In this document: positions 1 to 64,000 of the stretch, piece by piece | Layout of the letters: each line of letters opens with the position of its first letter | Numbering within the stretch: position 1 is the first letter of the stretch | Source of the DNA: a virus | DNA length: 64,000 bases | Virus record (IMG/VR): IMGVR_UViG_3300030328_004798 | Span: 5,543 to 69,542 of that record | Direction: 5' to 3' (one strand) | The notes under the pieces: model-generated | Told to the model about the DNA's origin: nothing | Seen by the model: only the letters and a program-made list of their open reading frames with translations | The model's database searches: none | Translations under genes and position numbers: made by a program

Positions 1-603
1 GAAATGGTTCCTCAATTACCTGGTCAATTAGTTATTAAAGAATTCCCAACAGGTAGAGCAACTATGTCAACTATTGAGTCGCATATTAATAAATGTTCTG
101 GTATGGGGGTTCGACCAGATTTAGTAATTATTGATTATGTAGACCTTCTCTCAGGAAAAAGAAAAACTCGTGAACGTAAAGACGAAATTGATGATATTTA
201 TAGCAGCGCAAAAGGATTAGCAAGGCAATTAAGCATACCTATTTGGTCTGTTTCACAGGTAAACAGAGCAGGTGCACAAGACAAAATTATAGAAGGAGAT
301 AAAGCAGCAGGATCATATGATAAAATGATGATTTCTGATTTCGCGATGTCCTTATCTAGAAAAAAAGAAGATAAAGTCAATGGCACCGGTCGTTTTCATA
401 TAATGAAAAATAGATATGGTATGGATGGCCTTACATTTTCTGTTAGTGCCGACACTTCAACAGGTCATTTTGAAGTATTTGATTATAAAGATAGTGAAGA
501 AGAAACATTAGCCCCAAAAACGGCTTCAAATAAATTTGACACAGATGTTGATAACTATGATAAGCAAATGTTATGGAAAAAATTAAAAGAATTTAAAAAA
601 TAA
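1..603 (+). CDS. DnaB/gp41-like replicative helicase, C-terminal part (5'-truncated by window edge)
   Basis: SF4 helicase motifs: IKEFPT, LVIIDYVDLL, WSVSQVNR, KNRYG; frame is open from base 1. Confidence 0.9.
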   Translation, partial: EMVPQLPGQLVIKEFPTGRATMSTIESHINKCSGMGVRPDLVIIDYVDLLSGKRKTRERKDEIDDIYSSAKGLARQLSIPIWSVSQVNRAGAQDKIIEGDKAAGSYDKMMISDFAMSLSRKKEDKVNGTGRFHIMKNRYGMDGLTFSVSADTSTGHFEVFDYKDSEEETLAPKTASNKFDTDVDNYDKQMLWKKLKEFKK

Positions 604-621
604 TTTATTAATATTAATTAA

Positions 622-1608
622 ATGGCAAAAAAATCATTAATGCAAGAAAGAATAGTTTATAAACCTTTTGAATATCCAAAAGCTTTTGACTTTTATATGA
701 AACAACAACAAGCACATTGGCTTTGGACTGAGGTACCTATGATGGCAGATGTAAATGATTGGAAACAAAATTTAACAGAAACAGAAAAAAATATTATTGG
801 TTCTATTTTAAAAGGGTTTGCTCAAACAGAAACTGTAGTAAATGATTATTGGTCTACTTTGGTTACAAAATGGTTTAGAAAACCAGAGGTTATAGCTATG
901 GCTGTTACTTTTGGTTGTTTTGAAACTATTCATGCTGAAGCTTATTCTTTATTAAATGAAGAATTAGGTTTAGATGATTTTGCTGAATTTTTAGAAGATG
1001 AAACAACAATGGCTAAAATAGAAAATTTAATGAATGTTAGAGATGATCATGAGGGTAATCCTGATTGGCATGAAAGAGCTAAATCTTTAGCTATATTTTC
1101 TGCATTTACAGAAGGTGTAAATTTATTTTCATCATTTGCTGTTTTATTGTCATTTAAATTAAGAAATTTACTTAAAGGTGTTGGGCAAATAGTAGAATGG
1201 AGTATTAGAGATGAATCATTACACTCAGAAGCAGGTTGTTGGTTATTTAGAACTTTACTTAAAGAACATCCTGAATTAGATACACCTGAATTAAAAACTC
1301 AAGTTGAGGAAGCAGCTAGATTATCTTTAAAGTTAGAATTAGATTTTATAGATAAAGTTTATGAAATGGGTGATTTAGAAGGATGTTCTAAATATGATTT
1401 AGTTTCATTTATAAAACATAGAGTAAATACTAAAATGGGTGATTTAGGATATGAACCTATTGTAAATGGTATTGACCAAGAAGCAGTACAAAGAATGAGT
1501 TGGTTTGATAGTTTATCAGCTGGAAAACAACACACAGATTTCTTTGCAAACAGAGTTACAAATTATTCAAAAGGAGTCCAAAATTGGGATTCATCAGCAT
1601 TATTTTAA
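622..1608 (+). CDS. nrdB: Ribonucleotide reductase class I beta subunit
   Basis: Di-iron ligand motifs ETIHAEAY, EGVNLFSSF, RDESLH; C-terminal HTDFFANRVTNYSK. Confidence 0.95.
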   Translation: MAKKSLMQERIVYKPFEYPKAFDFYMKQQQAHWLWTEVPMMADVNDWKQNLTETEKNIIGSILKGFAQTETVVNDYWSTLVTKWFRKPEVIAMAVTFGCFETIHAEAYSLLNEELGLDDFAEFLEDETTMAKIENLMNVRDDHEGNPDWHERAKSLAIFSAFTEGVNLFSSFAVLLSFKLRNLLKGVGQIVEWSIRDESLHSEAGCWLFRTLLKEHPELDTPELKTQVEEAARLSLKLELDFIDKVYEMGDLEGCSKYDLVSFIKHRVNTKMGDLGYEPIVNGIDQEAVQRMSWFDSLSAGKQHTDFFANRVTNYSKGVQNWDSSALF

Positions 1609-1609
1609 T

Positions 1610-1753
1610 ATGAGTGTAGTAGAAGAAGGAATATTAGTTTTAACTGTTTTAGGTACAATAATGGCCATGTTAATTGGTTCATTAGGTAATAAAGAAAAAG
1701 TAGGCTGTCAAAGCTTAAATTGTAAATGTAAATGTAAAAAAAATGGAAAATAA
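1610..1753 (+). CDS. Small membrane protein with Cys-rich tail (47 aa) between nrdB and nrdA
   Basis: ATG 1 nt after nrdB stop; hydrophobic N-half, tail CQSLNCKCKCKK; overlaps nrdA start (track ORF 1505 start is unlikely). Confidence 0.5.
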   Translation: MSVVEEGILVLTVLGTIMAMLIGSLGNKEKVGCQSLNCKCKCKKNGK

Positions 1754-3458
1754 CGCATTACAAGTAGATTATAGTGATTGGGAAGCAGGAAAAAATTATC
1801 CTGAATGGATGGATGAGATTTCATTAGCAACAATATCTAAGGGTTACCTTCTCCCAGGTGAAGACGTAAAAAAAGCGTATAGAAGAGTTGCTAAAGCAGC
1901 TGCATTTAGACTTAAAAAACCAGAAATGGAAGCTAAATTCTATAAAATAATATGGAATGGTTGGCTTGGATTAGCATCTCCTGTTATCTCTAATATGGGT
2001 ACAGATAGAGGCTTACCTATTTCTTGTTATGGTATTGATACTCCTGATTCAATTAGGGGAATAGGATTAACAAATGCTGAATTAATGAGATTAACTTCTA
2101 AAGGTGGTGGTGTTGGGATTGGTGTATCTCGTATTAGACCTAGAGGTACAGAAATAGCAGGTAATGGTAAATCTGAAGGTGTTGTTCCTTGGTGTAAAAT
2201 TTATGATTCTTCTATTATAGCAACAAATCAAGGTAATGTGAGAAGAGGGGCTGCATCAGTCAATTTAGATATTGAACATCCAGATATAGATGAATTTTTA
2301 CAAATAAGAAGACCAAAAGGGGATCCTAATAGACAATGCTTAAATTTACATCAATGTGTAGTTGTAGGAGATAATTTTATGCGTAAATTAGAAGCTAGAG
2401 AACCAGAAACGTTAAATACTTGGGCAACTATACTTAAAGCTAGAATGGAAACAGGAGAGCCTTATGTAATGTATAAAGATAATGTTAATAAAGATAACCC
2501 AATAGCATATAGGTTAAATAATTTAGAAGTTACTATGACTAATATATGCTCTGAGATTACATTATTTACAGATGAAGAACACTCATTTATTTGTTGTTTA
2601 TCTTCTTTAAATTTAGCTAAATATGAAGAATGGAAGGATACAGACACAGTTGAATTAGCAACTTGGTTTTTAGATGGTGTAATGCAAGAATTTATAGATA
2701 AATCTAATGGTAAAGATTCATTAAGAAGAACTCATTATCATGCTAAAAAAGGTAGAGCATTAGGTTTAGGTGTAATGGGTTGGCATACATTTTTACAACA
2801 AAAAGGACTACCATTTAATTCTATAGCTTCTACAGCACATACTCATAATATATTTTCTGATATAAGAAATAAAGCAGAAAAAGCATCAATGGAATTAGCT
2901 GTTGAGTATGGAGAACCTATGTGGTGTAGAGGAACAGGTATGAGAAATACTCATTTACTTGCTGTTGCTCCAACAGTCTCTAATTCTGTTATAACAGGTG
3001 GGATATCAGCTGGTATTGAACCCTTACCTGGGAATGTTTATACTTTTAATGGTGCTAAAGGTACTTTTATTAGAAAAAATAAAGTATTAGAAGCCTTACT
3101 GGAAGAAAAAAAGCAAAATAAAAATAAATGGTGGGAACAAATGTTACAAGATGGTGGATCAGTACAAAATCTCCCAGATAGTGTATTAACCCCTGATGAA
3201 AAAGAATTATTTTTAACGTTTTCTGAAATAAACCAATTAGAACTTGTACGACAAGCCGCGATAAGACAAAGATATATTGACCAAACTCAATCTCTGAATT
3301 TATCATTTGACCCCAATGATTCACCAAAATGGATAAATCAAGTACATATGGAAGCGTGGAAGCTTGGGATAAAAACACTCTATTATTTAAGAACTGACAG
3401 TGTGATAAAAGGTGATCTTGGCTCAAGAATGGCAGATTGTGTGAGTTGTGACGGGTAG
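1743..3458 (+). CDS. nrdA: Ribonucleotide reductase class I alpha subunit (short, no evident ATP-cone)
   Basis: LPISC, TNICSEI active site, APTVSNS, KTLYYLRT, C-terminal CVSCDG. Confidence 0.95.
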   Translation: MENNALQVDYSDWEAGKNYPEWMDEISLATISKGYLLPGEDVKKAYRRVAKAAAFRLKKPEMEAKFYKIIWNGWLGLASPVISNMGTDRGLPISCYGIDTPDSIRGIGLTNAELMRLTSKGGGVGIGVSRIRPRGTEIAGNGKSEGVVPWCKIYDSSIIATNQGNVRRGAASVNLDIEHPDIDEFLQIRRPKGDPNRQCLNLHQCVVVGDNFMRKLEAREPETLNTWATILKARMETGEPYVMYKDNVNKDNPIAYRLNNLEVTMTNICSEITLFTDEEHSFICCLSSLNLAKYEEWKDTDTVELATWFLDGVMQEFIDKSNGKDSLRRTHYHAKKGRALGLGVMGWHTFLQQKGLPFNSIASTAHTHNIFSDIRNKAEKASMELAVEYGEPMWCRGTGMRNTHLLAVAPTVSNSVITGGISAGIEPLPGNVYTFNGAKGTFIRKNKVLEALLEEKKQNKNKWWEQMLQDGGSVQNLPDSVLTPDEKELFLTFSEINQLELVRQAAIRQRYIDQTQSLNLSFDPNDSPKWINQVHMEAWKLGIKTLYYLRTDSVIKGDLGSRMADCVSCDG

Positions 3459-3460
3459 TC

Positions 3461-3470
3461 ATATGTATAA
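3461..3470 (+). promoter_or_regulatory. ATATGTATAA motif, putative late-type promoter (representative copy)
   Basis: Same ATAT(G/T)TATAA motif recurs in intergenic gaps ahead of genes (see findings). Confidence 0.5.
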
Positions 3471-3524
3471 CCGTTATTCTTCATAGTTGTTAGTTACATT
3501 TTGTTTAACTAAAATCATATTTTT

Positions 3525-3755
3525 ATGGAAATTTTAACTAAAATTGGCTCTTGGGCTAATAAACTGACTGAAATCGGAATTTCAGTTGTTGGACTCGGAA
3601 TAGTACTTGAAGTATTATTTGGCGGAGTAGGTATTCCTTTTTGGAATGATTTATCTATAGTAGATAATATTATGGGAATATTAGGCAGTCTTAACGCAGA
3701 AGGTTTACTTGGATTAGTAGGTGCCTTTGTATTATATTATATTATTAAGAAATAA
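3525..3755 (+). CDS. Small two-TM membrane protein, standalone transcription unit
   Basis: 76 aa with two hydrophobic Gly-rich helices; own upstream motif and downstream terminator. Confidence 0.8.
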   Translation: MEILTKIGSWANKLTEIGISVVGLGIVLEVLFGGVGIPFWNDLSIVDNIMGILGSLNAEGLLGLVGAFVLYYIIKK

Positions 3756-3780
3756 GCAAAGATTGCGGAAAAATTGAAGA

Positions 3781-3807
3781 AGGGATGCACTAGCATCCCT
3801 TTTTTTT
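3781..3807 (+). terminator. Rho-independent terminator
   Basis: AGGGATGC-ACTA-GCATCCCT followed by T-run. Confidence 0.9.
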
Positions 3808-3841
3808 ATATTTATAAATAAATTATTAAATAAATTTTATA

Positions 3842-6547
3842 ATGAAAAAATTATTATTATGGTTATGCTTAGCCTTACCTTTTATAGGCATATCCCAAAC
3901 ATATTCTGATACTCCAACTATTTTTAGAAGTAAACTTACAAATGCTATAGAATTAGGTACTATACCAGAAGATATAAGCATGTACATTATTTTTGATAAA
4001 TCAACAATAACAGCAACTACTGGAAATGTTAACCCAGCTTATTCTGAAATTGCTTTAGATGATGATGATGGGAATGGTATTTGGAGACAAGAAATTTATC
4101 TAGATATAACAGATCCATCTACTGATTTATATTTTGTTTATAAAATAGTAGATTCTGATGGTACAGAATATTATGAAGACACAGCGGAGTGTTTATTTTT
4201 AGGAACTGATTATGGTTTTACTGATGGTAGAGCAAGAAAATTAATACCTAGTGAAATCCCAGGAGATGGACAAGTTAAATTCTGTTGGGATACTTGTGAA
4301 TGGCAATGTCCTCCTCTTCCTTGTGAAACAGGATTAACAAATCCATCAGCAGACCAAACATGTATAAATGGTGGTCAAGCTATTATTTATTTTTCATGGG
4401 AAACAGAATGTGAGGTACAATCAGTAATTTACTCAAATGCTGAAGGAGCAGGTCCATTTGAATACCAAGTAAACCCAGATGCAGAACTTTTTGGTGTTTA
4501 TGCAGGGTATGGTCAAATGCCACCTAATTGGAGTGTAGAACATTATTTACAAGTAAAATTTACTGATGATTCTTTATCTGAAGAAATAGTTTATACTCCT
4601 GAACCTTGTATAGAAGGATGTACTGATCCAAATCAAGAATCTTATAATCCTTGGGCTACTATAGATGATGGTTCTTGTTCAGGGACAACTTGTGATACTG
4701 ATACACAATATCAAATTACAATGGAAATTACATTTGATAATTGGCCTAATGAAATTAGTTGGATTATGAATAGTGGTGGAATTATTGGAGAAGTTCCAAC
4801 TGGAGAATATGATTATAATGATATTGGGCAAACTTATACCTACAATTTCTGTATTGACCAAGATGCAGGATTTGAACTTATTGTAAATGATACTTATGGA
4901 GATGGTCTAGCTGGATCAACTTCAGGTGGTAGTTTAGATGGAGAAATAATAATATATGATTGTAATGGTGATATAATTTGGGAAATGGAAGACCCAGATT
5001 TCGGATCTACTTTATACTCAGGTCAACAGTTTGGTATACAATGTGAAGTAACAGAAGAAATTTATGGGTGTACAGACCCAGCTTATCAAGAATATAATCC
5101 TGATGCTAATATTGATGATGGTTCATGTGAAACATTACACATTATAGGATGTATGGATGAAAATTCAATTAATTATAATCCTGATGCTACATTACAAGAA
5201 ATAATACCAACATGTGATTATAACTTAATCTTAAAAGATGCCGCAGGAGATGGATGGGGTAATTCTTTTATAGGTATTACTCAAAATGATGTATCATTAG
5301 GAACTTATACAATGGGTCCTGGTTCACCAGAACAAGTATTTCCTTTAACCTTATCTTCATCACACTCAGTAAAAGTATATTATTTCCAAGTAGGTGGTCC
5401 ACAATCAACACCAGAAGAAGTACAATTCCAAACCTGGCATAATTCATTCTTAATAGAAGGATTAGATGGAGAAATATTAATAAGTGAAGGAGAAAACCCA
5501 TTTGAAAATAATGGTCAAGGTGCACTACAAAACTTTGAATCCCCATTCTTTATAACTTATGAAGCAATGCCATATTGTGGAGATGTTTGTATTCCAATAG
5601 TTGAAGGATGTATGACTGAAGGTTCTTTAAATTATAACCCAGATGCAAATGTAGATGATGGATCTTGTATACCTATTATCTATGGTTGTATGAATGAATT
5701 TGCATTCAATTATAACCCAGAAGCAACTGTTGATGATGGTTCTTGTGAAGATGAAATAGTAGGATGTATGGATCCAGCAGCATTCAATTATAACCCAGAT
5801 GCTAATACTCCTGGAGATTGTATTCCAGTTGTTGAAGGCTGTATGAATGAATTAGCATTTAACTATAATCCTAGTGCTAATGTAGATGATGGTTCTTGTG
5901 TACCTGTTATTTATGGTTGTACTGACCCTACAGCATTTAATTATAATGTAGATGCTAACACAGATAATGGTTCTTGTGTAGAAGTTGTTTATGGTTGTAC
6001 AGATCCAGATTCTGTTAATTATAATCCACTAGCTAATACTGATAATGGAAGTTGTATAACACCAATTGTTGGTTGTACAGATCCAAATTCTTATAATTAT
6101 GATCCTGACGCTAATGTATCAGATCCAGATGCTTGTTTATATGATGCAGGTTGTATTACTGGACCTGGTGAACCGTATTGGTTAAATAATAACTGTTACG
6201 CTTGGGTAATTGATGTAGATAATTATTGCTGTGATAATGATTGGGATCCAGTATGTCAAGAAATGTATAATTACTGTGAAAATGGGTGGCCTGATGGAAT
6301 TGATATAAATGGAAGATTCAATAGATTTAGTGGTATAATTGTTTATCCAAACCCATCTGCCAATATAATTAATATAAATTCAAATGGTTTAGACATAACA
6401 TACTCAGTTTTTGATGCGACAGGAAGAATCGTAATTGAAAATTCAAATAAAAACCAAATCGATCTATCAAATGTAGAATCAGGAGTTTATTTACTTACTG
6501 TTACTTATGAAGGTCAAACATTTAATAAAAAAATAATAAAACAATAA
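3842..6547 (+). CDS. Secreted acidic Cys-repeat protein with T9SS type A C-terminal sorting domain
   Basis: Sec signal MKKLLLWLCLALPFIGISQ; ten GC(T/M)xxxxxxYNPxAxxDxGSC-type repeats; C-terminus IVYPNPS...SGVYLLTV...KKIIKQ. Confidence 0.85.
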   Translation: MKKLLLWLCLALPFIGISQTYSDTPTIFRSKLTNAIELGTIPEDISMYIIFDKSTITATTGNVNPAYSEIALDDDDGNGIWRQEIYLDITDPSTDLYFVYKIVDSDGTEYYEDTAECLFLGTDYGFTDGRARKLIPSEIPGDGQVKFCWDTCEWQCPPLPCETGLTNPSADQTCINGGQAIIYFSWETECEVQSVIYSNAEGAGPFEYQVNPDAELFGVYAGYGQMPPNWSVEHYLQVKFTDDSLSEEIVYTPEPCIEGCTDPNQESYNPWATIDDGSCSGTTCDTDTQYQITMEITFDNWPNEISWIMNSGGIIGEVPTGEYDYNDIGQTYTYNFCIDQDAGFELIVNDTYGDGLAGSTSGGSLDGEIIIYDCNGDIIWEMEDPDFGSTLYSGQQFGIQCEVTEEIYGCTDPAYQEYNPDANIDDGSCETLHIIGCMDENSINYNPDATLQEIIPTCDYNLILKDAAGDGWGNSFIGITQNDVSLGTYTMGPGSPEQVFPLTLSSSHSVKVYYFQVGGPQSTPEEVQFQTWHNSFLIEGLDGEILISEGENPFENNGQGALQNFESPFFITYEAMPYCGDVCIPIVEGCMTEGSLNYNPDANVDDGSCIPIIYGCMNEFAFNYNPEATVDDGSCEDEIVGCMDPAAFNYNPDANTPGDCIPVVEGCMNELAFNYNPSANVDDGSCVPVIYGCTDPTAFNYNVDANTDNGSCVEVVYGCTDPDSVNYNPLANTDNGSCITPIVGCTDPNSYNYDPDANVSDPDACLYDAGCITGPGEPYWLNNNCYAWVIDVDNYCCDNDWDPVCQEMYNYCENGWPDGIDINGRFNRFSGIIVYPNPSANIININSNGLDITYSVFDATGRIVIENSNKNQIDLSNVESGVYLLTVTYEGQTFNKKIIKQ
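5600..6140 (+). repeat. Seven tandem ~26-aa Cys/Asp repeats within the T9SS cargo gene (approximate bounds)
   Basis: e.g. GCMTEGSLNYNPDANVDDGSC, GCTDPTAFNYNVDANTDNGSC. Confidence 0.85.
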
Positions 6548-6548
6548 A

Positions 6549-7622
6549 ATGAAAAAATTATTAATATTACTTTTAGTAATACCGTTTCTAGGTTTTAGTC
6601 AAGAAAATAAAGAACCTTCTAAATTTAAAAAAGATTTAAAAAAGACTTTTAAGTTTTCAACATTCTATGCAGCAGTAAATGGTGGTACTTCTTTATCAGA
6701 TAGAAATACTTTTACAGTAAATACTGGTGCTTTAGTATCTAATGTTATTGAAACACCTTTTGATTATTCTTTAGCATTAGGAATTAGAAAAATTGCAAGA
6801 TTTGATTACGAAAATAGAGCTAATGTATTTTATGATGGTACAGAATCTTCTTTTTCAGATCAAGCTAATGTTGGAAAAATAAAAGGATTTGAATTTTTAT
6901 TTGAAGGTGATTATAGAAGAATACAAGGAGTAAAATATTTAGATCAACACCATTTTATAAGATATGTAGCTGATGATTGGATTGCTAAGGTAGAATATTT
7001 ATCTAGTGGTTTTGTTGGGATAGAATATTTTGAAGCATCACAAAGATATAAAAGGAATATAACAAAAGAATTATCAATTAATGTAGGTTCGGCACAAAGA
7101 TTATCAGAACCCTATGGTTATGATCCTTTAGAAGAATGGATGCTTGCTAATGGAAACTTACATTATACTTATTTAGCAATCCAAGAAGGATATAGTGTTA
7201 ATTTTAACGGCCCAGGTAATACTGAGTATTTAGACCCTTCTGGAAATGTTGTTGCTAGTAGCACAGCAGTTTGGGAGGAAGTTATTATCCCACAAGTATT
7301 AGAAAATTATGTAGAAAAGAAAAAGAATCAAGCTGATTTAAAATTAGAATATTCTTTAATATTTGGACTAGACTATTACAAATATCAAAAAGATTTTTGG
7401 TTTCATGCTTGGGGTAATATAATGCCTTATCATGTTAAACAAAATAATACTTTTTCTTACCATAATTATAATGGAGGACAATGGATAGATTATTCTGGAG
7501 GTGTTATTTTTGGATATAAGTTAAATAAATCACTAGGACTATTCGCAGAAGGTACTTATAACAAATACTGGAATAGAAATTGGCATAAATTTTCTATGGG
7601 TGTAAATTATATAATTTTTTAA
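6549..7622 (+). CDS. Putative outer-membrane beta-barrel protein
   Basis: Signal peptide; aromatic-rich alternating strands; ends GVNYIIF (terminal Phe). Confidence 0.65.
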   Translation: MKKLLILLLVIPFLGFSQENKEPSKFKKDLKKTFKFSTFYAAVNGGTSLSDRNTFTVNTGALVSNVIETPFDYSLALGIRKIARFDYENRANVFYDGTESSFSDQANVGKIKGFEFLFEGDYRRIQGVKYLDQHHFIRYVADDWIAKVEYLSSGFVGIEYFEASQRYKRNITKELSINVGSAQRLSEPYGYDPLEEWMLANGNLHYTYLAIQEGYSVNFNGPGNTEYLDPSGNVVASSTAVWEEVIIPQVLENYVEKKKNQADLKLEYSLIFGLDYYKYQKDFWFHAWGNIMPYHVKQNNTFSYHNYNGGQWIDYSGGVIFGYKLNKSLGLFAEGTYNKYWNRNWHKFSMGVNYIIF

Positions 7623-7628
7623 TAAAAA

Positions 7629-7919
7629 ATGGCAAAAACAAAAGAACTAAGTGAAAATACCAGCTTTACGGTTAGCTTACAAACTTTAGGTGGCATTGCA
7701 GCTGCAATAGCAACTGTAATTGGAATGTGGTTTGCGCTTCAGGCAGATATAGCTGAAGCAAAAGAACTACCAGTTCCACCTCCACCAGATGTTACAAGAA
7801 TGGAGTATGATATGAAAGATCAATTAATCCGTCAAACAATCATGACAACACAAGAAGATGTAAAGGAGCTAAAGGAAGACATGAAACGTATTGAGGAAAA
7901 GATTGATGAATTAAGATAA
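7629..7919 (+). CDS. Single-TM coiled-coil protein
   Basis: TM LGGIAAAIATVIGMWFAL, Pro linker, heptad-like C-terminus. Confidence 0.75.
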   Translation: MAKTKELSENTSFTVSLQTLGGIAAAIATVIGMWFALQADIAEAKELPVPPPPDVTRMEYDMKDQLIRQTIMTTQEDVKELKEDMKRIEEKIDELR

Positions 7920-7925
7920 TCAATT

Positions 7926-8252
7926 ATGAAAAAAGCAATTTTATTATTACTTTTACTTACGAGCACCTCAATTTTTAGTCAAATAACTGTAACCCATTTT
8001 AATGCTGGATGGAATGGAGCAAATGACGTTAATTGGGTTGAATCATTAACAGATTGTGACGTAACTAAAGTTGATATAGCAAAAGACCCTGCAATCCAAA
8101 CAAAACATAATGTAGTAGTTGTTCCAACTATTATAGTTTTTCAAGATGGAGAAGAAGTAAAAAGATTCCAAGCGGATTTAAGTTTTAAAATTGCAGCAAC
8201 TAAAGAAGACCTTCAAGATTATATAGATGAACTCATAATGAGTGCATTTTAA
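7926..8252 (+). CDS. Exported thioredoxin-fold protein lacking CxxC
   Basis: Signal peptide; FNAGWNGAN in place of FxAxWCGPC; VVPTIIVFQDGEEVKRF. Confidence 0.7.
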   Translation: MKKAILLLLLLTSTSIFSQITVTHFNAGWNGANDVNWVESLTDCDVTKVDIAKDPAIQTKHNVVVVPTIIVFQDGEEVKRFQADLSFKIAATKEDLQDYIDELIMSAF

Positions 8253-8279
8253 TTTAATATGTATAATAAAAATCAAAAT

Positions 8280-8531
8280 ATGAAAAATTTAATTACAGTT
8301 TTATTATTAATTTTTACTTTATCCCTTTCAGCTCAACAAAAACCATCTAAAGAATGTGTAAAAGTTGTAGTTGAAAGATATGACCATGCTAGAGTAAGTG
8401 TTACTACAACTAATACATGTACTAATGTTATTAAAGTACAAACTTACTTATTAGTAGAATGGAATAAAATTCAAGCTGAGAAAAAAAGAAAATTAAGAAA
8501 AAGACGAGCTAAAAGAGTTAAAAAAGTATAA
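8280..8531 (+). CDS. Small exported basic protein
   Basis: Signal peptide from second Met (MKNLITVLLLIF); the 8259 ATG lies inside the ATATGTATAA motif. Confidence 0.6.
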   Translation: MKNLITVLLLIFTLSLSAQQKPSKECVKVVVERYDHARVSVTTTNTCTNVIKVQTYLLVEWNKIQAEKKRKLRKRRAKRVKKV

Positions 8532-8556
8532 ATAAGTTTTACTAAAGAGTTATATT

Positions 8557-8811
8557 ATGTTTAATTATTTAAAAAGTAAATGGATGGGATTCAAGAACTT
8601 ATTTGATGATAACAATAATATCAATGAAAAATCCGTAGTTGGATTTATTGCTTTTGCTGTAATGGTGTTATTTGCATTTACTGACTTACTAACAGGATAC
8701 ATAGGTAAAGATTTAGTTATTAATGAATTTATTTATGACTCTTTTGTTATAGTTGTACTAGGATGTTTTGGTATAGCTGAAGTTGGTAAAATATTTGGCA
8801 ATAGAAAATAA
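8557..8811 (+). CDS. Two-TM membrane protein, holin candidate
   Basis: Two TM helices, basic tail, immediately upstream of a putative peptidoglycan enzyme. Confidence 0.5.
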   Translation: MFNYLKSKWMGFKNLFDDNNNINEKSVVGFIAFAVMVLFAFTDLLTGYIGKDLVINEFIYDSFVIVVLGCFGIAEVGKIFGNRK

Positions 8812-8817
8812 TTTATT

Positions 8818-9426
8818 ATGAGTTGTTACACAAGAGAACAAATAGAAGCCACAATGGCTAGTAAAGGTTATAAATACTTTACTGGTGGTGATTATGATGT
8901 AAATATAGTAGGAGTAAGAAACTCTGAAACTAAAGGTAGAGTTACAAATGCATTTGATGATTGTATGACTGTGTCTTACAAAGTAGATGGTGAATGGAAT
9001 TTTCATTGTTTTAAATGTACCACAGACCCAGGTTCACATTGGGTAGAAAATATTATGAGAGAAGAGGGTGTTGCTATTCTTAAACCTGGTCAATATAGAG
9101 GTTCTCATAAATTAGGTTTACATCAAGGTAAATATTTAGCCCTAAGACAACAAAAACCAGTTAAAGTTTATAGAGATAATAACTTAGATAATAAACATGA
9201 CTTATTAGAAGAGTCAGTTCAAGAAGGAATTTTTGGTATAAACATACATAGAGCTACAGGCAGATCAGGTGGAAAATCTACAAGAGTAGATAAATGGTCC
9301 GCTGGTTGTCAGGTAATTGCTCATAATGATGATTGGCATATATTTTTAGATATTTGTCAATCTGCAAGAGAAGTTTGGGGTAATTCTTTTACATATACTC
9401 TATTAGAAAGTAAAGATATTGTATAA
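8818..9426 (+). CDS. YkuD/L,D-transpeptidase-like Cys enzyme, endolysin candidate
   Basis: GINIHRA...WSAGCQV resembles the HxX(14-17)SxGC catalytic motif. Confidence 0.6.
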   Translation: MSCYTREQIEATMASKGYKYFTGGDYDVNIVGVRNSETKGRVTNAFDDCMTVSYKVDGEWNFHCFKCTTDPGSHWVENIMREEGVAILKPGQYRGSHKLGLHQGKYLALRQQKPVKVYRDNNLDNKHDLLEESVQEGIFGINIHRATGRSGGKSTRVDKWSAGCQVIAHNDDWHIFLDICQSAREVWGNSFTYTLLESKDIV

Positions 9427-9466
9427 TAACTTGGCTTATTATTAACTCTTCCCTATATTTATAATC

Positions 9467-10588
9467 ATGCTTAAAAATATTAAAAAAGGAATGTTCCCAT
9501 TCCTAATAGCTTTTTCAGCCCTTTCAGTATCAGGTTCAGCAGCTTTTTATTCTGTATTTGGTCTGAGTAAATTATTTGCGGGAGCAAGTACAGAAGTAAT
9601 AATAATGGCGGGATCATTAGAATTTGCTAAATTAGTTACGGCTTCACTTTTATATCAGTACTGGGGTACAATAAATAAAATTTTAAGAACTTATTTATCT
9701 ATTGCTACTATTATTTTAATAATTATAACTAGTATGGGTATCTATGGTTTTTTATCAGCAGCATATCAAGACACTTTTAATCAATTAACTTATGTAGAAA
9801 ATGAAAAAAGTTTCATTCAACAAAAAGTAAATTTTTATCAACAAGATGTAACAAGATATGAAAATGAACTTAACCAAATTTCAGAAAATATTACTGCTTT
9901 ATCTAATGCAAGATCCGTCACCATTCAAGTCAAAGATACTACTGTGGCTGGAGGTCTTAGAAATACAATTTCAACAGCTGATTTGCGAGCTGCGCAAACT
10001 AGACTTGGAATTGAAGAAACTAAACGGGAAGATGTCAATATAAAACGAGATATTGCGATAGATTCGTTACGTAAATACCAACGTCAAATACTGGAACTAG
10101 ATAATAATGTAGAAGTGGCTGGAGAATTAGGTCCACTTAAGTATTTATCGGGTCTTACCGGTTATCCTATGGATAAAATTATAAATATTTTACTTTTAAT
10201 TATAATTTTTGTGTTTGATCCATTAGCTGTTTCATTAGTAGTAGCTGCTAATTTTGCTTATAATCAAGCTTACCCAAAAATAAGATACAAAAAAAACCTA
10301 TACCAAGAAAAAGTCGAAGATAAACCAAATATTTTCGATTCTTATTCAAAAATAGATGAAGATAGAATGGATATTATAGGTCAAAATGGTAATGATGGGG
10401 AGCATTATGATTCTGATGATTTAAATAAAGATGGAAAAGTAGATGAAAGTGATTTAGAAGTTTATAATAATATGAAAAGTAAATATCCTAAAGGCACAGA
10501 TGAATGGAATAGAGTTAACCAAGAAATTGATAGATTAAAGAAAAGAATTAGTGGAAATAAAGATGATGATTTAACAAAAATATATTAA
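9467..10588 (+). CDS. Multi-TM coiled-coil membrane protein with EF-hand-like C-terminal loop
   Basis: Three N-terminal TMs, long coiled coil, fourth TM (IIFVFDPLAV), DLNKDGKVDESD. Confidence 0.75.
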   Translation: MLKNIKKGMFPFLIAFSALSVSGSAAFYSVFGLSKLFAGASTEVIIMAGSLEFAKLVTASLLYQYWGTINKILRTYLSIATIILIIITSMGIYGFLSAAYQDTFNQLTYVENEKSFIQQKVNFYQQDVTRYENELNQISENITALSNARSVTIQVKDTTVAGGLRNTISTADLRAAQTRLGIEETKREDVNIKRDIAIDSLRKYQRQILELDNNVEVAGELGPLKYLSGLTGYPMDKIINILLLIIIFVFDPLAVSLVVAANFAYNQAYPKIRYKKNLYQEKVEDKPNIFDSYSKIDEDRMDIIGQNGNDGEHYDSDDLNKDGKVDESDLEVYNNMKSKYPKGTDEWNRVNQEIDRLKKRISGNKDDDLTKIY

Positions 10589-10590
10589 AA

Positions 10591-10621
10591 TTTGGAATAG
10601 CAAAAAAAATTTCGTATATTA
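10591..10621 (+). promoter_or_regulatory. TTTGG-N15-TTCGTATATTA promoter upstream of the deazaguanine operon
   Basis: Matches the recurring fixed-spacing motif. Confidence 0.75.
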
Positions 10622-10638
10622 CCCCAAATAAAAGTTAT

Positions 10639-11136
10639 ATGTTCAACCCTCCTTTATCTAGGAATACAGTAAAAAGACGTCTAAAGAATTATCAAAAGCT
10701 AAATTATAATCAATTTAGATGGTGGAGATGGTATGAATCAAAAAACAAACCATTACCCTACAAAGCTAGCTTTCGTGATAAAATTTTAAATGGTGATTTT
10801 GACCAATCTCCCTTTATGTTACAAGCTTATTTATGTGAACATATGATGAATGATATATTAGCTGAATGTGATGAGGATTATCAAAAATTCCTAGAAAAGT
10901 CTAAATTATTAGGAGCTAGAAGAAAAAGATTACTAGAAGATTATGAAAAAGATGAATTTAATAAACTAGATACTATTTATAATTTATTTATAAGAAATTT
11001 TGATATTACAAGAGAACAAGTAGAAAAAGAAGCTTTAGAATGCTGTGGAGAATTAATTGATCTTTATTATATTATAGAAGAAAAATATAGAAAAAAACAT
11101 TATGTCTCTAAAAGGGGACGACCTAGAAAAATATGA
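10639..11136 (+). CDS. Hypothetical protein
   Basis: 165-aa ORF after promoter and AAAAGTTATATG start context. Confidence 0.75.
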   Translation: MFNPPLSRNTVKRRLKNYQKLNYNQFRWWRWYESKNKPLPYKASFRDKILNGDFDQSPFMLQAYLCEHMMNDILAECDEDYQKFLEKSKLLGARRKRLLEDYEKDEFNKLDTIYNLFIRNFDITREQVEKEALECCGELIDLYYIIEEKYRKKHYVSKRGRPRKI

Positions 11137-11945
11137 AAATAAGTCACGAAGTACCAAAAAGTTTACTAAATGAATCTCTTAATTTTAATGATTATGACTA
11201 TTGTTTACCCCATTTATTAGATGAGGATAAAGAATATAGAGAATTTTTTGAATATTCTAAAAAACAAGGACGTTATATTATTATGGATAATTCGCTTCAT
11301 GAATTAGGAGAAGCATACGACCATAAAAGATTATTACATTGGGTTAATAAATTAGAACCAAATGAATTTATTGTGCCTGATGTTTGGATGCAAGGACATA
11401 TGACGGCAGCTCAAGCTAAATATTGGAAACAATTTGAATACCCAGAAAACACAAAAATAACAGCTGTAATACAAGGTAAAGATAAAAATGATGCATATTT
11501 ATGTGCTAATTTATTACATAACTTAGGTTATAATAAATTATGTGTATCATATGGAGCAACATGGTACAATGATTTCTTCCCTCACACTAACCCAGATATG
11601 GGTAAAGCATTAGGTAGAATTAGATTTGTACAAGGATTATTAGCTTTAGACCATTTAAAAAATGTTAAATATCATTTATTAGGATGTTCTATACCTCAAG
11701 AATTTGGTTGGTATGATAATCATCCTCAAATAGAATCAATAGATACTTCTAACCCAATAATGGCTGGAATAGATAGACATACGTATACAGAACAAGGATT
11801 AACAATTAAACCTAAGGCTAATATGAATAATCATTTTAATAAAAAATTAAGTGATAATATAGAAATGAGTATAGCCAAAAATATAGGTAAATTTAGAAAA
11901 ATAAATGGATTTAGACCCTATCCAAAACATACTGGGTCATTTTAA
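11133..11945 (+). CDS. TGT/DpdA-like guanine transglycosylase (putative 7-deazaguanine insertion enzyme)
   Basis: IIMDNS, YHLLG, ESIDTS resemble the TGT/DpdA DSG, HxxG and DSS motifs; immediately upstream of queC. Confidence 0.6.
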   Translation: MKISHEVPKSLLNESLNFNDYDYCLPHLLDEDKEYREFFEYSKKQGRYIIMDNSLHELGEAYDHKRLLHWVNKLEPNEFIVPDVWMQGHMTAAQAKYWKQFEYPENTKITAVIQGKDKNDAYLCANLLHNLGYNKLCVSYGATWYNDFFPHTNPDMGKALGRIRFVQGLLALDHLKNVKYHLLGCSIPQEFGWYDNHPQIESIDTSNPIMAGIDRHTYTEQGLTIKPKANMNNHFNKKLSDNIEMSIAKNIGKFRKINGFRPYPKHTGSF

Positions 11946-11957
11946 TATTTTTTAATT

Positions 11958-12752
11958 ATGAATAAACATGCAATTGTTTCGCTAAGTGGAGGAATGGATA
12001 GTTCTACACTTTTACTTAGAGCGATATCTGAGTATGATACAGTTACTGCAATATCATTTGACTATGGTCAAAAGCATAGAGTTGAACTTGAAAGAGCAAA
12101 ATCATTAATTACTTATCTAAATATGGAAGGTCATAAGGTAACCTATGAGCAAATTAAATTAGATGGTTTAGTGGATTTGTTAAATTCTGCTTTAGTAGAA
12201 GGGGGAGATGATGTCCCAGAAGGACACTATGAACAAGATAATATGAAAGAAACAGTAGTACCTAACAGAAATAAAATGTTTGCGTCTATTACACAGGCGG
12301 TTGCTTTATCTAAAGCAAATGCCACAAAAGAGCAAGTTGATATTTGTTTAGGAATACATGCTGGTGATCATGCAATTTATCCTGATTGTAGACAAGAATT
12401 TAGAGACGCTGATGATGCAGCATTTAGAATTGGAAATTGGGATGCAGATAGAGTAGGTTATTTTACACCTTATCTTGATACTGATAAATTAGGTATTCTT
12501 CAAAATGGAGAATATTTATGTGGGGTATTAAATGTTGAATTTGACGAAGTTTATTCTAGAACTAATACTAGTTATAAGCCTTATTCTAGTGGGAACAGTG
12601 ATTATAAATCTGCTTCATCTGTTGAAAGAATTGAAGCGTTTATTGCTCTGGGTCGTCCGGATCCTGTTCAATATGAAGATGAAACGGGTCCAGTAGATTG
12701 GGAAGTAGCTAGAGATTCAGTAGCTAAAGTATTAGCTGATTATTCAGCTTAA
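11958..12752 (+). CDS. queC: 7-cyano-7-deazaguanine (preQ0) synthase
   Basis: SLSGGMDSSTL, FDYGQKH, VVPNRN, HAIYPDCR. Confidence 0.93.
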   Translation: MNKHAIVSLSGGMDSSTLLLRAISEYDTVTAISFDYGQKHRVELERAKSLITYLNMEGHKVTYEQIKLDGLVDLLNSALVEGGDDVPEGHYEQDNMKETVVPNRNKMFASITQAVALSKANATKEQVDICLGIHAGDHAIYPDCRQEFRDADDAAFRIGNWDADRVGYFTPYLDTDKLGILQNGEYLCGVLNVEFDEVYSRTNTSYKPYSSGNSDYKSASSVERIEAFIALGRPDPVQYEDETGPVDWEVARDSVAKVLADYSA

Positions 12753-12758
12753 TATATT

Positions 12759-12831
12759 TGGCTCGTAGTGTAATTGGCAACACGTCTGGTTTTGGTCCAG
12801 AAGAGTCTAGGTTCGACCCCTAGCGAGCCAA
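12759..12831 (+). tRNA. tRNA-Gln (TTG)
   Basis: Acceptor TGGCTCG/CGAGCCA, D-stem GTGT/ACAC, anticodon arm TCTGG-TTTTGGT-CCAGA, T-arm CTAGG-TTCGACC-CCTAG; no encoded CCA. Confidence 0.92.
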
Positions 12832-12844
12832 CAAATAGTAATGT

Positions 12845-13042
12845 ATGAAAAAATTTTTTGAATTTTTATTAATTTGGATAAGTCAAAACCTAGCTATCCC
12901 TTTTTGGATTGTAGGTCATGTACATCTTTCAATTCATAATTTTCATGATTTAGTAGAAATTTTTTCATCTATTGGTATGAATATAGTTGTAGGAATAGGA
13001 TTTCTTATTGACTACAAAAACAGTTTAAAAATAAAAAAATAA
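12845..13042 (+). CDS. Small membrane protein
   Basis: 65 aa, hydrophobic. Confidence 0.65.
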   Translation: MKKFFEFLLIWISQNLAIPFWIVGHVHLSIHNFHDLVEIFSSIGMNIVVGIGFLIDYKNSLKIKK

Positions 13043-13045
13043 ATT

Positions 13046-13207
13046 ATGTTACAAGATTTACCAGATGCGTATTGGCATCAAAAAATAAGTTTTTTAAAAT
13101 CAGCTATAAGAATAGTTGGATACGGACTTTTACTTTATTCCTTGCCTATTGCAGTAGGAGTTCTTATATTTAGTGAAGCAATTGGTATAATGGAAGAATT
13201 AGTTTAA
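13046..13207 (+). CDS. Small membrane protein (53 aa, not in ORF track)
   Basis: MLQDLPDAYWHQKISFLKSAIRIVG...AIGIMEELV fills the gap tightly. Confidence 0.7.
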   Translation: MLQDLPDAYWHQKISFLKSAIRIVGYGLLLYSLPIAVGVLIFSEAIGIMEELV

Positions 13208-13209
13208 TT

Positions 13210-13458
13210 ATGAATATTATTTTATATTTTACAGCAGCATGGTGTGGTCCTTGTAAAGCACTAGCTCCAAGAATGGAAAAATTAAAAGGACAAATTAACT
13301 ATAGAAAAATTGATATTGATCAAAATCAAGAAATGTCAATGAAATATGGTGTAAGAAGTGTTCCTAGTTTGGTTTTAGTTAATCAAAACGGAGAAGAGAT
13401 AAGACGTATGGTTGGTCTCCAATCAGACGATAAAATTTTAAATTTTTATAATGGGTAA
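13210..13458 (+). CDS. Thioredoxin
   Basis: WCGPC active site; VRSVPSL. Confidence 0.92.
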   Translation: MNIILYFTAAWCGPCKALAPRMEKLKGQINYRKIDIDQNQEMSMKYGVRSVPSLVLVNQNGEEIRRMVGLQSDDKILNFYNG

Positions 13459-13915
13459 ATTTCAATCAAGTAAAGTATTTGACGGATTTAGTACAGTGTT
13501 TCGTCAATGGAAAGCTGAAGGTACACACTGTAGATTTGTACACGGTTATGGAATATCTTTTAAAGTATATTTTGAAGGAGAATTAGATCATAGAAATTGG
13601 GTATGGGATTTTGGAGGAATGAAAAGAGCTAAAACTCTGATAGATGGAAAACAACCTAAAGCATGGATGGACTATATGTTTGATCATACTTTAATTGTAG
13701 CAGAAGATGATCCTGAAGTAAAAGCATTTCAACAAATGGATGCTGTAGGAGTAGCTCAAGTAAGAGTAATGGAAGCTACTGGCGCTGAAAAATTTGCTGA
13801 ATATATTTATAATAAGCTTAATGAATTTGTTAAGACTGAAACTGATAATAGAGTTAGAGTTACAAAAGTAAAATTCATGGAGCATGGTAAAAACGCTGCT
13901 TATTATAGCGAATAA
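13451..13915 (+). CDS. queD: 6-carboxytetrahydropterin synthase
   Basis: HCRFVHGY, WVWDFG, FDHT, GAEKFA; que-cluster context. Confidence 0.88.
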   Translation: MGKFQSSKVFDGFSTVFRQWKAEGTHCRFVHGYGISFKVYFEGELDHRNWVWDFGGMKRAKTLIDGKQPKAWMDYMFDHTLIVAEDDPEVKAFQQMDAVGVAQVRVMEATGAEKFAEYIYNKLNEFVKTETDNRVRVTKVKFMEHGKNAAYYSE

Positions 13916-13959
13916 ATAGGTTATTAGTGAATGAAAAACCACTCTAAAAAATTAACAAT

Positions 13960-14742
13960 ATGCACAAACAATTAAAAAGGATAGAAGACTATCAAAAAAC
14001 ACTGGGTGTATTAGAATTATATACAGCCGTACAATCAGAAGGTAGCAGACAAGGTTACCCAACAATCGTAGTTAGAACATCAGGATGCACACATAGATGC
14101 TACTTTGGAGAAGGTGGATGGTGTGATTCTTGGTATACAAGTATTCACCCAGAAAAAGGTACTTACTGTTTCCAAGATATTATAGACATGTATGATAATA
14201 ATCCCCATATTAAAGAAATGATGTTAACTGGGGGTTCTCCAACTATGCATCCAAAATTAGTTAATGAATTAACACACTTTGCACATGAAAGAGATATATT
14301 CATTACTATCGAAACTGAAGGATCTCATTTTTTACCTACCGATTATCCTATTAATTTACTTAGTATTAGTCCCAAGTTTAGTAATTCTGTTCCTGTTATT
14401 GGTGCCAAAACACCTCAGGGAGCTATTGTAGACGAAAGAATGGTAAAAAAACACAATTCAAAAAGACTAAACATTGAAGCAATATTACAATCAATTGAAT
14501 ATCATGATGATTATCACATAAAACCAGTTTTGGATAATAAATTATCTATGGTTAGTGAAGTAGAAGAATTCTTGAAAAAATGTAATATACCAGATCATAA
14601 AGTTTGGGCTATGCCTGCTGGTGATGATAGAGAATCTTTATTTGAAAGTTATGGTCCTGTTATGAATTTTGTAAGAGATAGAGGTTGGAGATATACAGGA
14701 CGTTCCCATATTATGGCTTTTAATACAGAACGTTGTGTCTAG
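13960..14742 (+). CDS. queE: 7-carboxy-7-deazaguanine synthase (radical SAM)
   Basis: QSEG, RTSGCTHRC...WCDS, LTGGSP, IETEG, ISPK. Confidence 0.9.
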   Translation: MHKQLKRIEDYQKTLGVLELYTAVQSEGSRQGYPTIVVRTSGCTHRCYFGEGGWCDSWYTSIHPEKGTYCFQDIIDMYDNNPHIKEMMLTGGSPTMHPKLVNELTHFAHERDIFITIETEGSHFLPTDYPINLLSISPKFSNSVPVIGAKTPQGAIVDERMVKKHNSKRLNIEAILQSIEYHDDYHIKPVLDNKLSMVSEVEEFLKKCNIPDHKVWAMPAGDDRESLFESYGPVMNFVRDRGWRYTGRSHIMAFNTERCV

Positions 14743-14869
14743 AGAAGAAGCACTAGAGATATTAGAGGAAATTGAAGAAAATGTTGGGGTTTGTTGCGCT
14801 ATTACAATGGAACCAGACGAAGTATTAGTATTAATAGATAAATTAAAAAGTTATTTAGAAAATGAGTAG
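14735..14869 (+). CDS. Small acidic protein (44 aa, GTG start, not in track)
   Basis: VSREEALEILEEIEENVGVCC...; overlaps queE stop and folE start. Confidence 0.5.
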   Translation: MSREEALEILEEIEENVGVCCAITMEPDEVLVLIDKLKSYLENE

Positions 14870-15551
14870 AAAAAAACAACACACGGATTTAGAGGTAGTA
14901 CAAAAAGGATTTGCAAATGGAGTTTCTCCTAACTTTCCATTAAATGATAAACAAAAGGAGAAAATGATTAAAAAAGCTACTAAAGCTTATGCTAGATTTT
15001 TAGAAGCATTAGAATGTGATTGGCAAAATGATCCTAATTCATCAGATACACCTCATAGAGTAGCTAAAGCTTATGTTAATGATTTATGGGCTGGAAGATA
15101 TACACAAATGTCTCCAATTACATCATTTCCATCAGATGGTTATGATGGTATTGTAATTGAACGAAATATTCCATTAACATCAATGTGTTCTCATCATCAC
15201 CAAACAATTGGAGGTGTAGTTCATATTGGATATGTTGTTGGTGATAATGGTAGAGTAATTGGATTATCTAAGTTAAATAGAATAGTAGAATTGTTTGGAA
15301 GGAGAGGAGCAATTCAAGAACAACTTACATCAGCAATTCATAATGCTGTAGATAAAATTTGTGAAAATAATAAAGGTGTTATTGTTTCTATTGTAGGAAC
15401 ACATAATTGTGTAAGTTGTAGAGGGGTTAAACATCAAGGTGCTGCTATGGTTACAACAAAAGCGTCAGGTGTATTTAGAGATAATGATAATTTAGCAAGA
15501 AAGGAATTTTTTGATTCACTAAAAATAAATAACGGAGGACACAATATATAG
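14862..15551 (+). CDS. folE: GTP cyclohydrolase I
   Basis: DTPHRVAK, SMCSHH, GLSKLNR, QEQLT, HNCVSCRG. Confidence 0.95.
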   Translation: MSRKKQHTDLEVVQKGFANGVSPNFPLNDKQKEKMIKKATKAYARFLEALECDWQNDPNSSDTPHRVAKAYVNDLWAGRYTQMSPITSFPSDGYDGIVIERNIPLTSMCSHHHQTIGGVVHIGYVVGDNGRVIGLSKLNRIVELFGRRGAIQEQLTSAIHNAVDKICENNKGVIVSIVGTHNCVSCRGVKHQGAAMVTTKASGVFRDNDNLARKEFFDSLKINNGGHNI

Positions 15552-15553
15552 TT

Positions 15554-16033
15554 ATGTTAAAATTAGAAAATAAAATTTATATAAGCTGGGATGATGTAAA
15601 AAGAGATGTAGAAACACTATGTACAAAAATCTTTATGGATTACCCAAATATAGATTCAGTAATGGGGTTACCAAGAGGAGGTTTAATCCCAGCAGTATTA
15701 GTTTCCCATGAATTAGGATTACCTTGGACGATGCAACCAGGTAGAAATACTTTAGTTATTGATGATATTAATGATACAGGACATACTTTAAATGATGCAC
15801 CTGGAGTTTATCATGCTGTACTTCACCATAAACCAACTTCTAAATTTAAACCAAATTTATATGCTAGAGAAGTAGGAGAAGAATGGTTAGTTTATCCGTG
15901 GGAAAGATCAGATTCAAAAGCTCTACCAGATTATTTAAAACAGGTTGAGCATCTGAGTGATTCTCATTATATTGGTGGTCTAACAATGCCCAAAGGTGCC
16001 AAAACACCTTGGTGGAAAAAAATGAGTAAATAA
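15554..16033 (+). CDS. Type I phosphoribosyltransferase, xanthine/guanine PRTase (Gpt)-like
   Basis: PRGGLIPAV, PRPP-binding loop VIDDINDTGHT, WLVYPWE. Confidence 0.85.
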   Translation: MLKLENKIYISWDDVKRDVETLCTKIFMDYPNIDSVMGLPRGGLIPAVLVSHELGLPWTMQPGRNTLVIDDINDTGHTLNDAPGVYHAVLHHKPTSKFKPNLYAREVGEEWLVYPWERSDSKALPDYLKQVEHLSDSHYIGGLTMPKGAKTPWWKKMSK

Positions 16034-16584
16034 TGGGAAAACAATTAGAATTTGCGTATCAATGGGAAAAATTAAAAGATGTCCCATTTGTAAATGAAGT
16101 AGAACAATTTAATGCCACATTTGGCAAACCAAATAATTATGAACCGACAATACCAGAAAAAAAGGAATGGCAATTCGTATACGACTTTGTACTTGAAGAA
16201 TTGGAAGAATATAGACAGGCTTGCGAAAACGGAGACATCGTGGAAGTTTTGGATGCTTTGTGCGATATTGCTTACGTTTCCCTTGGGAACGGCACTATGT
16301 TACATGGTCTTAAAGATAAGATATGGCCAGCCTATCAAGAAGTACAAGGAAGCAATATGTCGAAGTCTTGCAGCACTGAAGAAGAAGCCATGGAAACTGT
16401 CTCCCTCCGCTCTAAAGAACAAGCTGAGTCATGTCACTATGAGAAAGTGGGGGAGAGATTCGTAGTATATAGAACACGTGATAGAAAAGTAATGAAATCT
16501 ATCAACTATTACAAACCAGATCTGTCTCAATTTTTTACAGATGATGAGTTAGAAAAATTTTACGAAGTTGAAGTGATTGACTAA
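16033..16584 (+). CDS. MazG/HisE-like all-alpha NTP pyrophosphohydrolase
   Basis: EELEEY...VEVLDALCD, EVQGSNMSK, KVMKSINY. Confidence 0.85.
   Translation: MGKQLEFAYQWEKLKDVPFVNEVEQFNATFGKPNNYEPTIPEKKEWQFVYDFVLEELEEYRQACENGDIVEVLDALCDIAYVSLGNGTMLHGLKDKIWPAYQEVQGSNMSKSCSTEEEAMETVSLRSKEQAESCHYEKVGERFVVYRTRDRKVMKSINYYKPDLSQFFTDDELEKFYEVEVID
16112..16465 (+). CDS. Possible overprinted +1-frame membrane protein inside the MazG-like gene
   Basis: 117 stop-free codons; host-frame codons avoid NTA+purine; one TM segment. Confidence 0.4.
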   Translation: MPHLANQIIMNRQYQKKRNGNSYTTLYLKNWKNIDRLAKTETSWKFWMLCAILLTFPLGTALCYMVLKIRYGQPIKKYKEAICRSLAALKKKPWKLSPSALKNKLSHVTMRKWGRDS

Positions 16585-18326
16585 TGTATAAAAAATGTTA
16601 TCAAGGGAAAAAATTAGGAAGTAATATTTTTGAAATGCACCTTTGGGAAGAGGAAGGTGGTCATCAAATTATTCCTTATGAAAATATAGCATATCAAGAA
16701 TGTGAGGAAGAAGAACACTCTAATATTGGATTAAATGGTGAATATTTAAAACCTACTGATAATTGGTTTTTTTCTAAAAATCCTGATTATAAGCACAAAA
16801 ATACTCCTGGTCTTCATTTTCACGATATGAAACTTCATCAAAAGTTTTTAGTTGAAAGATATGGAACCAATGATATACCTTCTACAGGTCATAGAGAAAT
16901 ATTTTTTGATATTGAGTGTGAAATTGGAGGAGCCTTAACAGAAGATTATATAGAAAGTGCTCCTATGCCTATTACTTCAATTGCTTGGTGGGATAAAACA
17001 CCTGATACTTGGCATATTCTAATTTTAGATAAAAAGAATCAATTAAAACATACTAAGGCAAAAAATAAGGAAATTATACCTTGTAGAACAGAAAATGAGT
17101 TATTAGCTAAATTTATCGAAAAAATTAGAGACATAGATCCTGACATTTTAATAGGATACAACTCAGATTATTTTGATATACCTTATTTATACTATAGAAT
17201 GTGTAATACAATAGGTAAAGAATTTGCTGATCATTTATCACCTTTAGGTAAAGTAGAGTCAAAGAAATTTTCTAAATTTTTCTATAAACGAAATCAATAT
17301 GTAGATATTATAGGAGTTGAATCCCTTGATTATATTCGTTTACATAAAAAATACAGTTGGAAAGATGAACCTAGCTGGAAATTAGATGCTATTGGAGAGA
17401 AATATGTTGGAATGAAAAAGGTTGAATACGAGGGTAATTTAGATCAACTATTTGAAACTGATATCCATAAATTTATTCAATATAACTTTGTTGATGTTGA
17501 GATATTAAAAAAATTAGACGAAAAATTACAATATATTGCTTTAACTAAAAATCTATCACATAAAGGCAAACATAATTATAGTGAAGTTTATTCTAATAGT
17601 GTTACCCAAGATGGAGCAATTTCAGCTTACCTATTATCTCAAAATATAATACCCCCACCCAAAGAACCTAATCCCCAAAAGAAAGATGGTTATGCTGGAG
17701 GATATCTTTTTTGCCCTAAAGCAGGATTATACAAGTATATGTTTGATGAAGATTTAACATCATTGTATCCATCTATAATTATGTCAATTAACATAGGTAA
17801 AGAAACATTTATGGGGCGTATTATAGATGCAGATGACCGTAATAATAGATTGGGTCTTAACGATTTAAAAGAACGTGATCCTAAAGAGGAATTATTAATA
17901 GAAAACTCAAAACGAAAACAAACTTATGTAAATGTTGATAGGTTAATTACTATGATTGAACAAAATAATTTAGCTGTAGCAGCTAATGGCTCATTGTTTA
18001 GAACAGATAAAGAATCAGTATTATCAACAATACTTAAAAAATGGTTTGATGAAAGAGTTGTTTATAAAAATGCTATGAAAAAAGCATTTAAATCAGGTGA
18101 TAAAGAAAAAGGTGAATATAATTATTTGATGCAATATACATTTAAAATTTTGCTTAATAGTTTATATGGTGCAACAGCATTACCTTCATTTAGATATGGA
18201 ATGAATTTATCTATATTAAGTGAAGCAATTACTTTATCAGGACATAGAATAATACAAGAATCAGCTTTATGTGCTAATAGACACATGAATAAAGTTATGA
18301 AAGGTAAATTAAAATTAAATTTATAA
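16584..18326 (+). CDS. Family B DNA polymerase, N-terminal subunit (3'-5' exonuclease plus motifs A and B)
   Basis: FFDIE, GYNSDYFDIPY, YNFVDV; DEDLTSLYPSII; KILLNSLYG; no motif C. Confidence 0.92.
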   Translation: MYKKCYQGKKLGSNIFEMHLWEEEGGHQIIPYENIAYQECEEEEHSNIGLNGEYLKPTDNWFFSKNPDYKHKNTPGLHFHDMKLHQKFLVERYGTNDIPSTGHREIFFDIECEIGGALTEDYIESAPMPITSIAWWDKTPDTWHILILDKKNQLKHTKAKNKEIIPCRTENELLAKFIEKIRDIDPDILIGYNSDYFDIPYLYYRMCNTIGKEFADHLSPLGKVESKKFSKFFYKRNQYVDIIGVESLDYIRLHKKYSWKDEPSWKLDAIGEKYVGMKKVEYEGNLDQLFETDIHKFIQYNFVDVEILKKLDEKLQYIALTKNLSHKGKHNYSEVYSNSVTQDGAISAYLLSQNIIPPPKEPNPQKKDGYAGGYLFCPKAGLYKYMFDEDLTSLYPSIIMSINIGKETFMGRIIDADDRNNRLGLNDLKERDPKEELLIENSKRKQTYVNVDRLITMIEQNNLAVAANGSLFRTDKESVLSTILKKWFDERVVYKNAMKKAFKSGDKEKGEYNYLMQYTFKILLNSLYGATALPSFRYGMNLSILSEAITLSGHRIIQESALCANRHMNKVMKGKLKLNL

Positions 18327-18329
18327 AAT

Positions 18330-18623
18330 ATGACAGATCTTTTAATAGGATTAGGTTTATTACCTATATTAATTTTAGTTAATTATGTAGTTTTAACATT
18401 ATGTAAGTTTTTTCCTAAATATATTTTAGCATTAAGTGGTGTAATGATTGGATTAGATACAATTATGACTTTAGGTTATACATTTACAGCTAATATATTT
18501 GTAACTGAAATTAAATTAATGGTTGGTGGAGTTGGTTTAGCTATATTTGCTGCGTTAGCACATAAAGTTTTAACCTTTATAAAAGAATTAGGTGCATTAA
18601 ATAAACATGAAATAGGTAATTAA
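18330..18623 (+). CDS. Three-TM membrane protein between polymerase halves
   Basis: 97 aa hydrophobic; starts 3 nt after the pol-N stop. Confidence 0.7.
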   Translation: MTDLLIGLGLLPILILVNYVVLTLCKFFPKYILALSGVMIGLDTIMTLGYTFTANIFVTEIKLMVGGVGLAIFAALAHKVLTFIKELGALNKHEIGN

Positions 18624-18624
18624 T

Positions 18625-18888
18625 ATGGCTTTAAAAAAACAATCTATAAGAAAAAATATGAATATTTTGGTTAATGGTGTAGAATTATCCAAAGAAGAAT
18701 TAATATTAATAAGTGAAGAATGGAACGAAACACAAGAAGCATTTTTTAAAAAAATGTTAAAACAAGGAGGACATTTTAGACTTAAAGGAATTAAATATGA
18801 AGTTGAATTAATAAAAGATAGTAGGACTAGATCAGATGGGACTAAAGATGGAGGTGTAATTCAAATCCCAGGAGATACGCAATTTTAA
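18625..18888 (+). CDS. Hypothetical protein between polymerase halves
   Basis: 87 aa, 1-nt spacing to both neighbours. Confidence 0.75.
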   Translation: MALKKQSIRKNMNILVNGVELSKEELILISEEWNETQEAFFKKMLKQGGHFRLKGIKYEVELIKDSRTRSDGTKDGGVIQIPGDTQF

Positions 18889-18889
18889 T

Positions 18890-19825
18890 ATGAAACATTT
18901 AGAAGAAACACCTTGGTTTATTTGTGATAAAGGAGATAATAATTATTGTGCCTATGTGGACACTGATTCAAACTACTTTAACGCTGAACCTATACTTTTA
19001 CATTTATATCCTAATTTTGAAGAATTATCTGATGAGGAAAAAGATAGTAAACTGGAAAAAGTTGCTTTGGCCTATCAAGATATTATATCTGAAGATTATG
19101 ATAGGTTAGCTGAGGAATGTTTTAATGTTAAGTCACATAGACTTGAGATGAAGACTGAATGTGTAATTAGATCAGCTTATTTTAGAGCTACTAGAAGATA
19201 TGCTCAATGGATAACTAAACAGGAGGGTATTCCTAAAGAAGTTCTAGATATTAAAGGATTGGAATTTATGAAAGCTAATTTTCCACCTATTTTAGGAGAA
19301 TTCTTTAATGATATATTACAACAGGTATTGAAAGGAGAAGAAAAAGCTAGTATAATTACTCAAATTAAAGAATTTAAAAAAGAAATATTAGGGGGTAAAA
19401 TTTCATTAGCTAAATTAGGTAATCCAACAGCAGTAAAAAAATTAGAAAAATATTCCGGTACTAAAGCAAGAGCAGGAGAAATATTTACTGAAATACTTAA
19501 AGGTGCTCCTGCGCCCGTAAGAGCTGCTATTCGTTATAATGATTTATTAAAATTATGGAATTTAGATAGAAAACATAATTTAATTACAATGGCTGATAAA
19601 GTAAAATGGATTTACTTAAAAGATAACCCATATAAAATAGAGGCATTAGCATTTTTTGATTATGATATTCCTGAAAAAGTTCAAGATTTCTTAGATACTT
19701 ACGCAGATAGGCAAAAAGTATTTGATTCAATATTATTAAATAAATTAGAAGGATTTTTTAGTGATTTACAATGGTCATTAGACTTAAATCCTTATACAAA
19801 TGCCTTAAGTTCCTTTGAAATCTAA
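18890..19825 (+). CDS. Family B DNA polymerase, C-terminal subunit (motif C plus thumb)
   Basis: YVDTDS, RRYA, IKGLE. Confidence 0.92.
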   Translation: MKHLEETPWFICDKGDNNYCAYVDTDSNYFNAEPILLHLYPNFEELSDEEKDSKLEKVALAYQDIISEDYDRLAEECFNVKSHRLEMKTECVIRSAYFRATRRYAQWITKQEGIPKEVLDIKGLEFMKANFPPILGEFFNDILQQVLKGEEKASIITQIKEFKKEILGGKISLAKLGNPTAVKKLEKYSGTKARAGEIFTEILKGAPAPVRAAIRYNDLLKLWNLDRKHNLITMADKVKWIYLKDNPYKIEALAFFDYDIPEKVQDFLDTYADRQKVFDSILLNKLEGFFSDLQWSLDLNPYTNALSSFEI

Positions 19826-19848
19826 GATAAAATTCGTATATTACAGCT

Positions 19849-20571
19849 ATGATAAATAAAAATACCCTAACATCAGTTATATCTAAATACTATTTAAATG
19901 GTTTACACAACCAGGTTAAATGGAGAATAAAAGATAAACAATTAACTATTTACGCTGGAGACAAAGGTAGGGTATGTAAAGTAGTACACAATAATTTTCC
20001 ACTGGAAGATGCAGAATTAGGTGTATTTGATACCCATAAACTAAGTAAATTAATATCTATTACTAATGGAGATTTAATGATTTCATTAGAAAAAATTAAA
20101 GCGATATACACTAAAATGCATATTGCAGATTTAAATTTTGATCTTACTTACTCATTAGCTGATATTCTTATTTTAGGTAAAAATACTTATTATGAAGATC
20201 CTGATTCATTTGAAATGGTTATTGATTTAACTAATGAGGATATTGAACATTTAATTAAGGCTAAAAATGCATTATCAGATGTAAATAATATGTTAATCAC
20301 AAGTACTACAGATATGGATGGAACAAATATTTGTGAATTTATATTTGGTGATAATACAGGATTTTCAAATAAAATTACTTACCAACTTCAAGGTAATATA
20401 TCTAAAAGTGGTATTGAAATTCCATTTGATTCTGATGTATTTAAAGATATATTAAATTCAAATAAAGACATGGATAATGGAACACTTAAATTAACAGAAC
20501 AAGGTATGTTAAAATTAAATTTCCATTCAGAAGAAACAGAAAGTGAATATTTTATTGCGAGAAACGAATAA
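19849..20571 (+). CDS. Putative sliding clamp (gp45-like)
   Basis: 240 aa, follows polymerase; LGVFDTHKL and C-terminal EYFIA resemble T4-type clamps; clamp loader nearby. Confidence 0.65.
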   Translation: MINKNTLTSVISKYYLNGLHNQVKWRIKDKQLTIYAGDKGRVCKVVHNNFPLEDAELGVFDTHKLSKLISITNGDLMISLEKIKAIYTKMHIADLNFDLTYSLADILILGKNTYYEDPDSFEMVIDLTNEDIEHLIKAKNALSDVNNMLITSTTDMDGTNICEFIFGDNTGFSNKITYQLQGNISKSGIEIPFDSDVFKDILNSNKDMDNGTLKLTEQGMLKLNFHSEETESEYFIARNE

Positions 20572-20637
20572 TTCACATATGTATAATAAACAAAACATTG
20601 TAGCTAGAGCACGTGTTATGTTTAAAATAAATTAACC

Positions 20638-20652
20638 GGGAGCTTCGGCCCC
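20638..20652 (+). promoter_or_regulatory. C(UUCG)G tetraloop hairpin in hsp20 5' UTR
   Basis: GGGAGC-TTCG-GCCC shortly before the ATG. Confidence 0.6.
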
Positions 20653-20666
20653 ATAAAATAAATGAT

Positions 20667-21086
20667 ATGAGTACATTAGAAATCTTTGAAAGGCATATAA
20701 GTCCTTTCGACATCCTTTTTAGGAATCACTTTAAATCTGACAGCACATTTCAACCTGTTGGAAATTTCAAACAACCACATCCACTTAATATTTTCTTTGA
20801 CGATGACGGACTTCATTTTGAAGTTGCCTGTACTGGTCTAACTAAAAAAGACGTAGTCTTAGATATTGAAGGGGATACTTTAAAAATAAGTTATGACAAA
20901 CCAGAAGATGACTTTCCTGATGGAATGATTCATAATGGTTTATCTAAAAAATCATTTGATTTAAGATATAAAATAGCACCAAAGTTTGATTTAAACAATA
21001 TTGATGCTGCTTTAACAAATGGTTTATTAGAAATTTTTATACCATTAGCTGAAGAAGCTAAACCAAAAACAATCAAAATAAAATAA
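20667..21086 (+). CDS. Small heat-shock protein (Hsp20/alpha-crystallin)
   Basis: HPLNI, VACTG, AALTNGLLEIFIP, KPKTIKIK. Confidence 0.92.
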   Translation: MSTLEIFERHISPFDILFRNHFKSDSTFQPVGNFKQPHPLNIFFDDDGLHFEVACTGLTKKDVVLDIEGDTLKISYDKPEDDFPDGMIHNGLSKKSFDLRYKIAPKFDLNNIDAALTNGLLEIFIPLAEEAKPKTIKIK

Positions 21087-21159
21087 ATTTTTTGCCAAAA
21101 ATAGCGTGCTCTAGCGCAATTTTGTTCGTATATTGATATATAAATAAAATTATAACCTT

Positions 21160-21480
21160 ATGGCAAGAAAAGCAAAAGCAATTACAGTCATTTCTGATCC
21201 TTTACTGGAGCCCTACTATATAACTAAAGACGATCTTTGTTATACAGTTAATGAAAGAATAATACCAAATAAAGACCATTTTAGGTCAAAAGGTAAAGGA
21301 AAAGAATATGCAAAACCTCAAGGATACTACCCTGAATTTGGTCAGGCTATTAAAAAAATATCCGATGAGTTAAGACACACTAAAAGAAAATATGATTCTT
21401 TAATTGAGTATATTGAAGAATATAGAGTAATAGAAAATAACATAAAAGAATATACAGATGGAATTAGAAGCACTATTTGA
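21160..21480 (+). CDS. Hypothetical protein
   Basis: 106-aa ORF after promoter motif at 21106-21135. Confidence 0.75.
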   Translation: MARKAKAITVISDPLLEPYYITKDDLCYTVNERIIPNKDHFRSKGKGKEYAKPQGYYPEFGQAIKKISDELRHTKRKYDSLIEYIEEYRVIENNIKEYTDGIRSTI

Positions 21481-21835
21481 TGCGGTTATCGTTAAACCGT
21501 TTGAGTCTGAAGAGACTACTTATGGAAACATTATTGTACCTGATTTAGGTAAAGAAAAAAATGAATTTGGTAAAGTTGTAGCAGTAGGACCAGGAAAACC
21601 TACTATTAATGGAATACTTATACCAACAACAGTTAAAGTTGGAGATAAAGTTGTTTTACCAACTATGGGTTTTACAAAACTTCCTTATGATGGAGAAGAA
21701 TATTACGTTGGCCCTGAAAACCAGATTTTAGCTAAAGTACATGAAAAAAGTGACTTTAATGAGGTATTAAGTGATACTTTAGAAAATATGAGTGTAGAAG
21801 AAATTAATAATATAAAAGATATATCAAATGGGTAA
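21458..21835 (+). CDS. groES: Co-chaperonin GroES
   Basis: LFDAVIVK, GNIIVPD, GKVVAVGPG, VKVGDKV; ~30-aa acidic C-terminal extension. Confidence 0.92.
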   Translation: MELEALFDAVIVKPFESEETTYGNIIVPDLGKEKNEFGKVVAVGPGKPTINGILIPTTVKVGDKVVLPTMGFTKLPYDGEEYYVGPENQILAKVHEKSDFNEVLSDTLENMSVEEINNIKDISNG

Positions 21836-23450
21836 ACAAATAGAATTCGGCTCATCAGCCAGAGAAAATTTAGTAAGGGGGATTGATACATTAGCAGATG
21901 CTGTTGTATCAACTTTAGGACCTAATGGAAGAAATGTAGTTATTGCTAATGACCAAGGAGTACCTCAATCTACAAAAGATGGAGTTACAGTTGCTAAATC
22001 AATAACATTAAGTAATCCTGAACAAGAATTAGGGGTACAATTAGTAAAGCAAGCTGCAATAAAAACAGCAGAAAAAGCAGGTGATGGTACAACTACATCT
22101 ACTTTATTAGCTCGTGAAATGATTAAAGCAGGTTTAACAGCATTAAATAATAATGAAAATGCAGTACAAATAAAAAGAGATATAGATTCTACCGTTAATG
22201 AGGTAGTAGATAATTTAAGAAATAAAATATCAGAAGATATTTCAGGTGAGGAGCAATTAGAACAAATTGCTACTATTTCAGCAAATAATGATCAAGAAGT
22301 AGGTAAACTTATTGCTACTGCAATTGATAAAGTAGGAATGGAGGGGGTTGTTCATATAGAAGAATCTAGAACTGGCGAAACATACTTAGAAACTGTTGAA
22401 GGGTTACAGTTTGAAAGAGGTTATAAATCGCCATATTTTGTTACTAACAATAACAATATGACTGCCACATTAGATAACCCCCTCGTTCTTATTGCTGATC
22501 AAAAAATAACTCAAGTAAAAGAATTATTACCTATATTAGAAGCTGTATCAGCACAAGCAAAATCATTGCTTATTATAGCCGAAGATATAGATAATGAAGC
22601 CTTAGCTACTCTTATTGTTAATAAAATGAGAGGTACAATGAAAGTATGTGCTGTTAAAGCACCTGATTTTGGAGATAGAAGAAAATTAGTTTTAGAAGAT
22701 ATTGCTATTACAACTGGAGGTCAAGTTTTTGATAAACAAAAAGGAATGAAACTTGATAAATTTAGTTGGGAATGGTTTGGTGAAGCTAGAACTATAACAG
22801 TTGAAAAAGAAAGAACAACAATTGTTGATGGTAAGGGATCAGCTGATTCAATAGAAGTACGTGTTGAAGAATTGCAAAAACAAATAGAAAAAGCAGAAAC
22901 ACCATTTGAAATTGAAAAATTACAAGAAAGATTAGCTAAATTTGTAGGTGGAGTAGCAATTATTCATGTTGGTGGAAATACTGAAACCGAAATGAGAGAA
23001 AAGAAAGATAGAGTTGATGATGCTTTACATGCAACTAAAGCTGCTATTGAAGAAGGTATAGTACCAGGAGGAGGAACAGCTTTATTATATGCATCCTCAG
23101 GTTTAGAAGTTAATTCTACTGGTGCTGCTATTGTTAAACAGGCATGTGCAAAACCTTTTAATCAAATATTAGTTAATGCTGGTCATGATGAAGTTAAGGG
23201 ACAAATTATAGCAGATGGTATGATTAATTCAGGTAATGATGGTTGGTTGGGTTATGATATAAAAACAGATAATACTGTTGATATGAAAGAAGCAGGTATT
23301 ATAGATCCAACTAAAGTAGCTAGAACAGCATTAGAAAATGCAGCTTCAGTTGCGGGTACAGTTTTATTAACAGAATGTACTGTGGTAAATGAACCAGAAG
23401 AAGATAATAAAAAACAACAAATAGATCCATCAATGATGGGGATGATGTAA
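21828..23450 (+). CDS. groEL: Chaperonin GroEL
   Basis: TLGPNGRNV, TKDGVTVAK, AGDGTTT, GIVPGGG, GIIDPTKV. Confidence 0.97.
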   Translation: MGKQIEFGSSARENLVRGIDTLADAVVSTLGPNGRNVVIANDQGVPQSTKDGVTVAKSITLSNPEQELGVQLVKQAAIKTAEKAGDGTTTSTLLAREMIKAGLTALNNNENAVQIKRDIDSTVNEVVDNLRNKISEDISGEEQLEQIATISANNDQEVGKLIATAIDKVGMEGVVHIEESRTGETYLETVEGLQFERGYKSPYFVTNNNNMTATLDNPLVLIADQKITQVKELLPILEAVSAQAKSLLIIAEDIDNEALATLIVNKMRGTMKVCAVKAPDFGDRRKLVLEDIAITTGGQVFDKQKGMKLDKFSWEWFGEARTITVEKERTTIVDGKGSADSIEVRVEELQKQIEKAETPFEIEKLQERLAKFVGGVAIIHVGGNTETEMREKKDRVDDALHATKAAIEEGIVPGGGTALLYASSGLEVNSTGAAIVKQACAKPFNQILVNAGHDEVKGQIIADGMINSGNDGWLGYDIKTDNTVDMKEAGIIDPTKVARTALENAASVAGTVLLTECTVVNEPEEDNKKQQIDPSMMGMM

Positions 23451-23466
23451 AATAATTTCGTATATT

Positions 23467-23739
23467 ATGCCAAAGACAAAAATTGAAGAAAAAAATATAT
23501 TAATTGCTAGAAGAGTTCCACCTGGAGATAAATGGAGATTAGTTGCAAATGAACCAGATGGTCCTGTACATAAAACTTTAACTGATGCTTTAGAGGCATA
23601 TATGGTTAAAACAGGATTTAAAGGTCATTATAGATTAGAACCTTTACAAAGTAGTTTATATGCTATTGATTCAAAAGAAACAGAAGTAAAACCTGAACCA
23701 GTTAAAAAATATTCAATATATGGTGAATACGGATCATAG
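23467..23739 (+). CDS. Hypothetical protein
   Basis: 90-aa ORF; overlaps clamp loader start. Confidence 0.7.
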   Translation: MPKTKIEEKNILIARRVPPGDKWRLVANEPDGPVHKTLTDALEAYMVKTGFKGHYRLEPLQSSLYAIDSKETEVKPEPVKKYSIYGEYGS

Positions 23740-24634
23740 TTTATTAGTAGAAAAATACAGACCAACAAAACTAGATTATTTTGTTGGAAATGCTAGTATT
23801 AAAAATAGTATATCTAAATACATTGGACAAAATGATATACAAAATTTAATATTCTATGGGCCTGCGGGTACAGGTAAAACAACATTGGCCAAACTGATAA
23901 TAAAAAATTTAGATTGTGACCATTTATATATTAATGCTTCTGATGAACGTGGTATCGAAACTATTAGGGATAAAGTCTCTGGTTTTGCATCTGTTGCATC
24001 ATTTAAACCGCTCAAGGTTGTTATATTAGATGAGGCAGATTTTCTTACAATACAAGCACAGGCATCACTTAGAAATATAATTGAAACTTTTTCACGTACT
24101 ACCAGATTTATTATGACTTGTAATTTTGTAGAACGTATCATTGATCCTTTACAATCTAGATGTCAAGTATTAAAAATCGTACCTCCAACTAAAAAAGATG
24201 TTGCTAAACATTTAAATTGGATTTTAGAAGAAGAGGAAATAGTATATGAAGTAAATGATTTAGGTTCAATAGTAAATCAATATTATCCTGATTTAAGGAA
24301 ATGTATAAATACAATCCAAATGAATTCAAAGGATAATAAATTAACATTAGATAAATCAGTATTAGTTTCATCTAATTATATAGATGAAGTTATTAATGAA
24401 TTAAAAAAAGATAAAGATAGTTTTAAAAAAATACGTCAAATTATAGCCGATGCTAATGTAGATGATTTTGATGAACTATTTAGAGCTTTATATGAAAGAT
24501 CATCTGAATACCTTCCAGGTAGAGAAGGTACAGTAGCTATAATAGTTAATGAACAGCAATATAGAGCAAATTTTCGTATTGATAAAGAAATCAATGCAAT
24601 GAGTTTAATTTCACAAATAATAAATAATAAATAA
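23720..24634 (+). CDS. Clamp loader AAA+ subunit (RFC/gp44-like)
   Basis: EKYRP, GPAGTGKTT, NASDERG, LDEAD, SRC. Confidence 0.93.
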   Translation: MVNTDHSLLVEKYRPTKLDYFVGNASIKNSISKYIGQNDIQNLIFYGPAGTGKTTLAKLIIKNLDCDHLYINASDERGIETIRDKVSGFASVASFKPLKVVILDEADFLTIQAQASLRNIIETFSRTTRFIMTCNFVERIIDPLQSRCQVLKIVPPTKKDVAKHLNWILEEEEIVYEVNDLGSIVNQYYPDLRKCINTIQMNSKDNKLTLDKSVLVSSNYIDEVINELKKDKDSFKKIRQIIADANVDDFDELFRALYERSSEYLPGREGTVAIIVNEQQYRANFRIDKEINAMSLISQIINNK

Positions 24635-24636
24635 TT

Positions 24637-24888
24637 ATGCAACAAGCACAACAACCACAAGGACCTCCTATTGATTTAAAAAACACATCTGAAGTAAAAA
24701 ACTTTGATGGTGGGAGTATTTTTCAACAAGGAGTTATTTTAAGAACAGTATCTAAATTTGTAATGGGATCAGAAGAAGATGCTTTATTACCAATCCCAGT
24801 ATTTTATGATCCATCAACTAAAAAGATCCATAAGGCATCCGTACCTGCAGATCTTAGAGAAGAATTAGCTGATGAACTTATTGACTAA
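24637..24888 (+). CDS. Hypothetical protein
   Basis: 83-aa ORF in replication operon. Confidence 0.75.
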   Translation: MQQAQQPQGPPIDLKNTSEVKNFDGGSIFQQGVILRTVSKFVMGSEEDALLPIPVFYDPSTKKIHKASVPADLREELADELID

Positions 24889-24891
24889 AAA

Positions 24892-25302
24892 TTGAAAAAT
24901 ATATTTGATTGGCTTAAGGAAATAAACTATAAGAAATCCCCTTCTGATTCTTTTACAGAAAAAGACTGGGAAGTATGGAATTCTTATATGATCCATAGGT
25001 TTATATCTATGAATAGAGAATTTTTAGAGATTGTTAATTATGTACAAGATTATCCACCTCATGAAAAAAAGGCTATTTATAACATTTATAAAGAATATAT
25101 TCCTAAAAATAACCAATGGAATAAATATATTAAATCAACTAAAAAAGCAGTTAATAAAGAATTAAGTCAACATTTAAAAGATCATTTTAAAGTCTCATCT
25201 AGAGAAATAAGTGATTATTTAAAAATTTTAAGTAAAGACGAAGTTAATCAAATTTTGATTAATAGAGGTTTAAATAAAAAAGAAATAAAAAAACTATTAT
25301 GA
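24892..25302 (+). CDS. Clamp loader small subunit (gp62-like), putative
   Basis: IFDWLKEIN, WNSYMIHRFISM resemble gp62-type proteins; next to clamp loader; TTG start. Confidence 0.65.
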   Translation: MKNIFDWLKEINYKKSPSDSFTEKDWEVWNSYMIHRFISMNREFLEIVNYVQDYPPHEKKAIYNIYKEYIPKNNQWNKYIKSTKKAVNKELSQHLKDHFKVSSREISDYLKILSKDEVNQILINRGLNKKEIKKLL

Positions 25303-25526
25303 ATACACAAGTATATAAATTCTTGAAATCCGAAGCTGAGGCGGATAAAAATAAAGCTCTAGCAAGTATAGAATTATTAACTAACCACCCTGCAGGAATT
25401 GGTGATCATTCAACTAAAGATTATTGGGATAACTGTAATGAAGCAATTAAATTATTAGCATCAGCAGATGAAAGGTTAGAAACATTAGAAAAATACTTTA
25501 ATTCTAAAGAACAAGTAAATGGGTGA
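25299..25526 (+). CDS. Hypothetical phage protein
   Basis: 75 aa with HPAGIGDH motif. Confidence 0.75.
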   Translation: MNTQVYKFLKSEAEADKNKALASIELLTNHPAGIGDHSTKDYWDNCNEAIKLLASADERLETLEKYFNSKEQVNG

Positions 25527-25968
25527 TTCTAAAAAGAAATATGAAGAAATTCAACAAGACAACTACGAACACTCCGAACATTATTGGGATGTAGATAGAA
25601 ATAAGGTACCTAAAGATATTGGAGTAAAAGTTACTAAAGCAGTTGAAGCATTTGAAAATGAATATCCTGAATTGTCTAAAGAATTTAAAAAGATAGGTCA
25701 AGAAATGTATGAAATGTTTGCCGCTAAACATATGGATTATGGTTTAAATAATATCGCTTTAGGTGGTGATTTAACTAATCCCGAAGATAAAAAATTTTCA
25801 CTTACAGGTTTAGCTATTAGACTTACAGATAAAATTAGTAGGTTAAAAAATTTACTAATAAACGGTAAAAACTATGTTAAGGGAGAAGGAATGGAAGATA
25901 CATTTATTGATGTTGCTAATTATGGCATAATTGGAATGTTAGTAGGACGTAATAAATGGAAAAAATAA
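25519..25968 (+). CDS. DUF1599 / nucleotide-modification-associated domain 1-like protein
   Basis: KHMDYG, RLTDKISRL, EDTFIDVANYGII. Confidence 0.75.
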   Translation: MGDSKKKYEEIQQDNYEHSEHYWDVDRNKVPKDIGVKVTKAVEAFENEYPELSKEFKKIGQEMYEMFAAKHMDYGLNNIALGGDLTNPEDKKFSLTGLAIRLTDKISRLKNLLINGKNYVKGEGMEDTFIDVANYGIIGMLVGRNKWKK

Positions 25969-25971
25969 ATT

Positions 25972-26865
25972 TTGGCTAAAAAAATACCTAAAATAGTTAA
26001 GGAGATTAAAAAAAATCCCCCACATGAGATTGATTATTCTTATCAAAAGAATATATCATATTCTCAAATATCTATGTTTAAACAATGTCAAAGAAAATGG
26101 GCATTACATTATAAAGATAAGATAAGTCAAAGGGATGTTTCTATCTACTTAGTTTTTGGTATTGCAATCCATGAGGTACTTCAGGAATATTTAACTGTAT
26201 TTTATGAAAAATCAAAAGTGGCTGCTAATAAGTTAGATTTAGAAAATAAATTCCAAGAGGCGTTTATTAGTGCCTATCAAAAACAATATAAACAAAATAA
26301 TGATATTCATTTCTCAGATGCTGTAGAAATGAGAGAATTTTTTGAAGATGGTGTAGAAATTTTAAAATTTTTTAAGAAAAAAGTGGGTGGTTATTTTTCT
26401 AAGAGAGGTACTTATTTAGTAGGAATAGAGTTACCTATAATTAATACACCTAATAAAATGTTAAATAATTTATTATTTAAGGGAATGCTAGACGTAGTAT
26501 TATATCATGAACATAGTGATACTTTTACTATTATAGATATAAAAACAAGTACTAGAGGGTGGCATGATAAAATGAAGAAAAATGAGGATAAACAATTCCA
26601 ACTTATATTATATAAAAAATACTTTTCAGAATTGTATAATATACCTCTAGATAAAATAGATATTAAATTTTTTATAGTTAAAAGAAAATTATATGAAAAT
26701 TGTGACTGGGCACAAACAAGAATACAAGAATTTTCACCCCCAAGTGGTAAAATTAAATTAGGTAGGGCTACTAGATATGTAAGTGATTTTATGTCTCATG
26801 TATTTAATTCCCAAGGAAAAATAAAAGAACAACATTATCCATGTACTTGTGGATATTGTGAATAA
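25972..26865 (+). CDS. PD-(D/E)XK (RecB-like) exonuclease
   Basis: SYSQ...C, FGIAIHE, GMLDVV, IIDIKTS, QLILY, terminal CTCGYC. Confidence 0.85.
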   Translation: MAKKIPKIVKEIKKNPPHEIDYSYQKNISYSQISMFKQCQRKWALHYKDKISQRDVSIYLVFGIAIHEVLQEYLTVFYEKSKVAANKLDLENKFQEAFISAYQKQYKQNNDIHFSDAVEMREFFEDGVEILKFFKKKVGGYFSKRGTYLVGIELPIINTPNKMLNNLLFKGMLDVVLYHEHSDTFTIIDIKTSTRGWHDKMKKNEDKQFQLILYKKYFSELYNIPLDKIDIKFFIVKRKLYENCDWAQTRIQEFSPPSGKIKLGRATRYVSDFMSHVFNSQGKIKEQHYPCTCGYCE

Positions 26866-26926
26866 AGTATTGATTTTGAATAATACTTATATATGTATAA
26901 CAAATGTTTTAAATTAAATTAAGATT

Positions 26927-27127
26927 ATGAGTAATAATAAAAAAATGACACTAACTAGTGTTAAAGTAAAGAGCGATTTATTCGACAATTTCAAAATCGA
27001 GTGTGTTAGACGTAAATTTTCTTTTCAAAAACTTGCTGATCGTAGCTTGTTTTTGTATCTTACAGATGAGAATTTCCGTAAACAAATAACAAACCAAATA
27101 AATCTCGATTTACAAAATGAAGAATAA
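26927..27127 (+). CDS. Small ribbon-helix-helix-like DNA-binding protein
   Basis: LTSVKV strand followed by two helices; preceded by ATATGTATAA at 26891. Confidence 0.55.
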   Translation: MSNNKKMTLTSVKVKSDLFDNFKIECVRRKFSFQKLADRSLFLYLTDENFRKQITNQINLDLQNEE

Positions 27128-28559
27128 TAAATTTCCATACTTACCAAAAGAAAAAAGAAAGAAAATATTATTAATTTGTGACGACATCAGAGTACATTCT
27201 GGGGTAGCCACAGTAGCAAAAGAAATAGTAGTCCATACTGCCCATCATTTTAATTGGGTACAAATGGCAGGAGCGATCAAACACCCAGAAAGTGGTAAGA
27301 GATTAGATTTAACACCTGATACTAATAATTTAGCTGGAATAAATGATTCTTCTGTATTTTTATATCCTGTAGATGGGTATGGTCACCCACAACAAGTTAG
27401 ACAAATAATTAACATAGAAAAGCCTGATGCTATTATGTTATTTACTGATCCAAGGTATTTTACCCATATTTTTAATATGGAACAAGAAATACGAAGAAAT
27501 ATTCCAATTACATACTTAAATATTTGGGATGACTACCCAGCTCCAATGTATAATAGAGCATTTTATGAGTCATGTGATTTATTAATGGGAATTTCTAAAC
27601 AAACTGTAAATATTAATAAATTAGTATTAAAAGGACATGAAGGTAATAGAATATTTAAATATCTACCTCATGGTAAAGATGAAAATATATATTATCCTAT
27701 AGTTAATAAAGATAAAGAATATGAAGTATCTATTAATAATCTATTCAAAGGACAAAAACCGAAATTTGTAGCATTTTATAATTCTAGAAATATAAGAAGA
27801 AAACAAGTACCAGATACTATGTTAGCTTTTAGAGCGTTCTTAGATTCTCTACCAGAAGATGAAGCTAAAGATTGTTATTTAATTATAAAATCAGAACCAG
27901 TTACAGATCCAGGTACTGATTTACCTAAAGTTAAAGAATATTTGTTTGATGAAAAATATCCTAATAATATTAAATTTATTTTTGGAAAAATAGAAGAAAA
28001 ACATCTAAACCATTTATATAATATAGCTGATGTTCAGATATTATTAACATCTAATGAAGGTTGGGGGTTAGCAAATACAGAGGCAATATTAGCTGGAACT
28101 CCAATTATAGCTAATGTTACTGGAGGTATGCAAGATCAAATGAGATTTGTAGATGAAAATGGAAAATGGTTTACACCTAGTGCAGATATTCCTTCTAATC
28201 ATAGAGGAACTTATAAAAAACACGGTGAATGGGCGTTCCCAGTTTATCCAACAAGTAGATCGATTCAAGGTTCACCTCCAACACCTTATATCTTTGATGA
28301 CAGATGTAGATGGGAAGATGCAGCTGATAGATTAAAAGAATGTTATAAGTTAGGAAGAAAAGAATTAAAGAGAAGAGGTTTAAAAGGAAGAGAATGGGCT
28401 ATTAGTAATGAAGCTGGTTTTACTTCTGAACAACAAGGTAATAAAGTAATGGAGGTATTTAATGAATTATTTGATACTTGGAAGCCAAGAGAAAAATATG
28501 AATTAGTTAATACCAATGAATATAAAGGTAAATTTTTAAATCATAAAATAATATATTAA
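27117..28559 (+). CDS. GT-B (GT4-like) glycosyltransferase
   Basis: SGVATV, NSRNIRRK, EGWGLANTEA...TPII...GG. Confidence 0.88.
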   Translation: MKNNKFPYLPKEKRKKILLICDDIRVHSGVATVAKEIVVHTAHHFNWVQMAGAIKHPESGKRLDLTPDTNNLAGINDSSVFLYPVDGYGHPQQVRQIINIEKPDAIMLFTDPRYFTHIFNMEQEIRRNIPITYLNIWDDYPAPMYNRAFYESCDLLMGISKQTVNINKLVLKGHEGNRIFKYLPHGKDENIYYPIVNKDKEYEVSINNLFKGQKPKFVAFYNSRNIRRKQVPDTMLAFRAFLDSLPEDEAKDCYLIIKSEPVTDPGTDLPKVKEYLFDEKYPNNIKFIFGKIEEKHLNHLYNIADVQILLTSNEGWGLANTEAILAGTPIIANVTGGMQDQMRFVDENGKWFTPSADIPSNHRGTYKKHGEWAFPVYPTSRSIQGSPPTPYIFDDRCRWEDAADRLKECYKLGRKELKRRGLKGREWAISNEAGFTSEQQGNKVMEVFNELFDTWKPREKYELVNTNEYKGKFLNHKIIY

Positions 28560-29854
28560 TGAGTAAACCAAGATTTGTAATATCATGCCCTTTTGATACC
28601 TACTCAGGTTATGGGGCTAGAGCAAGAGATGTAGTTAAAGCTATTATTGAATTAGATAAATATAAGGTTGAATTATTATCTCAAAGATGGGGAGAAACAT
28701 CTTGGGGATTTTGTAAAGATCATCCTGAATGGAAATTTTTGTATAAACATTTAGCAACCCATGAGTGGCAAAAAGTACAACCTGATATTTGGATGCAAAT
28801 TACAATCCCAAATGAATTCCAACCAGTAGGAAAATATAATATAGGATTAACTGCAGGGATTGAAGCTACGGCTTGTAAAGCAGAATGGATTGAAGGATTA
28901 AATAGAATGGATATGAATTGGGTATCATCTAATTTCTCAAAAAGAACACTCGAATCTATGGTATTTGATCAAAAAGATCAACAATCCCAACAAATAATTG
29001 GACAAGTTAAACTCCAAAAACCAATAGAAGTTTTATTTGAAGGTGTTGATATAACTAAATACAAAACAATCCCATCATCAGATATTAAAAATATAACATT
29101 AAAAAATTTAAAAGAATCATTTTGTTATTTATTTGTTGGTCATTGGATGCAAGGTGAAGTAGGTCATGATAGAAAAAATGTTGGAATATTAGTTAAAAAT
29201 TTCTACGAAGCGTTTAAAGACAAACGAGGACCAAAACCAGCATTAATATTAAAATGTTCAACTGGGGTAGCTTCATATATGAGTAGAGATGCTATATTAG
29301 ATAAAATTAAACAAATTAGACAAGGACTTAAATCTTCAAATTTACCTAATATTTATTTACTTAATGGTGAATTTAATGATTCTGAGATGAATGAATTATA
29401 TAATCATCCTAAAGTTAAAGCTATGGTTAGTTTAACTAAAGGAGAAGGTTTTGGAAGGCCTTTATTAGAATTTAGTATGACTGGAAAACCAATAATAGCA
29501 TCAGGTTGGTCGGGACATATTGATTTTCTTAACCCAGAATTTGTTTCTTTACTTCCTGGTACATTAGAAAATGTTCATCCTAGTGCTGCTAATGACTGGT
29601 TAGTAAAAGAAGCTAAGTGGTTTCAAGTAAGTTATAGTCATTCTTTATCGATATTTAAAGATATGTTTAAAAATTATAAAAAATATATAGTTAAAGGTAA
29701 AAAACAAAAATATTATGCTAAATCTAATTTTAGTTGGGAAAAGATGAAAGAATTTATTAATACAAAACTTGATGTAAATGTTCCTCAATTTGCCCAACAA
29801 GTAGAATTAAAATTACCTGAACTAAATTTACCTAATTTAAAAAAAGTTAAATAA
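28559..29854 (+). CDS. GT-B (GT4-like) glycosyltransferase
   Basis: SGYG, DRKN, GEGFGRPLLE, GWSGH. Confidence 0.88.
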   Translation: MSKPRFVISCPFDTYSGYGARARDVVKAIIELDKYKVELLSQRWGETSWGFCKDHPEWKFLYKHLATHEWQKVQPDIWMQITIPNEFQPVGKYNIGLTAGIEATACKAEWIEGLNRMDMNWVSSNFSKRTLESMVFDQKDQQSQQIIGQVKLQKPIEVLFEGVDITKYKTIPSSDIKNITLKNLKESFCYLFVGHWMQGEVGHDRKNVGILVKNFYEAFKDKRGPKPALILKCSTGVASYMSRDAILDKIKQIRQGLKSSNLPNIYLLNGEFNDSEMNELYNHPKVKAMVSLTKGEGFGRPLLEFSMTGKPIIASGWSGHIDFLNPEFVSLLPGTLENVHPSAANDWLVKEAKWFQVSYSHSLSIFKDMFKNYKKYIVKGKKQKYYAKSNFSWEKMKEFINTKLDVNVPQFAQQVELKLPELNLPNLKKVK

Positions 29855-30297
29855 TGAAATTTGATGAATTAAGAGAATGTTCTCGTTGTGGATCTGATGC
29901 TTGTTACAGACAAGAAATAAGTAAAGATGTATCTATTGAATTATGTTATGGATGTGGTTTCCAATCTAATTCAATAATGAAAAAAGGAAGTAAGTTTTTT
30001 AATGAACAATGGGAATTATTACCTGAACTTTATAAAGTATTAATGGATGAAGAAGAAGATAATGGTAAAATTTGGATGCCATCTCACATTAATGTTAAAG
30101 AAAAAGGAATGATATTTGCTACTGGAAATGGAAGAAGTAATTGGAGATGGGGAGCTGTAAAATCAATTCCGGTATCTAAGGAAGAAAAAGAAAAATACAA
30201 AGGAGAAGAATACAAATCAGATATGAGTACTGTAAAATATTTTATGGAAAGAGATTTTATGGAAGCTTTATCTTATATAGGAATAATACCAGAATAA
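29854..30297 (+). CDS. Zinc-ribbon hypothetical protein
   Basis: CSRC...CYGC. Confidence 0.7.
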   Translation: MKFDELRECSRCGSDACYRQEISKDVSIELCYGCGFQSNSIMKKGSKFFNEQWELLPELYKVLMDEEEDNGKIWMPSHINVKEKGMIFATGNGRSNWRWGAVKSIPVSKEEKEKYKGEEYKSDMSTVKYFMERDFMEALSYIGIIPE

Positions 30298-30298
30298 T

Positions 30299-31198
30299 AT
30301 GAAAATACTAGTTACAGGAGCTGCTGGGTTTATTGGCACTAATTTAATAAAAAGATTAATAAAAGAAGGACATGAAGTCCATGGTCTAGACGATTTTTCA
30401 ACTGGTTATCGTGAAAATAAAGTAAAGGATGTTCCCTATATTGAACAAGATGTAAGTGATCTAAAGTATTGGGGAGAAGATGAGGGTTATAAAAAATTAT
30501 ATGAAGGATTAGGTAATACAAGATTAAGTAATGATTATAATCTAATATATCATTTAGCTGGATTATCTAGAATCCAACCATCATTTAATAACCCAGATGA
30601 AACATTTAAAGTTAATACTATTGGTACTCAAAAAGTTTGTGAGTATGCTAGAATAATAGGAGCAAAAGTTGTTTATGCTGGTTCATCTTCTAAATGGCAT
30701 AATCCTTATCAATCACCTTATTCTACTTGTAAGTATTTAGGAGAAGAAATTTGTAAGATGTATAAACTTACTTATGGAATGGACATTGAAATAGCTCGTT
30801 TTTATAATGTTTATGGTCCTTATGAAGTAATAGATGGAGATTGGGCTGCTGTTATTGGTATATGGAGAAGACAGGTTAGAGATGGTGAAGAAATTACAAT
30901 AGTAGGAGATGGTGAACAAAGAAGAGATTTTACTCATGTAGATGACATAGTAGATGGATTATGGAGAATTGGAATGAAAAATAAAAAACATGAAGATGCT
31001 TGGGAATTAGGAACGGGAAATAATTATTCTATAAATGAAGTATATCAAATGTTTAAAAATAAATTTAACGTTAATTGTACTTACCTTCCTGACCAAAAAG
31101 GAAACTATAGAGTTACTTTAAGAGAAAGAGATGATGCTTTAGGTTTATTAGGATGGCAACCTAAAGATAGATTAAAAGAATATATACAAAGTTTATGA
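30299..31198 (+). CDS. NAD-dependent epimerase/dehydratase
   Basis: TGAAGFIG, YxxxK (YSTCK), RFYNVYGP, RDFTHVDD. Confidence 0.92.
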   Translation: MKILVTGAAGFIGTNLIKRLIKEGHEVHGLDDFSTGYRENKVKDVPYIEQDVSDLKYWGEDEGYKKLYEGLGNTRLSNDYNLIYHLAGLSRIQPSFNNPDETFKVNTIGTQKVCEYARIIGAKVVYAGSSSKWHNPYQSPYSTCKYLGEEICKMYKLTYGMDIEIARFYNVYGPYEVIDGDWAAVIGIWRRQVRDGEEITIVGDGEQRRDFTHVDDIVDGLWRIGMKNKKHEDAWELGTGNNYSINEVYQMFKNKFNVNCTYLPDQKGNYRVTLRERDDALGLLGWQPKDRLKEYIQSL

Positions 31199-31821
31199 AA
31201 ATAAGTTATGCTATTACAGTTTGTAATGAATTTGTTGAAATACAAAAATTAGTTCTATTTTTGTTAGACCATAAAAGAATAGAAGATGAAATTGTAATTC
31301 TTTATGACCATAAAAATGGGGATGAAGGAGTTGAGGAATTTTTAAGAAGTCATTCGGTTAATTGTGAATTTATGTGGCATAAAGGTGATTTTCATAATCA
31401 CTTTGCAGATTGGAAAAATAAATTAACTGATTTATGTTCTGGGGATTATATTTTTCAAATAGATGCAGATGAAGTCCCAAATAGATTATTAATTAAAAGT
31501 CTACCTAAAATATTAGAATCAAACCAAGATACTAATGATGTTTATTTAGTTCCAAGAGTAAATACAGTAGAAGGATTAACTGATGAACATATAAAAAAAT
31601 GGGGATGGAAAGTTAATGCAAAAAATTGGGTTAATTGGCCTGATTATCAATGGCGTATTTGGAAAAATAAGCCTGAGATTAAATGGATAAATAAAGTTCA
31701 TGAAAAATTAGAGGGTCATAAAACTTATGGAGCACTTCCTCCAATGGAAGATTTAGCATTATATCACCCTAAAACTATAGATAGACAAGAAAAACAAAAT
31801 AATTATTATAATACTCTTTAA
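31195..31821 (+). CDS. GT2 family glycosyltransferase
   Basis: FQIDADE (DxD), WPDYQWR, VHE. Confidence 0.85.
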   Translation: MKISYAITVCNEFVEIQKLVLFLLDHKRIEDEIVILYDHKNGDEGVEEFLRSHSVNCEFMWHKGDFHNHFADWKNKLTDLCSGDYIFQIDADEVPNRLLIKSLPKILESNQDTNDVYLVPRVNTVEGLTDEHIKKWGWKVNAKNWVNWPDYQWRIWKNKPEIKWINKVHEKLEGHKTYGALPPMEDLALYHPKTIDRQEKQNNYYNTL

Positions 31822-31822
31822 G

Positions 31823-31963
31823 ATGGCAGATAATCAAAATAATGGTAATACTCAACTTAATACTGATAGAAATAATTTAAATCAAAGAGTTAGTAAACTA
31901 GCGTATTTAGGTAAAAGTAGTAAAGTAAAATGGTCTGATAGAAGACGCTTTAGAAATATATAA
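31823..31963 (+). CDS. Small hypothetical protein (46 aa, not in track)
   Basis: MADNQNNGNTQLN...RRRFRNI fills the gap exactly. Confidence 0.6.
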   Translation: MADNQNNGNTQLNTDRNNLNQRVSKLAYLGKSSKVKWSDRRRFRNI

Positions 31964-32941
31964 ATGAATATAACATTTTTAACTGAAATGGGATTTGAGG
32001 GTAAAGTACCTTCTAATCATCCTAACATGAGAACAGAATTTGCTTGGATGTATGCTTTAGGAGCTAATCATCACACTCTTTTTGATTATCAAAATGTTAA
32101 AAATCAAGATCATGTTTTTGTAATATTCCCAAAAGGCGAAACATTCTTAAATGCTGTAGGAGTAAAACTATCAGAAAAACCAAATCCTGCTTCTAATTTA
32201 TTACAATCAAATTTTATAGATACCCTTAAAAATAATAACAAAAAAGTTCATTATATACAAGAAGGTCCGTCGTGGTTTTTTAATGATTATGAAATATTTG
32301 ACCAATTTAGTTTTTATAATTTTTTATCTAAATGTGATAGCATATTTGCACACAATGAAATAGATACTAGATTTTATAAAGGTCTATTCCCAGATAAAAA
32401 AGTAAGTGTTATTAGTACTTTACTTATTGAGGAATTAATTAAACATATAACTCCTGTTGTAGAAGATAAAGTAATTATTGGTGGAAATTTTGCAAGATGG
32501 TATGGAGGATTTCAAAGTTATGTGGTTGCTGATGTTTTTGGAGTTGAAAAATGGACTCAAGATTCTCACGCAAAAAGACCAAATGAATCAAATATACCGG
32601 ATTTAAATCACCTTCAACGACTCCCATGGGCGGGTTGGATGAGTGTGTTATCTACGTTTAAATACGCTGTACATTTAATGCCTACTGTTGCTGCTGGCAC
32701 CTTTAGTTTAAATTGTGCTTATTTTGGTATACCTTGTATTGGTAATATAAAAGTAGACACCCAAAGATATTGTCATCCTGAATTATCTGTTGCAGTTGAT
32801 GATGTAGAAAAAGCTAGAAAGATGGCTTATAAATTAAAAACAGATAAAGAATTTTACAATAAATGTAGTACACAATCAAAAGAATTATATAGAGAACATT
32901 ATGATATAAAAGTATGGCAAGAAAAAATAAATTTAAAGTAG
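31964..32941 (+). CDS. Putative GT-B glycosyltransferase
   Basis: AGTFSLNCAYFGIPCIG resembles the GT-B donor-binding segment; cluster context. Confidence 0.6.
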   Translation: MNITFLTEMGFEGKVPSNHPNMRTEFAWMYALGANHHTLFDYQNVKNQDHVFVIFPKGETFLNAVGVKLSEKPNPASNLLQSNFIDTLKNNNKKVHYIQEGPSWFFNDYEIFDQFSFYNFLSKCDSIFAHNEIDTRFYKGLFPDKKVSVISTLLIEELIKHITPVVEDKVIIGGNFARWYGGFQSYVVADVFGVEKWTQDSHAKRPNESNIPDLNHLQRLPWAGWMSVLSTFKYAVHLMPTVAAGTFSLNCAYFGIPCIGNIKVDTQRYCHPELSVAVDDVEKARKMAYKLKTDKEFYNKCSTQSKELYREHYDIKVWQEKINLK

Positions 32942-35310
32942 TAATTCCTTCATATAATAATGAAAAATGGGTAGAGGCTAATGTAGCTAGTATACTTAAA
33001 CAAACCTATACTAATTATGATGTTCTATACATTAATGATGCTTCTACAGATAATACACCAAATATTATTAAGAATATAGTAGATAACCATGAATTAGATA
33101 ATTGGACTATATTAAATTGGAAAGATAATAAACAAAGAGGATATAACGTAAACCCAAATGAAGATCATATTATTAATTTTATTGATAATGATGAAGATAT
33201 TATTTTATTTGTAGATGGTGATGATTGGTTATATGATGAAAATGTATTCCAAAAATTGAACGATTATTATAACTCTACAGATTGTTGGATGACTTATGGT
33301 GGAATGTATTGTTATCCAACTGGTAATTATGCTCACCCACAAAATTCACCTTATAGTGAGGAAGTACATAAAAATAAATTATATAGAAAAGATATATGGA
33401 GAGCAAGTCATTTAAGAAGTTTTAAGTGGTTCTTATATAGTAAAATACAAAAAGAAGATTTAATTTGGAGTAAAACAGGAGAATATTATTATAATGCTGA
33501 AGATTTAGCTGTGTCTTTTTATTGTATGGAAATGTGTCCTAAAGAAAAAATTGGTGTTCTAAATTTCCCAACTTACGTATATAATGAAGACCCAGAAATA
33601 GTTAAAAGGGGATTAGAAAGACAAGATAAAGATATAGAGGATCCTCAAGGACAAGAAGCGGAAATTAGAGCTAAAGAGCCTTATAAAACTTTATTTTCAA
33701 AAGATCCAAAACATAAAATTCAACCTATTTTAGCTGGTGGGTTAGGTAACATGATGTTCCAAATAGCGGCTGCAGTAGGTTTAACTCAAAAACGTAATTT
33801 TGAAGTAGTAACTGATTATTCTCATTTAGGTACATTACATAAACCACCTATAACTTATAAAGACAATATATTTAAATACGTTAAATTTTTAGAAGAAGAT
33901 TTATCAACTTCTACTAGGGTAAACACCGAAGTAAGTGATTTTACTTATAAACCAGATGTAATTATTCCTGATGATGATGTTCAATTATTTGGTTATTATC
34001 AATCATATAAATACTTTGATAATTGTAAAGATTGTATAAGATCATTATTTTTACATTCAACTTATAAACCAAGAATAGGGTATGTTTCTATACATGTTAG
34101 AAGAGGTGATTATATAAATTTATCTTCATTTCATCATAATTTAACTATTGATTATTATAATAATGCAATAGATTATTTTAAAGGATATAAATTTTTAGTT
34201 TTTAGTGATGATATAGAATGGTGTAAAGAGAATTTTAAAGGTGATGAATTTGAATTTGTACAAAATGAAAATGATTGGGAAGATTTATACATGATGGTTG
34301 AATGTGAACATAATATTATAGCTAATTCAACATTTAGTTGGTGGGCAGGATATCTAAATCCTAATAAAGACAAAAAAGTAATTTACCCTGACAAATGGTT
34401 TGGGCCTGTTTATAAAGAATTTTCAACCCAAGATTTATTTCCTTTAGATTGGGTTTGCTTAACTGAGAATGTTCCTCAAATAGAAATCAATTTATTTGAT
34501 AATGCTTGTAGACACCTAGTAAAACCTAATGGAAGATATTCTTCAGTACATGACAAAATATCAAAACATATAAAATTTGTAAGAGATGTAGATGATTATA
34601 AAGGTATAACTTTATTTACTGATGAATATTTAACTAATGGTAAGTCTAAAAAAGTAAAATCTGATAGGAAAATTGGTTGGTTAATGGAAACTAGAGAGGT
34701 TTATCCACAAAGATATGATCAATTTGAAACTTATATGGATGATTTTGAGTTTATTCTTACACATGATAAAGACTTATTATCAAATTATCCTACTAAAACA
34801 AAATTAGTGCCTTTTGGAGGTTGTTGGATTAAAGATTCTAATTTTAGAATTACAAATAAATCTAAAAATTTATCAATGATTTACTCTGATAAGAACATAT
34901 TTGAAGGGCATAGGTTAAGACATGAAATATCAAAAAACGTTAATGAGATAGATTTATTTGGTAGGGGAACTCCAAATCCTGTTGATTATAAAGAAGAATC
35001 TTTATTAGATTATAGGTATTCTATAGTCGTAGAAAATTCAAAAACTGATAATTATTTTACCGAAAAATTAATAGATTGTCTTGCTGTAGGTACTATTCCT
35101 ATTTATTGGGGTTGTCCTAATATAGATAATTATTTTAATTTGGATGGTATTATTACTTTTAATACATTAGAGGAGTTAAATAAAATTCTACCTACTTTAA
35201 ATAAAAACTTATATGAATCTAAATTAGATGCAATAACTAATAATTTAGAAAAAAGTAAAGAATATAATGTAACAGAAGATTGGATTTATAAAAATATAAT
35301 AAATGAGTAA
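32914..35310 (+). CDS. Tri-domain glycosyltransferase: GT2 + GT11 + GT10-like
   Basis: GT2: VIPSYN, FVDGDD; GT11: GGLGNMMFQ, IHVRRGDY, NSTFSWW; GT10: VENS...YFTEKL...GTIPIYWG. Confidence 0.85.
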   Translation: MARKNKFKVVIPSYNNEKWVEANVASILKQTYTNYDVLYINDASTDNTPNIIKNIVDNHELDNWTILNWKDNKQRGYNVNPNEDHIINFIDNDEDIILFVDGDDWLYDENVFQKLNDYYNSTDCWMTYGGMYCYPTGNYAHPQNSPYSEEVHKNKLYRKDIWRASHLRSFKWFLYSKIQKEDLIWSKTGEYYYNAEDLAVSFYCMEMCPKEKIGVLNFPTYVYNEDPEIVKRGLERQDKDIEDPQGQEAEIRAKEPYKTLFSKDPKHKIQPILAGGLGNMMFQIAAAVGLTQKRNFEVVTDYSHLGTLHKPPITYKDNIFKYVKFLEEDLSTSTRVNTEVSDFTYKPDVIIPDDDVQLFGYYQSYKYFDNCKDCIRSLFLHSTYKPRIGYVSIHVRRGDYINLSSFHHNLTIDYYNNAIDYFKGYKFLVFSDDIEWCKENFKGDEFEFVQNENDWEDLYMMVECEHNIIANSTFSWWAGYLNPNKDKKVIYPDKWFGPVYKEFSTQDLFPLDWVCLTENVPQIEINLFDNACRHLVKPNGRYSSVHDKISKHIKFVRDVDDYKGITLFTDEYLTNGKSKKVKSDRKIGWLMETREVYPQRYDQFETYMDDFEFILTHDKDLLSNYPTKTKLVPFGGCWIKDSNFRITNKSKNLSMIYSDKNIFEGHRLRHEISKNVNEIDLFGRGTPNPVDYKEESLLDYRYSIVVENSKTDNYFTEKLIDCLAVGTIPIYWGCPNIDNYFNLDGIITFNTLEELNKILPTLNKNLYESKLDAITNNLEKSKEYNVTEDWIYKNIINE

Positions 35311-36859
35311 TATATTAAGTATATACGGTTCACATGATGCATCAGTAACATTTCTTGATTCTAATAATCAATTAAAAGTGTTAGAATATGAAAGATTTGT
35401 AAGAAATAGGTATGCTATGTTTTCTGAGAGATTTGATGATAGAGCTTTGGGGTCAAATGATAAAGACAGAAGGAAATTTTTGTCTTATATAAAGTCTCAA
35501 ATTAATTATGAAGTAGACAAAATTGTTTACAACGAATTATCAGATTTAGATAAGGAATTAATAATAGAATATTTTCCAAAAGCTAAATTCGAATTATGTG
35601 GGCATCATCTAGCTCATGCAGCTAGTGGTTATTATCTTTCTGAATTTGATAAAGCTTTAATATTATCTATTGATGGTGGGGGACAAGATTACAATGATGT
35701 CTTTTTTACTAGAATATATAAAGGAAATGAATCAGTAATAATTCCTTTAGATTCACCTGATGTCAATTTAGGTGGGGCATATGGTAAGATAGGAAGTCCC
35801 ATATCAGAAATTAAACCTGGACCAGATTCAAATATAGACTCATTAGTATATGCAGGTAAAGTAATGGGTTTATGTGCTTATGGTAATATTAGAACTGAAT
35901 GGATAGAAGCTATGGTTAACTATTATGATAGTAAAGCTCAATCATTAACAACTTTAGGTAAAGCTATTGGTTTAAACTTAACATATAATTCATTAAAGGG
36001 ACAACAAAGTTATGATTTAGCTGCTACATCTCAATTTGTCTTTGAAAACTTTGTATTAGAAATTTTAAAACCCTATATCGATTCATATGATAATTTTATT
36101 TTAGTAGGAGGATGTGCTTTAAATGTTTTATTCAATCAAAAGTTAAAAGAAATACTAAATAAGAAAAATAAAAATTTATATGTACCTCCAAATCCAAATG
36201 ATTGTGGTTTATCTTTAGGTCAATATTTAATGCATAATCAAAAAACTGATGTTGATGTTTATAGTGGATTTGATATATTAGATAGAGAAAAATTTGAGAA
36301 TTATAAAGAAAAATATAATACTCGTAAAATAGATACACAAGAAATAGTAGATATTTTAAAAGAAGGAAAAATAATTGGATTAGTAGAGGGTTGTTCTGAA
36401 ATAGGTCCTAGAGCGTTAGGTAATAGAAGTATTATTTGTGATCCCTCTTTTCCTAATATGAAAGACACTTTAAATGCTAAAGTAAAATTTAGAGAATGGT
36501 TCAGACCATTTGCCCCAGTTTGTAGATTAGAAGATAAAGATAAATACTTTAATAAAGCTTATGAATCAGAATTTATGAGTTATGCTCCTGATGTCAAAGA
36601 AGATTACAATGTAGAATTAAAAACTATAACACATGAAGATGGAACAGCAAGACTACAAACAGTAACTAAAAAACAACATAGTACTTTTTATAATATTTTA
36701 AGTGAACTAGATAAATCAAATGAAATCCCAGTTATATTAAATACATCTTTCAATATTAAGGGTAGACCTATTTTAACAACTATAGAAGATGCTATTTATG
36801 TTTTAGAAAATACTGAACTAGATTATTTAATAGTAGAAAATTATTTATTTACAAAATGA
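35303..36859 (+). CDS. O-carbamoyltransferase (NodU/CmcH family)
   Basis: HDAS, HHLAHA, GKVMGL, GPRALGNRSI, KFREWFRPFAP, LNTSFN. Confidence 0.92.
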   Translation: MSNILSIYGSHDASVTFLDSNNQLKVLEYERFVRNRYAMFSERFDDRALGSNDKDRRKFLSYIKSQINYEVDKIVYNELSDLDKELIIEYFPKAKFELCGHHLAHAASGYYLSEFDKALILSIDGGGQDYNDVFFTRIYKGNESVIIPLDSPDVNLGGAYGKIGSPISEIKPGPDSNIDSLVYAGKVMGLCAYGNIRTEWIEAMVNYYDSKAQSLTTLGKAIGLNLTYNSLKGQQSYDLAATSQFVFENFVLEILKPYIDSYDNFILVGGCALNVLFNQKLKEILNKKNKNLYVPPNPNDCGLSLGQYLMHNQKTDVDVYSGFDILDREKFENYKEKYNTRKIDTQEIVDILKEGKIIGLVEGCSEIGPRALGNRSIICDPSFPNMKDTLNAKVKFREWFRPFAPVCRLEDKDKYFNKAYESEFMSYAPDVKEDYNVELKTITHEDGTARLQTVTKKQHSTFYNILSELDKSNEIPVILNTSFNIKGRPILTTIEDAIYVLENTELDYLIVENYLFTK

Positions 36860-37743
36860 GAATTGTAGTAACAGGAGGAAGTGGATTAGTAGGTAAGCAT
36901 TTACAGGAAATATTACCTGATGCTTTTTATTTAAGTAGTAAAGATTGTGATCTAACAGACATAAAAAAGGTTAGGTGGATGATTTCTTCTTATACACCTG
37001 ATGTTGTAATTCATTTAGCAGCTAAAGTTGGAGGAATACAAGACAATTTAAAATACCCAGCTGATTATTTTGATGATAATATCCTAATCAATACTAATAT
37101 TGTTAAAGTATGTAAGGAATATAATGTAAAAAGATTTATTGGTATATTAAGTACTTGTATTTATCCTAGTGTTGTTGATAATTACCCTATGACTGAGGAA
37201 GATTTATTTATAGGTCCTCCTCCACCATCTAATTTTAGTTACGGTTATGCTAAACGTTGTTTAGCTGTTCAAATTGATGCTTATAATAAACAATTTAATA
37301 CAGAATATAATTATCTAATACCTTGTAATTTATATGGTGATTATGATAACTTACATAATGAAAATAAAATGCACTTTATTACAGCCTTGTTAAATAAAAT
37401 TAGGAAAAGCAAAGATAATTTATTACATTTATTAGGAACAGGTAAACCACTAAGACAATTTATGTATGCAGGTGATTTAGCTAAAATAATAAAAAAGGTT
37501 GTTGAAGATAACATTACAGAAAGTTTTAATGTTGCTCCTGATTTTAATTATTCTATAGATGAAATGGCTAAGATTGCTTTAGAAGTTACAGAAAAAAACT
37601 ACGAAATAGTTTATGATAGACCAGATTTAGATGGTCAATTTAGAAAAGATGTTAGTAATAAAAAATTATTAAAAATATTCCCCGATTTTAAATTTACAAG
37701 TTTAAAAGAAGGATTAAAACAAGTTTATGATAAAATTAGTTAG
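36856..37743 (+). CDS. fcl: GDP-L-fucose synthase / ColC-like epimerase-reductase
   Basis: TGGSGLVG, AAKVGGI, STCIYP, YGYAKR, PCNLYG. Confidence 0.88.
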   Translation: MRIVVTGGSGLVGKHLQEILPDAFYLSSKDCDLTDIKKVRWMISSYTPDVVIHLAAKVGGIQDNLKYPADYFDDNILINTNIVKVCKEYNVKRFIGILSTCIYPSVVDNYPMTEEDLFIGPPPPSNFSYGYAKRCLAVQIDAYNKQFNTEYNYLIPCNLYGDYDNLHNENKMHFITALLNKIRKSKDNLLHLLGTGKPLRQFMYAGDLAKIIKKVVEDNITESFNVAPDFNYSIDEMAKIALEVTEKNYEIVYDRPDLDGQFRKDVSNKKLLKIFPDFKFTSLKEGLKQVYDKIS

Positions 37744-38881
37744 TGATACAATAGATAAAAAAGATATAAACTCTTTAGTAGAATGGTTATCTCAAGATGA
37801 AATACCTAGATTAACTAAAGGTGAATTAACTTGGGAACTAGAAAAAAAGTGGGCTAAAAAAATAGGTACTAAATATTCTGTTTTTGTTAACTCGGGTTCA
37901 TCAGCTATATTACTTACTTTGGCTGCTTTAAAATATTCTAATAAATTAAAAAATCAAAAAATTATAGTACCTTCTCTTAGTTGGGCGACTGATGTTAGTT
38001 CACCTATGCTTTTGGGTTATGAAACTTTTATGTGTGATTGTAATTTAGAAGATTTGTCTTGTGATTTAGATTATTTAGAAAATTTATTTAAAGTACATGA
38101 TCCTTCTGTTTTTATTTTAGTATCACCACTTGGATTAATTCCAAATATGAAAAAAATAATAAAATTATGTAAAAAATATAATGTATTATTACTTGAGGAT
38201 GTATGTGAAAGTATGGGTTCTAAATATCAAAATAAATACCTAGGTAGTTTTGGATTAGCTTCATTTTTCTCATTGTATTTTGGTCATCATTTATCTACTA
38301 TAGAAGGAGGATTTATAAACACAGATGATGATAATTTATATCATTTACTTTTAATGATGAGAAGTCATGGATGGGATAGAGATCTACCTAAAGAAATTCA
38401 AAAACAATTAAGAAAAGATTATAAATGTTCTGATTTTGATGCATTATATAATTTCTATGTTCCTGGATTAAATGTACGTTCTACTGATTTGCAAGCGTTT
38501 ATAGGAATAAGAGCTATAGATAAATTAGATAATTATTCTAAAAAACGTAGAAAAAATTTCAAAAAATATATTAGTAAAATTAAAACAAATAACCTTAAAT
38601 TAAGTGAAAATAAAGATGATTTCGTTTCTAATTTTGCCCTTCCAGTTGTTAATAGACATAGAAATAAAATAACTCAGGAACTTCAGGATAATAATATCGA
38701 AGTTAGGCCTTTAATTGCAGGTAACATGGCTACTAAACCTATGTGGTATAATGAAAATTTAATACCTAAATTACCTAATTGTGAATATGTTAATGAGTTT
38801 GGATTCTATATTCCTAACCACCAAGACTTAACAGATAAAGAAATAAATTTAATAACAACAATAATTAATAAGTATGAGTAA
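37727..38881 (+). CDS. PLP-dependent DegT-family enzyme, ColD-like 3-dehydratase
   Basis: VNSGSSA, SLYFGHHLSTIEGG (His at the catalytic Lys position), RSHGWDR. Confidence 0.75.
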   Translation: MIKLVSDTIDKKDINSLVEWLSQDEIPRLTKGELTWELEKKWAKKIGTKYSVFVNSGSSAILLTLAALKYSNKLKNQKIIVPSLSWATDVSSPMLLGYETFMCDCNLEDLSCDLDYLENLFKVHDPSVFILVSPLGLIPNMKKIIKLCKKYNVLLLEDVCESMGSKYQNKYLGSFGLASFFSLYFGHHLSTIEGGFINTDDDNLYHLLLMMRSHGWDRDLPKEIQKQLRKDYKCSDFDALYNFYVPGLNVRSTDLQAFIGIRAIDKLDNYSKKRRKNFKKYISKIKTNNLKLSENKDDFVSNFALPVVNRHRNKITQELQDNNIEVRPLIAGNMATKPMWYNENLIPKLPNCEYVNEFGFYIPNHQDLTDKEINLITTIINKYE

Positions 38882-39848
38882 AGTAGCATTAATTACAGGT
38901 ATAAATGGACAAGATGGTTCTTATTTAGCTGAATTTTTAGATAAGAAAGGTTATGAGATTTGGGGTACAGTAAAAAGAAATTCTGTAGCAGAAAACCAAA
39001 CGGCTAGATTAAATGATAATTTATTTAGTAAACTTAATTTAGAATATGCCGATTTAAATGATTTATCTTCACTTATTAGAATAATACAATTATCTCAACC
39101 TGATGAGATCTATAATTTAGCTGCTCAATCTCATGTTAGAATTAGTTTTGACCAACCAATTTATACATCACAAACCACAGGAATTGGAACACTTAAATTA
39201 TTAGAAGCGGTTAAATTAACTAAACCTGATGCTAAAGTTTATCAAGCGTCATCATCCGAAATGTTTGGTAACTCTTTAGATGATGATGGATATCAAAGAG
39301 AAACTACTCCTTTACATCCTGTATCCCCTTATGGTTGTGCTAAAGTATTCTCATATAATATATGTAGAAATTATAGAAATTCTTATGGTATGTTTGTATC
39401 AAATGGTATTTTGTTTAACCATGAATCTCCAAGGAGAGGAACTAATTTTGTAACTAATAAAGTGGTTAAAGCAGCAGTACAAATTAAATATGGATTAAAA
39501 AATGAATTAGCATTAGGTAACTTGGATGCCACTAGAGATTGGGGACATGCAGAAGATTTTGTTGAAGCTATGTGGTTAATGTTACAACAAGAAAAACCAG
39601 GTGATTATGTTTGTGCTACTGGGGTTTCTCATAGCGTAAGAGATTTATGTGAATATGTTTTTACTAAATTAGGATTAAATTATAAAGATTATGTTAAAGT
39701 AGATCCTAAATATTTTAGAGCAGAAGAATTACATGATCTAAAAGGTGATTCATCTAAATTGAGAAAATTAGGTTGGAAACCTAAACATGATTTTGTATCA
39801 TTATTAGATGATATGATTAACTATTGGTCAGTTAAATATATAAAATAA
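38874..39848 (+). CDS. gmd: GDP-mannose 4,6-dehydratase
   Basis: ITGINGQDGSYL, AAQSHVRISF, LFNHESPRRG, RDWGHA. Confidence 0.96.
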   Translation: MSKVALITGINGQDGSYLAEFLDKKGYEIWGTVKRNSVAENQTARLNDNLFSKLNLEYADLNDLSSLIRIIQLSQPDEIYNLAAQSHVRISFDQPIYTSQTTGIGTLKLLEAVKLTKPDAKVYQASSSEMFGNSLDDDGYQRETTPLHPVSPYGCAKVFSYNICRNYRNSYGMFVSNGILFNHESPRRGTNFVTNKVVKAAVQIKYGLKNELALGNLDATRDWGHAEDFVEAMWLMLQQEKPGDYVCATGVSHSVRDLCEYVFTKLGLNYKDYVKVDPKYFRAEELHDLKGDSSKLRKLGWKPKHDFVSLLDDMINYWSVKYIK

Positions 39849-39850
39849 AT

Positions 39851-40999
39851 ATGAAAAAAGTATGGTACGCACCTAATAAGCATGAAGCTTATGGGGAAGA
39901 AGAAATAAAAGCAGTTGAACAATGTCTTAAAGATGGTTGGTTAGCTGGCTTTGGTCCTCGTTCTATTGAATTTGAGGAAAAAATAGCTAAACAATTTGGA
40001 AAGAAATTTGGAGTATTTGTAAACTCAGGTTCGTCTGCTTGCCTATTAGCTTTAGCTGCATTAGATCTACCTAAAGGCAGTAAAGTATTAACTCCAGCAT
40101 TAACGTTCTCAACTACATTAGCACCTATTATTCAATTAGGTTATAAACCAATTTTCATTGATTCTAATTTAACGTCTTACGTACCTAATGTTGATGATAT
40201 ATTAAAAGCAGTATTAGACAACCCAGATATTAAAGCCATTATGATACCAAATTTAATTGGTAACAAACCAGATTGGGAAAAATTAAAAGAAGAATTATTT
40301 GATTTAGGTAGATTTGATATTTATCTAATTGAGGACTCAGCAGATACTGTTACATATACCGAAGAATCAGATGTTTCTACTACTAGTTTTTATGCTTCAC
40401 ATGTAATTACAGCTGGTGGTATGGGTGGAATGGTAATGTTTAACGATGAAAAACATGTTAAACGTGCATTAATGTATAGAGATTGGGGTCGTATTGGAGA
40501 TAACAGTGAAAACATGGATGAACGTTTTGCTCATAATGTTGATGGTTTACCATATGATTATAAATTTTTATATGGTGTTTTAGGTTATAATATGAAATGT
40601 AGTGAAATGAGTGCTGCTTTTGGTTTAGTTCAATTAGAACGTTTTCAAACATTTAAAGATAAAAGACGAGCAAATATAGAAAGATACTTAGAAAATCTTA
40701 AAGATGTTAAAGAATTAATACTACCAGATGATAGTATTAAACCAAATTGGTTAGCTATCCCATTACAAACAGATCGTAGATTAGAATTACTTAACTATTT
40801 AGAAAATAATAATATACAAACTAGAGTAACATTTGCTGGTAACGTTACTAGACACCCAGTTTATAGAGAATATCTACAAGAATTTGAAAATGCTGATATA
40901 GTAATGAAAAATGGGTTCTTATTAGGTGCTCATCATGGGATGGATTTAGATGATGTTGATTACGTTTGTGATAAAATAAAAGAATTTTTTGCCCAATGA
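39851..40999 (+). CDS. PLP-dependent DegT-family enzyme, RfbH/DdhC-like
   Basis: VNSGSSA, SFYASHVIT, RDWGR, YDYKF...GYNMK. Confidence 0.75.
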   Translation: MKKVWYAPNKHEAYGEEEIKAVEQCLKDGWLAGFGPRSIEFEEKIAKQFGKKFGVFVNSGSSACLLALAALDLPKGSKVLTPALTFSTTLAPIIQLGYKPIFIDSNLTSYVPNVDDILKAVLDNPDIKAIMIPNLIGNKPDWEKLKEELFDLGRFDIYLIEDSADTVTYTEESDVSTTSFYASHVITAGGMGGMVMFNDEKHVKRALMYRDWGRIGDNSENMDERFAHNVDGLPYDYKFLYGVLGYNMKCSEMSAAFGLVQLERFQTFKDKRRANIERYLENLKDVKELILPDDSIKPNWLAIPLQTDRRLELLNYLENNNIQTRVTFAGNVTRHPVYREYLQEFENADIVMKNGFLLGAHHGMDLDDVDYVCDKIKEFFAQ

Positions 41000-41988
41000 A
41001 AGTAGTATACGTTACAGGTTGTTTAGGTTTTATAGGTTCATATGTTACTAGAACTTGTCTAGAAAAAGGATGGTATGTTAGAGGCATAGATAAAATGACT
41101 TACGCATCTAATCCTGGTTTATTAGATGAATTTAATAAATATGATAATTTTATTTATGAAAATAAAGATATTAATGACATTGAATTTCTTTATGAGTGTG
41201 ATTATATTATTAATACTGCAGCTGAAACACATGTAGGTAATTCAATAGTTAAAAGTGAAGATTTTTTACATTCTAATGTTAATGGGGTACACAACATACT
41301 TGAATTAATTAGAAATTATAGGGCAGAAACAGATAAATTACCTATTTTACTCCATTTTAGTACAGATGAAGTTTATGGTGATATTACAGATGGAGAACAT
41401 ATAGAAACAGATATACTAAACCCATCTAATCCCTACTCAGCAACAAAAGCCGCTGCAGATCAATTAATTTTAGCCTGGGCTAGAACGTATAAATTACCTT
41501 ATGTTATTTTAAGACCAACAAATAATTATGGTATAGGCCAATATACTGAAAAATTAATACCTAAATCAATTAAATATCTTGGTTTAGATAAACCTATTCC
41601 TTTACATAATGAGGGTACTCCAATAAGAAATTGGCTGCACGCACAAGATACTGCTAATGCAGTAATTACTATTATAGAAAGGCCTTATCATGTTCGAGAT
41701 GAAATTTATAATATTTGTGGTGGATTTGAACAATCAAATATGACTACAGTAGAAAAAATAATTAATTTATATCATCCTGAGGATGAAGCATTAAAAAAAC
41801 AATTTCCTCATTATCCTCAAAGACGAATTTTTGAATACCTAGATTTAGATTATTCTAGACAGGGTCAAGATATAAGATATGCTTTAAATGATGATAAATT
41901 AAGAAAATTAGGTTGGGAACCTAAAAAAATATTTGATGATGAATTACCTAATATAGTTGAATATTATAAAAATAATTTTATATGGTAA
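40996..41988 (+). CDS. rmlB: dTDP-glucose 4,6-dehydratase-like
   Basis: AAETHV, STDEVYG, PYSATKA, NNYG..QYTEKLIP. Confidence 0.85.
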   Translation: MKVVYVTGCLGFIGSYVTRTCLEKGWYVRGIDKMTYASNPGLLDEFNKYDNFIYENKDINDIEFLYECDYIINTAAETHVGNSIVKSEDFLHSNVNGVHNILELIRNYRAETDKLPILLHFSTDEVYGDITDGEHIETDILNPSNPYSATKAAADQLILAWARTYKLPYVILRPTNNYGIGQYTEKLIPKSIKYLGLDKPIPLHNEGTPIRNWLHAQDTANAVITIIERPYHVRDEIYNICGGFEQSNMTTVEKIINLYHPEDEALKKQFPHYPQRRIFEYLDLDYSRQGQDIRYALNDDKLRKLGWEPKKIFDDELPNIVEYYKNNFIW

Positions 41989-42596
41989 TGAATAAATTAA
42001 AAAAACGTATACTAGAAATTGCTTATAAACATAAATTATCACATTTAGGTTCTTATTTATCTGCAGTAGATATAGTAGACGAAATTTACAAAACAAAAAA
42101 CCCAGAAGATATTTTTATATTATCTTCGGGTCATGCGGCTTTAGCATTATATGTTATATTAGAAAAGTATGAAGGTAAAAACGCAGAAGAATTATTTGTT
42201 AAATATGGAGGTCATCCTCATTTAGCAGAAGAAGATGGTATTTATTGCTCAACTGGAAGTTTGGGGACAGGTATTACTATTGGAGTTGGAAGAGCATTAG
42301 CTAATAAGAATAGAAAAGTATATATTTTAATTAGTGATGGTGAATGTGCTGAAGGAAGTATTTGGGAATCGTTACGCTTTATTAAAGAACATAATATGAA
42401 TAACATTGAAATATATGTTAACATAAATGGTTATGCAGCTTATGATAAAGTAGATACACAATATCTTTCTGATAGGTTAAAGGTGTTTTTACCCACAATA
42501 GAACTAAGATATACATCAGTTAATCAGACTCCATTTTTAAAAGGAATTAATGCTCATTATCATATTATGAGTGAAGAAGATTATAAATCATTATGA
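41982..42596 (+). CDS. Transketolase-like TPP-binding N-terminal subunit (short)
   Basis: SHLGS, SSGHA, GHP, TGSLG, SDGECAEGSIWE. Confidence 0.88.
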   Translation: MVMNKLKKRILEIAYKHKLSHLGSYLSAVDIVDEIYKTKNPEDIFILSSGHAALALYVILEKYEGKNAEELFVKYGGHPHLAEEDGIYCSTGSLGTGITIGVGRALANKNRKVYILISDGECAEGSIWESLRFIKEHNMNNIEIYVNINGYAAYDKVDTQYLSDRLKVFLPTIELRYTSVNQTPFLKGINAHYHIMSEEDYKSL

Positions 42597-43063
42597 GAAA
42601 ACAATTTGCAGAATTTTTACATGACGAAATGTCTTTAAATGAGGACATTCATGTTTTAACTGGTGATTTAGGTTATGGTCTTTGGGATAAAATTAAATTA
42701 GATTACCCTGATAGATTTATTAACTTTTTATCGTCTGAACAATTAATGTTAGGAGCTGCCTGTGGGATGGCTTTAGAAGGTAAAGTACCTGTTGTTTATT
42801 CTATCACACCCTTTTTATTATACAGACCATTTGAATGGATTAGAAATTATTTAAATAATGAAAAAATACCAGTTAAATTAGTTGGAGGTGGTAGAGATAA
42901 AGATTATGGATATCTAGGTTTTTCTCATTGGGCCGAAGAAGATGTTAAAATATTATCTGAATTTGATAATATTAAGTTATACAAACCATCAACCCCAGAA
43001 ATTAAAATATTCAAAAGAATGTTATATAATAATGAACCTTCTTACTTAAATTTAAAAAGATGA
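42593..43063 (+). CDS. Transketolase-like pyrimidine-binding subunit (short)
   Basis: TGDLG, SEQLMLGAACGMA, GFSH. Confidence 0.88.
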   Translation: MRKQFAEFLHDEMSLNEDIHVLTGDLGYGLWDKIKLDYPDRFINFLSSEQLMLGAACGMALEGKVPVVYSITPFLLYRPFEWIRNYLNNEKIPVKLVGGGRDKDYGYLGFSHWAEEDVKILSEFDNIKLYKPSTPEIKIFKRMLYNNEPSYLNLKR

Positions 43064-43836
43064 AAATATTAGTAACTGGTAAAAATGGGTATGTTGGGAG
43101 TAGTATAATTAATAAATTACAATATTCTGATCAGGTACCTTATGATATAATTGGAGTTGGTAGAGATGATTTTGATCTAACTAATAGAATAGAAACTAAG
43201 GAATTTTTTAGAGGCAAAAAATTTGATTGTGTTATTCACACAGCTAATGTAGGTGGTAGCCGTTTATCTAAAGATAGTAGTGATGTTTTATTTAAAAACA
43301 TTTCTATGTTTAATAACTTATGTAGTCAATTTGTATGTTATGACCATTTAATAAGTTTTGGTTCGGGTGTGGAAAGAATGTATCCCACTGATCCTTATGG
43401 TTTAAGTAAAAGTATTATTAATTCTATTATAAAATCAGAAAAAAAGTATACTAATATAAGAATTTTTGGTGTATTTGATGAAAATGAATGGGATACTAGA
43501 TTTATAAAATCTAATATTAAAAGATATATTAATAAAGAACCTCTAATAATACATCAAAATAAATTTATGGATTTTATCTATATGGATGATTTAATTAAAT
43601 TAATTAACTATTCTGTTACACATCCCCACCATAAATTATTAGAAGCTAATTATGTTCAACCCTATACCCTACTTGATATAGCTTTATTTATAAATGAATT
43701 ATCAAGTCATAGATGTGAAATAAAATTTCAAGAAGAAGGTATAGCTGATCCTTACACTGGTGGTCTAAACCAATTAAAATTACCATATATTGGTATGGAA
43801 AGAGCCTTAAAACGAGTTTATGAAGCAATTAATTAG
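43060..43836 (+). CDS. NAD-dependent epimerase/reductase
   Basis: TGKNGYVG, YGLSK, RIFGVF, MDFIYMDD. Confidence 0.85.
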   Translation: MKILVTGKNGYVGSSIINKLQYSDQVPYDIIGVGRDDFDLTNRIETKEFFRGKKFDCVIHTANVGGSRLSKDSSDVLFKNISMFNNLCSQFVCYDHLISFGSGVERMYPTDPYGLSKSIINSIIKSEKKYTNIRIFGVFDENEWDTRFIKSNIKRYINKEPLIIHQNKFMDFIYMDDLIKLINYSVTHPHHKLLEANYVQPYTLLDIALFINELSSHRCEIKFQEEGIADPYTGGLNQLKLPYIGMERALKRVYEAIN

Positions 43837-45091
43837 TTTTTGTATTAATACAGCTGTTAATGAATTAGATTATATTAAATTATTATTTAAATCATTAGAA
43901 GATAATCTATCTACATTAGAACATGAAATAATTGTTTTTATAGACTCAGATAATCAAGGTACTTCAGAATGGTTAATTGAACAAAAATCAATATTTCCAA
44001 ATTTAAAAATATTAAATAATCCTCTTCCTGTGTGCTATGGGTATGCTCGAAATATTAATGAGATGTTTAAATTTGCATCTAACGACATTGTATCATATCT
44101 TCAATCAGATATGGTAATTAGTAAAGACTATGATGTATACATAAGTAAACACATAAAAGATAATATGATATTATCTAGTACTAGAATAGAACCACCATTA
44201 CATGGGCCTGGGTTAGAAAAACATACTATGGATTTTGGTTTAACCCCTAAAGACTTTCAATATGAAATGTTTTTAGATTGGTGTGAACATAATAGAGAAG
44301 ATAAACAAACTGAGTATTTCTTCGCTCCTTTTACTTTATATAAAAAAGTCTGGAATGAAATAGGGGGTCATGATACTTGTTTTAGACGTTCTAGAGAAGA
44401 TTCTGATGTATTAAATAGATTAGTTCTGAATGGAAATAAAATCATCCAGACTTGGGATGTTTTAGTTTATCATTTTACTTGTGTATCTAGTAGAGGACAA
44501 GATTGGCATAATAAACAAAATCAAAAAGCACAAGCAAGAGCTGTATTACAACAACATGCTGATATGATTGAAATGTCTCGAATTAATAGAAAATGGGGTG
44601 GATTTAGTCATGGTAAACCTAATAATTATTATTACAATATAAATTCAGAAATTAATATAGATAGTAATAACTTTAATACATTTAAAATGATTTCTACATT
44701 TTTTAATGTAAATTATATAAATGATATTTCATTTTATAATGAATTTATCAATCAAAATGAACACACTTATGCTAATCAATTATTAAATTTTACAGATAAA
44801 CATTGGGAGGAATATTCTTATATGTATAATACTGAAGATTTAGAAGATTATGTAAGTTTATTGGATTCTAAGGGTGATATAGTGGTTAAATTTAATTTAT
44901 CTAATATTAATCAAAATAATTTCAATAGCGTTATTTACAATCTACAACATATAATTCATCAATATGATGAAGGAACATATGAATATGATGGATTTACTAT
45001 AATTATTAATAAAAAAAATAACGTAATTAAAGAAAAAATTAAAATTTCCAATCCTTCTATAAGAAAATCGCATAAATATTTGGTTTCCTAA
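43820..45091 (+). CDS. GT2-like glycosyltransferase
   Basis: ISFCI...IVFID, QSDM, GGHD, REDSD, VYHF. Confidence 0.8.
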   Translation: MKQLISFCINTAVNELDYIKLLFKSLEDNLSTLEHEIIVFIDSDNQGTSEWLIEQKSIFPNLKILNNPLPVCYGYARNINEMFKFASNDIVSYLQSDMVISKDYDVYISKHIKDNMILSSTRIEPPLHGPGLEKHTMDFGLTPKDFQYEMFLDWCEHNREDKQTEYFFAPFTLYKKVWNEIGGHDTCFRRSREDSDVLNRLVLNGNKIIQTWDVLVYHFTCVSSRGQDWHNKQNQKAQARAVLQQHADMIEMSRINRKWGGFSHGKPNNYYYNINSEINIDSNNFNTFKMISTFFNVNYINDISFYNEFINQNEHTYANQLLNFTDKHWEEYSYMYNTEDLEDYVSLLDSKGDIVVKFNLSNINQNNFNSVIYNLQHIIHQYDEGTYEYDGFTIIINKKNNVIKEKIKISNPSIRKSHKYLVS

Positions 45092-45110
45092 TATATCTTT
45101 CGTATATTTA
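45079..45110 (+). promoter_or_regulatory. TTTGG-N15-TTCGTATATTTA promoter
   Basis: Exact motif with 15-nt spacer. Confidence 0.8.
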
Positions 45111-45137
45111 CCCAGAATTTCAAAAGGTTATATATTT

Positions 45138-45410
45138 ATGCAACAGACTATTAAAACTTCATTAAAAATGAAAAAGATCCCTTGTTCACAATGTGGTTCT
45201 CCAATGCCTGAATTAAGATTAACACAATATGGATATGATTTTTGTGTAAACTGTTCAACTGTGGGAGCTAAAAAAGGAGTACCCATAATGAGAGGAGTTG
45301 GAGACCATACATGGACTGAAACTGTTATTATGGAAGAAGAAGATTATGTCAAATTCCAAGAATTAGAAGCTGAAGAGAATAAAGCTATAACAAATCCTAA
45401 AACTAAATAA
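45138..45410 (+). CDS. Zinc-finger protein (DksA/TraR-like Cys spacing)
   Basis: CSQC...MPELRL...CVNC. Confidence 0.65.
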   Translation: MQQTIKTSLKMKKIPCSQCGSPMPELRLTQYGYDFCVNCSTVGAKKGVPIMRGVGDHTWTETVIMEEEDYVKFQELEAEENKAITNPKTK

Positions 45411-45411
45411 T

Positions 45412-46023
45412 ATGCCCAAGCCAAAGCCACTATCAAAAGAAATGATAGTAGCAGCTCAAGCAAATACTAAGTCTAATTTAGCTGCTTCAAGATATTTACA
45501 TGTTTCTTACCAACATTATAAGAGATATGCTAAAATGTATAATTTATTCGAATCACATAAAAACCAAAGTGGTAAAGGAATACCTAAATTTTTAAAAGGT
45601 AGTGGTAAAGAACCCGCTCTTTTAGATATAATTGAGGGTAGAATATCATCAGCCCATTTCTCTCCTGCTAAAATTAAGTATAGACTTATAGAAGAAGGAT
45701 ATTTATCAGAAGAATGTTCAATGTGTGGTTTTAAAGAACGTAGGGTATTAGATTATAAAATGCCATTACTGTTACACTTCAAAGATAATAATAAATCAAA
45801 CTACAGTCGCGATAATATAGAGTTACTCTGTTATAATCATTATTTTTTAACGGTAGGTGATATATTCACTGAAAAAGACGTTAAACAAATTGAATCCCAT
45901 CAGGAACATTTTGGGACATCAGATAAAGTAGAATGGGAAGTAGATGATTATCATTTACAAAGATTAAAAGAACTTGGATTAGAAGATGAAGATGAAGTAA
46001 ACCAATATATTTCTAGAATATGA
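45412..46023 (+). CDS. HNH-like endonuclease-domain protein
   Basis: CSMCG, LLHFKDNNKSNYSRDNIELLCYNH. Confidence 0.7.
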   Translation: MPKPKPLSKEMIVAAQANTKSNLAASRYLHVSYQHYKRYAKMYNLFESHKNQSGKGIPKFLKGSGKEPALLDIIEGRISSAHFSPAKIKYRLIEEGYLSEECSMCGFKERRVLDYKMPLLLHFKDNNKSNYSRDNIELLCYNHYFLTVGDIFTEKDVKQIESHQEHFGTSDKVEWEVDDYHLQRLKELGLEDEDEVNQYISRI

Positions 46024-46175
46024 TAAATAAAAAACATAAAAAAATAGTTGATAACTATTCAAAACAAAAATCTAAACATTTAGATAAATTAGCTACTAAA
46101 ACATTAGCTAATGATGAAAAACTTCAAAAATTAAAATCAAAACAAATAAAAGGTGATTTTCTTAAAAATTTTTAA
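46020..46175 (+). CDS. Small basic protein (51 aa, not in track)
   Basis: MINKKHKKIVDNY...GDFLKNF; ATGA overlap with upstream gene. Confidence 0.6.
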   Translation: MINKKHKKIVDNYSKQKSKHLDKLATKTLANDEKLQKLKSKQIKGDFLKNF

Positions 46176-46176
46176 T

Positions 46177-46758
46177 ATGAAAAAAGTACTTACATTATTA
46201 TTATTTTTATCAATATTTTCATTATTATCTGCTTTAACGTATAAAACTATAAGAGTATTTACTCCTGCTGTAGTAGAAATAACCCCAGAACCTATTACAG
46301 TTATTAAGGTAGATCCTATAGTAGTAAAAATAAAAAAAGTTAAAGGTTATGACGATTTTTTAAATGCTTTAGGCCATCAAGAATCAGGTAATAGATATGA
46401 TGTAGTAAATAGATATGGTTATATGGGAAAATATCAATTTGGTAAATCAACTCTAAAAACATTAAAAATAAAGGTTACTAAAGAAGCATTTTTAAATAGT
46501 CCTGATTTACAAGAATATGCTATGAAACAACTTCTTTTATATAATAAAAAAAGATTACAAAATTATATAATTGATTATGAAGGTAAAGTAGTTCATGGTG
46601 TTTTAGTTACAGAATCTGGGTTATTAGCTGCGGCTCATTTAGGAGGTCAAGGTAGTGTTAAAAAATGGTTTAGAACCGGTAAAGTAAGACAAGATGGAAA
46701 TGGAGTAAAAATAACTAATTACATGAAACGATTTTCAGGGTATAAGCTATATTTATAA
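46177..46758 (+). CDS. Lysozyme-like/lytic transglycosylase with N-terminal signal/anchor
   Basis: ESGNRY, GYMGKYQFG, LLAAAHLGG; start moved to MKKVLTLLLF. Confidence 0.7.
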   Translation: MKKVLTLLLFLSIFSLLSALTYKTIRVFTPAVVEITPEPITVIKVDPIVVKIKKVKGYDDFLNALGHQESGNRYDVVNRYGYMGKYQFGKSTLKTLKIKVTKEAFLNSPDLQEYAMKQLLLYNKKRLQNYIIDYEGKVVHGVLVTESGLLAAAHLGGQGSVKKWFRTGKVRQDGNGVKITNYMKRFSGYKLYL

Positions 46759-46768
46759 CAAAAATTAA

Positions 46769-46903
46769 ATGGCTAATATCCTTGTATCTAATTATAAATC
46801 TAATAAAAGAACAAAACGACCTGGAATACATGCAAAGAGCAAATCCAGTAAATTAAAAAATAGTAAAAACTATGTTAAAACCTATAGAGGACAAGGAAGA
46901 TAA
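46769..46903 (+). CDS. Small basic protein ending YRGQGR (44 aa, not in track)
   Basis: MANILVSNYKSNKRTKRPGIHAK...KTYRGQGR; preceded by ATATTTATAA. Confidence 0.7.
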   Translation: MANILVSNYKSNKRTKRPGIHAKSKSSKLKNSKNYVKTYRGQGR

Positions 46904-46904
46904 A

Positions 46905-47051
46905 ATGACACTAACAACAGAAACATTTTTTAGACATATGTCAGATGATGATTTTATAGCTGTTATACAAGCAGGACAAATAGAAAATTTATGTAATGCT
47001 TTAACTATAGACTTACAAGCGGTAAATAAAATCAAAAAATATGAAGCCTAA
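46905..47051 (+). CDS. Small hypothetical protein (48 aa, not in track)
   Basis: MTLTTETFFRHMSDDDF...; tight packing. Confidence 0.55.
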   Translation: MTLTTETFFRHMSDDDFIAVIQAGQIENLCNALTIDLQAVNKIKKYEA

Positions 47052-47172
47052 ATTACAAAAAACAATATTAACTAGAGAAGAATGGTTTAATGCCTTAAAA
47101 GTTCCCTCACCCCACAAAAATAAAAAGACTTACTCTAGAAAAGAAAAATTCAAAAATAGGGTGGAGTATTAA
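47041..47172 (+). CDS. Small basic protein (43 aa, not in track)
   Basis: MKPKLQK...PSPHKNKKTYSRKEKFK. Confidence 0.55.
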   Translation: MKPKLQKTILTREEWFNALKVPSPHKNKKTYSRKEKFKNRVEY

Positions 47173-47287
47173 GATACTTTTCGTATCATATACGTCACCT
47201 GTTCTTTTAAATACAACTGAAGAAAAAAATGCGGTTATTCCGGACCGCTGTTATCAATTAAAATGAATATTAACCAAAACAATTATT

Positions 47288-47692
47288 ATGAGAAAATTGA
47301 TTATTTTACTGGCTATTGCGTTTACGTTTACGGCTAATGCACAGGAAAAGGGTGACTGGTATGTAGGTACTGGTGACGTTGCAAACGTTTCATGGACTGA
47401 ATGGGCTATTAGCCCAAGTCTCGGCTACGCATTTACAGATGACCTAGTAGTAGGTTTTAATGTATCGCAAGTAGTTGATGAGGACATGGAATTTGATGTA
47501 CACGCAAGATACTTCTTTGTTGAAGATTATTTTGCATATGTTGGAGTTGAAGACTTTGACTTTGACATGGTTCAAGTTGGTGTTGGAAAAATGTTTGAAA
47601 TAAGAAAGAACATTTTTATCGATCCAAAAGTAGTGTACGATGTTAATGCATCAACCACAAATCTTACATTAGGGTTTGGTCTTAAATTTTAA
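47288..47692 (+). CDS. Small (probably 8-stranded) outer-membrane beta-barrel protein
   Basis: Signal peptide ending ANA-Q; alternating strands; ends LGFGLKF; own promoter (47161-47190) and terminator. Confidence 0.85.
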   Translation: MRKLIILLAIAFTFTANAQEKGDWYVGTGDVANVSWTEWAISPSLGYAFTDDLVVGFNVSQVVDEDMEFDVHARYFFVEDYFAYVGVEDFDFDMVQVGVGKMFEIRKNIFIDPKVVYDVNASTTNLTLGFGLKF

Positions 47693-47721
47693 TATATTTA
47701 GAATTTAAGCTATAAGAAATG

Positions 47722-47750
47722 GCGCGTTTTTTATTAAACGCGCTTTTTTT
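47722..47750 (+). terminator. Rho-independent terminator
   Basis: GCGCGTTT-loop-AAACGCGC plus T7. Confidence 0.88.
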
Positions 47751-47816
47751 ATAAATGGATTTAATAATAAAAACTTTTTATATATTTATAATAAAATATA
47801 ATTTAACAATAATAAA

Positions 47817-48845
47817 ATGGGTATAGTTTATACAACACCAGATCCAGGAGATTGGTACTCTTGGATAAAAAAGGATAGAAATAAAGATATTCCTTTAAAA
47901 GAAGCAAGAAGAAAATTCTTACAAGAGCAATTAGATTTTCAAGACCAAATGTCTTACCATCAGAACTATGTAAATAGATTAAATGCATTAGCTAGTGATG
48001 GGTCACAAGGTGCTCAACACGGTATAGCTAATTCAATAAAATCAATTCACTTCCAAAATACACCATTAATTGTTGGTCCTAATTCTGGTACTTTCTTAGC
48101 AGTAACGGCTTCATTTGAGGATGCTGTTAGAGTAATAGGTGGAAATGTATTAGTTCAAGCTGCTAGTAACCAAGCTGGTGGTGGTGATCTAACCGACTCA
48201 GAAAGAATTACACCATTTACATTAGCTACATTTGATGGTGTTGGTCAGGGTGGATTAGAGTTATACTTTAGTTCACATGATATCCCAGGTGTTCCAACTT
48301 ATGATACTAATAATGAATATTTAGCTGCTACACTATTAAGTGGTAGTGCTGATTTTGCAAATTCTGACAGTGGTTCAGCTACAGGCCTTACAGATACATC
48401 TAATGCAAATGGATTAATATTATTATCATACTCAGCTTCTTATGGTGGTGGAGCTACTTCAACAGGTGTTAATATATCTGCTTCTGGTTTAAGAAATGGT
48501 GGTAATACCGATTATGTAAATATGATAGTAGCAACAGAACAATCATCATCAGTTGTTTACGCAGCAGGAGATGTATTTAGCTTAGATACTAGTGGACAAG
48601 GAATTGGTGGTACTGGTTTCTTATATTGGACAGTTGGCCCTGAAGATTTAACAGGAGATACACTTTCATTTGGTACTGGTTCATTATCATTACAATTACA
48701 AACTGGCGCAGCAATTGAAAATGCAGATGGTGAAGGTATACCAAGTTTAACTTATAATGAGGCTCAAGCTACTGATGATCCTAACTCAAGCACTGGTGGT
48801 TTAAAAACAATCACTGCTTTAGCGGCTTCAGCGAGTACTTATTAA
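47817..48845 (+). CDS. Gly/Ser/Thr-rich putative virion protein
   Basis: Composition typical of structural/fibre proteins; preceded by ATATTTATAA at 47782. Confidence 0.55.
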   Translation: MGIVYTTPDPGDWYSWIKKDRNKDIPLKEARRKFLQEQLDFQDQMSYHQNYVNRLNALASDGSQGAQHGIANSIKSIHFQNTPLIVGPNSGTFLAVTASFEDAVRVIGGNVLVQAASNQAGGGDLTDSERITPFTLATFDGVGQGGLELYFSSHDIPGVPTYDTNNEYLAATLLSGSADFANSDSGSATGLTDTSNANGLILLSYSASYGGGATSTGVNISASGLRNGGNTDYVNMIVATEQSSSVVYAAGDVFSLDTSGQGIGGTGFLYWTVGPEDLTGDTLSFGTGSLSLQLQTGAAIENADGEGIPSLTYNEAQATDDPNSSTGGLKTITALAASASTY

Positions 48846-48867
48846 TAAGCTATATTAAGATAAATGC

Positions 48868-48906
48868 GAGGAGATTTGGTTACCCGAATCTCCTTTCGTA
48901 TATTTA
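48868..48906 (+). promoter_or_regulatory. Promoter TTTGG-N15-TTCGTATATTTA overlapping a terminator-like hairpin
   Basis: AGGAGATT...AATCTCCT stem followed by TT, spanning the promoter spacer. Confidence 0.75.
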
Positions 48907-48928
48907 CGGGTAAATAAAAATAAAGGTT

Positions 48929-49366
48929 ATGGCACTTTGGGAATTTTCAAGTTTAAATAAGCATGGTAATTACAGAAAAAGAATAATACACACTAAAGGT
49001 GCATTAGGCATACCAGGTAGTGGATTTGGTCCATCTGTATTTGCTCGTAGATTTAAATACAAATACGAACATCCAGTTTTATCACCTGGTTTAACTATGC
49101 TAAATGGTAAAAAATATTTAATGCCATTATGGAAAGAGGTAGACCCAAATACTACTATGGATGATATTGAATGGATTAAACCTAAAATGAAAAGAACAGA
49201 TCCAATAGTAGAAATAAATGTAAGTGGCAGTAACCCAGATATAAAATATAAAACAACATATTACCCAGATACAGAAAATTATTATTGTAACTGCCCAGGT
49301 AGATGGAGAGCATTTAATGGCAAATGTAAACATATAAAATCACTAGAAGAAAAAATAAATAAATAA
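48929..49366 (+). CDS. SWIM zinc-finger protein
   Basis: YYCNCP...CKHI. Confidence 0.8.
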   Translation: MALWEFSSLNKHGNYRKRIIHTKGALGIPGSGFGPSVFARRFKYKYEHPVLSPGLTMLNGKKYLMPLWKEVDPNTTMDDIEWIKPKMKRTDPIVEINVSGSNPDIKYKTTYYPDTENYYCNCPGRWRAFNGKCKHIKSLEEKINK

Positions 49367-49367
49367 T

Positions 49368-50645
49368 ATGACAAAATTAAACCAATTTATAGAAGATATG
49401 CGTGCCACAAGTAGTGGTAAGGAAAAAGTAGAAATAATAAAAAATGCGGGCCCATTTGTCCACAAAATATTAGAATATACTTATAACCCATTTAAACAAT
49501 ATTATGTTACTAGTAAAACATGTAAAAAAAGAAGTGGATTATTTAATCCTAGGTTTAGCTCGGGATATAAAGATGTTTTTCATTTATTAGATGATCTAAC
49601 TAATAGAGTAGTTACAGGACATGATGCTATATCACTTGTAAATGGTTGTGCTAATGCACATGATGATAATGAATTAATATATAAAATTATTGATAAAAAT
49701 TTAGATATTAGAGCAGGAGATAAAGTAATTAATAAAGCAGTACCTGGATTAATACCAACATTTTCAGTAGCATTAGCTCAAGAGTATAAAGGTAAATGTG
49801 ATTGGGAAAACGAAGATTGGTATGCTTCAAGAAAATTAGATGGAGTTAGATGTTTAGCAGTTGTAGACGAAAATGGTAAATGTACACTTTATTCAAGGAT
49901 GGGTAAAGAATTAACTACATTAAATAAAGTAAAAGAAGCTATTGAAGCAACAAATGTTATTAATCAGGTATTTGATGGTGAAATTTGTTTAATGGATGAA
50001 AATGGTAATGAAGATTTTCAAGGTGTGATGAAACAATTAAGACGTAAAGATCACCAAATTGAAAATCCTATATTCATGATATTTGATATGATTCATAAAC
50101 CTGAATTTGATAATCAAAAAGGTACTGAGATATTATCTGAAAGATTAGCTAAATTAAGAGCATGGCAAGGTGGAAGACGTACAGATGCTAAAATATTACG
50201 TTATACAGAACAATTTGTTATTACAGATGGTAGACATTTTGATAAGTGGGGACAAATATCAGCCGATAAAGGTTGGGAAGGATTTATGTTACGTAATGAT
50301 GTTGGTTATGAAGGTAAGCGTAGTAAAAATTTAGTTAAAGTAAAAAAATTCCATGATGCTGAGTATGTTGTTGTTGGTTATGAAAATGATAAACATGAAG
50401 TAGTTAGAGATGGTAGATCAGAAACAATTGAAATGTTAGCCCAAGTATGGATTGAACATAAGGGTTATAATGTTAAAGTTGGTAGTGGTTGGACTCAAGA
50501 GCAAAGATTACAATACATGGATGGATCTATTGTTGGTAAAGTAATCACTGTTCAATATTTTGAGGAAACAAAAAATGATAAGGGTAGGCTTAGTTTACGA
50601 TTTCCAACTGTGAAAGTAGTTCATGGAGATAAAAGAGAAGTATAA
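49368..50645 (+). CDS. ATP-dependent DNA ligase
   Basis: KLDGVR, FDGE, IFD, EGFMLR, KVK, VGSG, SLRFP. Confidence 0.95.
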   Translation: MTKLNQFIEDMRATSSGKEKVEIIKNAGPFVHKILEYTYNPFKQYYVTSKTCKKRSGLFNPRFSSGYKDVFHLLDDLTNRVVTGHDAISLVNGCANAHDDNELIYKIIDKNLDIRAGDKVINKAVPGLIPTFSVALAQEYKGKCDWENEDWYASRKLDGVRCLAVVDENGKCTLYSRMGKELTTLNKVKEAIEATNVINQVFDGEICLMDENGNEDFQGVMKQLRRKDHQIENPIFMIFDMIHKPEFDNQKGTEILSERLAKLRAWQGGRRTDAKILRYTEQFVITDGRHFDKWGQISADKGWEGFMLRNDVGYEGKRSKNLVKVKKFHDAEYVVVGYENDKHEVVRDGRSETIEMLAQVWIEHKGYNVKVGSGWTQEQRLQYMDGSIVGKVITVQYFEETKNDKGRLSLRFPTVKVVHGDKREV

Positions 50646-50646
50646 T

Positions 50647-50796
50647 ATGCCAAGAATTAAATGTATAATATGTGAAGCTCCAATTAAAAATTGGGGTCAT
50701 AATCCAGATCCAATATCTAAAACAGGTAGGTGTTGTGATAATTGTAATAATTTAGTTATAGTAAAAAGAATAAAAGAATTATATTATGGAAAATAG
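50647..50796 (+). CDS. Small Zn-binding protein (49 aa, not in track)
   Basis: CIIC...GHNPDP...RCCDNCN. Confidence 0.65.
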   Translation: MPRIKCIICEAPIKNWGHNPDPISKTGRCCDNCNNLVIVKRIKELYYGK

Positions 50797-51166
50797 AGGT
50801 AGACCAAGTGAACAAGTTGAAAAATTAGATAAATGGATATTAAATACTGAAAATTCTATTTGGAAGTATGATAAATCAAAAAATCCAAACGGTTGCTACT
50901 CAGTAGAACAAAAATTCATTACGGGTGAAAAACAAACAAAACCAGAAATTGATCAAAGGCGTTATGGTAAAACACCTGTTATAATGGTGTTTAAAACATC
51001 TAATCGTTCAAATGCTAGAACAAAAATGAAAGTATTTAATAAAAATATTGATTATATTATAACAGCTAAAAAACTACCTGGTGTACCTGAAAATGCAATT
51101 ATCCTAGAATTAGGAGTTGGTAATTCATTTATTAGTAAATATAAACAAAAATATAATTTAGTATAA
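50786..51166 (+). CDS. Hypothetical protein
   Basis: 126-aa ORF. Confidence 0.75.
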   Translation: MENRGRPSEQVEKLDKWILNTENSIWKYDKSKNPNGCYSVEQKFITGEKQTKPEIDQRRYGKTPVIMVFKTSNRSNARTKMKVFNKNIDYIITAKKLPGVPENAIILELGVGNSFISKYKQKYNLV

Positions 51167-51210
51167 GTTTTATATATTTATAACAAAATATTAATCAAAA
51201 ATAATTTATT

Positions 51211-51507
51211 ATGTTAAATACAATTTTAGTTATTATCGGAGTTATAGCAATATTAGCAGTTGTGTATTATATTATCTGGAAAAGAGGTAAAATCAATGAC
51301 AGAGATGGTGATATGATCCCAGATGAAATTGAAGATGCTGCAGGTAAAGTGAAAAAAGTTGCTAAAGAAGTTAAACGTAGAGGTAAAAACGTAAAAAAAG
51401 AATTAAAAGACGTTGTCAAAGCTGCTAAGGAAGTAGGTAACCAAATGGGAGACGTAAGTGCTGCTGTTAAAGGTAAGAAAAGACAAGGTCGTAGAAAGAA
51501 AAAATAA
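51211..51507 (+). CDS. Single-TM protein with basic coiled tail
   Basis: N-terminal TM, DRDGDMIPD, Lys-rich helix. Confidence 0.75.
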   Translation: MLNTILVIIGVIAILAVVYYIIWKRGKINDRDGDMIPDEIEDAAGKVKKVAKEVKRRGKNVKKELKDVVKAAKEVGNQMGDVSAAVKGKKRQGRRKKK

Positions 51508-51508
51508 T

Positions 51509-52663
51509 ATGAGCAAATATAATCTTACAGATATCCTTAACGAATACGTTGGTGGAAGTCGAATTGGTACTTTAAATATTTCATTTAAAGAATTATCTGA
51601 TAAAATGGAAGACATTGATATGGGTGGTGATTACATCGTTAGACGATCAGGCACTTCAGGTGATGGTAAAGTAAATAGAGAATTTGAAGTAGTAGCTAGA
51701 GAAGATGCAATAGGAGGTGGTAATAAACAAGAAAAAGGATTTACTGTTTATGATTATAAATTTGGTTTTGACCCAGGTGATGAGGACAATTATATGGAAG
51801 AATATGATTTCAGTGTTGGTGGTTCTAATTTAGAATTAGCAATGGAATTATTTGATGGAGTTAAACCTTTTGGAATTCGTTTAGAAGGTGAATTTGATGA
51901 AGCTAGACAAGCAGCAATTGAATCATCTCAAGAAGAAGCTGGTATTAAAGAAGAATATGATGATGATAGGATTATCTCCGCAGCCGAAGCCAATATGATT
52001 AATAGACTAAGATATCAGGTAATGATGCTTGACAAAGGTCATATTGATAAAGATGATTTCATTAATGCCGTAGAAGAGATAGCATTTGGTAGGAATAAAG
52101 GACCAATGAATGAAAATACAGATTCTGTTGCTGCAGCAGCAGGAGCTGGTACAAGTGTTGCTAAACTTAGCAATTATATTGGTGATAAAAAGTTATCTGA
52201 TTTACCAGAAATGGGAACAGCAGATATGAATTTATGGCATGTTGTTAAATTAGTAGATGCTAATATTATTAAAGATAGTGATATATTAAAAGCATTAAAA
52301 GCTTTAGATCCTAATAGAAAATTAGATGAAGTAATGAATATAGACAGAAAAGGTAATAAAAAACCAGAATATAAAAGTAATCTTACTAATATAGATGAAG
52401 CAGTAGCTGAAGAGGAATCAGTAGCTAATTATCTTATGGATTACTATAGAAACCCAAACAAACCAGAGGAAACTATGGTTGATGAAAAAATAGTAGGTGA
52501 GTATTTTAATACACATGAAGATTGGGATATGATTTGGGGTAAATCCTATAAAGATGGATTAAGAGATTTTGAGGAATTCTTTGATGCTAATTATGGTTAT
52601 ATGTTCCCTAGTGCTGGTGATTTGGACGAAGACTTAAGAGAACATTTCAAAAGATTTATGTAA
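51509..52663 (+). CDS. Acidic putative internal head protein
   Basis: Start at MSKYNL; repeated (L/I/M)xE sites; ends LREHFKRFM; followed by terminator. Confidence 0.55.
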   Translation: MSKYNLTDILNEYVGGSRIGTLNISFKELSDKMEDIDMGGDYIVRRSGTSGDGKVNREFEVVAREDAIGGGNKQEKGFTVYDYKFGFDPGDEDNYMEEYDFSVGGSNLELAMELFDGVKPFGIRLEGEFDEARQAAIESSQEEAGIKEEYDDDRIISAAEANMINRLRYQVMMLDKGHIDKDDFINAVEEIAFGRNKGPMNENTDSVAAAAGAGTSVAKLSNYIGDKKLSDLPEMGTADMNLWHVVKLVDANIIKDSDILKALKALDPNRKLDEVMNIDRKGNKKPEYKSNLTNIDEAVAEEESVANYLMDYYRNPNKPEETMVDEKIVGEYFNTHEDWDMIWGKSYKDGLRDFEEFFDANYGYMFPSAGDLDEDLREHFKRFM

Positions 52664-52688
52664 GCAGGTACACATTTTAAAATAAATT

Positions 52689-52712
52689 AGAGCGCATTAG
52701 CGCTCTTTTTTT
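52689..52712 (+). terminator. Rho-independent terminator
   Basis: AGAGCGC-ATTA-GCGCTCT plus T-run. Confidence 0.88.
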
Positions 52713-52748
52713 ATCTGTATATATTTATAGATATAATTCCCCGATTTC

Positions 52749-53093
52749 ATGGATATTAATATAATTGGTTTTAGGTTGCCAACGGCTACACCTGATCCCG
52801 CAAGACATTCTTCTTGTGGTTGGGTAGCGATCTGTGATAAAAAGGAAGTTGGTTGGTGTAATATGTCTTTTTTACCAAATAATGTAATCAAATTTGAAGA
52901 TGCATTCGTTAAACCAGAATACAGGGGTAAGGGAATTTATAAAATGTTATGGGAATTTAGATTTAATTACGTAAGTGAGCACTTCAATAATTATAAATTA
53001 ATGGCTTACTGTAAGCCTTCTACATTAAAACATTATAAAAAACAAGGTTTTATTGAAAAAGAAATCATAACTCTTGTTGAGAAACCCGCGTAA
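52749..53093 (+). CDS. GNAT acetyltransferase
   Basis: FVKPEYRGKGIY, YKKQGF. Confidence 0.88.
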   Translation: MDINIIGFRLPTATPDPARHSSCGWVAICDKKEVGWCNMSFLPNNVIKFEDAFVKPEYRGKGIYKMLWEFRFNYVSEHFNNYKLMAYCKPSTLKHYKKQGFIEKEIITLVEKPA

Positions 53094-53096
53094 AAA

Positions 53097-53128
53097 TTTG
53101 GCTACCTGAGATAAAGTTCGTATATTTA
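53097..53128 (+). promoter_or_regulatory. TTTGG-N15-TTCGTATATTTA promoter
   Basis: Exact motif. Confidence 0.8.
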
Positions 53129-53166
53129 CCACGTTGATAATTAAGTCAACGCATTAAATAAGGGTT

Positions 53167-53340
53167 ATGAGAACAGAATTAATAAAATGGTTGCTAGAGC
53201 AAAAGAAGCAAGGTAAAGAAATGAATGTATTTCAAGGAGTACATGAATTAGGTCTTCAAAAAGATTTACCTAGGAAAGGTCCTCAAGGTGAAATGTTTCA
53301 TGGAGTTGAGATGTGGAAAAAATTAAATAATATAAAATAA
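53167..53340 (+). CDS. Small hypothetical protein (57 aa, not in track)
   Basis: AAGGGTTATG start context; MRTELIKWLL... Confidence 0.65.
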   Translation: MRTELIKWLLEQKKQGKEMNVFQGVHELGLQKDLPRKGPQGEMFHGVEMWKKLNNIK

Positions 53341-53345
53341 AGGTT

Positions 53346-53513
53346 ATGAGTCATCATGGAAATACACAAATATTAGAATATTGGTTTGATATCGGAATGC
53401 AAAAAGGTTTCGACACAGATAAAGCAGTTAAATTTGCTGAGTATATGTTAGAAGCTGAAAGTCATAGTGAACCAGATTTTGATTGGATTAACGAAGTTAA
53501 AAACACAAGATAA
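53346..53513 (+). CDS. Small hypothetical protein (55 aa, not in track)
   Basis: AAAGGTTATG start context; MSHHGNTQILEYW... Confidence 0.65.
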   Translation: MSHHGNTQILEYWFDIGMQKGFDTDKAVKFAEYMLEAESHSEPDFDWINEVKNTR

Positions 53514-53514
53514 T

Positions 53515-53805
53515 ATGGCAGAGTTTAAAAATTTATATTTCAAAGAACACAGTAATTCAAAAAAATGTATATCAGCTAATTTAACTTTAGATAATGGTAA
53601 AATATTATCTGTAGTAGCAGGACCAGGAATGTATAGTAATCCTGGAGGTGCTTCCATAGCTGATTTTAAAGATAATCCTCATCCTAGTCAATTTTCATCT
53701 TTTGAAGTAGCTATTATAGATGAATCACAAGGGATTGATCAAATGGATGTCATTGGATGGCAATCAAGAGAAGATATTAATCAAATAATTAAAAATAATG
53801 GATAA
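53515..53805 (+). CDS. Hypothetical phage protein
   Basis: Start moved to MAEFKNLYF; SVVAGPGMY, FEVAI, VIGWQ. Confidence 0.7.
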   Translation: MAEFKNLYFKEHSNSKKCISANLTLDNGKILSVVAGPGMYSNPGGASIADFKDNPHPSQFSSFEVAIIDESQGIDQMDVIGWQSREDINQIIKNNG

Positions 53806-53929
53806 AGAGTTATTATATAGAAAATTAAATGATATTTTAGACACTCTAGAAAGCGGGCAATTTTCAGCTTCCAAGGCACAGTTAGTTAATTTATTAAATG
53901 AAATAAAATACGGAATTTACGATAAATAA
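53798..53929 (+). CDS. Small hypothetical protein (43 aa, not in track)
   Basis: Tightly packed ORF. Confidence 0.5.
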   Translation: MDKELLYRKLNDILDTLESGQFSASKAQLVNLLNEIKYGIYDK

Positions 53930-53930
53930 T

Positions 53931-54158
53931 ATGAGACCAGAAAAACAAATTTTACACCATTGCTTGGATAAGGCAAAAGAATTTATTAAATTGAACGAGC
54001 CTAATAAGGCAAGAGATTATTGTGATATGGGGATAGCCTATGTTGCGGGTAAAAAATTAAATGGTATGTCTGGAGACGATTTAGTTGAAGATGTTAGAAT
54101 TAATCTTTGGCTGGAACGTTTTTGGATGTTTTTAGAAAATAAAAATTTAATGTTATAA
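53931..54158 (+). CDS. Hypothetical protein
   Basis: 75-aa ORF. Confidence 0.7.
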   Translation: MRPEKQILHHCLDKAKEFIKLNEPNKARDYCDMGIAYVAGKKLNGMSGDDLVEDVRINLWLERFWMFLENKNLML

Positions 54159-54162
54159 TTAA

Positions 54163-54696
54163 ATGATTGATAAGTTTTATTATAAAATAGGTCCTATAGA
54201 GACAACAACACTCTGGATGTCACCTGTTCCAATTAGTAAAGTAAATAGTTGGTGGGAAGATTTTAAACAATTAGACTTAGAGGATTATAATGTGTATTTA
54301 GGAGGTAAATATGTAATAGATCCTAAAAATACAACTGATATAGATATTTGTCTTACAGGGCCAATATATGATTATATGAAACTTTATAATTTACTTAAAA
54401 CAGGAATGGATTTAGGTTTAAATAAACATAATATACTTATCGATATCAAACATTATGATAATATAAATTTCTTCAAATATCCTAGAAATAAAGATTTTCA
54501 TAGATATCATATTGCTACAGAATTAGCAGGGGAAATAGTTAAAAAAATTAATGGTAAATTAAAAACAAAAAGGGAAATAAAAACATATATTCCATATTCT
54601 AAAGTTCCAAAACAATTAGCGGTAAATTTAGTAGAATTTCCATTAGATAAACAAATAGAAGATGGTAGAATATATGATCCAATTAAATTAAATTAA
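54163..54696 (+). CDS. Possible Pol-beta-superfamily nucleotidyltransferase
   Basis: VYLGG...TTDIDICL resembles the hG[GS]x(9-13)DhD motif. Confidence 0.45.
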   Translation: MIDKFYYKIGPIETTTLWMSPVPISKVNSWWEDFKQLDLEDYNVYLGGKYVIDPKNTTDIDICLTGPIYDYMKLYNLLKTGMDLGLNKHNILIDIKHYDNINFFKYPRNKDFHRYHIATELAGEIVKKINGKLKTKREIKTYIPYSKVPKQLAVNLVEFPLDKQIEDGRIYDPIKLN

Positions 54697-54700
54697 TAAA

Positions 54701-54865
54701 ATGGTAGAAGTTATAAAACATACTTTAGGTCTTTGCGGTGAACATTGGCATCCAAATATTTGGACAGCAGCTGCATCATCACCTTTAATAATAGGAACTG
54801 TTCATTACATAAAATGTAAATGTGGAGGATGGTTTAAACACACTAAAAATTGTAAACATGAGTAA
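54701..54865 (+). CDS. Small His/Cys-rich protein (54 aa, not in track)
   Basis: HTLGLCGEHWHPN...CKCGGW. Confidence 0.6.
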   Translation: MVEVIKHTLGLCGEHWHPNIWTAAASSPLIIGTVHYIKCKCGGWFKHTKNCKHE

Positions 54866-55070
54866 AATAATAGAAATTAAGAAAAATAAAACGAATTACG
54901 TTCAGATTGAATTACGTGAATATGAAGGTCATCCTTATGTTGATGTAAGAGAATTTTATGATGCGGAAGATGGTAAACGATTACCTACTAAAAAAGGTAT
55001 TACATTTACACCTAAAGTATTAAATGAAGTAATCGATGGTTTAGTTCAATTACAAAATAATTTAAAATAA
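54858..55070 (+). CDS. PC4/YdbC-like single-stranded DNA-binding protein
   Basis: EYEGHPYVDVREFY...LPTKKGIT. Confidence 0.85.
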   Translation: MSKIIEIKKNKTNYVQIELREYEGHPYVDVREFYDAEDGKRLPTKKGITFTPKVLNEVIDGLVQLQNNLK

Positions 55071-55204
55071 TGGATTTTAAAATAATAGGATTAGCACACG
55101 GACCTCTTATTGGGTTCCAGTATATGGATAAAATGGAAGAAGAAGATTGGAATGAATTTAATATTTATTTATTTCTTATTTGTTTAAGTTGGAGATGGTA
55201 TTAA
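55070..55204 (+). CDS. Small hypothetical protein (44 aa, not in track)
   Basis: TAATG coupling with upstream gene. Confidence 0.5.
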   Translation: MDFKIIGLAHGPLIGFQYMDKMEEEDWNEFNIYLFLICLSWRWY

Positions 55205-55205
55205 T

Positions 55206-55559
55206 ATGAAATTTGATTCTTTATTTTTAGGTGTATTTTGGTTTATTTTAGGTCATGCTTGTGTTTTTTTTCAACTTAATGGTCAATTTAAATGGGAATG
55301 GTTTGCTAAAAATGATATTATTCTAGCACTATTTGGGGTAGTAATATCATTATTTTATATTTGGGGTACTAGACATACAGTAGCTGGTTTTGAAGGATTA
55401 TTATGGCCCGCGAGATTTATAGGATTTAGTGTTGGTATATCTATTTATGCTTTAGGAGTTAGTTATTTATTTAAACAAGGAATTACAGCTAAAACATTAG
55501 TTAGTTTATGTTTGGCTTTTATATTAGTTTGTATACAAGTATTATGGAAAACAAAATAG
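55206..55559 (+). CDS. Four-TM membrane protein
   Basis: 117 aa with four hydrophobic segments. Confidence 0.75.
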   Translation: MKFDSLFLGVFWFILGHACVFFQLNGQFKWEWFAKNDIILALFGVVISLFYIWGTRHTVAGFEGLLWPARFIGFSVGISIYALGVSYLFKQGITAKTLVSLCLAFILVCIQVLWKTK

Positions 55560-56230
55560 AAATGGATTTTGAAAAATTTGATTGGGGTATAATGGGTAAA
55601 AAGATGCAATTAATTGTATCACAAGAAATGTCTGAAAAACATTATGAGAGAGTATTTCAAGTAAAAGAAGGAGATATAGTAGTAGACATAGGAGCAAGTG
55701 TTGGTCCATTTACATATTCTATTTTATGTAAAAATCCTAAACATGTTTTTTGTTTAGAGCCTTCAAGAGGTAATTTTCCATATTTAGTTAAAAATACTAT
55801 TGGTTATCCTGTAACTCAAATTAACAAAGCTATAACTAATGGTAATGGAATAACAGATCTAGAATTAGATCCCCAGTATGGTAATGAAAAGAATTTCTAT
55901 GAAACTACTACATTTAATAGTTTTATTAAACTGTTTAATATTGATAGAATAGATTTTTTAAAGATGGATATTGAAGGAGATGAATATCATATATTCACAG
56001 ATGAAAATATTGACTATTTATTAAATAATGTAGGTTGTATAGTAGGTGAATGGCATCTTAAATTACCAAAAGAAAAAACATTATTTAAAGAATTTAGAGA
56101 TTTATATTTATCTAGATTTAATACCGTTAAAGCATATTCAGTTGATGGTATTGATATTACTTGGGATTTATATAATGAACATTTTTTAGAATATTATAAT
56201 GAAGTAATAATACATATAAGTAATAAATAA
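55543..56230 (+). CDS. FkbM-family SAM-dependent methyltransferase
   Basis: VVDIGASVG, CLEP, IDFLKMDIEGDE, GEWH; start uncertain. Confidence 0.85.
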
Positions 56231-56236
56231 AATTTT

Positions 56237-56368
56237 ATGACAGAAGAAGATATTAAATATAGACAAGGAAGAAGAAAACAGCAAGTAGAAGGACATGCAA
56301 TTATGGCTTTAGTCAGCATAGCAGGTATAATTATTCTACTAGGATTGTTAAGTTTTTTTACATCATAA
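56237..56368 (+). CDS. Small membrane protein (43 aa, not in track)
   Basis: YRQGR followed by one TM. Confidence 0.55.
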   Translation: MTEEDIKYRQGRRKQQVEGHAIMALVSIAGIIILLGLLSFFTS

Positions 56369-56405
56369 TATGAATAGATTAAAACAATATTTGTATAATA
56401 AAGCA

Positions 56406-56549
56406 ATGCAATCATCAATTCGTAAATGGGCTTTATCATTAACAGGATGGAAATGGTGGGTTTGGCAATTAGTAGTTGGTGGTATATTCTTTATTATAGT
56501 GGAATACTTACTTAATCAGATTGGAATGACAATAATACCTTGGAAATAA
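56406..56549 (+). CDS. Small Trp-rich membrane protein (47 aa, not in track)
   Basis: GWKWWVWQLVVGG...PWK. Confidence 0.55.
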   Translation: MQSSIRKWALSLTGWKWWVWQLVVGGIFFIIVEYLLNQIGMTIIPWK

Positions 56550-56550
56550 A

Positions 56551-56829
56551 ATGAAAAAATTAAAAGCAAAATGGATGCCTATATTAAGAGCAATGGTTAG
56601 AGATAGAAAATTAAACCCTATTGAACGTTTAGGTACTAGAATAGGTTATATGGGAGCAGGATTTTTAATGGCAGGACAATGGACAGTTGAACCTATCCTA
56701 TTTATAATCGGGTTTATTTGTGTATTAATTCAGGTTTCAATTCGTAGACAATGGAATCTAGTAGTACTACAATTAAATGGGTTAGTAGCATGGACAATAC
56801 ATTTTATAAACTCATTAAACACATATTAA
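56551..56829 (+). CDS. Small membrane protein
   Basis: Three hydrophobic segments. Confidence 0.7.
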   Translation: MKKLKAKWMPILRAMVRDRKLNPIERLGTRIGYMGAGFLMAGQWTVEPILFIIGFICVLIQVSIRRQWNLVVLQLNGLVAWTIHFINSLNTY

Positions 56830-56830
56830 T

Positions 56831-57028
56831 ATGAATCACTTTATGAATAACGCCCTTGAATGGTTAAAGGGTAAAAAACAAAAAACAATGACCAAAGATG
56901 AAAAATTAGAAAAAATAGCATCAATATCAAACATGATATTAGAATTAAAAACTAGTATTGGTGTTGAAAATTCTAAGCAAACAATTCAAAAATTACAACA
57001 GGAAATAGACGAATTAAGTAAGTCATGA
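56831..57028 (+). CDS. Hypothetical coiled-coil protein
   Basis: 65-aa ORF. Confidence 0.6.
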   Translation: MNHFMNNALEWLKGKKQKTMTKDEKLEKIASISNMILELKTSIGVENSKQTIQKLQQEIDELSKS

Positions 57029-57234
57029 ATGTAAGTAAGGTAATATTTAATGAAGGAATAAACTTTGAAATACTAAGTGAAATTAAAGCCACTCAATTTT
57101 TAAATAGCAATGGAACAGTTAATAGAAGAGTATTAGGTTTATATGTACATGAATGTGGTGGAAATAAAGTCTTACAAAGAGATAATAATTTTTTGATATG
57201 CAAAGAAATAGAAGACGCAATTATAATAGAATAA
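57025..57234 (+). CDS. Hypothetical protein
   Basis: 69-aa ORF. Confidence 0.65.
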   Translation: MNVSKVIFNEGINFEILSEIKATQFLNSNGTVNRRVLGLYVHECGGNKVLQRDNNFLICKEIEDAIIIE

Positions 57235-57286
57235 CAAAACAAAGCTCTCGACAACATAATCTAATAATTTAATACGTATATACAAA

Positions 57287-57481
57287 ATGAGTGTAACAAC
57301 AGAAGCAATAGTGGTATTAGGGGTATTCGCCTTATTTTGGGGGTGGATAATTTATGAAATGCATATAGCACCAGAGGTAGACGATAAGGGAAATGTAGTT
57401 AAACCTAAATCAGAATTTGATATAACGGAGGAAGACATTAATGGAGACTTAAAATGCATGTATGGCCAAGAAGAAGATTAA
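57287..57481 (+). CDS. Single-TM hypothetical protein
   Basis: 64-aa ORF. Confidence 0.6.
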   Translation: MSVTTEAIVVLGVFALFWGWIIYEMHIAPEVDDKGNVVKPKSEFDITEEDINGDLKCMYGQEED

Positions 57482-57797
57482 ACATTGTGCTTGGTGTGGG
57501 AAGCCTACTAGTAGACCTAGTCAAGCTGTTACAGACACTCCAATATTGGATTTCATGGAGGAGAAGATAGACATGTTTGGTAGGAATAAGATATGGGGGG
57601 ATAATGGTGATTGGAGTAGGGCTAATTTGGATCCAGAATTCGAAGCTGAATTATTAGTATACGATAATTTACTTTGTAGTGTATCTAAGAAGATAGTATG
57701 CGATGATTGTATAGAAGAGGATAATAAATTATTCAAAAAATATTATAGCGGAGATGAGGATACTGATAGTGAAATAGTATTCGACGCTGATTTTTAA
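57462..57797 (+). CDS. Cys-containing hypothetical protein
   Basis: CAWC...CDDC. Confidence 0.65.
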   Translation: MAKKKIKHCAWCGKPTSRPSQAVTDTPILDFMEEKIDMFGRNKIWGDNGDWSRANLDPEFEAELLVYDNLLCSVSKKIVCDDCIEEDNKLFKKYYSGDEDTDSEIVFDADF

Positions 57798-57818
57798 ATT
57801 TAATAAATAATAAAAGTT

Positions 57819-57944
57819 ATGAGTAACAATAGTCACAAAGCGTTATACGAGCAATTGATGCAATGGCTTCCTACGTTGGGTATTCAACGTAAGAAACGTG
57901 TTAAAACGCAAGCTAAAGCGCGTGTTAGAAAGCCAAATAGATAA
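57819..57944 (+). CDS. Small basic protein (41 aa, not in track)
   Basis: AAAAGTTATG start; MSNNSHKALYEQLMQWLPTLG...RKKRVK. Confidence 0.6.
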   Translation: MSNNSHKALYEQLMQWLPTLGIQRKKRVKTQAKARVRKPNR

Positions 57945-58237
57945 AATCACAACGTGTATCTAACTATATATAAAGTGTGACCTACAAATATGTTTAGCTA
58001 CTGATATTGGTAGTTTAGTATATAGTAGGTGACCAAAAATATATGTGGTATGTGGAATGAGAGCGGAGCTGTACTAACCTTTATGCGGCGCAAGCCAACC
58101 AATTTCGACTCGACGAGTATATACTTGTGAACAACGCAATGAACACACGTGAACATTCAGATAACATTGAGGATAACGCAATAATACATTAAATACGTTG
58201 TGAATACAACAATATTAATGCAATAATTGCTAATACA

Positions 58238-58269
58238 TTTGGCTACATAGGCTAATATTCGTATATTTA
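58238..58269 (+). promoter_or_regulatory. TTTGG-N15-TTCGTATATTTA promoter facing non-coding DNA
   Basis: Exact motif; no convincing ORF until 58564. Confidence 0.75.
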
Positions 58270-58271
58270 AG

Positions 58272-58560
58272 TGACGCAATAGGCGGTATGGGTAGGAGAC
58301 TACGACGGTAGTAATTACTCAGTTGATGATGGGTACCGCTATACTTATTACTTATACTTTCCCGCCGCGGTACTTACTACCTTATCATTACATACTGGAT
58401 TATATATTATAGTTATGGCCATGCCATATACCGTACGCGTACATACCCCCATAATACCACGCGCGTTGGTGTCCATATAGCGTGTATATATGAGGGAAAA
58501 GGTGTAGATATATTTATAACTCGAACACGATCTTACACCACCGATTGTATATACTTATAT
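58272..58560 (+). ncRNA. Putative structured non-coding RNA or long leader
   Basis: GC-enriched, several nested complementary segments, downstream of promoter; family not recognised. Confidence 0.4.
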
Positions 58561-58563
58561 TTT

Positions 58564-58674
58564 ATGAAACAGATTATTAGAATACTTAAATTAATAGACA
58601 AGTGGTTGATGGATGAATTATATAAACTTTATCCTAGTCTTATCGCTCATATGAAAAAAGATGAAGACCATTAA
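58564..58674 (+). CDS. Small peptide (36 aa, not in track)
   Basis: MKQIIRILKLIDKWLMDELY...; directly followed by terminator. Confidence 0.45.
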   Translation: MKQIIRILKLIDKWLMDELYKLYPSLIAHMKKDEDH

Positions 58675-58678
58675 GATT

Positions 58679-58702
58679 AGGCCCCCAAAAGGGGGCCTTT
58701 TT
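58679..58702 (+). terminator. Rho-independent terminator
   Basis: AGGCCCCC-AAAA-GGGGGCCT plus TTTT. Confidence 0.9.
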
Positions 58703-58791
58703 CCATTTTGGCCCAAATGATAGAAAATCATAAAATGGCAACTGCTTTCTTTCGAAAACTTCTTGGACCCGAGGAAAATATATACTTATAT

Positions 58792-59199
58792 TTAATATCT
58801 ATTTAGAAAATTGGGATCTTGAACCAATGATTTAAATTGACTTTTTATAGTTTGTATCTCCGAAAAGGCTTTGTTAAAATTCTTCTCCGTCGCACTAACA
58901 TCATTATTTAGAGTTTTCTGAATACTTATAATATCATCACCCATAACACCTATCCTCTTCTTAATTTTGGTTAAATTTTCATAAGAATCCTTTTTCATAA
59001 TCTCTTTCACCGAATGCATATGCCCTGTCATATCTTCCAGCTTCTCTTGCATTTCAGCATATCTTATAGAAGAGATATTTGTGGAATGTTGATTCGACTC
59101 CAGTAACGACGTATGTGAAGACTTTACATGACGTAATAATATTACCCCATAAACAACACCTACTGTTAAAATACCACTAATAAAATAAATTAATTCCAT
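58792..59199 (-). CDS. Single-TM coiled-coil protein
   Basis: N-terminal TM; lies just downstream of tRNA-Met on the minus strand. Confidence 0.75.
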   Translation of the reverse strand: MELIYFISGILTVGVVYGVILLRHVKSSHTSLLESNQHSTNISSIRYAEMQEKLEDMTGHMHSVKEIMKKDSYENLTKIKKRIGVMGDDIISIQKTLNNDVSATEKNFNKAFSEIQTIKSQFKSLVQDPNFLNRY

Positions 59200-59213
59200 A
59201 TATCAATATTTAG

Positions 59214-59286
59214 TTGCGGGAGAAGGATTCGAACCTCCGACCTTTGGGTTATGAGCCCAACGAGATAACCACTTCTCCACCCCGCT
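59214..59286 (-). tRNA. tRNA-Met (CAT), initiator (fMet) type
   Basis: AGCGGGGTGGAGAAGTGGTTATCTCGTTGGGCTCATAACCCAAAGGTCGGAGGTTCGAATCCTTCTCCCGCAA: 1:72 mismatch, A11:U24, three G-C pairs closing the anticodon stem. Confidence 0.92.
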
Positions 59287-59290
59287 AACC

Positions 59291-59322
59291 ACAATATACG
59301 AAAATATATCGTTTATTCCACG
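59291..59322 (-). promoter_or_regulatory. GTGG-N15-TTCGTATATTG promoter for tRNA-fMet
   Basis: Reverse complement reads CGTGG-AATAAACGATATATT-TTCGTATATTGT directly before the tRNA. Confidence 0.7.
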
Positions 59323-59434
59323 TAATTTTTTAAAACATCTTATATTAGTTAATATATACGTATTTATAGATGTGGAATTGTAGAGGAGAAAGAGTCGTTT
59401 TGAAATTCTTTTATATGTATAATAAACAGCAATT

Positions 59435-59788
59435 ATGGCAACTTATACATCGGATCAATTATATGGAGCAGGAGTAGCAACAGAAGAAATTTCTGGAGCA
59501 ACAACATTTCTTTTTGGGAACTCTTCAACTGGTTCTGTTTACTTTACAATGGAACAAGTTAAAAATGTAAATGGTAATTATTCGGGAAGTACAACTACAA
59601 ATGCAATAGGTACTTTTAGTGCATTTAGTGGAATTGATGATGCAACTTTAGTCACTTCTTCTTATATGTGGTCAGTTGTTTTACAACCTAATACAATAGC
59701 AACTCTCCAATTCGCCCCTTCATCTACAATAGCAGCAGGTTCTTCTATGTTAAGAGGTACGGGTGATTTAGAATTAACTATATCTTAA
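59435..59788 (+). CDS. Ser/Thr/Gly-rich putative virion protein
   Basis: Composition; ATATGTATAA at 59413. Confidence 0.55.
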   Translation: MATYTSDQLYGAGVATEEISGATTFLFGNSSTGSVYFTMEQVKNVNGNYSGSTTTNAIGTFSAFSGIDDATLVTSSYMWSVVLQPNTIATLQFAPSSTIAAGSSMLRGTGDLELTIS

Positions 59789-59792
59789 TATA

Positions 59793-59933
59793 ATGCCTAA
59801 GAAAAGAAAATTAAATAGTACAAATCCAAAATATTGGTCAGAAGATAAAAAAATTGAGCCTGAAGTTTTAGAAAGACGAGTTATATCTAAAAAAAATTCT
59901 AAGGTTTCGGTATATGCTGTATTTGTTGCATAA
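59793..59933 (+). CDS. Small basic protein (46 aa, not in track)
   Basis: MPKKRKLNSTNPKYW... Confidence 0.55.
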   Translation: MPKKRKLNSTNPKYWSEDKKIEPEVLERRVISKKNSKVSVYAVFVA

Positions 59934-60023
59934 AAACTTCTTACTTTCCCCGCGCACTTATTTGGCTCCCCAGGATATCTTTCGTATATTTACGGTATAT
60001 TAATAATTAAAAATAAAGGTTAT

Positions 60024-60314
60024 ATGTCAAATTTAAAAGAGGTGTTAGAATTCATCAAAAATTCAGATTTACAAGAGTTTAATAAAATTAAAAATGCAGT
60101 TTCTATTAGAAAATCAGAACTTGCATATGATGCTAAATCATCATTTAGAGTAGGTGATATTGTAGGTATAGATCATAAGAAAATTGATCCTAAACAAAAT
60201 TTTAGAATTACCAAAATTAATAATAAGAATATTAAAGTTCAAGCTAGTGATGTTGGTGATGGTAGAGTTGGAGGAATGTATACAGTTTCACCAAGTTTAT
60301 TAGTAAAAAAATAA
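60024..60314 (+). CDS. Hypothetical protein (SH3/KOW-like)
   Basis: FRVGDIV, ITKINNKNIKV, YTVSPSLL. Confidence 0.7.
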   Translation: MSNLKEVLEFIKNSDLQEFNKIKNAVSIRKSELAYDAKSSFRVGDIVGIDHKKIDPKQNFRITKINNKNIKVQASDVGDGRVGGMYTVSPSLLVKK

Positions 60315-60319
60315 AAGTT

Positions 60320-60430
60320 ATGAGAAAGTTTTTAAAAAAGTATGAGCAAAAAATAGATATGATAACAGGGTTTTTATTTGTTGCATTAGTATTTTATTTA
60401 TTTTGGTTTTCACTTTGGATATTTTACTAA
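60320..60430 (+). CDS. Small membrane peptide (36 aa, not in track)
   Basis: AAAAGTTATG start; one TM. Confidence 0.55.
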   Translation: MRKFLKKYEQKIDMITGFLFVALVFYLFWFSLWIFY

Positions 60431-60514
60431 AAGTAATGCACAGGAAGCTTGGCTCCCCAGGCTTTCTTTCGTATATTTACCCCATATTAATAATTAAAAA
60501 ATAAAATAAAAGTT

Positions 60515-61399
60515 ATGTTAGATTTAAGTAAAAGTCAAGAATTGACAAAAGATGAGTTAAGAGATATCGCTCCAAGTATATTCTCAACTATGCCTTCTCC
60601 TGAAGTATCAAAGAAATATTCACATATCCCAACATATAAGTTGATTGATGATATGAAATTATTAGGTTGGAAAGCCATTGATGCTAAAGAAGTTAAAGCT
60701 AGACAAAAAAGTACTGTAGGTTTCCAAAAGCACCTTGTAGTATTTAGAAATCCAGATATTGTAATTAACCAAATGCCGAATAATATTAGAGAGTCAATTA
60801 CATCTCCTACAGGTTATAGAAGAACTGATGGTACATTCGCAAAGAAAAATCCAATTGATACTGTTTTTCCACAAATATTATTAACTAATTCACATGATGG
60901 TAAAAATGCATTTACATTTACCGCAGGATTATTTAGAATGATTTGTGAAAATGGATTAGTTATTTCAACTAATGAATTTGAAAAAGTTTCAATCAGACAT
61001 ATGGGTTATGATTTTGATGAATTACAAAAACAAATTCAAGAAATGACAGAAAGATTACCATTAACAGTAGAATCAATGAATAATATGATTAGTACTAAAA
61101 TGGAACAAGAATCAATTGTAAAATTTGCTAAAGATATGTTAGCAGTTAGGTTCCCAGAAGATGAGCTTAAAAGAATTACTATTGATATGGATGAATTTAT
61201 TACTCCAGTTAGACCAGAAGATAAAGGTGAGGATTTATGGAGTGTATTTAATGTAATCCAAGAAAAAATCATTGAAGGTGATTTTGATTATACAATTGGT
61301 ACTAAACATAGAAAAGCTAGACAGATTAAAAACTTTAAACAAGATATGGATTTGAATAGTAAAATGTTTGATGTTGCACTTAATTATGTAAACGCATAA
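60515..61399 (+). CDS. DUF932/DUF945-like protein
   Basis: APSIF, SKKYSHIPT, QKHLVVFR, LTNSHDG, GLFRMICENGLV, LWSVFNVIQE. Confidence 0.8.
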   Translation: MLDLSKSQELTKDELRDIAPSIFSTMPSPEVSKKYSHIPTYKLIDDMKLLGWKAIDAKEVKARQKSTVGFQKHLVVFRNPDIVINQMPNNIRESITSPTGYRRTDGTFAKKNPIDTVFPQILLTNSHDGKNAFTFTAGLFRMICENGLVISTNEFEKVSIRHMGYDFDELQKQIQEMTERLPLTVESMNNMISTKMEQESIVKFAKDMLAVRFPEDELKRITIDMDEFITPVRPEDKGEDLWSVFNVIQEKIIEGDFDYTIGTKHRKARQIKNFKQDMDLNSKMFDVALNYVNA

Positions 61400-62019
61400 T
61401 GAAAAGAGTATTATTAATATTAGGAATAAGTTTTCTCCTTGCTAGTTGTACTAGTGAGGAGGAACTCATCCCTTATCCTTGTTTAGATGGGGATTGTAAT
61501 ACTTTTTTTGAAATTGATCCTTTAGTATCTCCGGGTGTTTATCAAGATGAAAATGGATACTTCCATATTGAACATCAGGGATATAATTACTTTACTATAC
61601 AAGGTCAATTAGATGAACTTCATCCTGATTATGTTGTAAATGGAATACCTTTAGTAGAAAATATTTATGATTCTAATTATTGGGTTTGGATTGATAGTAT
61701 AACATTTACTGTACCTTTATATAGTGTATTAGGATTTTTTACTAGTGGTGATTGGCAAAACCCAATCCCAATTGGTAATTTAACTTATACTATTACTGAT
61801 ATGGCTCAAAATTTCCCACCATTAAATATAGCTGGTTATTCGTTTAATCCTCATTCAGAAAATAATGTTGTAGGTACTTTTAGTAAATATAATTATAACC
61901 CAAGACAACAAATATTTTTTGATAATCAAATGGTTGGAGACACAGCTAAGGTATTAATAAAAACAGTTTACCCCTTAGATATTGAAATTGAAAAAGAAAT
62001 AAATATAATATTTGAATAA
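61399..62019 (+). CDS. Lipoprotein
   Basis: Lipobox LLASC after hydrophobic signal. Confidence 0.75.
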   Translation: MKRVLLILGISFLLASCTSEEELIPYPCLDGDCNTFFEIDPLVSPGVYQDENGYFHIEHQGYNYFTIQGQLDELHPDYVVNGIPLVENIYDSNYWVWIDSITFTVPLYSVLGFFTSGDWQNPIPIGNLTYTITDMAQNFPPLNIAGYSFNPHSENNVVGTFSKYNYNPRQQIFFDNQMVGDTAKVLIKTVYPLDIEIEKEINIIFE

Positions 62020-62020
62020 A

Positions 62021-62212
62021 ATGGAATTAAAAGAAAAAGAAAAATTAAGAATTGAATTAATTAACGATGTTATCGCAACAACTACAGTAATTGATGAATT
62101 ATGGAATTATCACCCAGATAATCCAAATAAAAAAGATGTTGTAAAAGAATATGAGGTTCTTCTTAGAATTAAAAAAGATATCGAAGAAGAATTAGCAGAT
62201 TTAGATAAGTAG
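62021..62212 (+). CDS. Hypothetical protein
   Basis: MELKEK...LWNYHPDNP. Confidence 0.7.
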   Translation: MELKEKEKLRIELINDVIATTTVIDELWNYHPDNPNKKDVVKEYEVLLRIKKDIEEELADLDK

Positions 62213-62237
62213 CACATATTTATCATAAAATACAATT

Positions 62238-62582
62238 GTGTACATATATAATGCCAAATTAGGAAGAGTAGTTGATGGAGACACTGTTGATGCAACAGTA
62301 GATCTAGGATTTGATACTTGGAAAAAAGTTAGAATAAGATTGGTTGGCATTAATACCCCAGAATCTCGTACTAGAGATTTAGAAGAAAAAGCTAGAGGAT
62401 TAGCAGCTAAACAATTTGTTGTTGATATTTTCAAAAAACATAAAAATAATTTTATCTTACACTCACAAGGAGTAGGTAAATTTGGAAGGTGTTTAGGTGA
62501 GATATTTTTTGGAGATGTAAAATTAAATGATTTGTTAATAACAGAAGGACATGCTGTAAAATATCATGGAGGTAAAAGATGA
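62238..62582 (+). CDS. Thermonuclease (SNase-like)
   Basis: RVVDGDT, RIRLVGINTPE, GKFGRCL. Confidence 0.9.
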   Translation: MYIYNAKLGRVVDGDTVDATVDLGFDTWKKVRIRLVGINTPESRTRDLEEKARGLAAKQFVVDIFKKHKNNFILHSQGVGKFGRCLGEIFFGDVKLNDLLITEGHAVKYHGGKR

Positions 62583-63007
62583 TAGACAAAAATAAAATAT
62601 TTAACTTATTTAATTCAACTCCTGAGGTTCAAACTAAAGAGAAAAAAGTAGCTACTATTGAAGATTTTATAGGTAGCCCTTATGCTAAAATAGGTATGTT
62701 TGCAAAATTGGTATTAAACCACCATGTGTTTCATGAAAAATTAAAAAAATTTCTTCAAACAGAAGAACCTACTTATAGTATAGAAAATACAAGAGAAGCT
62801 GCTGATTATACTGTTTATAATAGAGCTTGGGAATTTATTAAACAAGTAGATTTAGAAAATCAAGATCATTTTAACGCTCTTATTGAATTTAATCCTATGA
62901 TGTTTAATAAAGCATTAAAAAGCGCAATAAGTTATTTTGAAATGCATGAACAATATGAAAAATGTGCACATCTTCATAACATTCAACAAATAGTAAAAGA
63001 AATTTAA
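62579..63007 (+). CDS. Hypothetical protein with UVR-like C-terminal helix
   Basis: FEMHEQYEKCAHL. Confidence 0.7.
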   Translation: MIDKNKIFNLFNSTPEVQTKEKKVATIEDFIGSPYAKIGMFAKLVLNHHVFHEKLKKFLQTEEPTYSIENTREAADYTVYNRAWEFIKQVDLENQDHFNALIEFNPMMFNKALKSAISYFEMHEQYEKCAHLHNIQQIVKEI

Positions 63008-63132
63008 AAATCCCGTGCCATCCCCCTCCTTTTCCCGTATATTTATAATACGGGTTGGTTAGATAGGGAGAGAGAAAAAGGATGATAAAGGGGGGTAGGA
63101 AAAACATTATTAACGTTATATAAAAACAAGTC

Positions 63133-63333
63133 ATGAAAAACAGAAATTTAATTTACAAAAAATTAGAATCATTAGAGTTTACACTAAATAATCTTAGAAG
63201 AATAGTAAACACTCAGGAACCAATTGAAACTTATAAAGTTAACATTGAAAAATCCCTTGGTTTACTTGAAAACATAAAAGATATAGTAGAATCTCAACCA
63301 TTAGACCCATCAGAAATAAACCCAATTAGATAA
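63133..63333 (+). CDS. Hypothetical protein
   Basis: 66-aa ORF downstream of promoter variant at 63015-63045. Confidence 0.65.
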   Translation: MKNRNLIYKKLESLEFTLNNLRRIVNTQEPIETYKVNIEKSLGLLENIKDIVESQPLDPSEINPIR

Positions 63334-63340
63334 ATTCCCA

Positions 63341-63655
63341 ATGGGGAGACTCAACAATCTTATTAACGCATTTGGTAATCTTGATAAAATTTATGAAGGA
63401 ATCAAAAATAAAGTTTTTGTTAAAGAAGATGTTGAGCAAATCGCTAATATTAGATGGAATATTTGCACTAATTGTGATTTTTTTGATACTAAAGGTACTC
63501 ATTGTGCTGTACCCGGAACTCAACCTTGTTGTGCTGACTGCGGTTGTATTTTGAAATTAAAAGTAAGATCATTATCAGCACATTGTCCTAAAAATAAATG
63601 GGCAGCTTTTATGTCAAAAGATATGGAAGAAGAATTAAAAAATAATATAAAATAA
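63341..63655 (+). CDS. Cys-rich hypothetical protein
   Basis: RWNICTNC...CCADCGC...CPKNKW. Confidence 0.75.
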   Translation: MGRLNNLINAFGNLDKIYEGIKNKVFVKEDVEQIANIRWNICTNCDFFDTKGTHCAVPGTQPCCADCGCILKLKVRSLSAHCPKNKWAAFMSKDMEEELKNNIK

Positions 63656-63660
63656 AAGTT

Positions 63661-64000
63661 ATGAAATTATCAGCAGAACAAATTCAGAGTAATTGGAAAG
63701 TGTTTTTACACAATATAGAAACACACATATCAGATAAAAAAGATAGAAAACAGAAGTTACTAAATTTCTATAAAAAATATGAGGAGAGAATTATATTAAT
63801 GCCCGCTGCCCATAAAAAAGAATACCACAACGCATTCCCAGGGGGTTATGTTGACCATGTAAATAGAGTTGTTCAAGCATCTATAGCTTTAAATGAATTA
63901 TGGACTACATTTGGGGCAGATATGACTACATATACTAAAGAAGAACTAATATTCTCAGCAATTAATCATGACTTAGGTAAAATGGGTGATTCGAATCATG
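63661..64000 (+). CDS. HD-domain phosphohydrolase (3'-truncated by window edge)
   Basis: PAAHKKEYHNAFPGGYVDHV...NHDLGK. Confidence 0.85.
   Translation, partial: MKLSAEQIQSNWKVFLHNIETHISDKKDRKQKLLNFYKKYEERIILMPAAHKKEYHNAFPGGYVDHVNRVVQASIALNELWTTFGADMTTYTKEELIFSAINHDLGKMGDSNH

Follow-up and report, generated by a model that had tools for sequence, protein, structure and literature searches.

The gene run at positions 10639–19825 of the window (the whole stretch of DNA analyzed, 64,000 nucleotides of IMG/VR record IMGVR_UViG_3300030328_004798) most likely encodes a 7-deazaguanine DNA-modification system of the DpdA3 type. This kind of system is already known; what is new is that a mini Gpt-type purine phosphoribosyltransferase (PRTase) encoded within the run is a specific companion of deazaguanine pathways in several unrelated phages. 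We assign a probability of about 0.5 to the complete reading, in which DpdA3 would exchange guanine (G) in the DNA of this phage and the PRTase would salvage the guanine released. The run belongs to the early/replication module of an abundant, uncultured marine phage with a large genome (about 160 kb), whose hosts are probably Bacteroidota.

The gene order and positions proposed in the initial annotation were reproduced throughout, with all ORFs in place (on the plus strand, as are all features described below) and their families recovered by Pfam and PHROGs; both of the TAATG stop/start overlaps it described (PRTase/MazG-like and MazG-like/PolB) are present. The run is indeed co-directional, but this is nothing special in a window where all but 3 of the 78 listed ORFs of 90 aa or more are on the plus strand, and the single promoter postulated for it did not stand out in a sigma-70 scan (83 sites versus 79.5 expected). 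A candidate promoter or regulatory element, the 12-mer TTCGTATATTAC (10611–10622), precedes the run's first ORF by 16 nt; a second copy follows directly after the run (19833–19844), and a copy with one mismatch is located at 23457. These three matches compare with 0.70 expected, and at least three were reached in 5 of 100 shuffles; a regulatory role of the flanking repeat is suggestive only. The wider context includes a class I ribonucleotide reductase (RNR; small and large subunits, 622–3458; phrog_86, E = 4.9e-80, and phrog_84, E = 6e-156). Within the run are also found a tRNA-Gln (TTG) gene (12759–12832; 92% identity over 49 nt with tRNA-Gln of Cellulophaga phages), two small hydrophobic ORFs of 65 and 53 aa (12845–13207), a thioredoxin gene (13210–13458; Pfam Thioredoxin, E = 1.3e-18) and a 44-aa ORF bridging queE and folE (14735–14869). 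Pfam and PHROG searches gave no match for the 65-, 53- and 44-aa ORFs.

The 270-aa product of the ORF at 11133–11945, annotated initially as TGT/DpdA-like, belongs by sequence to the published DpdA3 family (phrog_19058, E = 3.9e-43; tblastn identity of 38% to CP220/CPt10, 37% to the immuto "DpdA" and 22% to phiST). It has no match in Pfam, and the tRNA-guanine transglycosylase (TGT) fold is revealed by structure: an AF2 model (pLDDT 95.2) retrieved TGT as the best Foldseek matches, with bacterial DpdA (7UI4) at E = 8.9e-6, and gave VIA Z scores of 17.2 for ArcTGT, 16.9 for TGT and 16.6 for DpdA (residues 1–262, ∼232 aligned). At the sequence level the similarity is near noise (E = 0.15 for the family profile against 7UI4, 13% by hhalign for JG054 DpdA). 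The protein is a minimal TGT barrel of neutral pI (7.2), in which the acidic residues D52, D83 and D204 are invariant and located in barrel-end motifs. Among the conserved positions listed for 96 DpdA3-like sequences there is no invariant or nearly invariant Cys and therefore no TGT-like Zn site; the Zn subdomain itself is missing. In some relatives DpdA3 is fused to a formyltransferase. Membership in this family places the run in the kind of system linked to heavy G replacement: in the portions of Hutinet 2023 (NAR, PMC10516641) available to us, all G is reported to be replaced in the DNA of phiST, CP220 and immuto, insertion by DpdA3 is proposed, and the activity of DpdA3 on DNA is given as not yet demonstrated, the authors' tests in E. 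coli having failed.

Immediately upstream, and overlapping the start of the DpdA3-like gene with its stop codon (ATGA), lies a gene for a conserved 165-residue protein (orf165, 10639–11136) ending in an AT-hook (RGRP). This is the sole window ORF with such a motif; it matches no Pfam family, its AT-hook core is kept in 26 of 26 distinct orthologues, and no AT-hook ORF was seen near DpdA3 in other lineages. The protein may assist DpdA3 on AT-rich DNA.

The genes for synthesis of the base comprise folE (GTP cyclohydrolase IA, 14862–15551; Pfam GTP_cyclohydroI, E = 1.5e-42), queD (CPH4 synthase, 13451–13915; Pfam PTPS, E = 1.5e-14; phrog_2389, E = 3.6e-40), queE (CDG synthase of the radical SAM type, 13960–14742; phrog_2076, E = 1.6e-46; below the Pfam radical-SAM cut-off, albeit 70% identical to the immuto QueE) and a gene for a QueC-like ATP-dependent CDG amidase/nitrile synthase (11958–12752; Pfam QueC, E = 1.4e-38). 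The latter product matches the QueC structure 2PG3 over residues 3–172 (E = 8e-21) and lacks the C-terminal four-Cys motif, the Cys cluster being replaced in an alignment with the QueC domain of JG054. The lack of queF noted initially for the window extends to its 69.5-kb contig and to relatives that are 85–100% complete, in which no formyltransferase was found either. Since neither is present in these relatives, the base of this phage is predicted to be at the preQ0/ADG/CDG level, in line with the original default of preQ0 or ADG.

Synteny of the block extends over 140 distinct IMG/VR loci (collapsed from 178 fetched), which belong to one marine clade. Where at least 8 kb is available upstream of MazG, QueD/QueE and the PRTase occur in 45 of 45 loci and DpdA3 in 44 of 45; the PRTase is likewise present in all 72 loci that have both QueE and MazG. 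In 11 distinct loci FolE2 (PF02649) occupies the site of FolE, and the position of the PRTase is unchanged there. Fewer than 150 nt separate the PRTase from FolE or FolE2 in 77 loci out of 84.

The PRTase (15554–16033; Pfam Pribosyltran at 29.3 bits with a cut-off of 26.3; phrog_8995) aligns as a profile end to end with Gpt/XGPRT-type enzymes (E from 1e-17 to 5e-21, e.g. 4.6e-21 for 1VDM and 7.5e-18 for E. coli XGPRT). Six lineages share its PPi loop (RGG), PRPP motif (DDxxDTG..T) and base-stacking Trp without variation, and it retains the DDxxD Asp, K-P and W..PW motifs of guanine/xanthine PRTases, in which we take the respective Asp, Lys and Trp to contact N7, O6 and the ring. A hairpin/flexible loop of ∼30 residues found in Gpt enzymes is absent from the window, immuto and JG054 forms and is partly or wholly retained in those of StAshley, phiST and CP220. 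No other enzyme in the block evolves as fast as the PRTase (median identity of 57% versus 82–85% for MazG, FolE and QueD). Given the missing loop and the fast evolution, catalytic activity of the window protein, as judged from its sequence, is not assured.

A check for co-occurrence of the PRTase with que genes, suggested at the outset, was strikingly positive. Among 50,697 phage records, only 35 contained a homologue: 20 of these are also DpdA3 records, two are further contigs from IBB_35, a DpdA3 phage, two are Brevundimonas phages (ORF 00090 of the one checked is of the DpdA3 family, hhalign 97.5%), and in nine the match falls within folE or at it. The gene adjoins folE in immuto and StAshley, with a dNMP kinase and RNR also adjoining in StAshley; in phiST it adjoins a dNMP-kinase-like gene and RNR. 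In Pseudomonas phage JG054 (Queuovirinae, with an ordinary DpdA and Gat-QueC) the PRTase is homologous to the N-terminal domain of FolE, i.e. the two are fused, and the 35-residue C-terminal tail of the window PRTase resembles the N-terminal helix of FolE. Because of this fusion in a phage with ordinary DpdA and of the retained guanine/xanthine PRTase residues, the pattern favors, short of proof, removal and recycling of guanine over synthesis of a deaza-nucleotide; activation of preQ0, the original proposal, fits less well than the guanine salvage that had been offered as its alternative.

The next gene (16033–16584) encodes a MazG-like (PRA-PH type) NTP pyrophosphohydrolase with a conserved C-terminal extension (Pfam PRA-PH, 40.1 bits with a cut-off of 21.3, E = 5.2e-10; phrog_671, E = 2.7e-28), 76% identical to immuto_63. 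Across 21 sequences the acidic residues E55, E56, E59, E71, D74 and D78 never vary, and the predicted active site is intact; no sequence match to any solved structure was obtained at E up to 10. The view of this enzyme as a dedicated part of G replacement is weakened by the wide spread of its family (233 phage records) and by how often it occurs where que genes were not detectable; for Flavobacterium, 72 records compare with 4 that have a detectable QueE. The family B DNA polymerase follows in two parts, an N-terminal subunit with the exonuclease and palm motifs A and B (16584–18326; DNA_pol_B_exo1, DNA_pol_B; phrog_262, E = 4e-111; phrog_2062) and a C-terminal subunit from motif C onward with the thumb (18890–19825; phrog_262 positions 565–843, E = 1.8e-43; phrog_1918). 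Between them is a variable insertion site, here with a hydrophobic 97-aa ORF (18330–18623) and an 87-aa ORF (18625–18888), neither with a family match; across 75 related loci the gap varies between 0 and 4287 nt, and most of them have homologues of the 87-aa ORF. A role of the polymerase as a conserved partner did not hold up, as the replicase is a split PolB here and PolA in immuto, and a polymerase likewise flanks the clusters of ordinary-DpdA phages (a class with partial modification), JG054 among them. The split PolB is just the phage's own replicase, located beside the cluster.

Overall, we propose that FolE, QueD, QueE and the divergent QueC would make from GTP a 7-deazaguanine base of the CDG/ADG/preQ0 level, which DpdA3 would exchange after replication for guanine in the phage DNA, probably at the majority of G positions if not all of them, as measured in phiST, CP220 and immuto. 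The PRTase would most likely turn the released guanine (one per exchange) into GMP, thereby removing a competitor of the exchange and returning the purine to the GTP pool used by FolE, while the MazG-like enzyme may cleanse or skew the pool of guanine nucleotides.

Complete base replacement in other phages usually proceeds via the nucleotide pool, which counts against this scheme. In a pool-level route the PRTase, acting like TubE or ToyH, would couple the deazaguanine base to PRPP, kinases and RNR would lead to the dNTP, the MazG-like enzyme would destroy dGTP and the polymerase would incorporate the analogue, with DpdA3 mopping up residual G or serving another role. Consistent with this are the 100% replacement in DpdA3 phages, the RNR of the window, the invariant acids of the MazG-like enzyme and the PRTase neighborhoods in phiST and StAshley, the last of which are counted against guanine salvage. 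TubE provides a real precedent: this PRTase of the purine type acts specifically on CDG, and its cluster also encodes GCH-I, CPH4 synthase, a nucleotide hydrolase and a CDG synthase of the radical-SAM type (PMC6112128). Toyocamycin clusters also hold a PF00156 enzyme, according to the available part of a preprint (bioRxiv 10.64898/2026.04.15.718813), and a deazaguanine nucleoside in the cytoplasm of CP220-infected cells is cited in the available portions of Hutinet 2023 (PMC10516641). Since TubE shares the fold and annotation, sequence class alone does not fix the substrate of the PRTase. Such a route would nevertheless have no necessary function for DpdA3, which is universally conserved, and it fits poorly with the JG054 fusion beside ordinary DpdA, the retained Asp that presumably faces N7, the commonness of the MazG family in phages without detectable que genes and the change of polymerase family. 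In addition, a DNMK-type dNMP kinase was found in none of three large relatives and an AAA_28 kinase was missing from a 97%-complete relative, so no dedicated nucleotide route is apparent in the clade. We consider the pool-level route unlikely.

Somewhat less likely again is an exchange on free nucleotides, in which the MazG-like enzyme (or the HD protein in CP220) would convert dGTP to dGMP, DpdA3 would swap the base of the deoxynucleotide, a kinase would re-phosphorylate it and the PRTase would recycle the guanine, a logic paralleling that of T4 (dCTPase, dCMP hydroxymethylase and dNMP kinase). It would give a role to each recurrent companion: small P-loop kinases adjoin DpdA3 in phiST, CP220 and immuto, and in four lineages the DpdA3 cluster includes a nucleotide (pyro)phosphohydrolase, with the family differing between them (PRA-PH in this phage and immuto, PF03819 MazG in phiST, HD with a kinase in CP220). 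The variety of these hydrolases and the kinases beside DpdA3 are also counted against exchange on DNA. The bare, neutral 270-aa barrel of DpdA3, lacking the Zn subdomain and additional domains of TGT and DpdA (compared structures have 355–577 aa), is counted in favor of this reading, although we know of no TGT-family enzyme that acts on free nucleotides, and the predicted DNA-binding AT-hook protein is translationally coupled to DpdA3 in the clade. The AAA_28 kinase, besides being missing from the 97%-complete relative, is encoded near the terminase rather than DpdA3 and occurs in 89 Streptomyces phage records. The DpdA3–formyltransferase fusions are neutral in this respect. The failed E. coli tests (PMC10516641, available portions) are in keeping with action on nucleotides and count against exchange on DNA.

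Least probable in our view is a non-catalytic PRTase-like protein serving as a sensing or scaffold partner of GTP cyclohydrolase I, e.g. as a sensor of PRPP or guanine nucleotides. Some PRTase-fold proteins do act as regulators, and the strict adjacency to FolE/FolE2, the JG054 fusion and the FolE-like tail would all be accounted for. The loss of the loop and the fast divergence point the same way and are counted against guanine salvage; on the other hand, the invariance of the PPi loop, PRPP motif and base-stacking Trp in six lineages, and the loop region kept in StAshley, phiST and CP220, argue for catalysis.

Among known systems, T4 (hydroxymethyl-dC) and the 2-aminoadenine phages with MazZ/PurZ/DatZ replace a base at the pool level, with an NTP pyrophosphohydrolase next to the replicase and probably complete replacement. 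The window resembles them in the hydrolase adjoining the replicase and in a replacement that is probably complete, but differs in that modified-dNTP synthesis would not be attributed to any of its enzymes. The tubercidin and toyocamycin clusters (TubE/ToyH) share, by description rather than by sequence, a PF00156 PRTase beside GCH-I, QueD- and QueE-type enzymes and a nucleotide hydrolase; unlike the window, they have no transglycosylase and yield free nucleosides. With the Gpt-type PRTases (E. coli XGPRT 1A95, P. horikoshii 1VDM, S. solfataricus Gpt) the window enzyme has in common the PPi loop, a PRPP motif that includes the third Asp, K-P and W..PW; it departs from these enzymes by the lost hairpin, the FolE-like tail and its constant link to deazaguanine genes. 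The TIM-barrel core of DpdA3 is common to bacterial DpdA (7UI4), phage DpdA1/DpdA2 and tRNA-guanine transglycosylases, all about 100–300 residues longer. The closest counterparts are the DpdA3 phages immuto, phiST and CP220, where homologous DpdA3 (37%, 22% and 38%) stands beside FolE, QueD and QueE as here, and which all have a PRTase homologue; GroES/GroEL are present both in immuto and in this phage. The base would not be the formyl-preQ1 of immuto, because QueF and formyltransferase are missing, and a search with st_DpdL found no DpdL-like decarboxylase in the related loci, a further difference from the DpdA3 phages. The window is set apart from them by the AT-hook ORF coupled to DpdA3 and by a QueC without the Cys cluster.

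The ORF at 11133-11945, initially annotated as TGT/DpdA-like, has no Pfam match; it matches phrog_19058 (E 3.9e-43) and aligns by tblastn with the founding members of the DpdA3 family over 88-96% of the query at 22-38% identity (E 1e-7 to 1e-42), namely with the proteins of Campylobacter phages CP220 and CPt10 (38%), of Flavobacterium phage immuto, where it is annotated as DpdA (37%), and of Cellulophaga phage phiST (22%). Homology thus assigns it to DpdA3, and structure search to the TGT/DpdA fold: its AlphaFold2 model (pLDDT 95.2, from an alignment of 96 diverse relatives) retrieved TGT structures as the top Foldseek matches, with a probability of 1.00 to TGT and to the DpdA structure 7UI4, and the VIA-align Z values for archaeosine TGT (17.2), bacterial TGT (16.9) and DpdA 7UI4 (16.6) are tied (residues 1-262, ~232 residues aligned, rmsd 3.1-3.4 Å). 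The model therefore predicts a TIM barrel of the TGT/DpdA type. Across 96 DpdA3-family sequences D52, D83 and D204 are invariant and are candidates for the catalytic Asp pair of the TGT superfamily; hhalign pairs the D52 motif with an Asp-Ser-Gly motif in the DpdA of phage JG054, at a low probability of 13%. Since none of the cysteines is invariant or nearly so in these 96 sequences, the protein lacks a TGT-type zinc site and is modelled as a bare barrel.

Relatives of this protein are numerous in a metagenome protein collection (3271 proteins at E<=1e-5; 1616 family clusters at 50% identity), and tblastn matches were obtained in 25 of 50,697 phage records. Two relatives carry a formyltransferase fused to DpdA3; apparent fusions with GIY-YIG/NUMOD domains (P0126, P0144) were read as neighbouring homing-endonuclease genes and set aside as functional clues. 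The queC, queD, queE and folE genes all lie within 3.6 kb downstream of the DpdA3-like gene, an arrangement conserved in related loci. Upstream, the initial annotation had overlooked the ORF at 10639-11136, which shares an ATGA overlap with the DpdA3-like start and is part of the conserved block. Its 165-aa product (orf165), found solely in this marine clade, carries a C-terminal AT-hook, with RGRP conserved in all 26 orthologues, and its gene is predicted to be translationally coupled to DpdA3. The predicted complex of the two proteins scored 0.00, which gives no verdict either way.

The other ORFs and the tRNA named in the initial annotation of the run were recovered in place and with the families assigned to them (ORF, tRNA, Pfam and PHROGs checks), and the TAATG overlaps between the PRTase and MazG-like genes and between the latter and PolB are both present in the sequence. 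The single promoter postulated for the run could not be substantiated, as a sigma-70 scan performed at chance level and was uninformative; a 12-mer flanks the run at 10611 and 19833, with modest significance. The window, bases 5543-69542 of an IMG/VR viral contig of 69,542 bp (CheckV completeness 43%), has nearly all its genes on the plus strand, with 3 of the 78 listed ORFs of >=90 aa on the minus strand. It also encodes the end of a DnaB-type helicase, a class I RNR, a clamp loader, GroES/GroEL and an ATP-dependent ligase. Three features indicate a Bacteroidota host: the 901-aa protein at 3842-6547 has a type IX secretion C-terminal sorting domain (E 3.3e-14), the G+C content is low (~29%), and the tRNA-Gln shares 92% identity with its counterpart in Cellulophaga phages.

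Several other features of the window deserve mention. A block of ~17 kb (27117-45091) encodes glycosyltransferases, four to five sugar-nucleotide epimerase/dehydratases, two aminotransferases, a carbamoyltransferase and a split transketolase-like pair, a pathway unusual for a phage, with the host surface, the virion or DNA as candidate targets. Within the replication module, a 149-aa ORF (25519-25968) with DUF1599, "nucleotide modification associated domain 1" (E 3.5e-8), adjoins a PD-(D/E)XK nuclease. An 82-aa ORF (54822-55070) carries a PC4 (transcriptional coactivator p15) ssDNA-binding domain (E 1.4e-16), and negative GC skew is confined to 58000-60000, where the minus strand carries a tRNA-Met (59213-59286) and a 135-aa ORF.

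Scanning of IMG/VR with three anchors (PRTase, MazG and DpdA3) yielded 178 loci, 140 of them distinct and two (L038, L104) immuto-like. The common order is orf373, orf165, DpdA3, QueC, (tRNA), Trx, QueD, QueE, FolE, PRTase, MazG, PolB-N, a variable insert, PolB-C, clamp and GroES/EL. Among the distinct loci that extend 8 kb or more beyond MazG on its upstream side, all 45 have QueD/QueE and the PRTase, and 44 of the 45 have DpdA3; the PRTase is also present in 72 out of 72 loci having both QueE and MazG. In some relatives FolE seemed to be followed directly by MazG; this apparent absence of the PRTase was refuted by a divergent PRTase-like ORF in 5 of 5 records. The PRTase-MazG-polymerase block, whose occurrence in relatives devoid of que genes the initial annotation had named as a refuting condition, was not found in any such relative, the loci being close kin rather than independent lineages. 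The clade is very abundant and uncultured, and its system is of the known DpdA3 kind. In relative G001 the large terminase (L113:6294-9056) is 920 aa long, compared with 522 aa in relative G002, and shows a weak Hint-domain match; it may possibly contain an intein.

The absence of queF, remarked on for the window, extends to the large relatives G001 (85% complete), G007 (97%) and G006 (100%), and no formyltransferase was found in G001, G002 or the window's own contig. Given that the relatives examined have neither QueF nor a formyltransferase, the base is predicted to be at the CDG, ADG or preQ0 level, much as originally guessed. A DNMK-type dNMP kinase is likewise absent from G001, G007 and G006, and the sole match in a thymidylate-kinase search of the contig was the clamp-loader P-loop. 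The QueC-like protein (11958-12752) and its clade orthologues lack the C-terminal four-Cys cluster of the JG054 QueC domain and bear a 35-residue C-terminal extension; to judge from these sequences, their chemistry may be altered (amide versus nitrile). At the position of FolE (GCH-IA), 11 distinct loci (e.g. L013:8982-10001) have the unrelated FolE2 (GCYH-IB; PF02649, E 1.3e-70), encoded directly upstream of the PRTase gene and overlapping it; the PRTase holds the same position in all 11.

Among the enzymes of the block, this small PRTase shows the lowest conservation (median identity 57%). It scores 29.3 bits against Pfam PF00156 (cut-off 26.3), and the 54 PDB matches of its profile are almost all 6-oxopurine PRTases (1VDM, E 4.6e-21; xanthine PRTases, ~1e-19; E. 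coli XGPRT, 7.5e-18). In the PPi loop and PRPP motif, R41-G42-G43, D70-D71, D74 and T78 are invariant across six lineages. The enzyme retains the third Asp of the PRPP motif, a Lys-Pro and a Trp..Pro-Trp motif, all aligned with XGPRT, where we take the Asp, Lys-Pro and Trp to serve in 6-oxopurine binding. The PRTases of the window, immuto and JG054 lack the hairpin, about 30 residues long, that in Gpt enzymes follows the PPi loop, precedes the PRPP motif and bears the mobile catalytic loop: residues 55 to 64 of the window enzyme correspond to residues 49 to 84 of the 1VDM chain, and it shows a ~30-column gap relative to the StAshley and phiST forms. We classify the protein as a type I PRTase of the Gpt/XGPRT type with a putative 6-oxopurine substrate.

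Homologues of the PRTase occur in 35 of the 50,697 phage records, comprising 20 that are also DpdA3 records, two other contigs of the DpdA3 phage IBB_35, Campylobacter phage CC_R7 (without a DpdA3 tblastn match), two Brevundimonas phages, a 4-kb faecal contig, and nine phages of Pseudomonas, Stenotrophomonas or Variovorax whose match falls within or at the GTP cyclohydrolase gene (annotated as such in eight, one record being unannotated). Conversely, phages of 22 of the 25 DpdA3 records have the PRTase, the exceptions being CJLB-14, Chryseobacterium phage MA9V-3 and Weizmannia phage Youna2. The one Brevundimonas phage checked, StAshley, encodes QueC, QueD, QueE, a polymerase, RNR, dNMP kinase, FolE and the PRTase, and its hypothetical protein 00090 (L115:6975-7775, 266 aa), directly preceding the polymerase and missed by tblastn for DpdA3, belongs to the DpdA3 family by hhalign (97.5%, E 7.7e-12); StAshley thus looks like a further deazaguanine phage. 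Among the nine GTP cyclohydrolase records, the fusion was inspected in JG054 (Queuovirinae), whose "FolE" (L007:5893-6786, 297 aa) consists of a PRTase domain (residues 1 to ~117; 29% identity to the window PRTase, E 3e-12, PRPP motif intact) and a GCH-I domain (118-296), and is encoded between QueD and an ordinary DpdA, with Gat-QueC upstream. Within the marine clade, 77 of 84 distinct loci have at most 150 nt separating the PRTase gene from that of GTP cyclohydrolase. The C-terminal tail of the window PRTase aligns with the first helix of the JG054 GCH-I domain and is likely a trace of a PRTase-FolE fusion; longer, fused forms were not found in a word-based, and hence weak, search.

These data argue for a mini Gpt-type PRTase tightly linked to GTP cyclohydrolase I in phage deazaguanine pathways, a link that appears to have gone unremarked. 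Our literature searches returned no paper describing it, nor any phage paper combining DpdA with a phosphoribosyltransferase, and the accessible text of key papers on the topic, including Hutinet 2023 (PMC10516641), does not mention a phosphoribosyltransferase.

The two remaining components of the pre-replicative scheme put forward in the initial annotation lend it little. The MazG-like protein (Pfam PRA-PH, 40.1 bits, cut-off 21.3; phrog_671, E 2.7e-28) is 76% identical to the immuto enzyme, and its acids E55, E56, E59, E71, D74 and D78 are invariant and presumably metal ligands. With regard to kinship with the MazZ-like dGTP/GTP-specific enzymes of 2-aminoadenine phages, sequence and profile searches of solved structures (E up to 10) returned unrelated chains only, and the AF2 model of the protein is poor (pLDDT 61, pTM 0.35). 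The family extends over 233 phage records, including 72 from Flavobacterium, 34 from Escherichia, 27 from Microbacterium and 21 from Polaribacter, whereas QueE is detectable (by tblastn, with limited sensitivity) in 87 records, of which 4, 3 and 2 belong to Flavobacterium, Escherichia and Microbacterium, respectively. The MazG-like family is, hence, not specific to deazaguanine phages. The polymerase halves cover a single profile (phrog_262, positions 26-567 and 565-843) and form separate N- and C-terminal ORFs, as in the split family B DNA polymerase of T4-like phages. Both halves were seen in 75 related loci and form separate genes in every one, with a variable insert of 0 to 4287 nt; in one locus (L103) they abut with an ATGA overlap. 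Adjacency of the polymerase, which had been read as a sign of the pre-replicative route, is uninformative on this point, because the replicase of immuto is a PolA, unlike the split PolB of the window, and the ordinary-DpdA cluster of JG054 likewise abuts a PolB. The site between the halves (18330-18888 in the window) is an insertion hot spot of 0-4.3 kb; in relatives further removed, homologues of the 87-aa ORF located there also occur between the DpdA3 and QueC genes, which suggests that this small gene may be mobile.

How guanine is replaced can be considered against the published work on DpdA3 phages. According to the accessible text of PMC10516641, dG is undetectable in the DNA of phiST, CP220 and immuto; its authors propose post-replicative insertion by DpdA3, whose activity they could not show in E. 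coli. Each transglycosylation would free one guanine, i.e. ~46,000 per genome copy as calculated for a 160-kb genome of 29% G+C, and the PRTase would recycle it. Judging from TGT chemistry, free guanine competes with the exchange, and the freed base could also feed further deazaguanine synthesis; a sink for guanine would hence be most important in phages with complete replacement. A role on guanine is favoured because the PRTase is associated with the GTP-consuming enzyme that opens the pathway, and because the form fused to this enzyme occurs in a phage whose DpdA is of the ordinary kind and which would have no obvious use for a deaza-nucleotide. We assign a probability of about 0.5 to this conventional reading with a guanine-recycling PRTase. 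On the other hand, the tubercidin-pathway enzyme TubE, which likewise bears a purine PRTase annotation, is specific for CDG (PMC6112128, accessible text). The class can thus accept CDG, and guanine is the inferred substrate of the phage PRTase.

The pool-level alternative, in which either a TubE-like mini-PRTase would act on CDG or preQ0 or DpdA3 would swap the base on free dGMP, dGTP would be cleared by the MazG-like (or an HD) enzyme, and 7-deaza-dGTP would be incorporated by the ordinary replicase, could operate alone or alongside exchange on finished DNA. Points in its favour are the nucleotide (pyro)phosphohydrolases, albeit of differing families, in the DpdA3 clusters of four lineages, the PRTase adjoining a dNMP-kinase-like gene and RNR in phiST and StAshley, a deazaguanine nucleoside reported from infected cells (as cited in the accessible text of PMC10516641), and the unproven action of DpdA3 on DNA. 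Small P-loop kinases adjoining DpdA3 in phiST (AAA_18, L003:8478-8957), CP220 (AAA_28 plus an HD-kinase fusion, L002:13868-16361) and immuto (AAA_28, L001:13478-14002) fit as well, two of these proteins being annotated "thymidylate kinase" yet falling below the cut-off of that Pfam family. However, the AAA_28 homologue of the clade (30% identity to that of immuto) sits by the terminase, one 97%-complete relative lacks it, and it is found in many Streptomyces phages (89 records); such a kinase was dropped as an obligatory part. The coupling of DpdA3 to a conserved AT-hook protein also speaks against action on the pool. The comparative data give no support to a pre-replicative mechanism, and we consider the pool-level variants, taken together, unlikely in DpdA3 phages, the marine clade included.

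Recycling of guanine by the PRTase, our preferred reading, and a nucleotide-level route make differing predictions that can be checked in cultured immuto and phiST. A pool-level route, if true, would be the first found in nature to yield a 7-deazapurine genome, and the published post-replicative view would no longer hold. The abundance of the DpdA3 family implies that fully deazaguanine-substituted genomes may be common among marine phages, which would have consequences for how phages evade restriction and CRISPR and for bias in the sequencing and PCR of viromes. With respect to known systems, the one described here is already of the DpdA3 kind; what is new is the mini PRTase that accompanies phage deazaguanine pathways in at least five lineages, beside or fused with GTP cyclohydrolase I, and that offers a handle on how DpdA3 phages reach 100% replacement as compared with the 0.1-30% of other DpdA enzymes.
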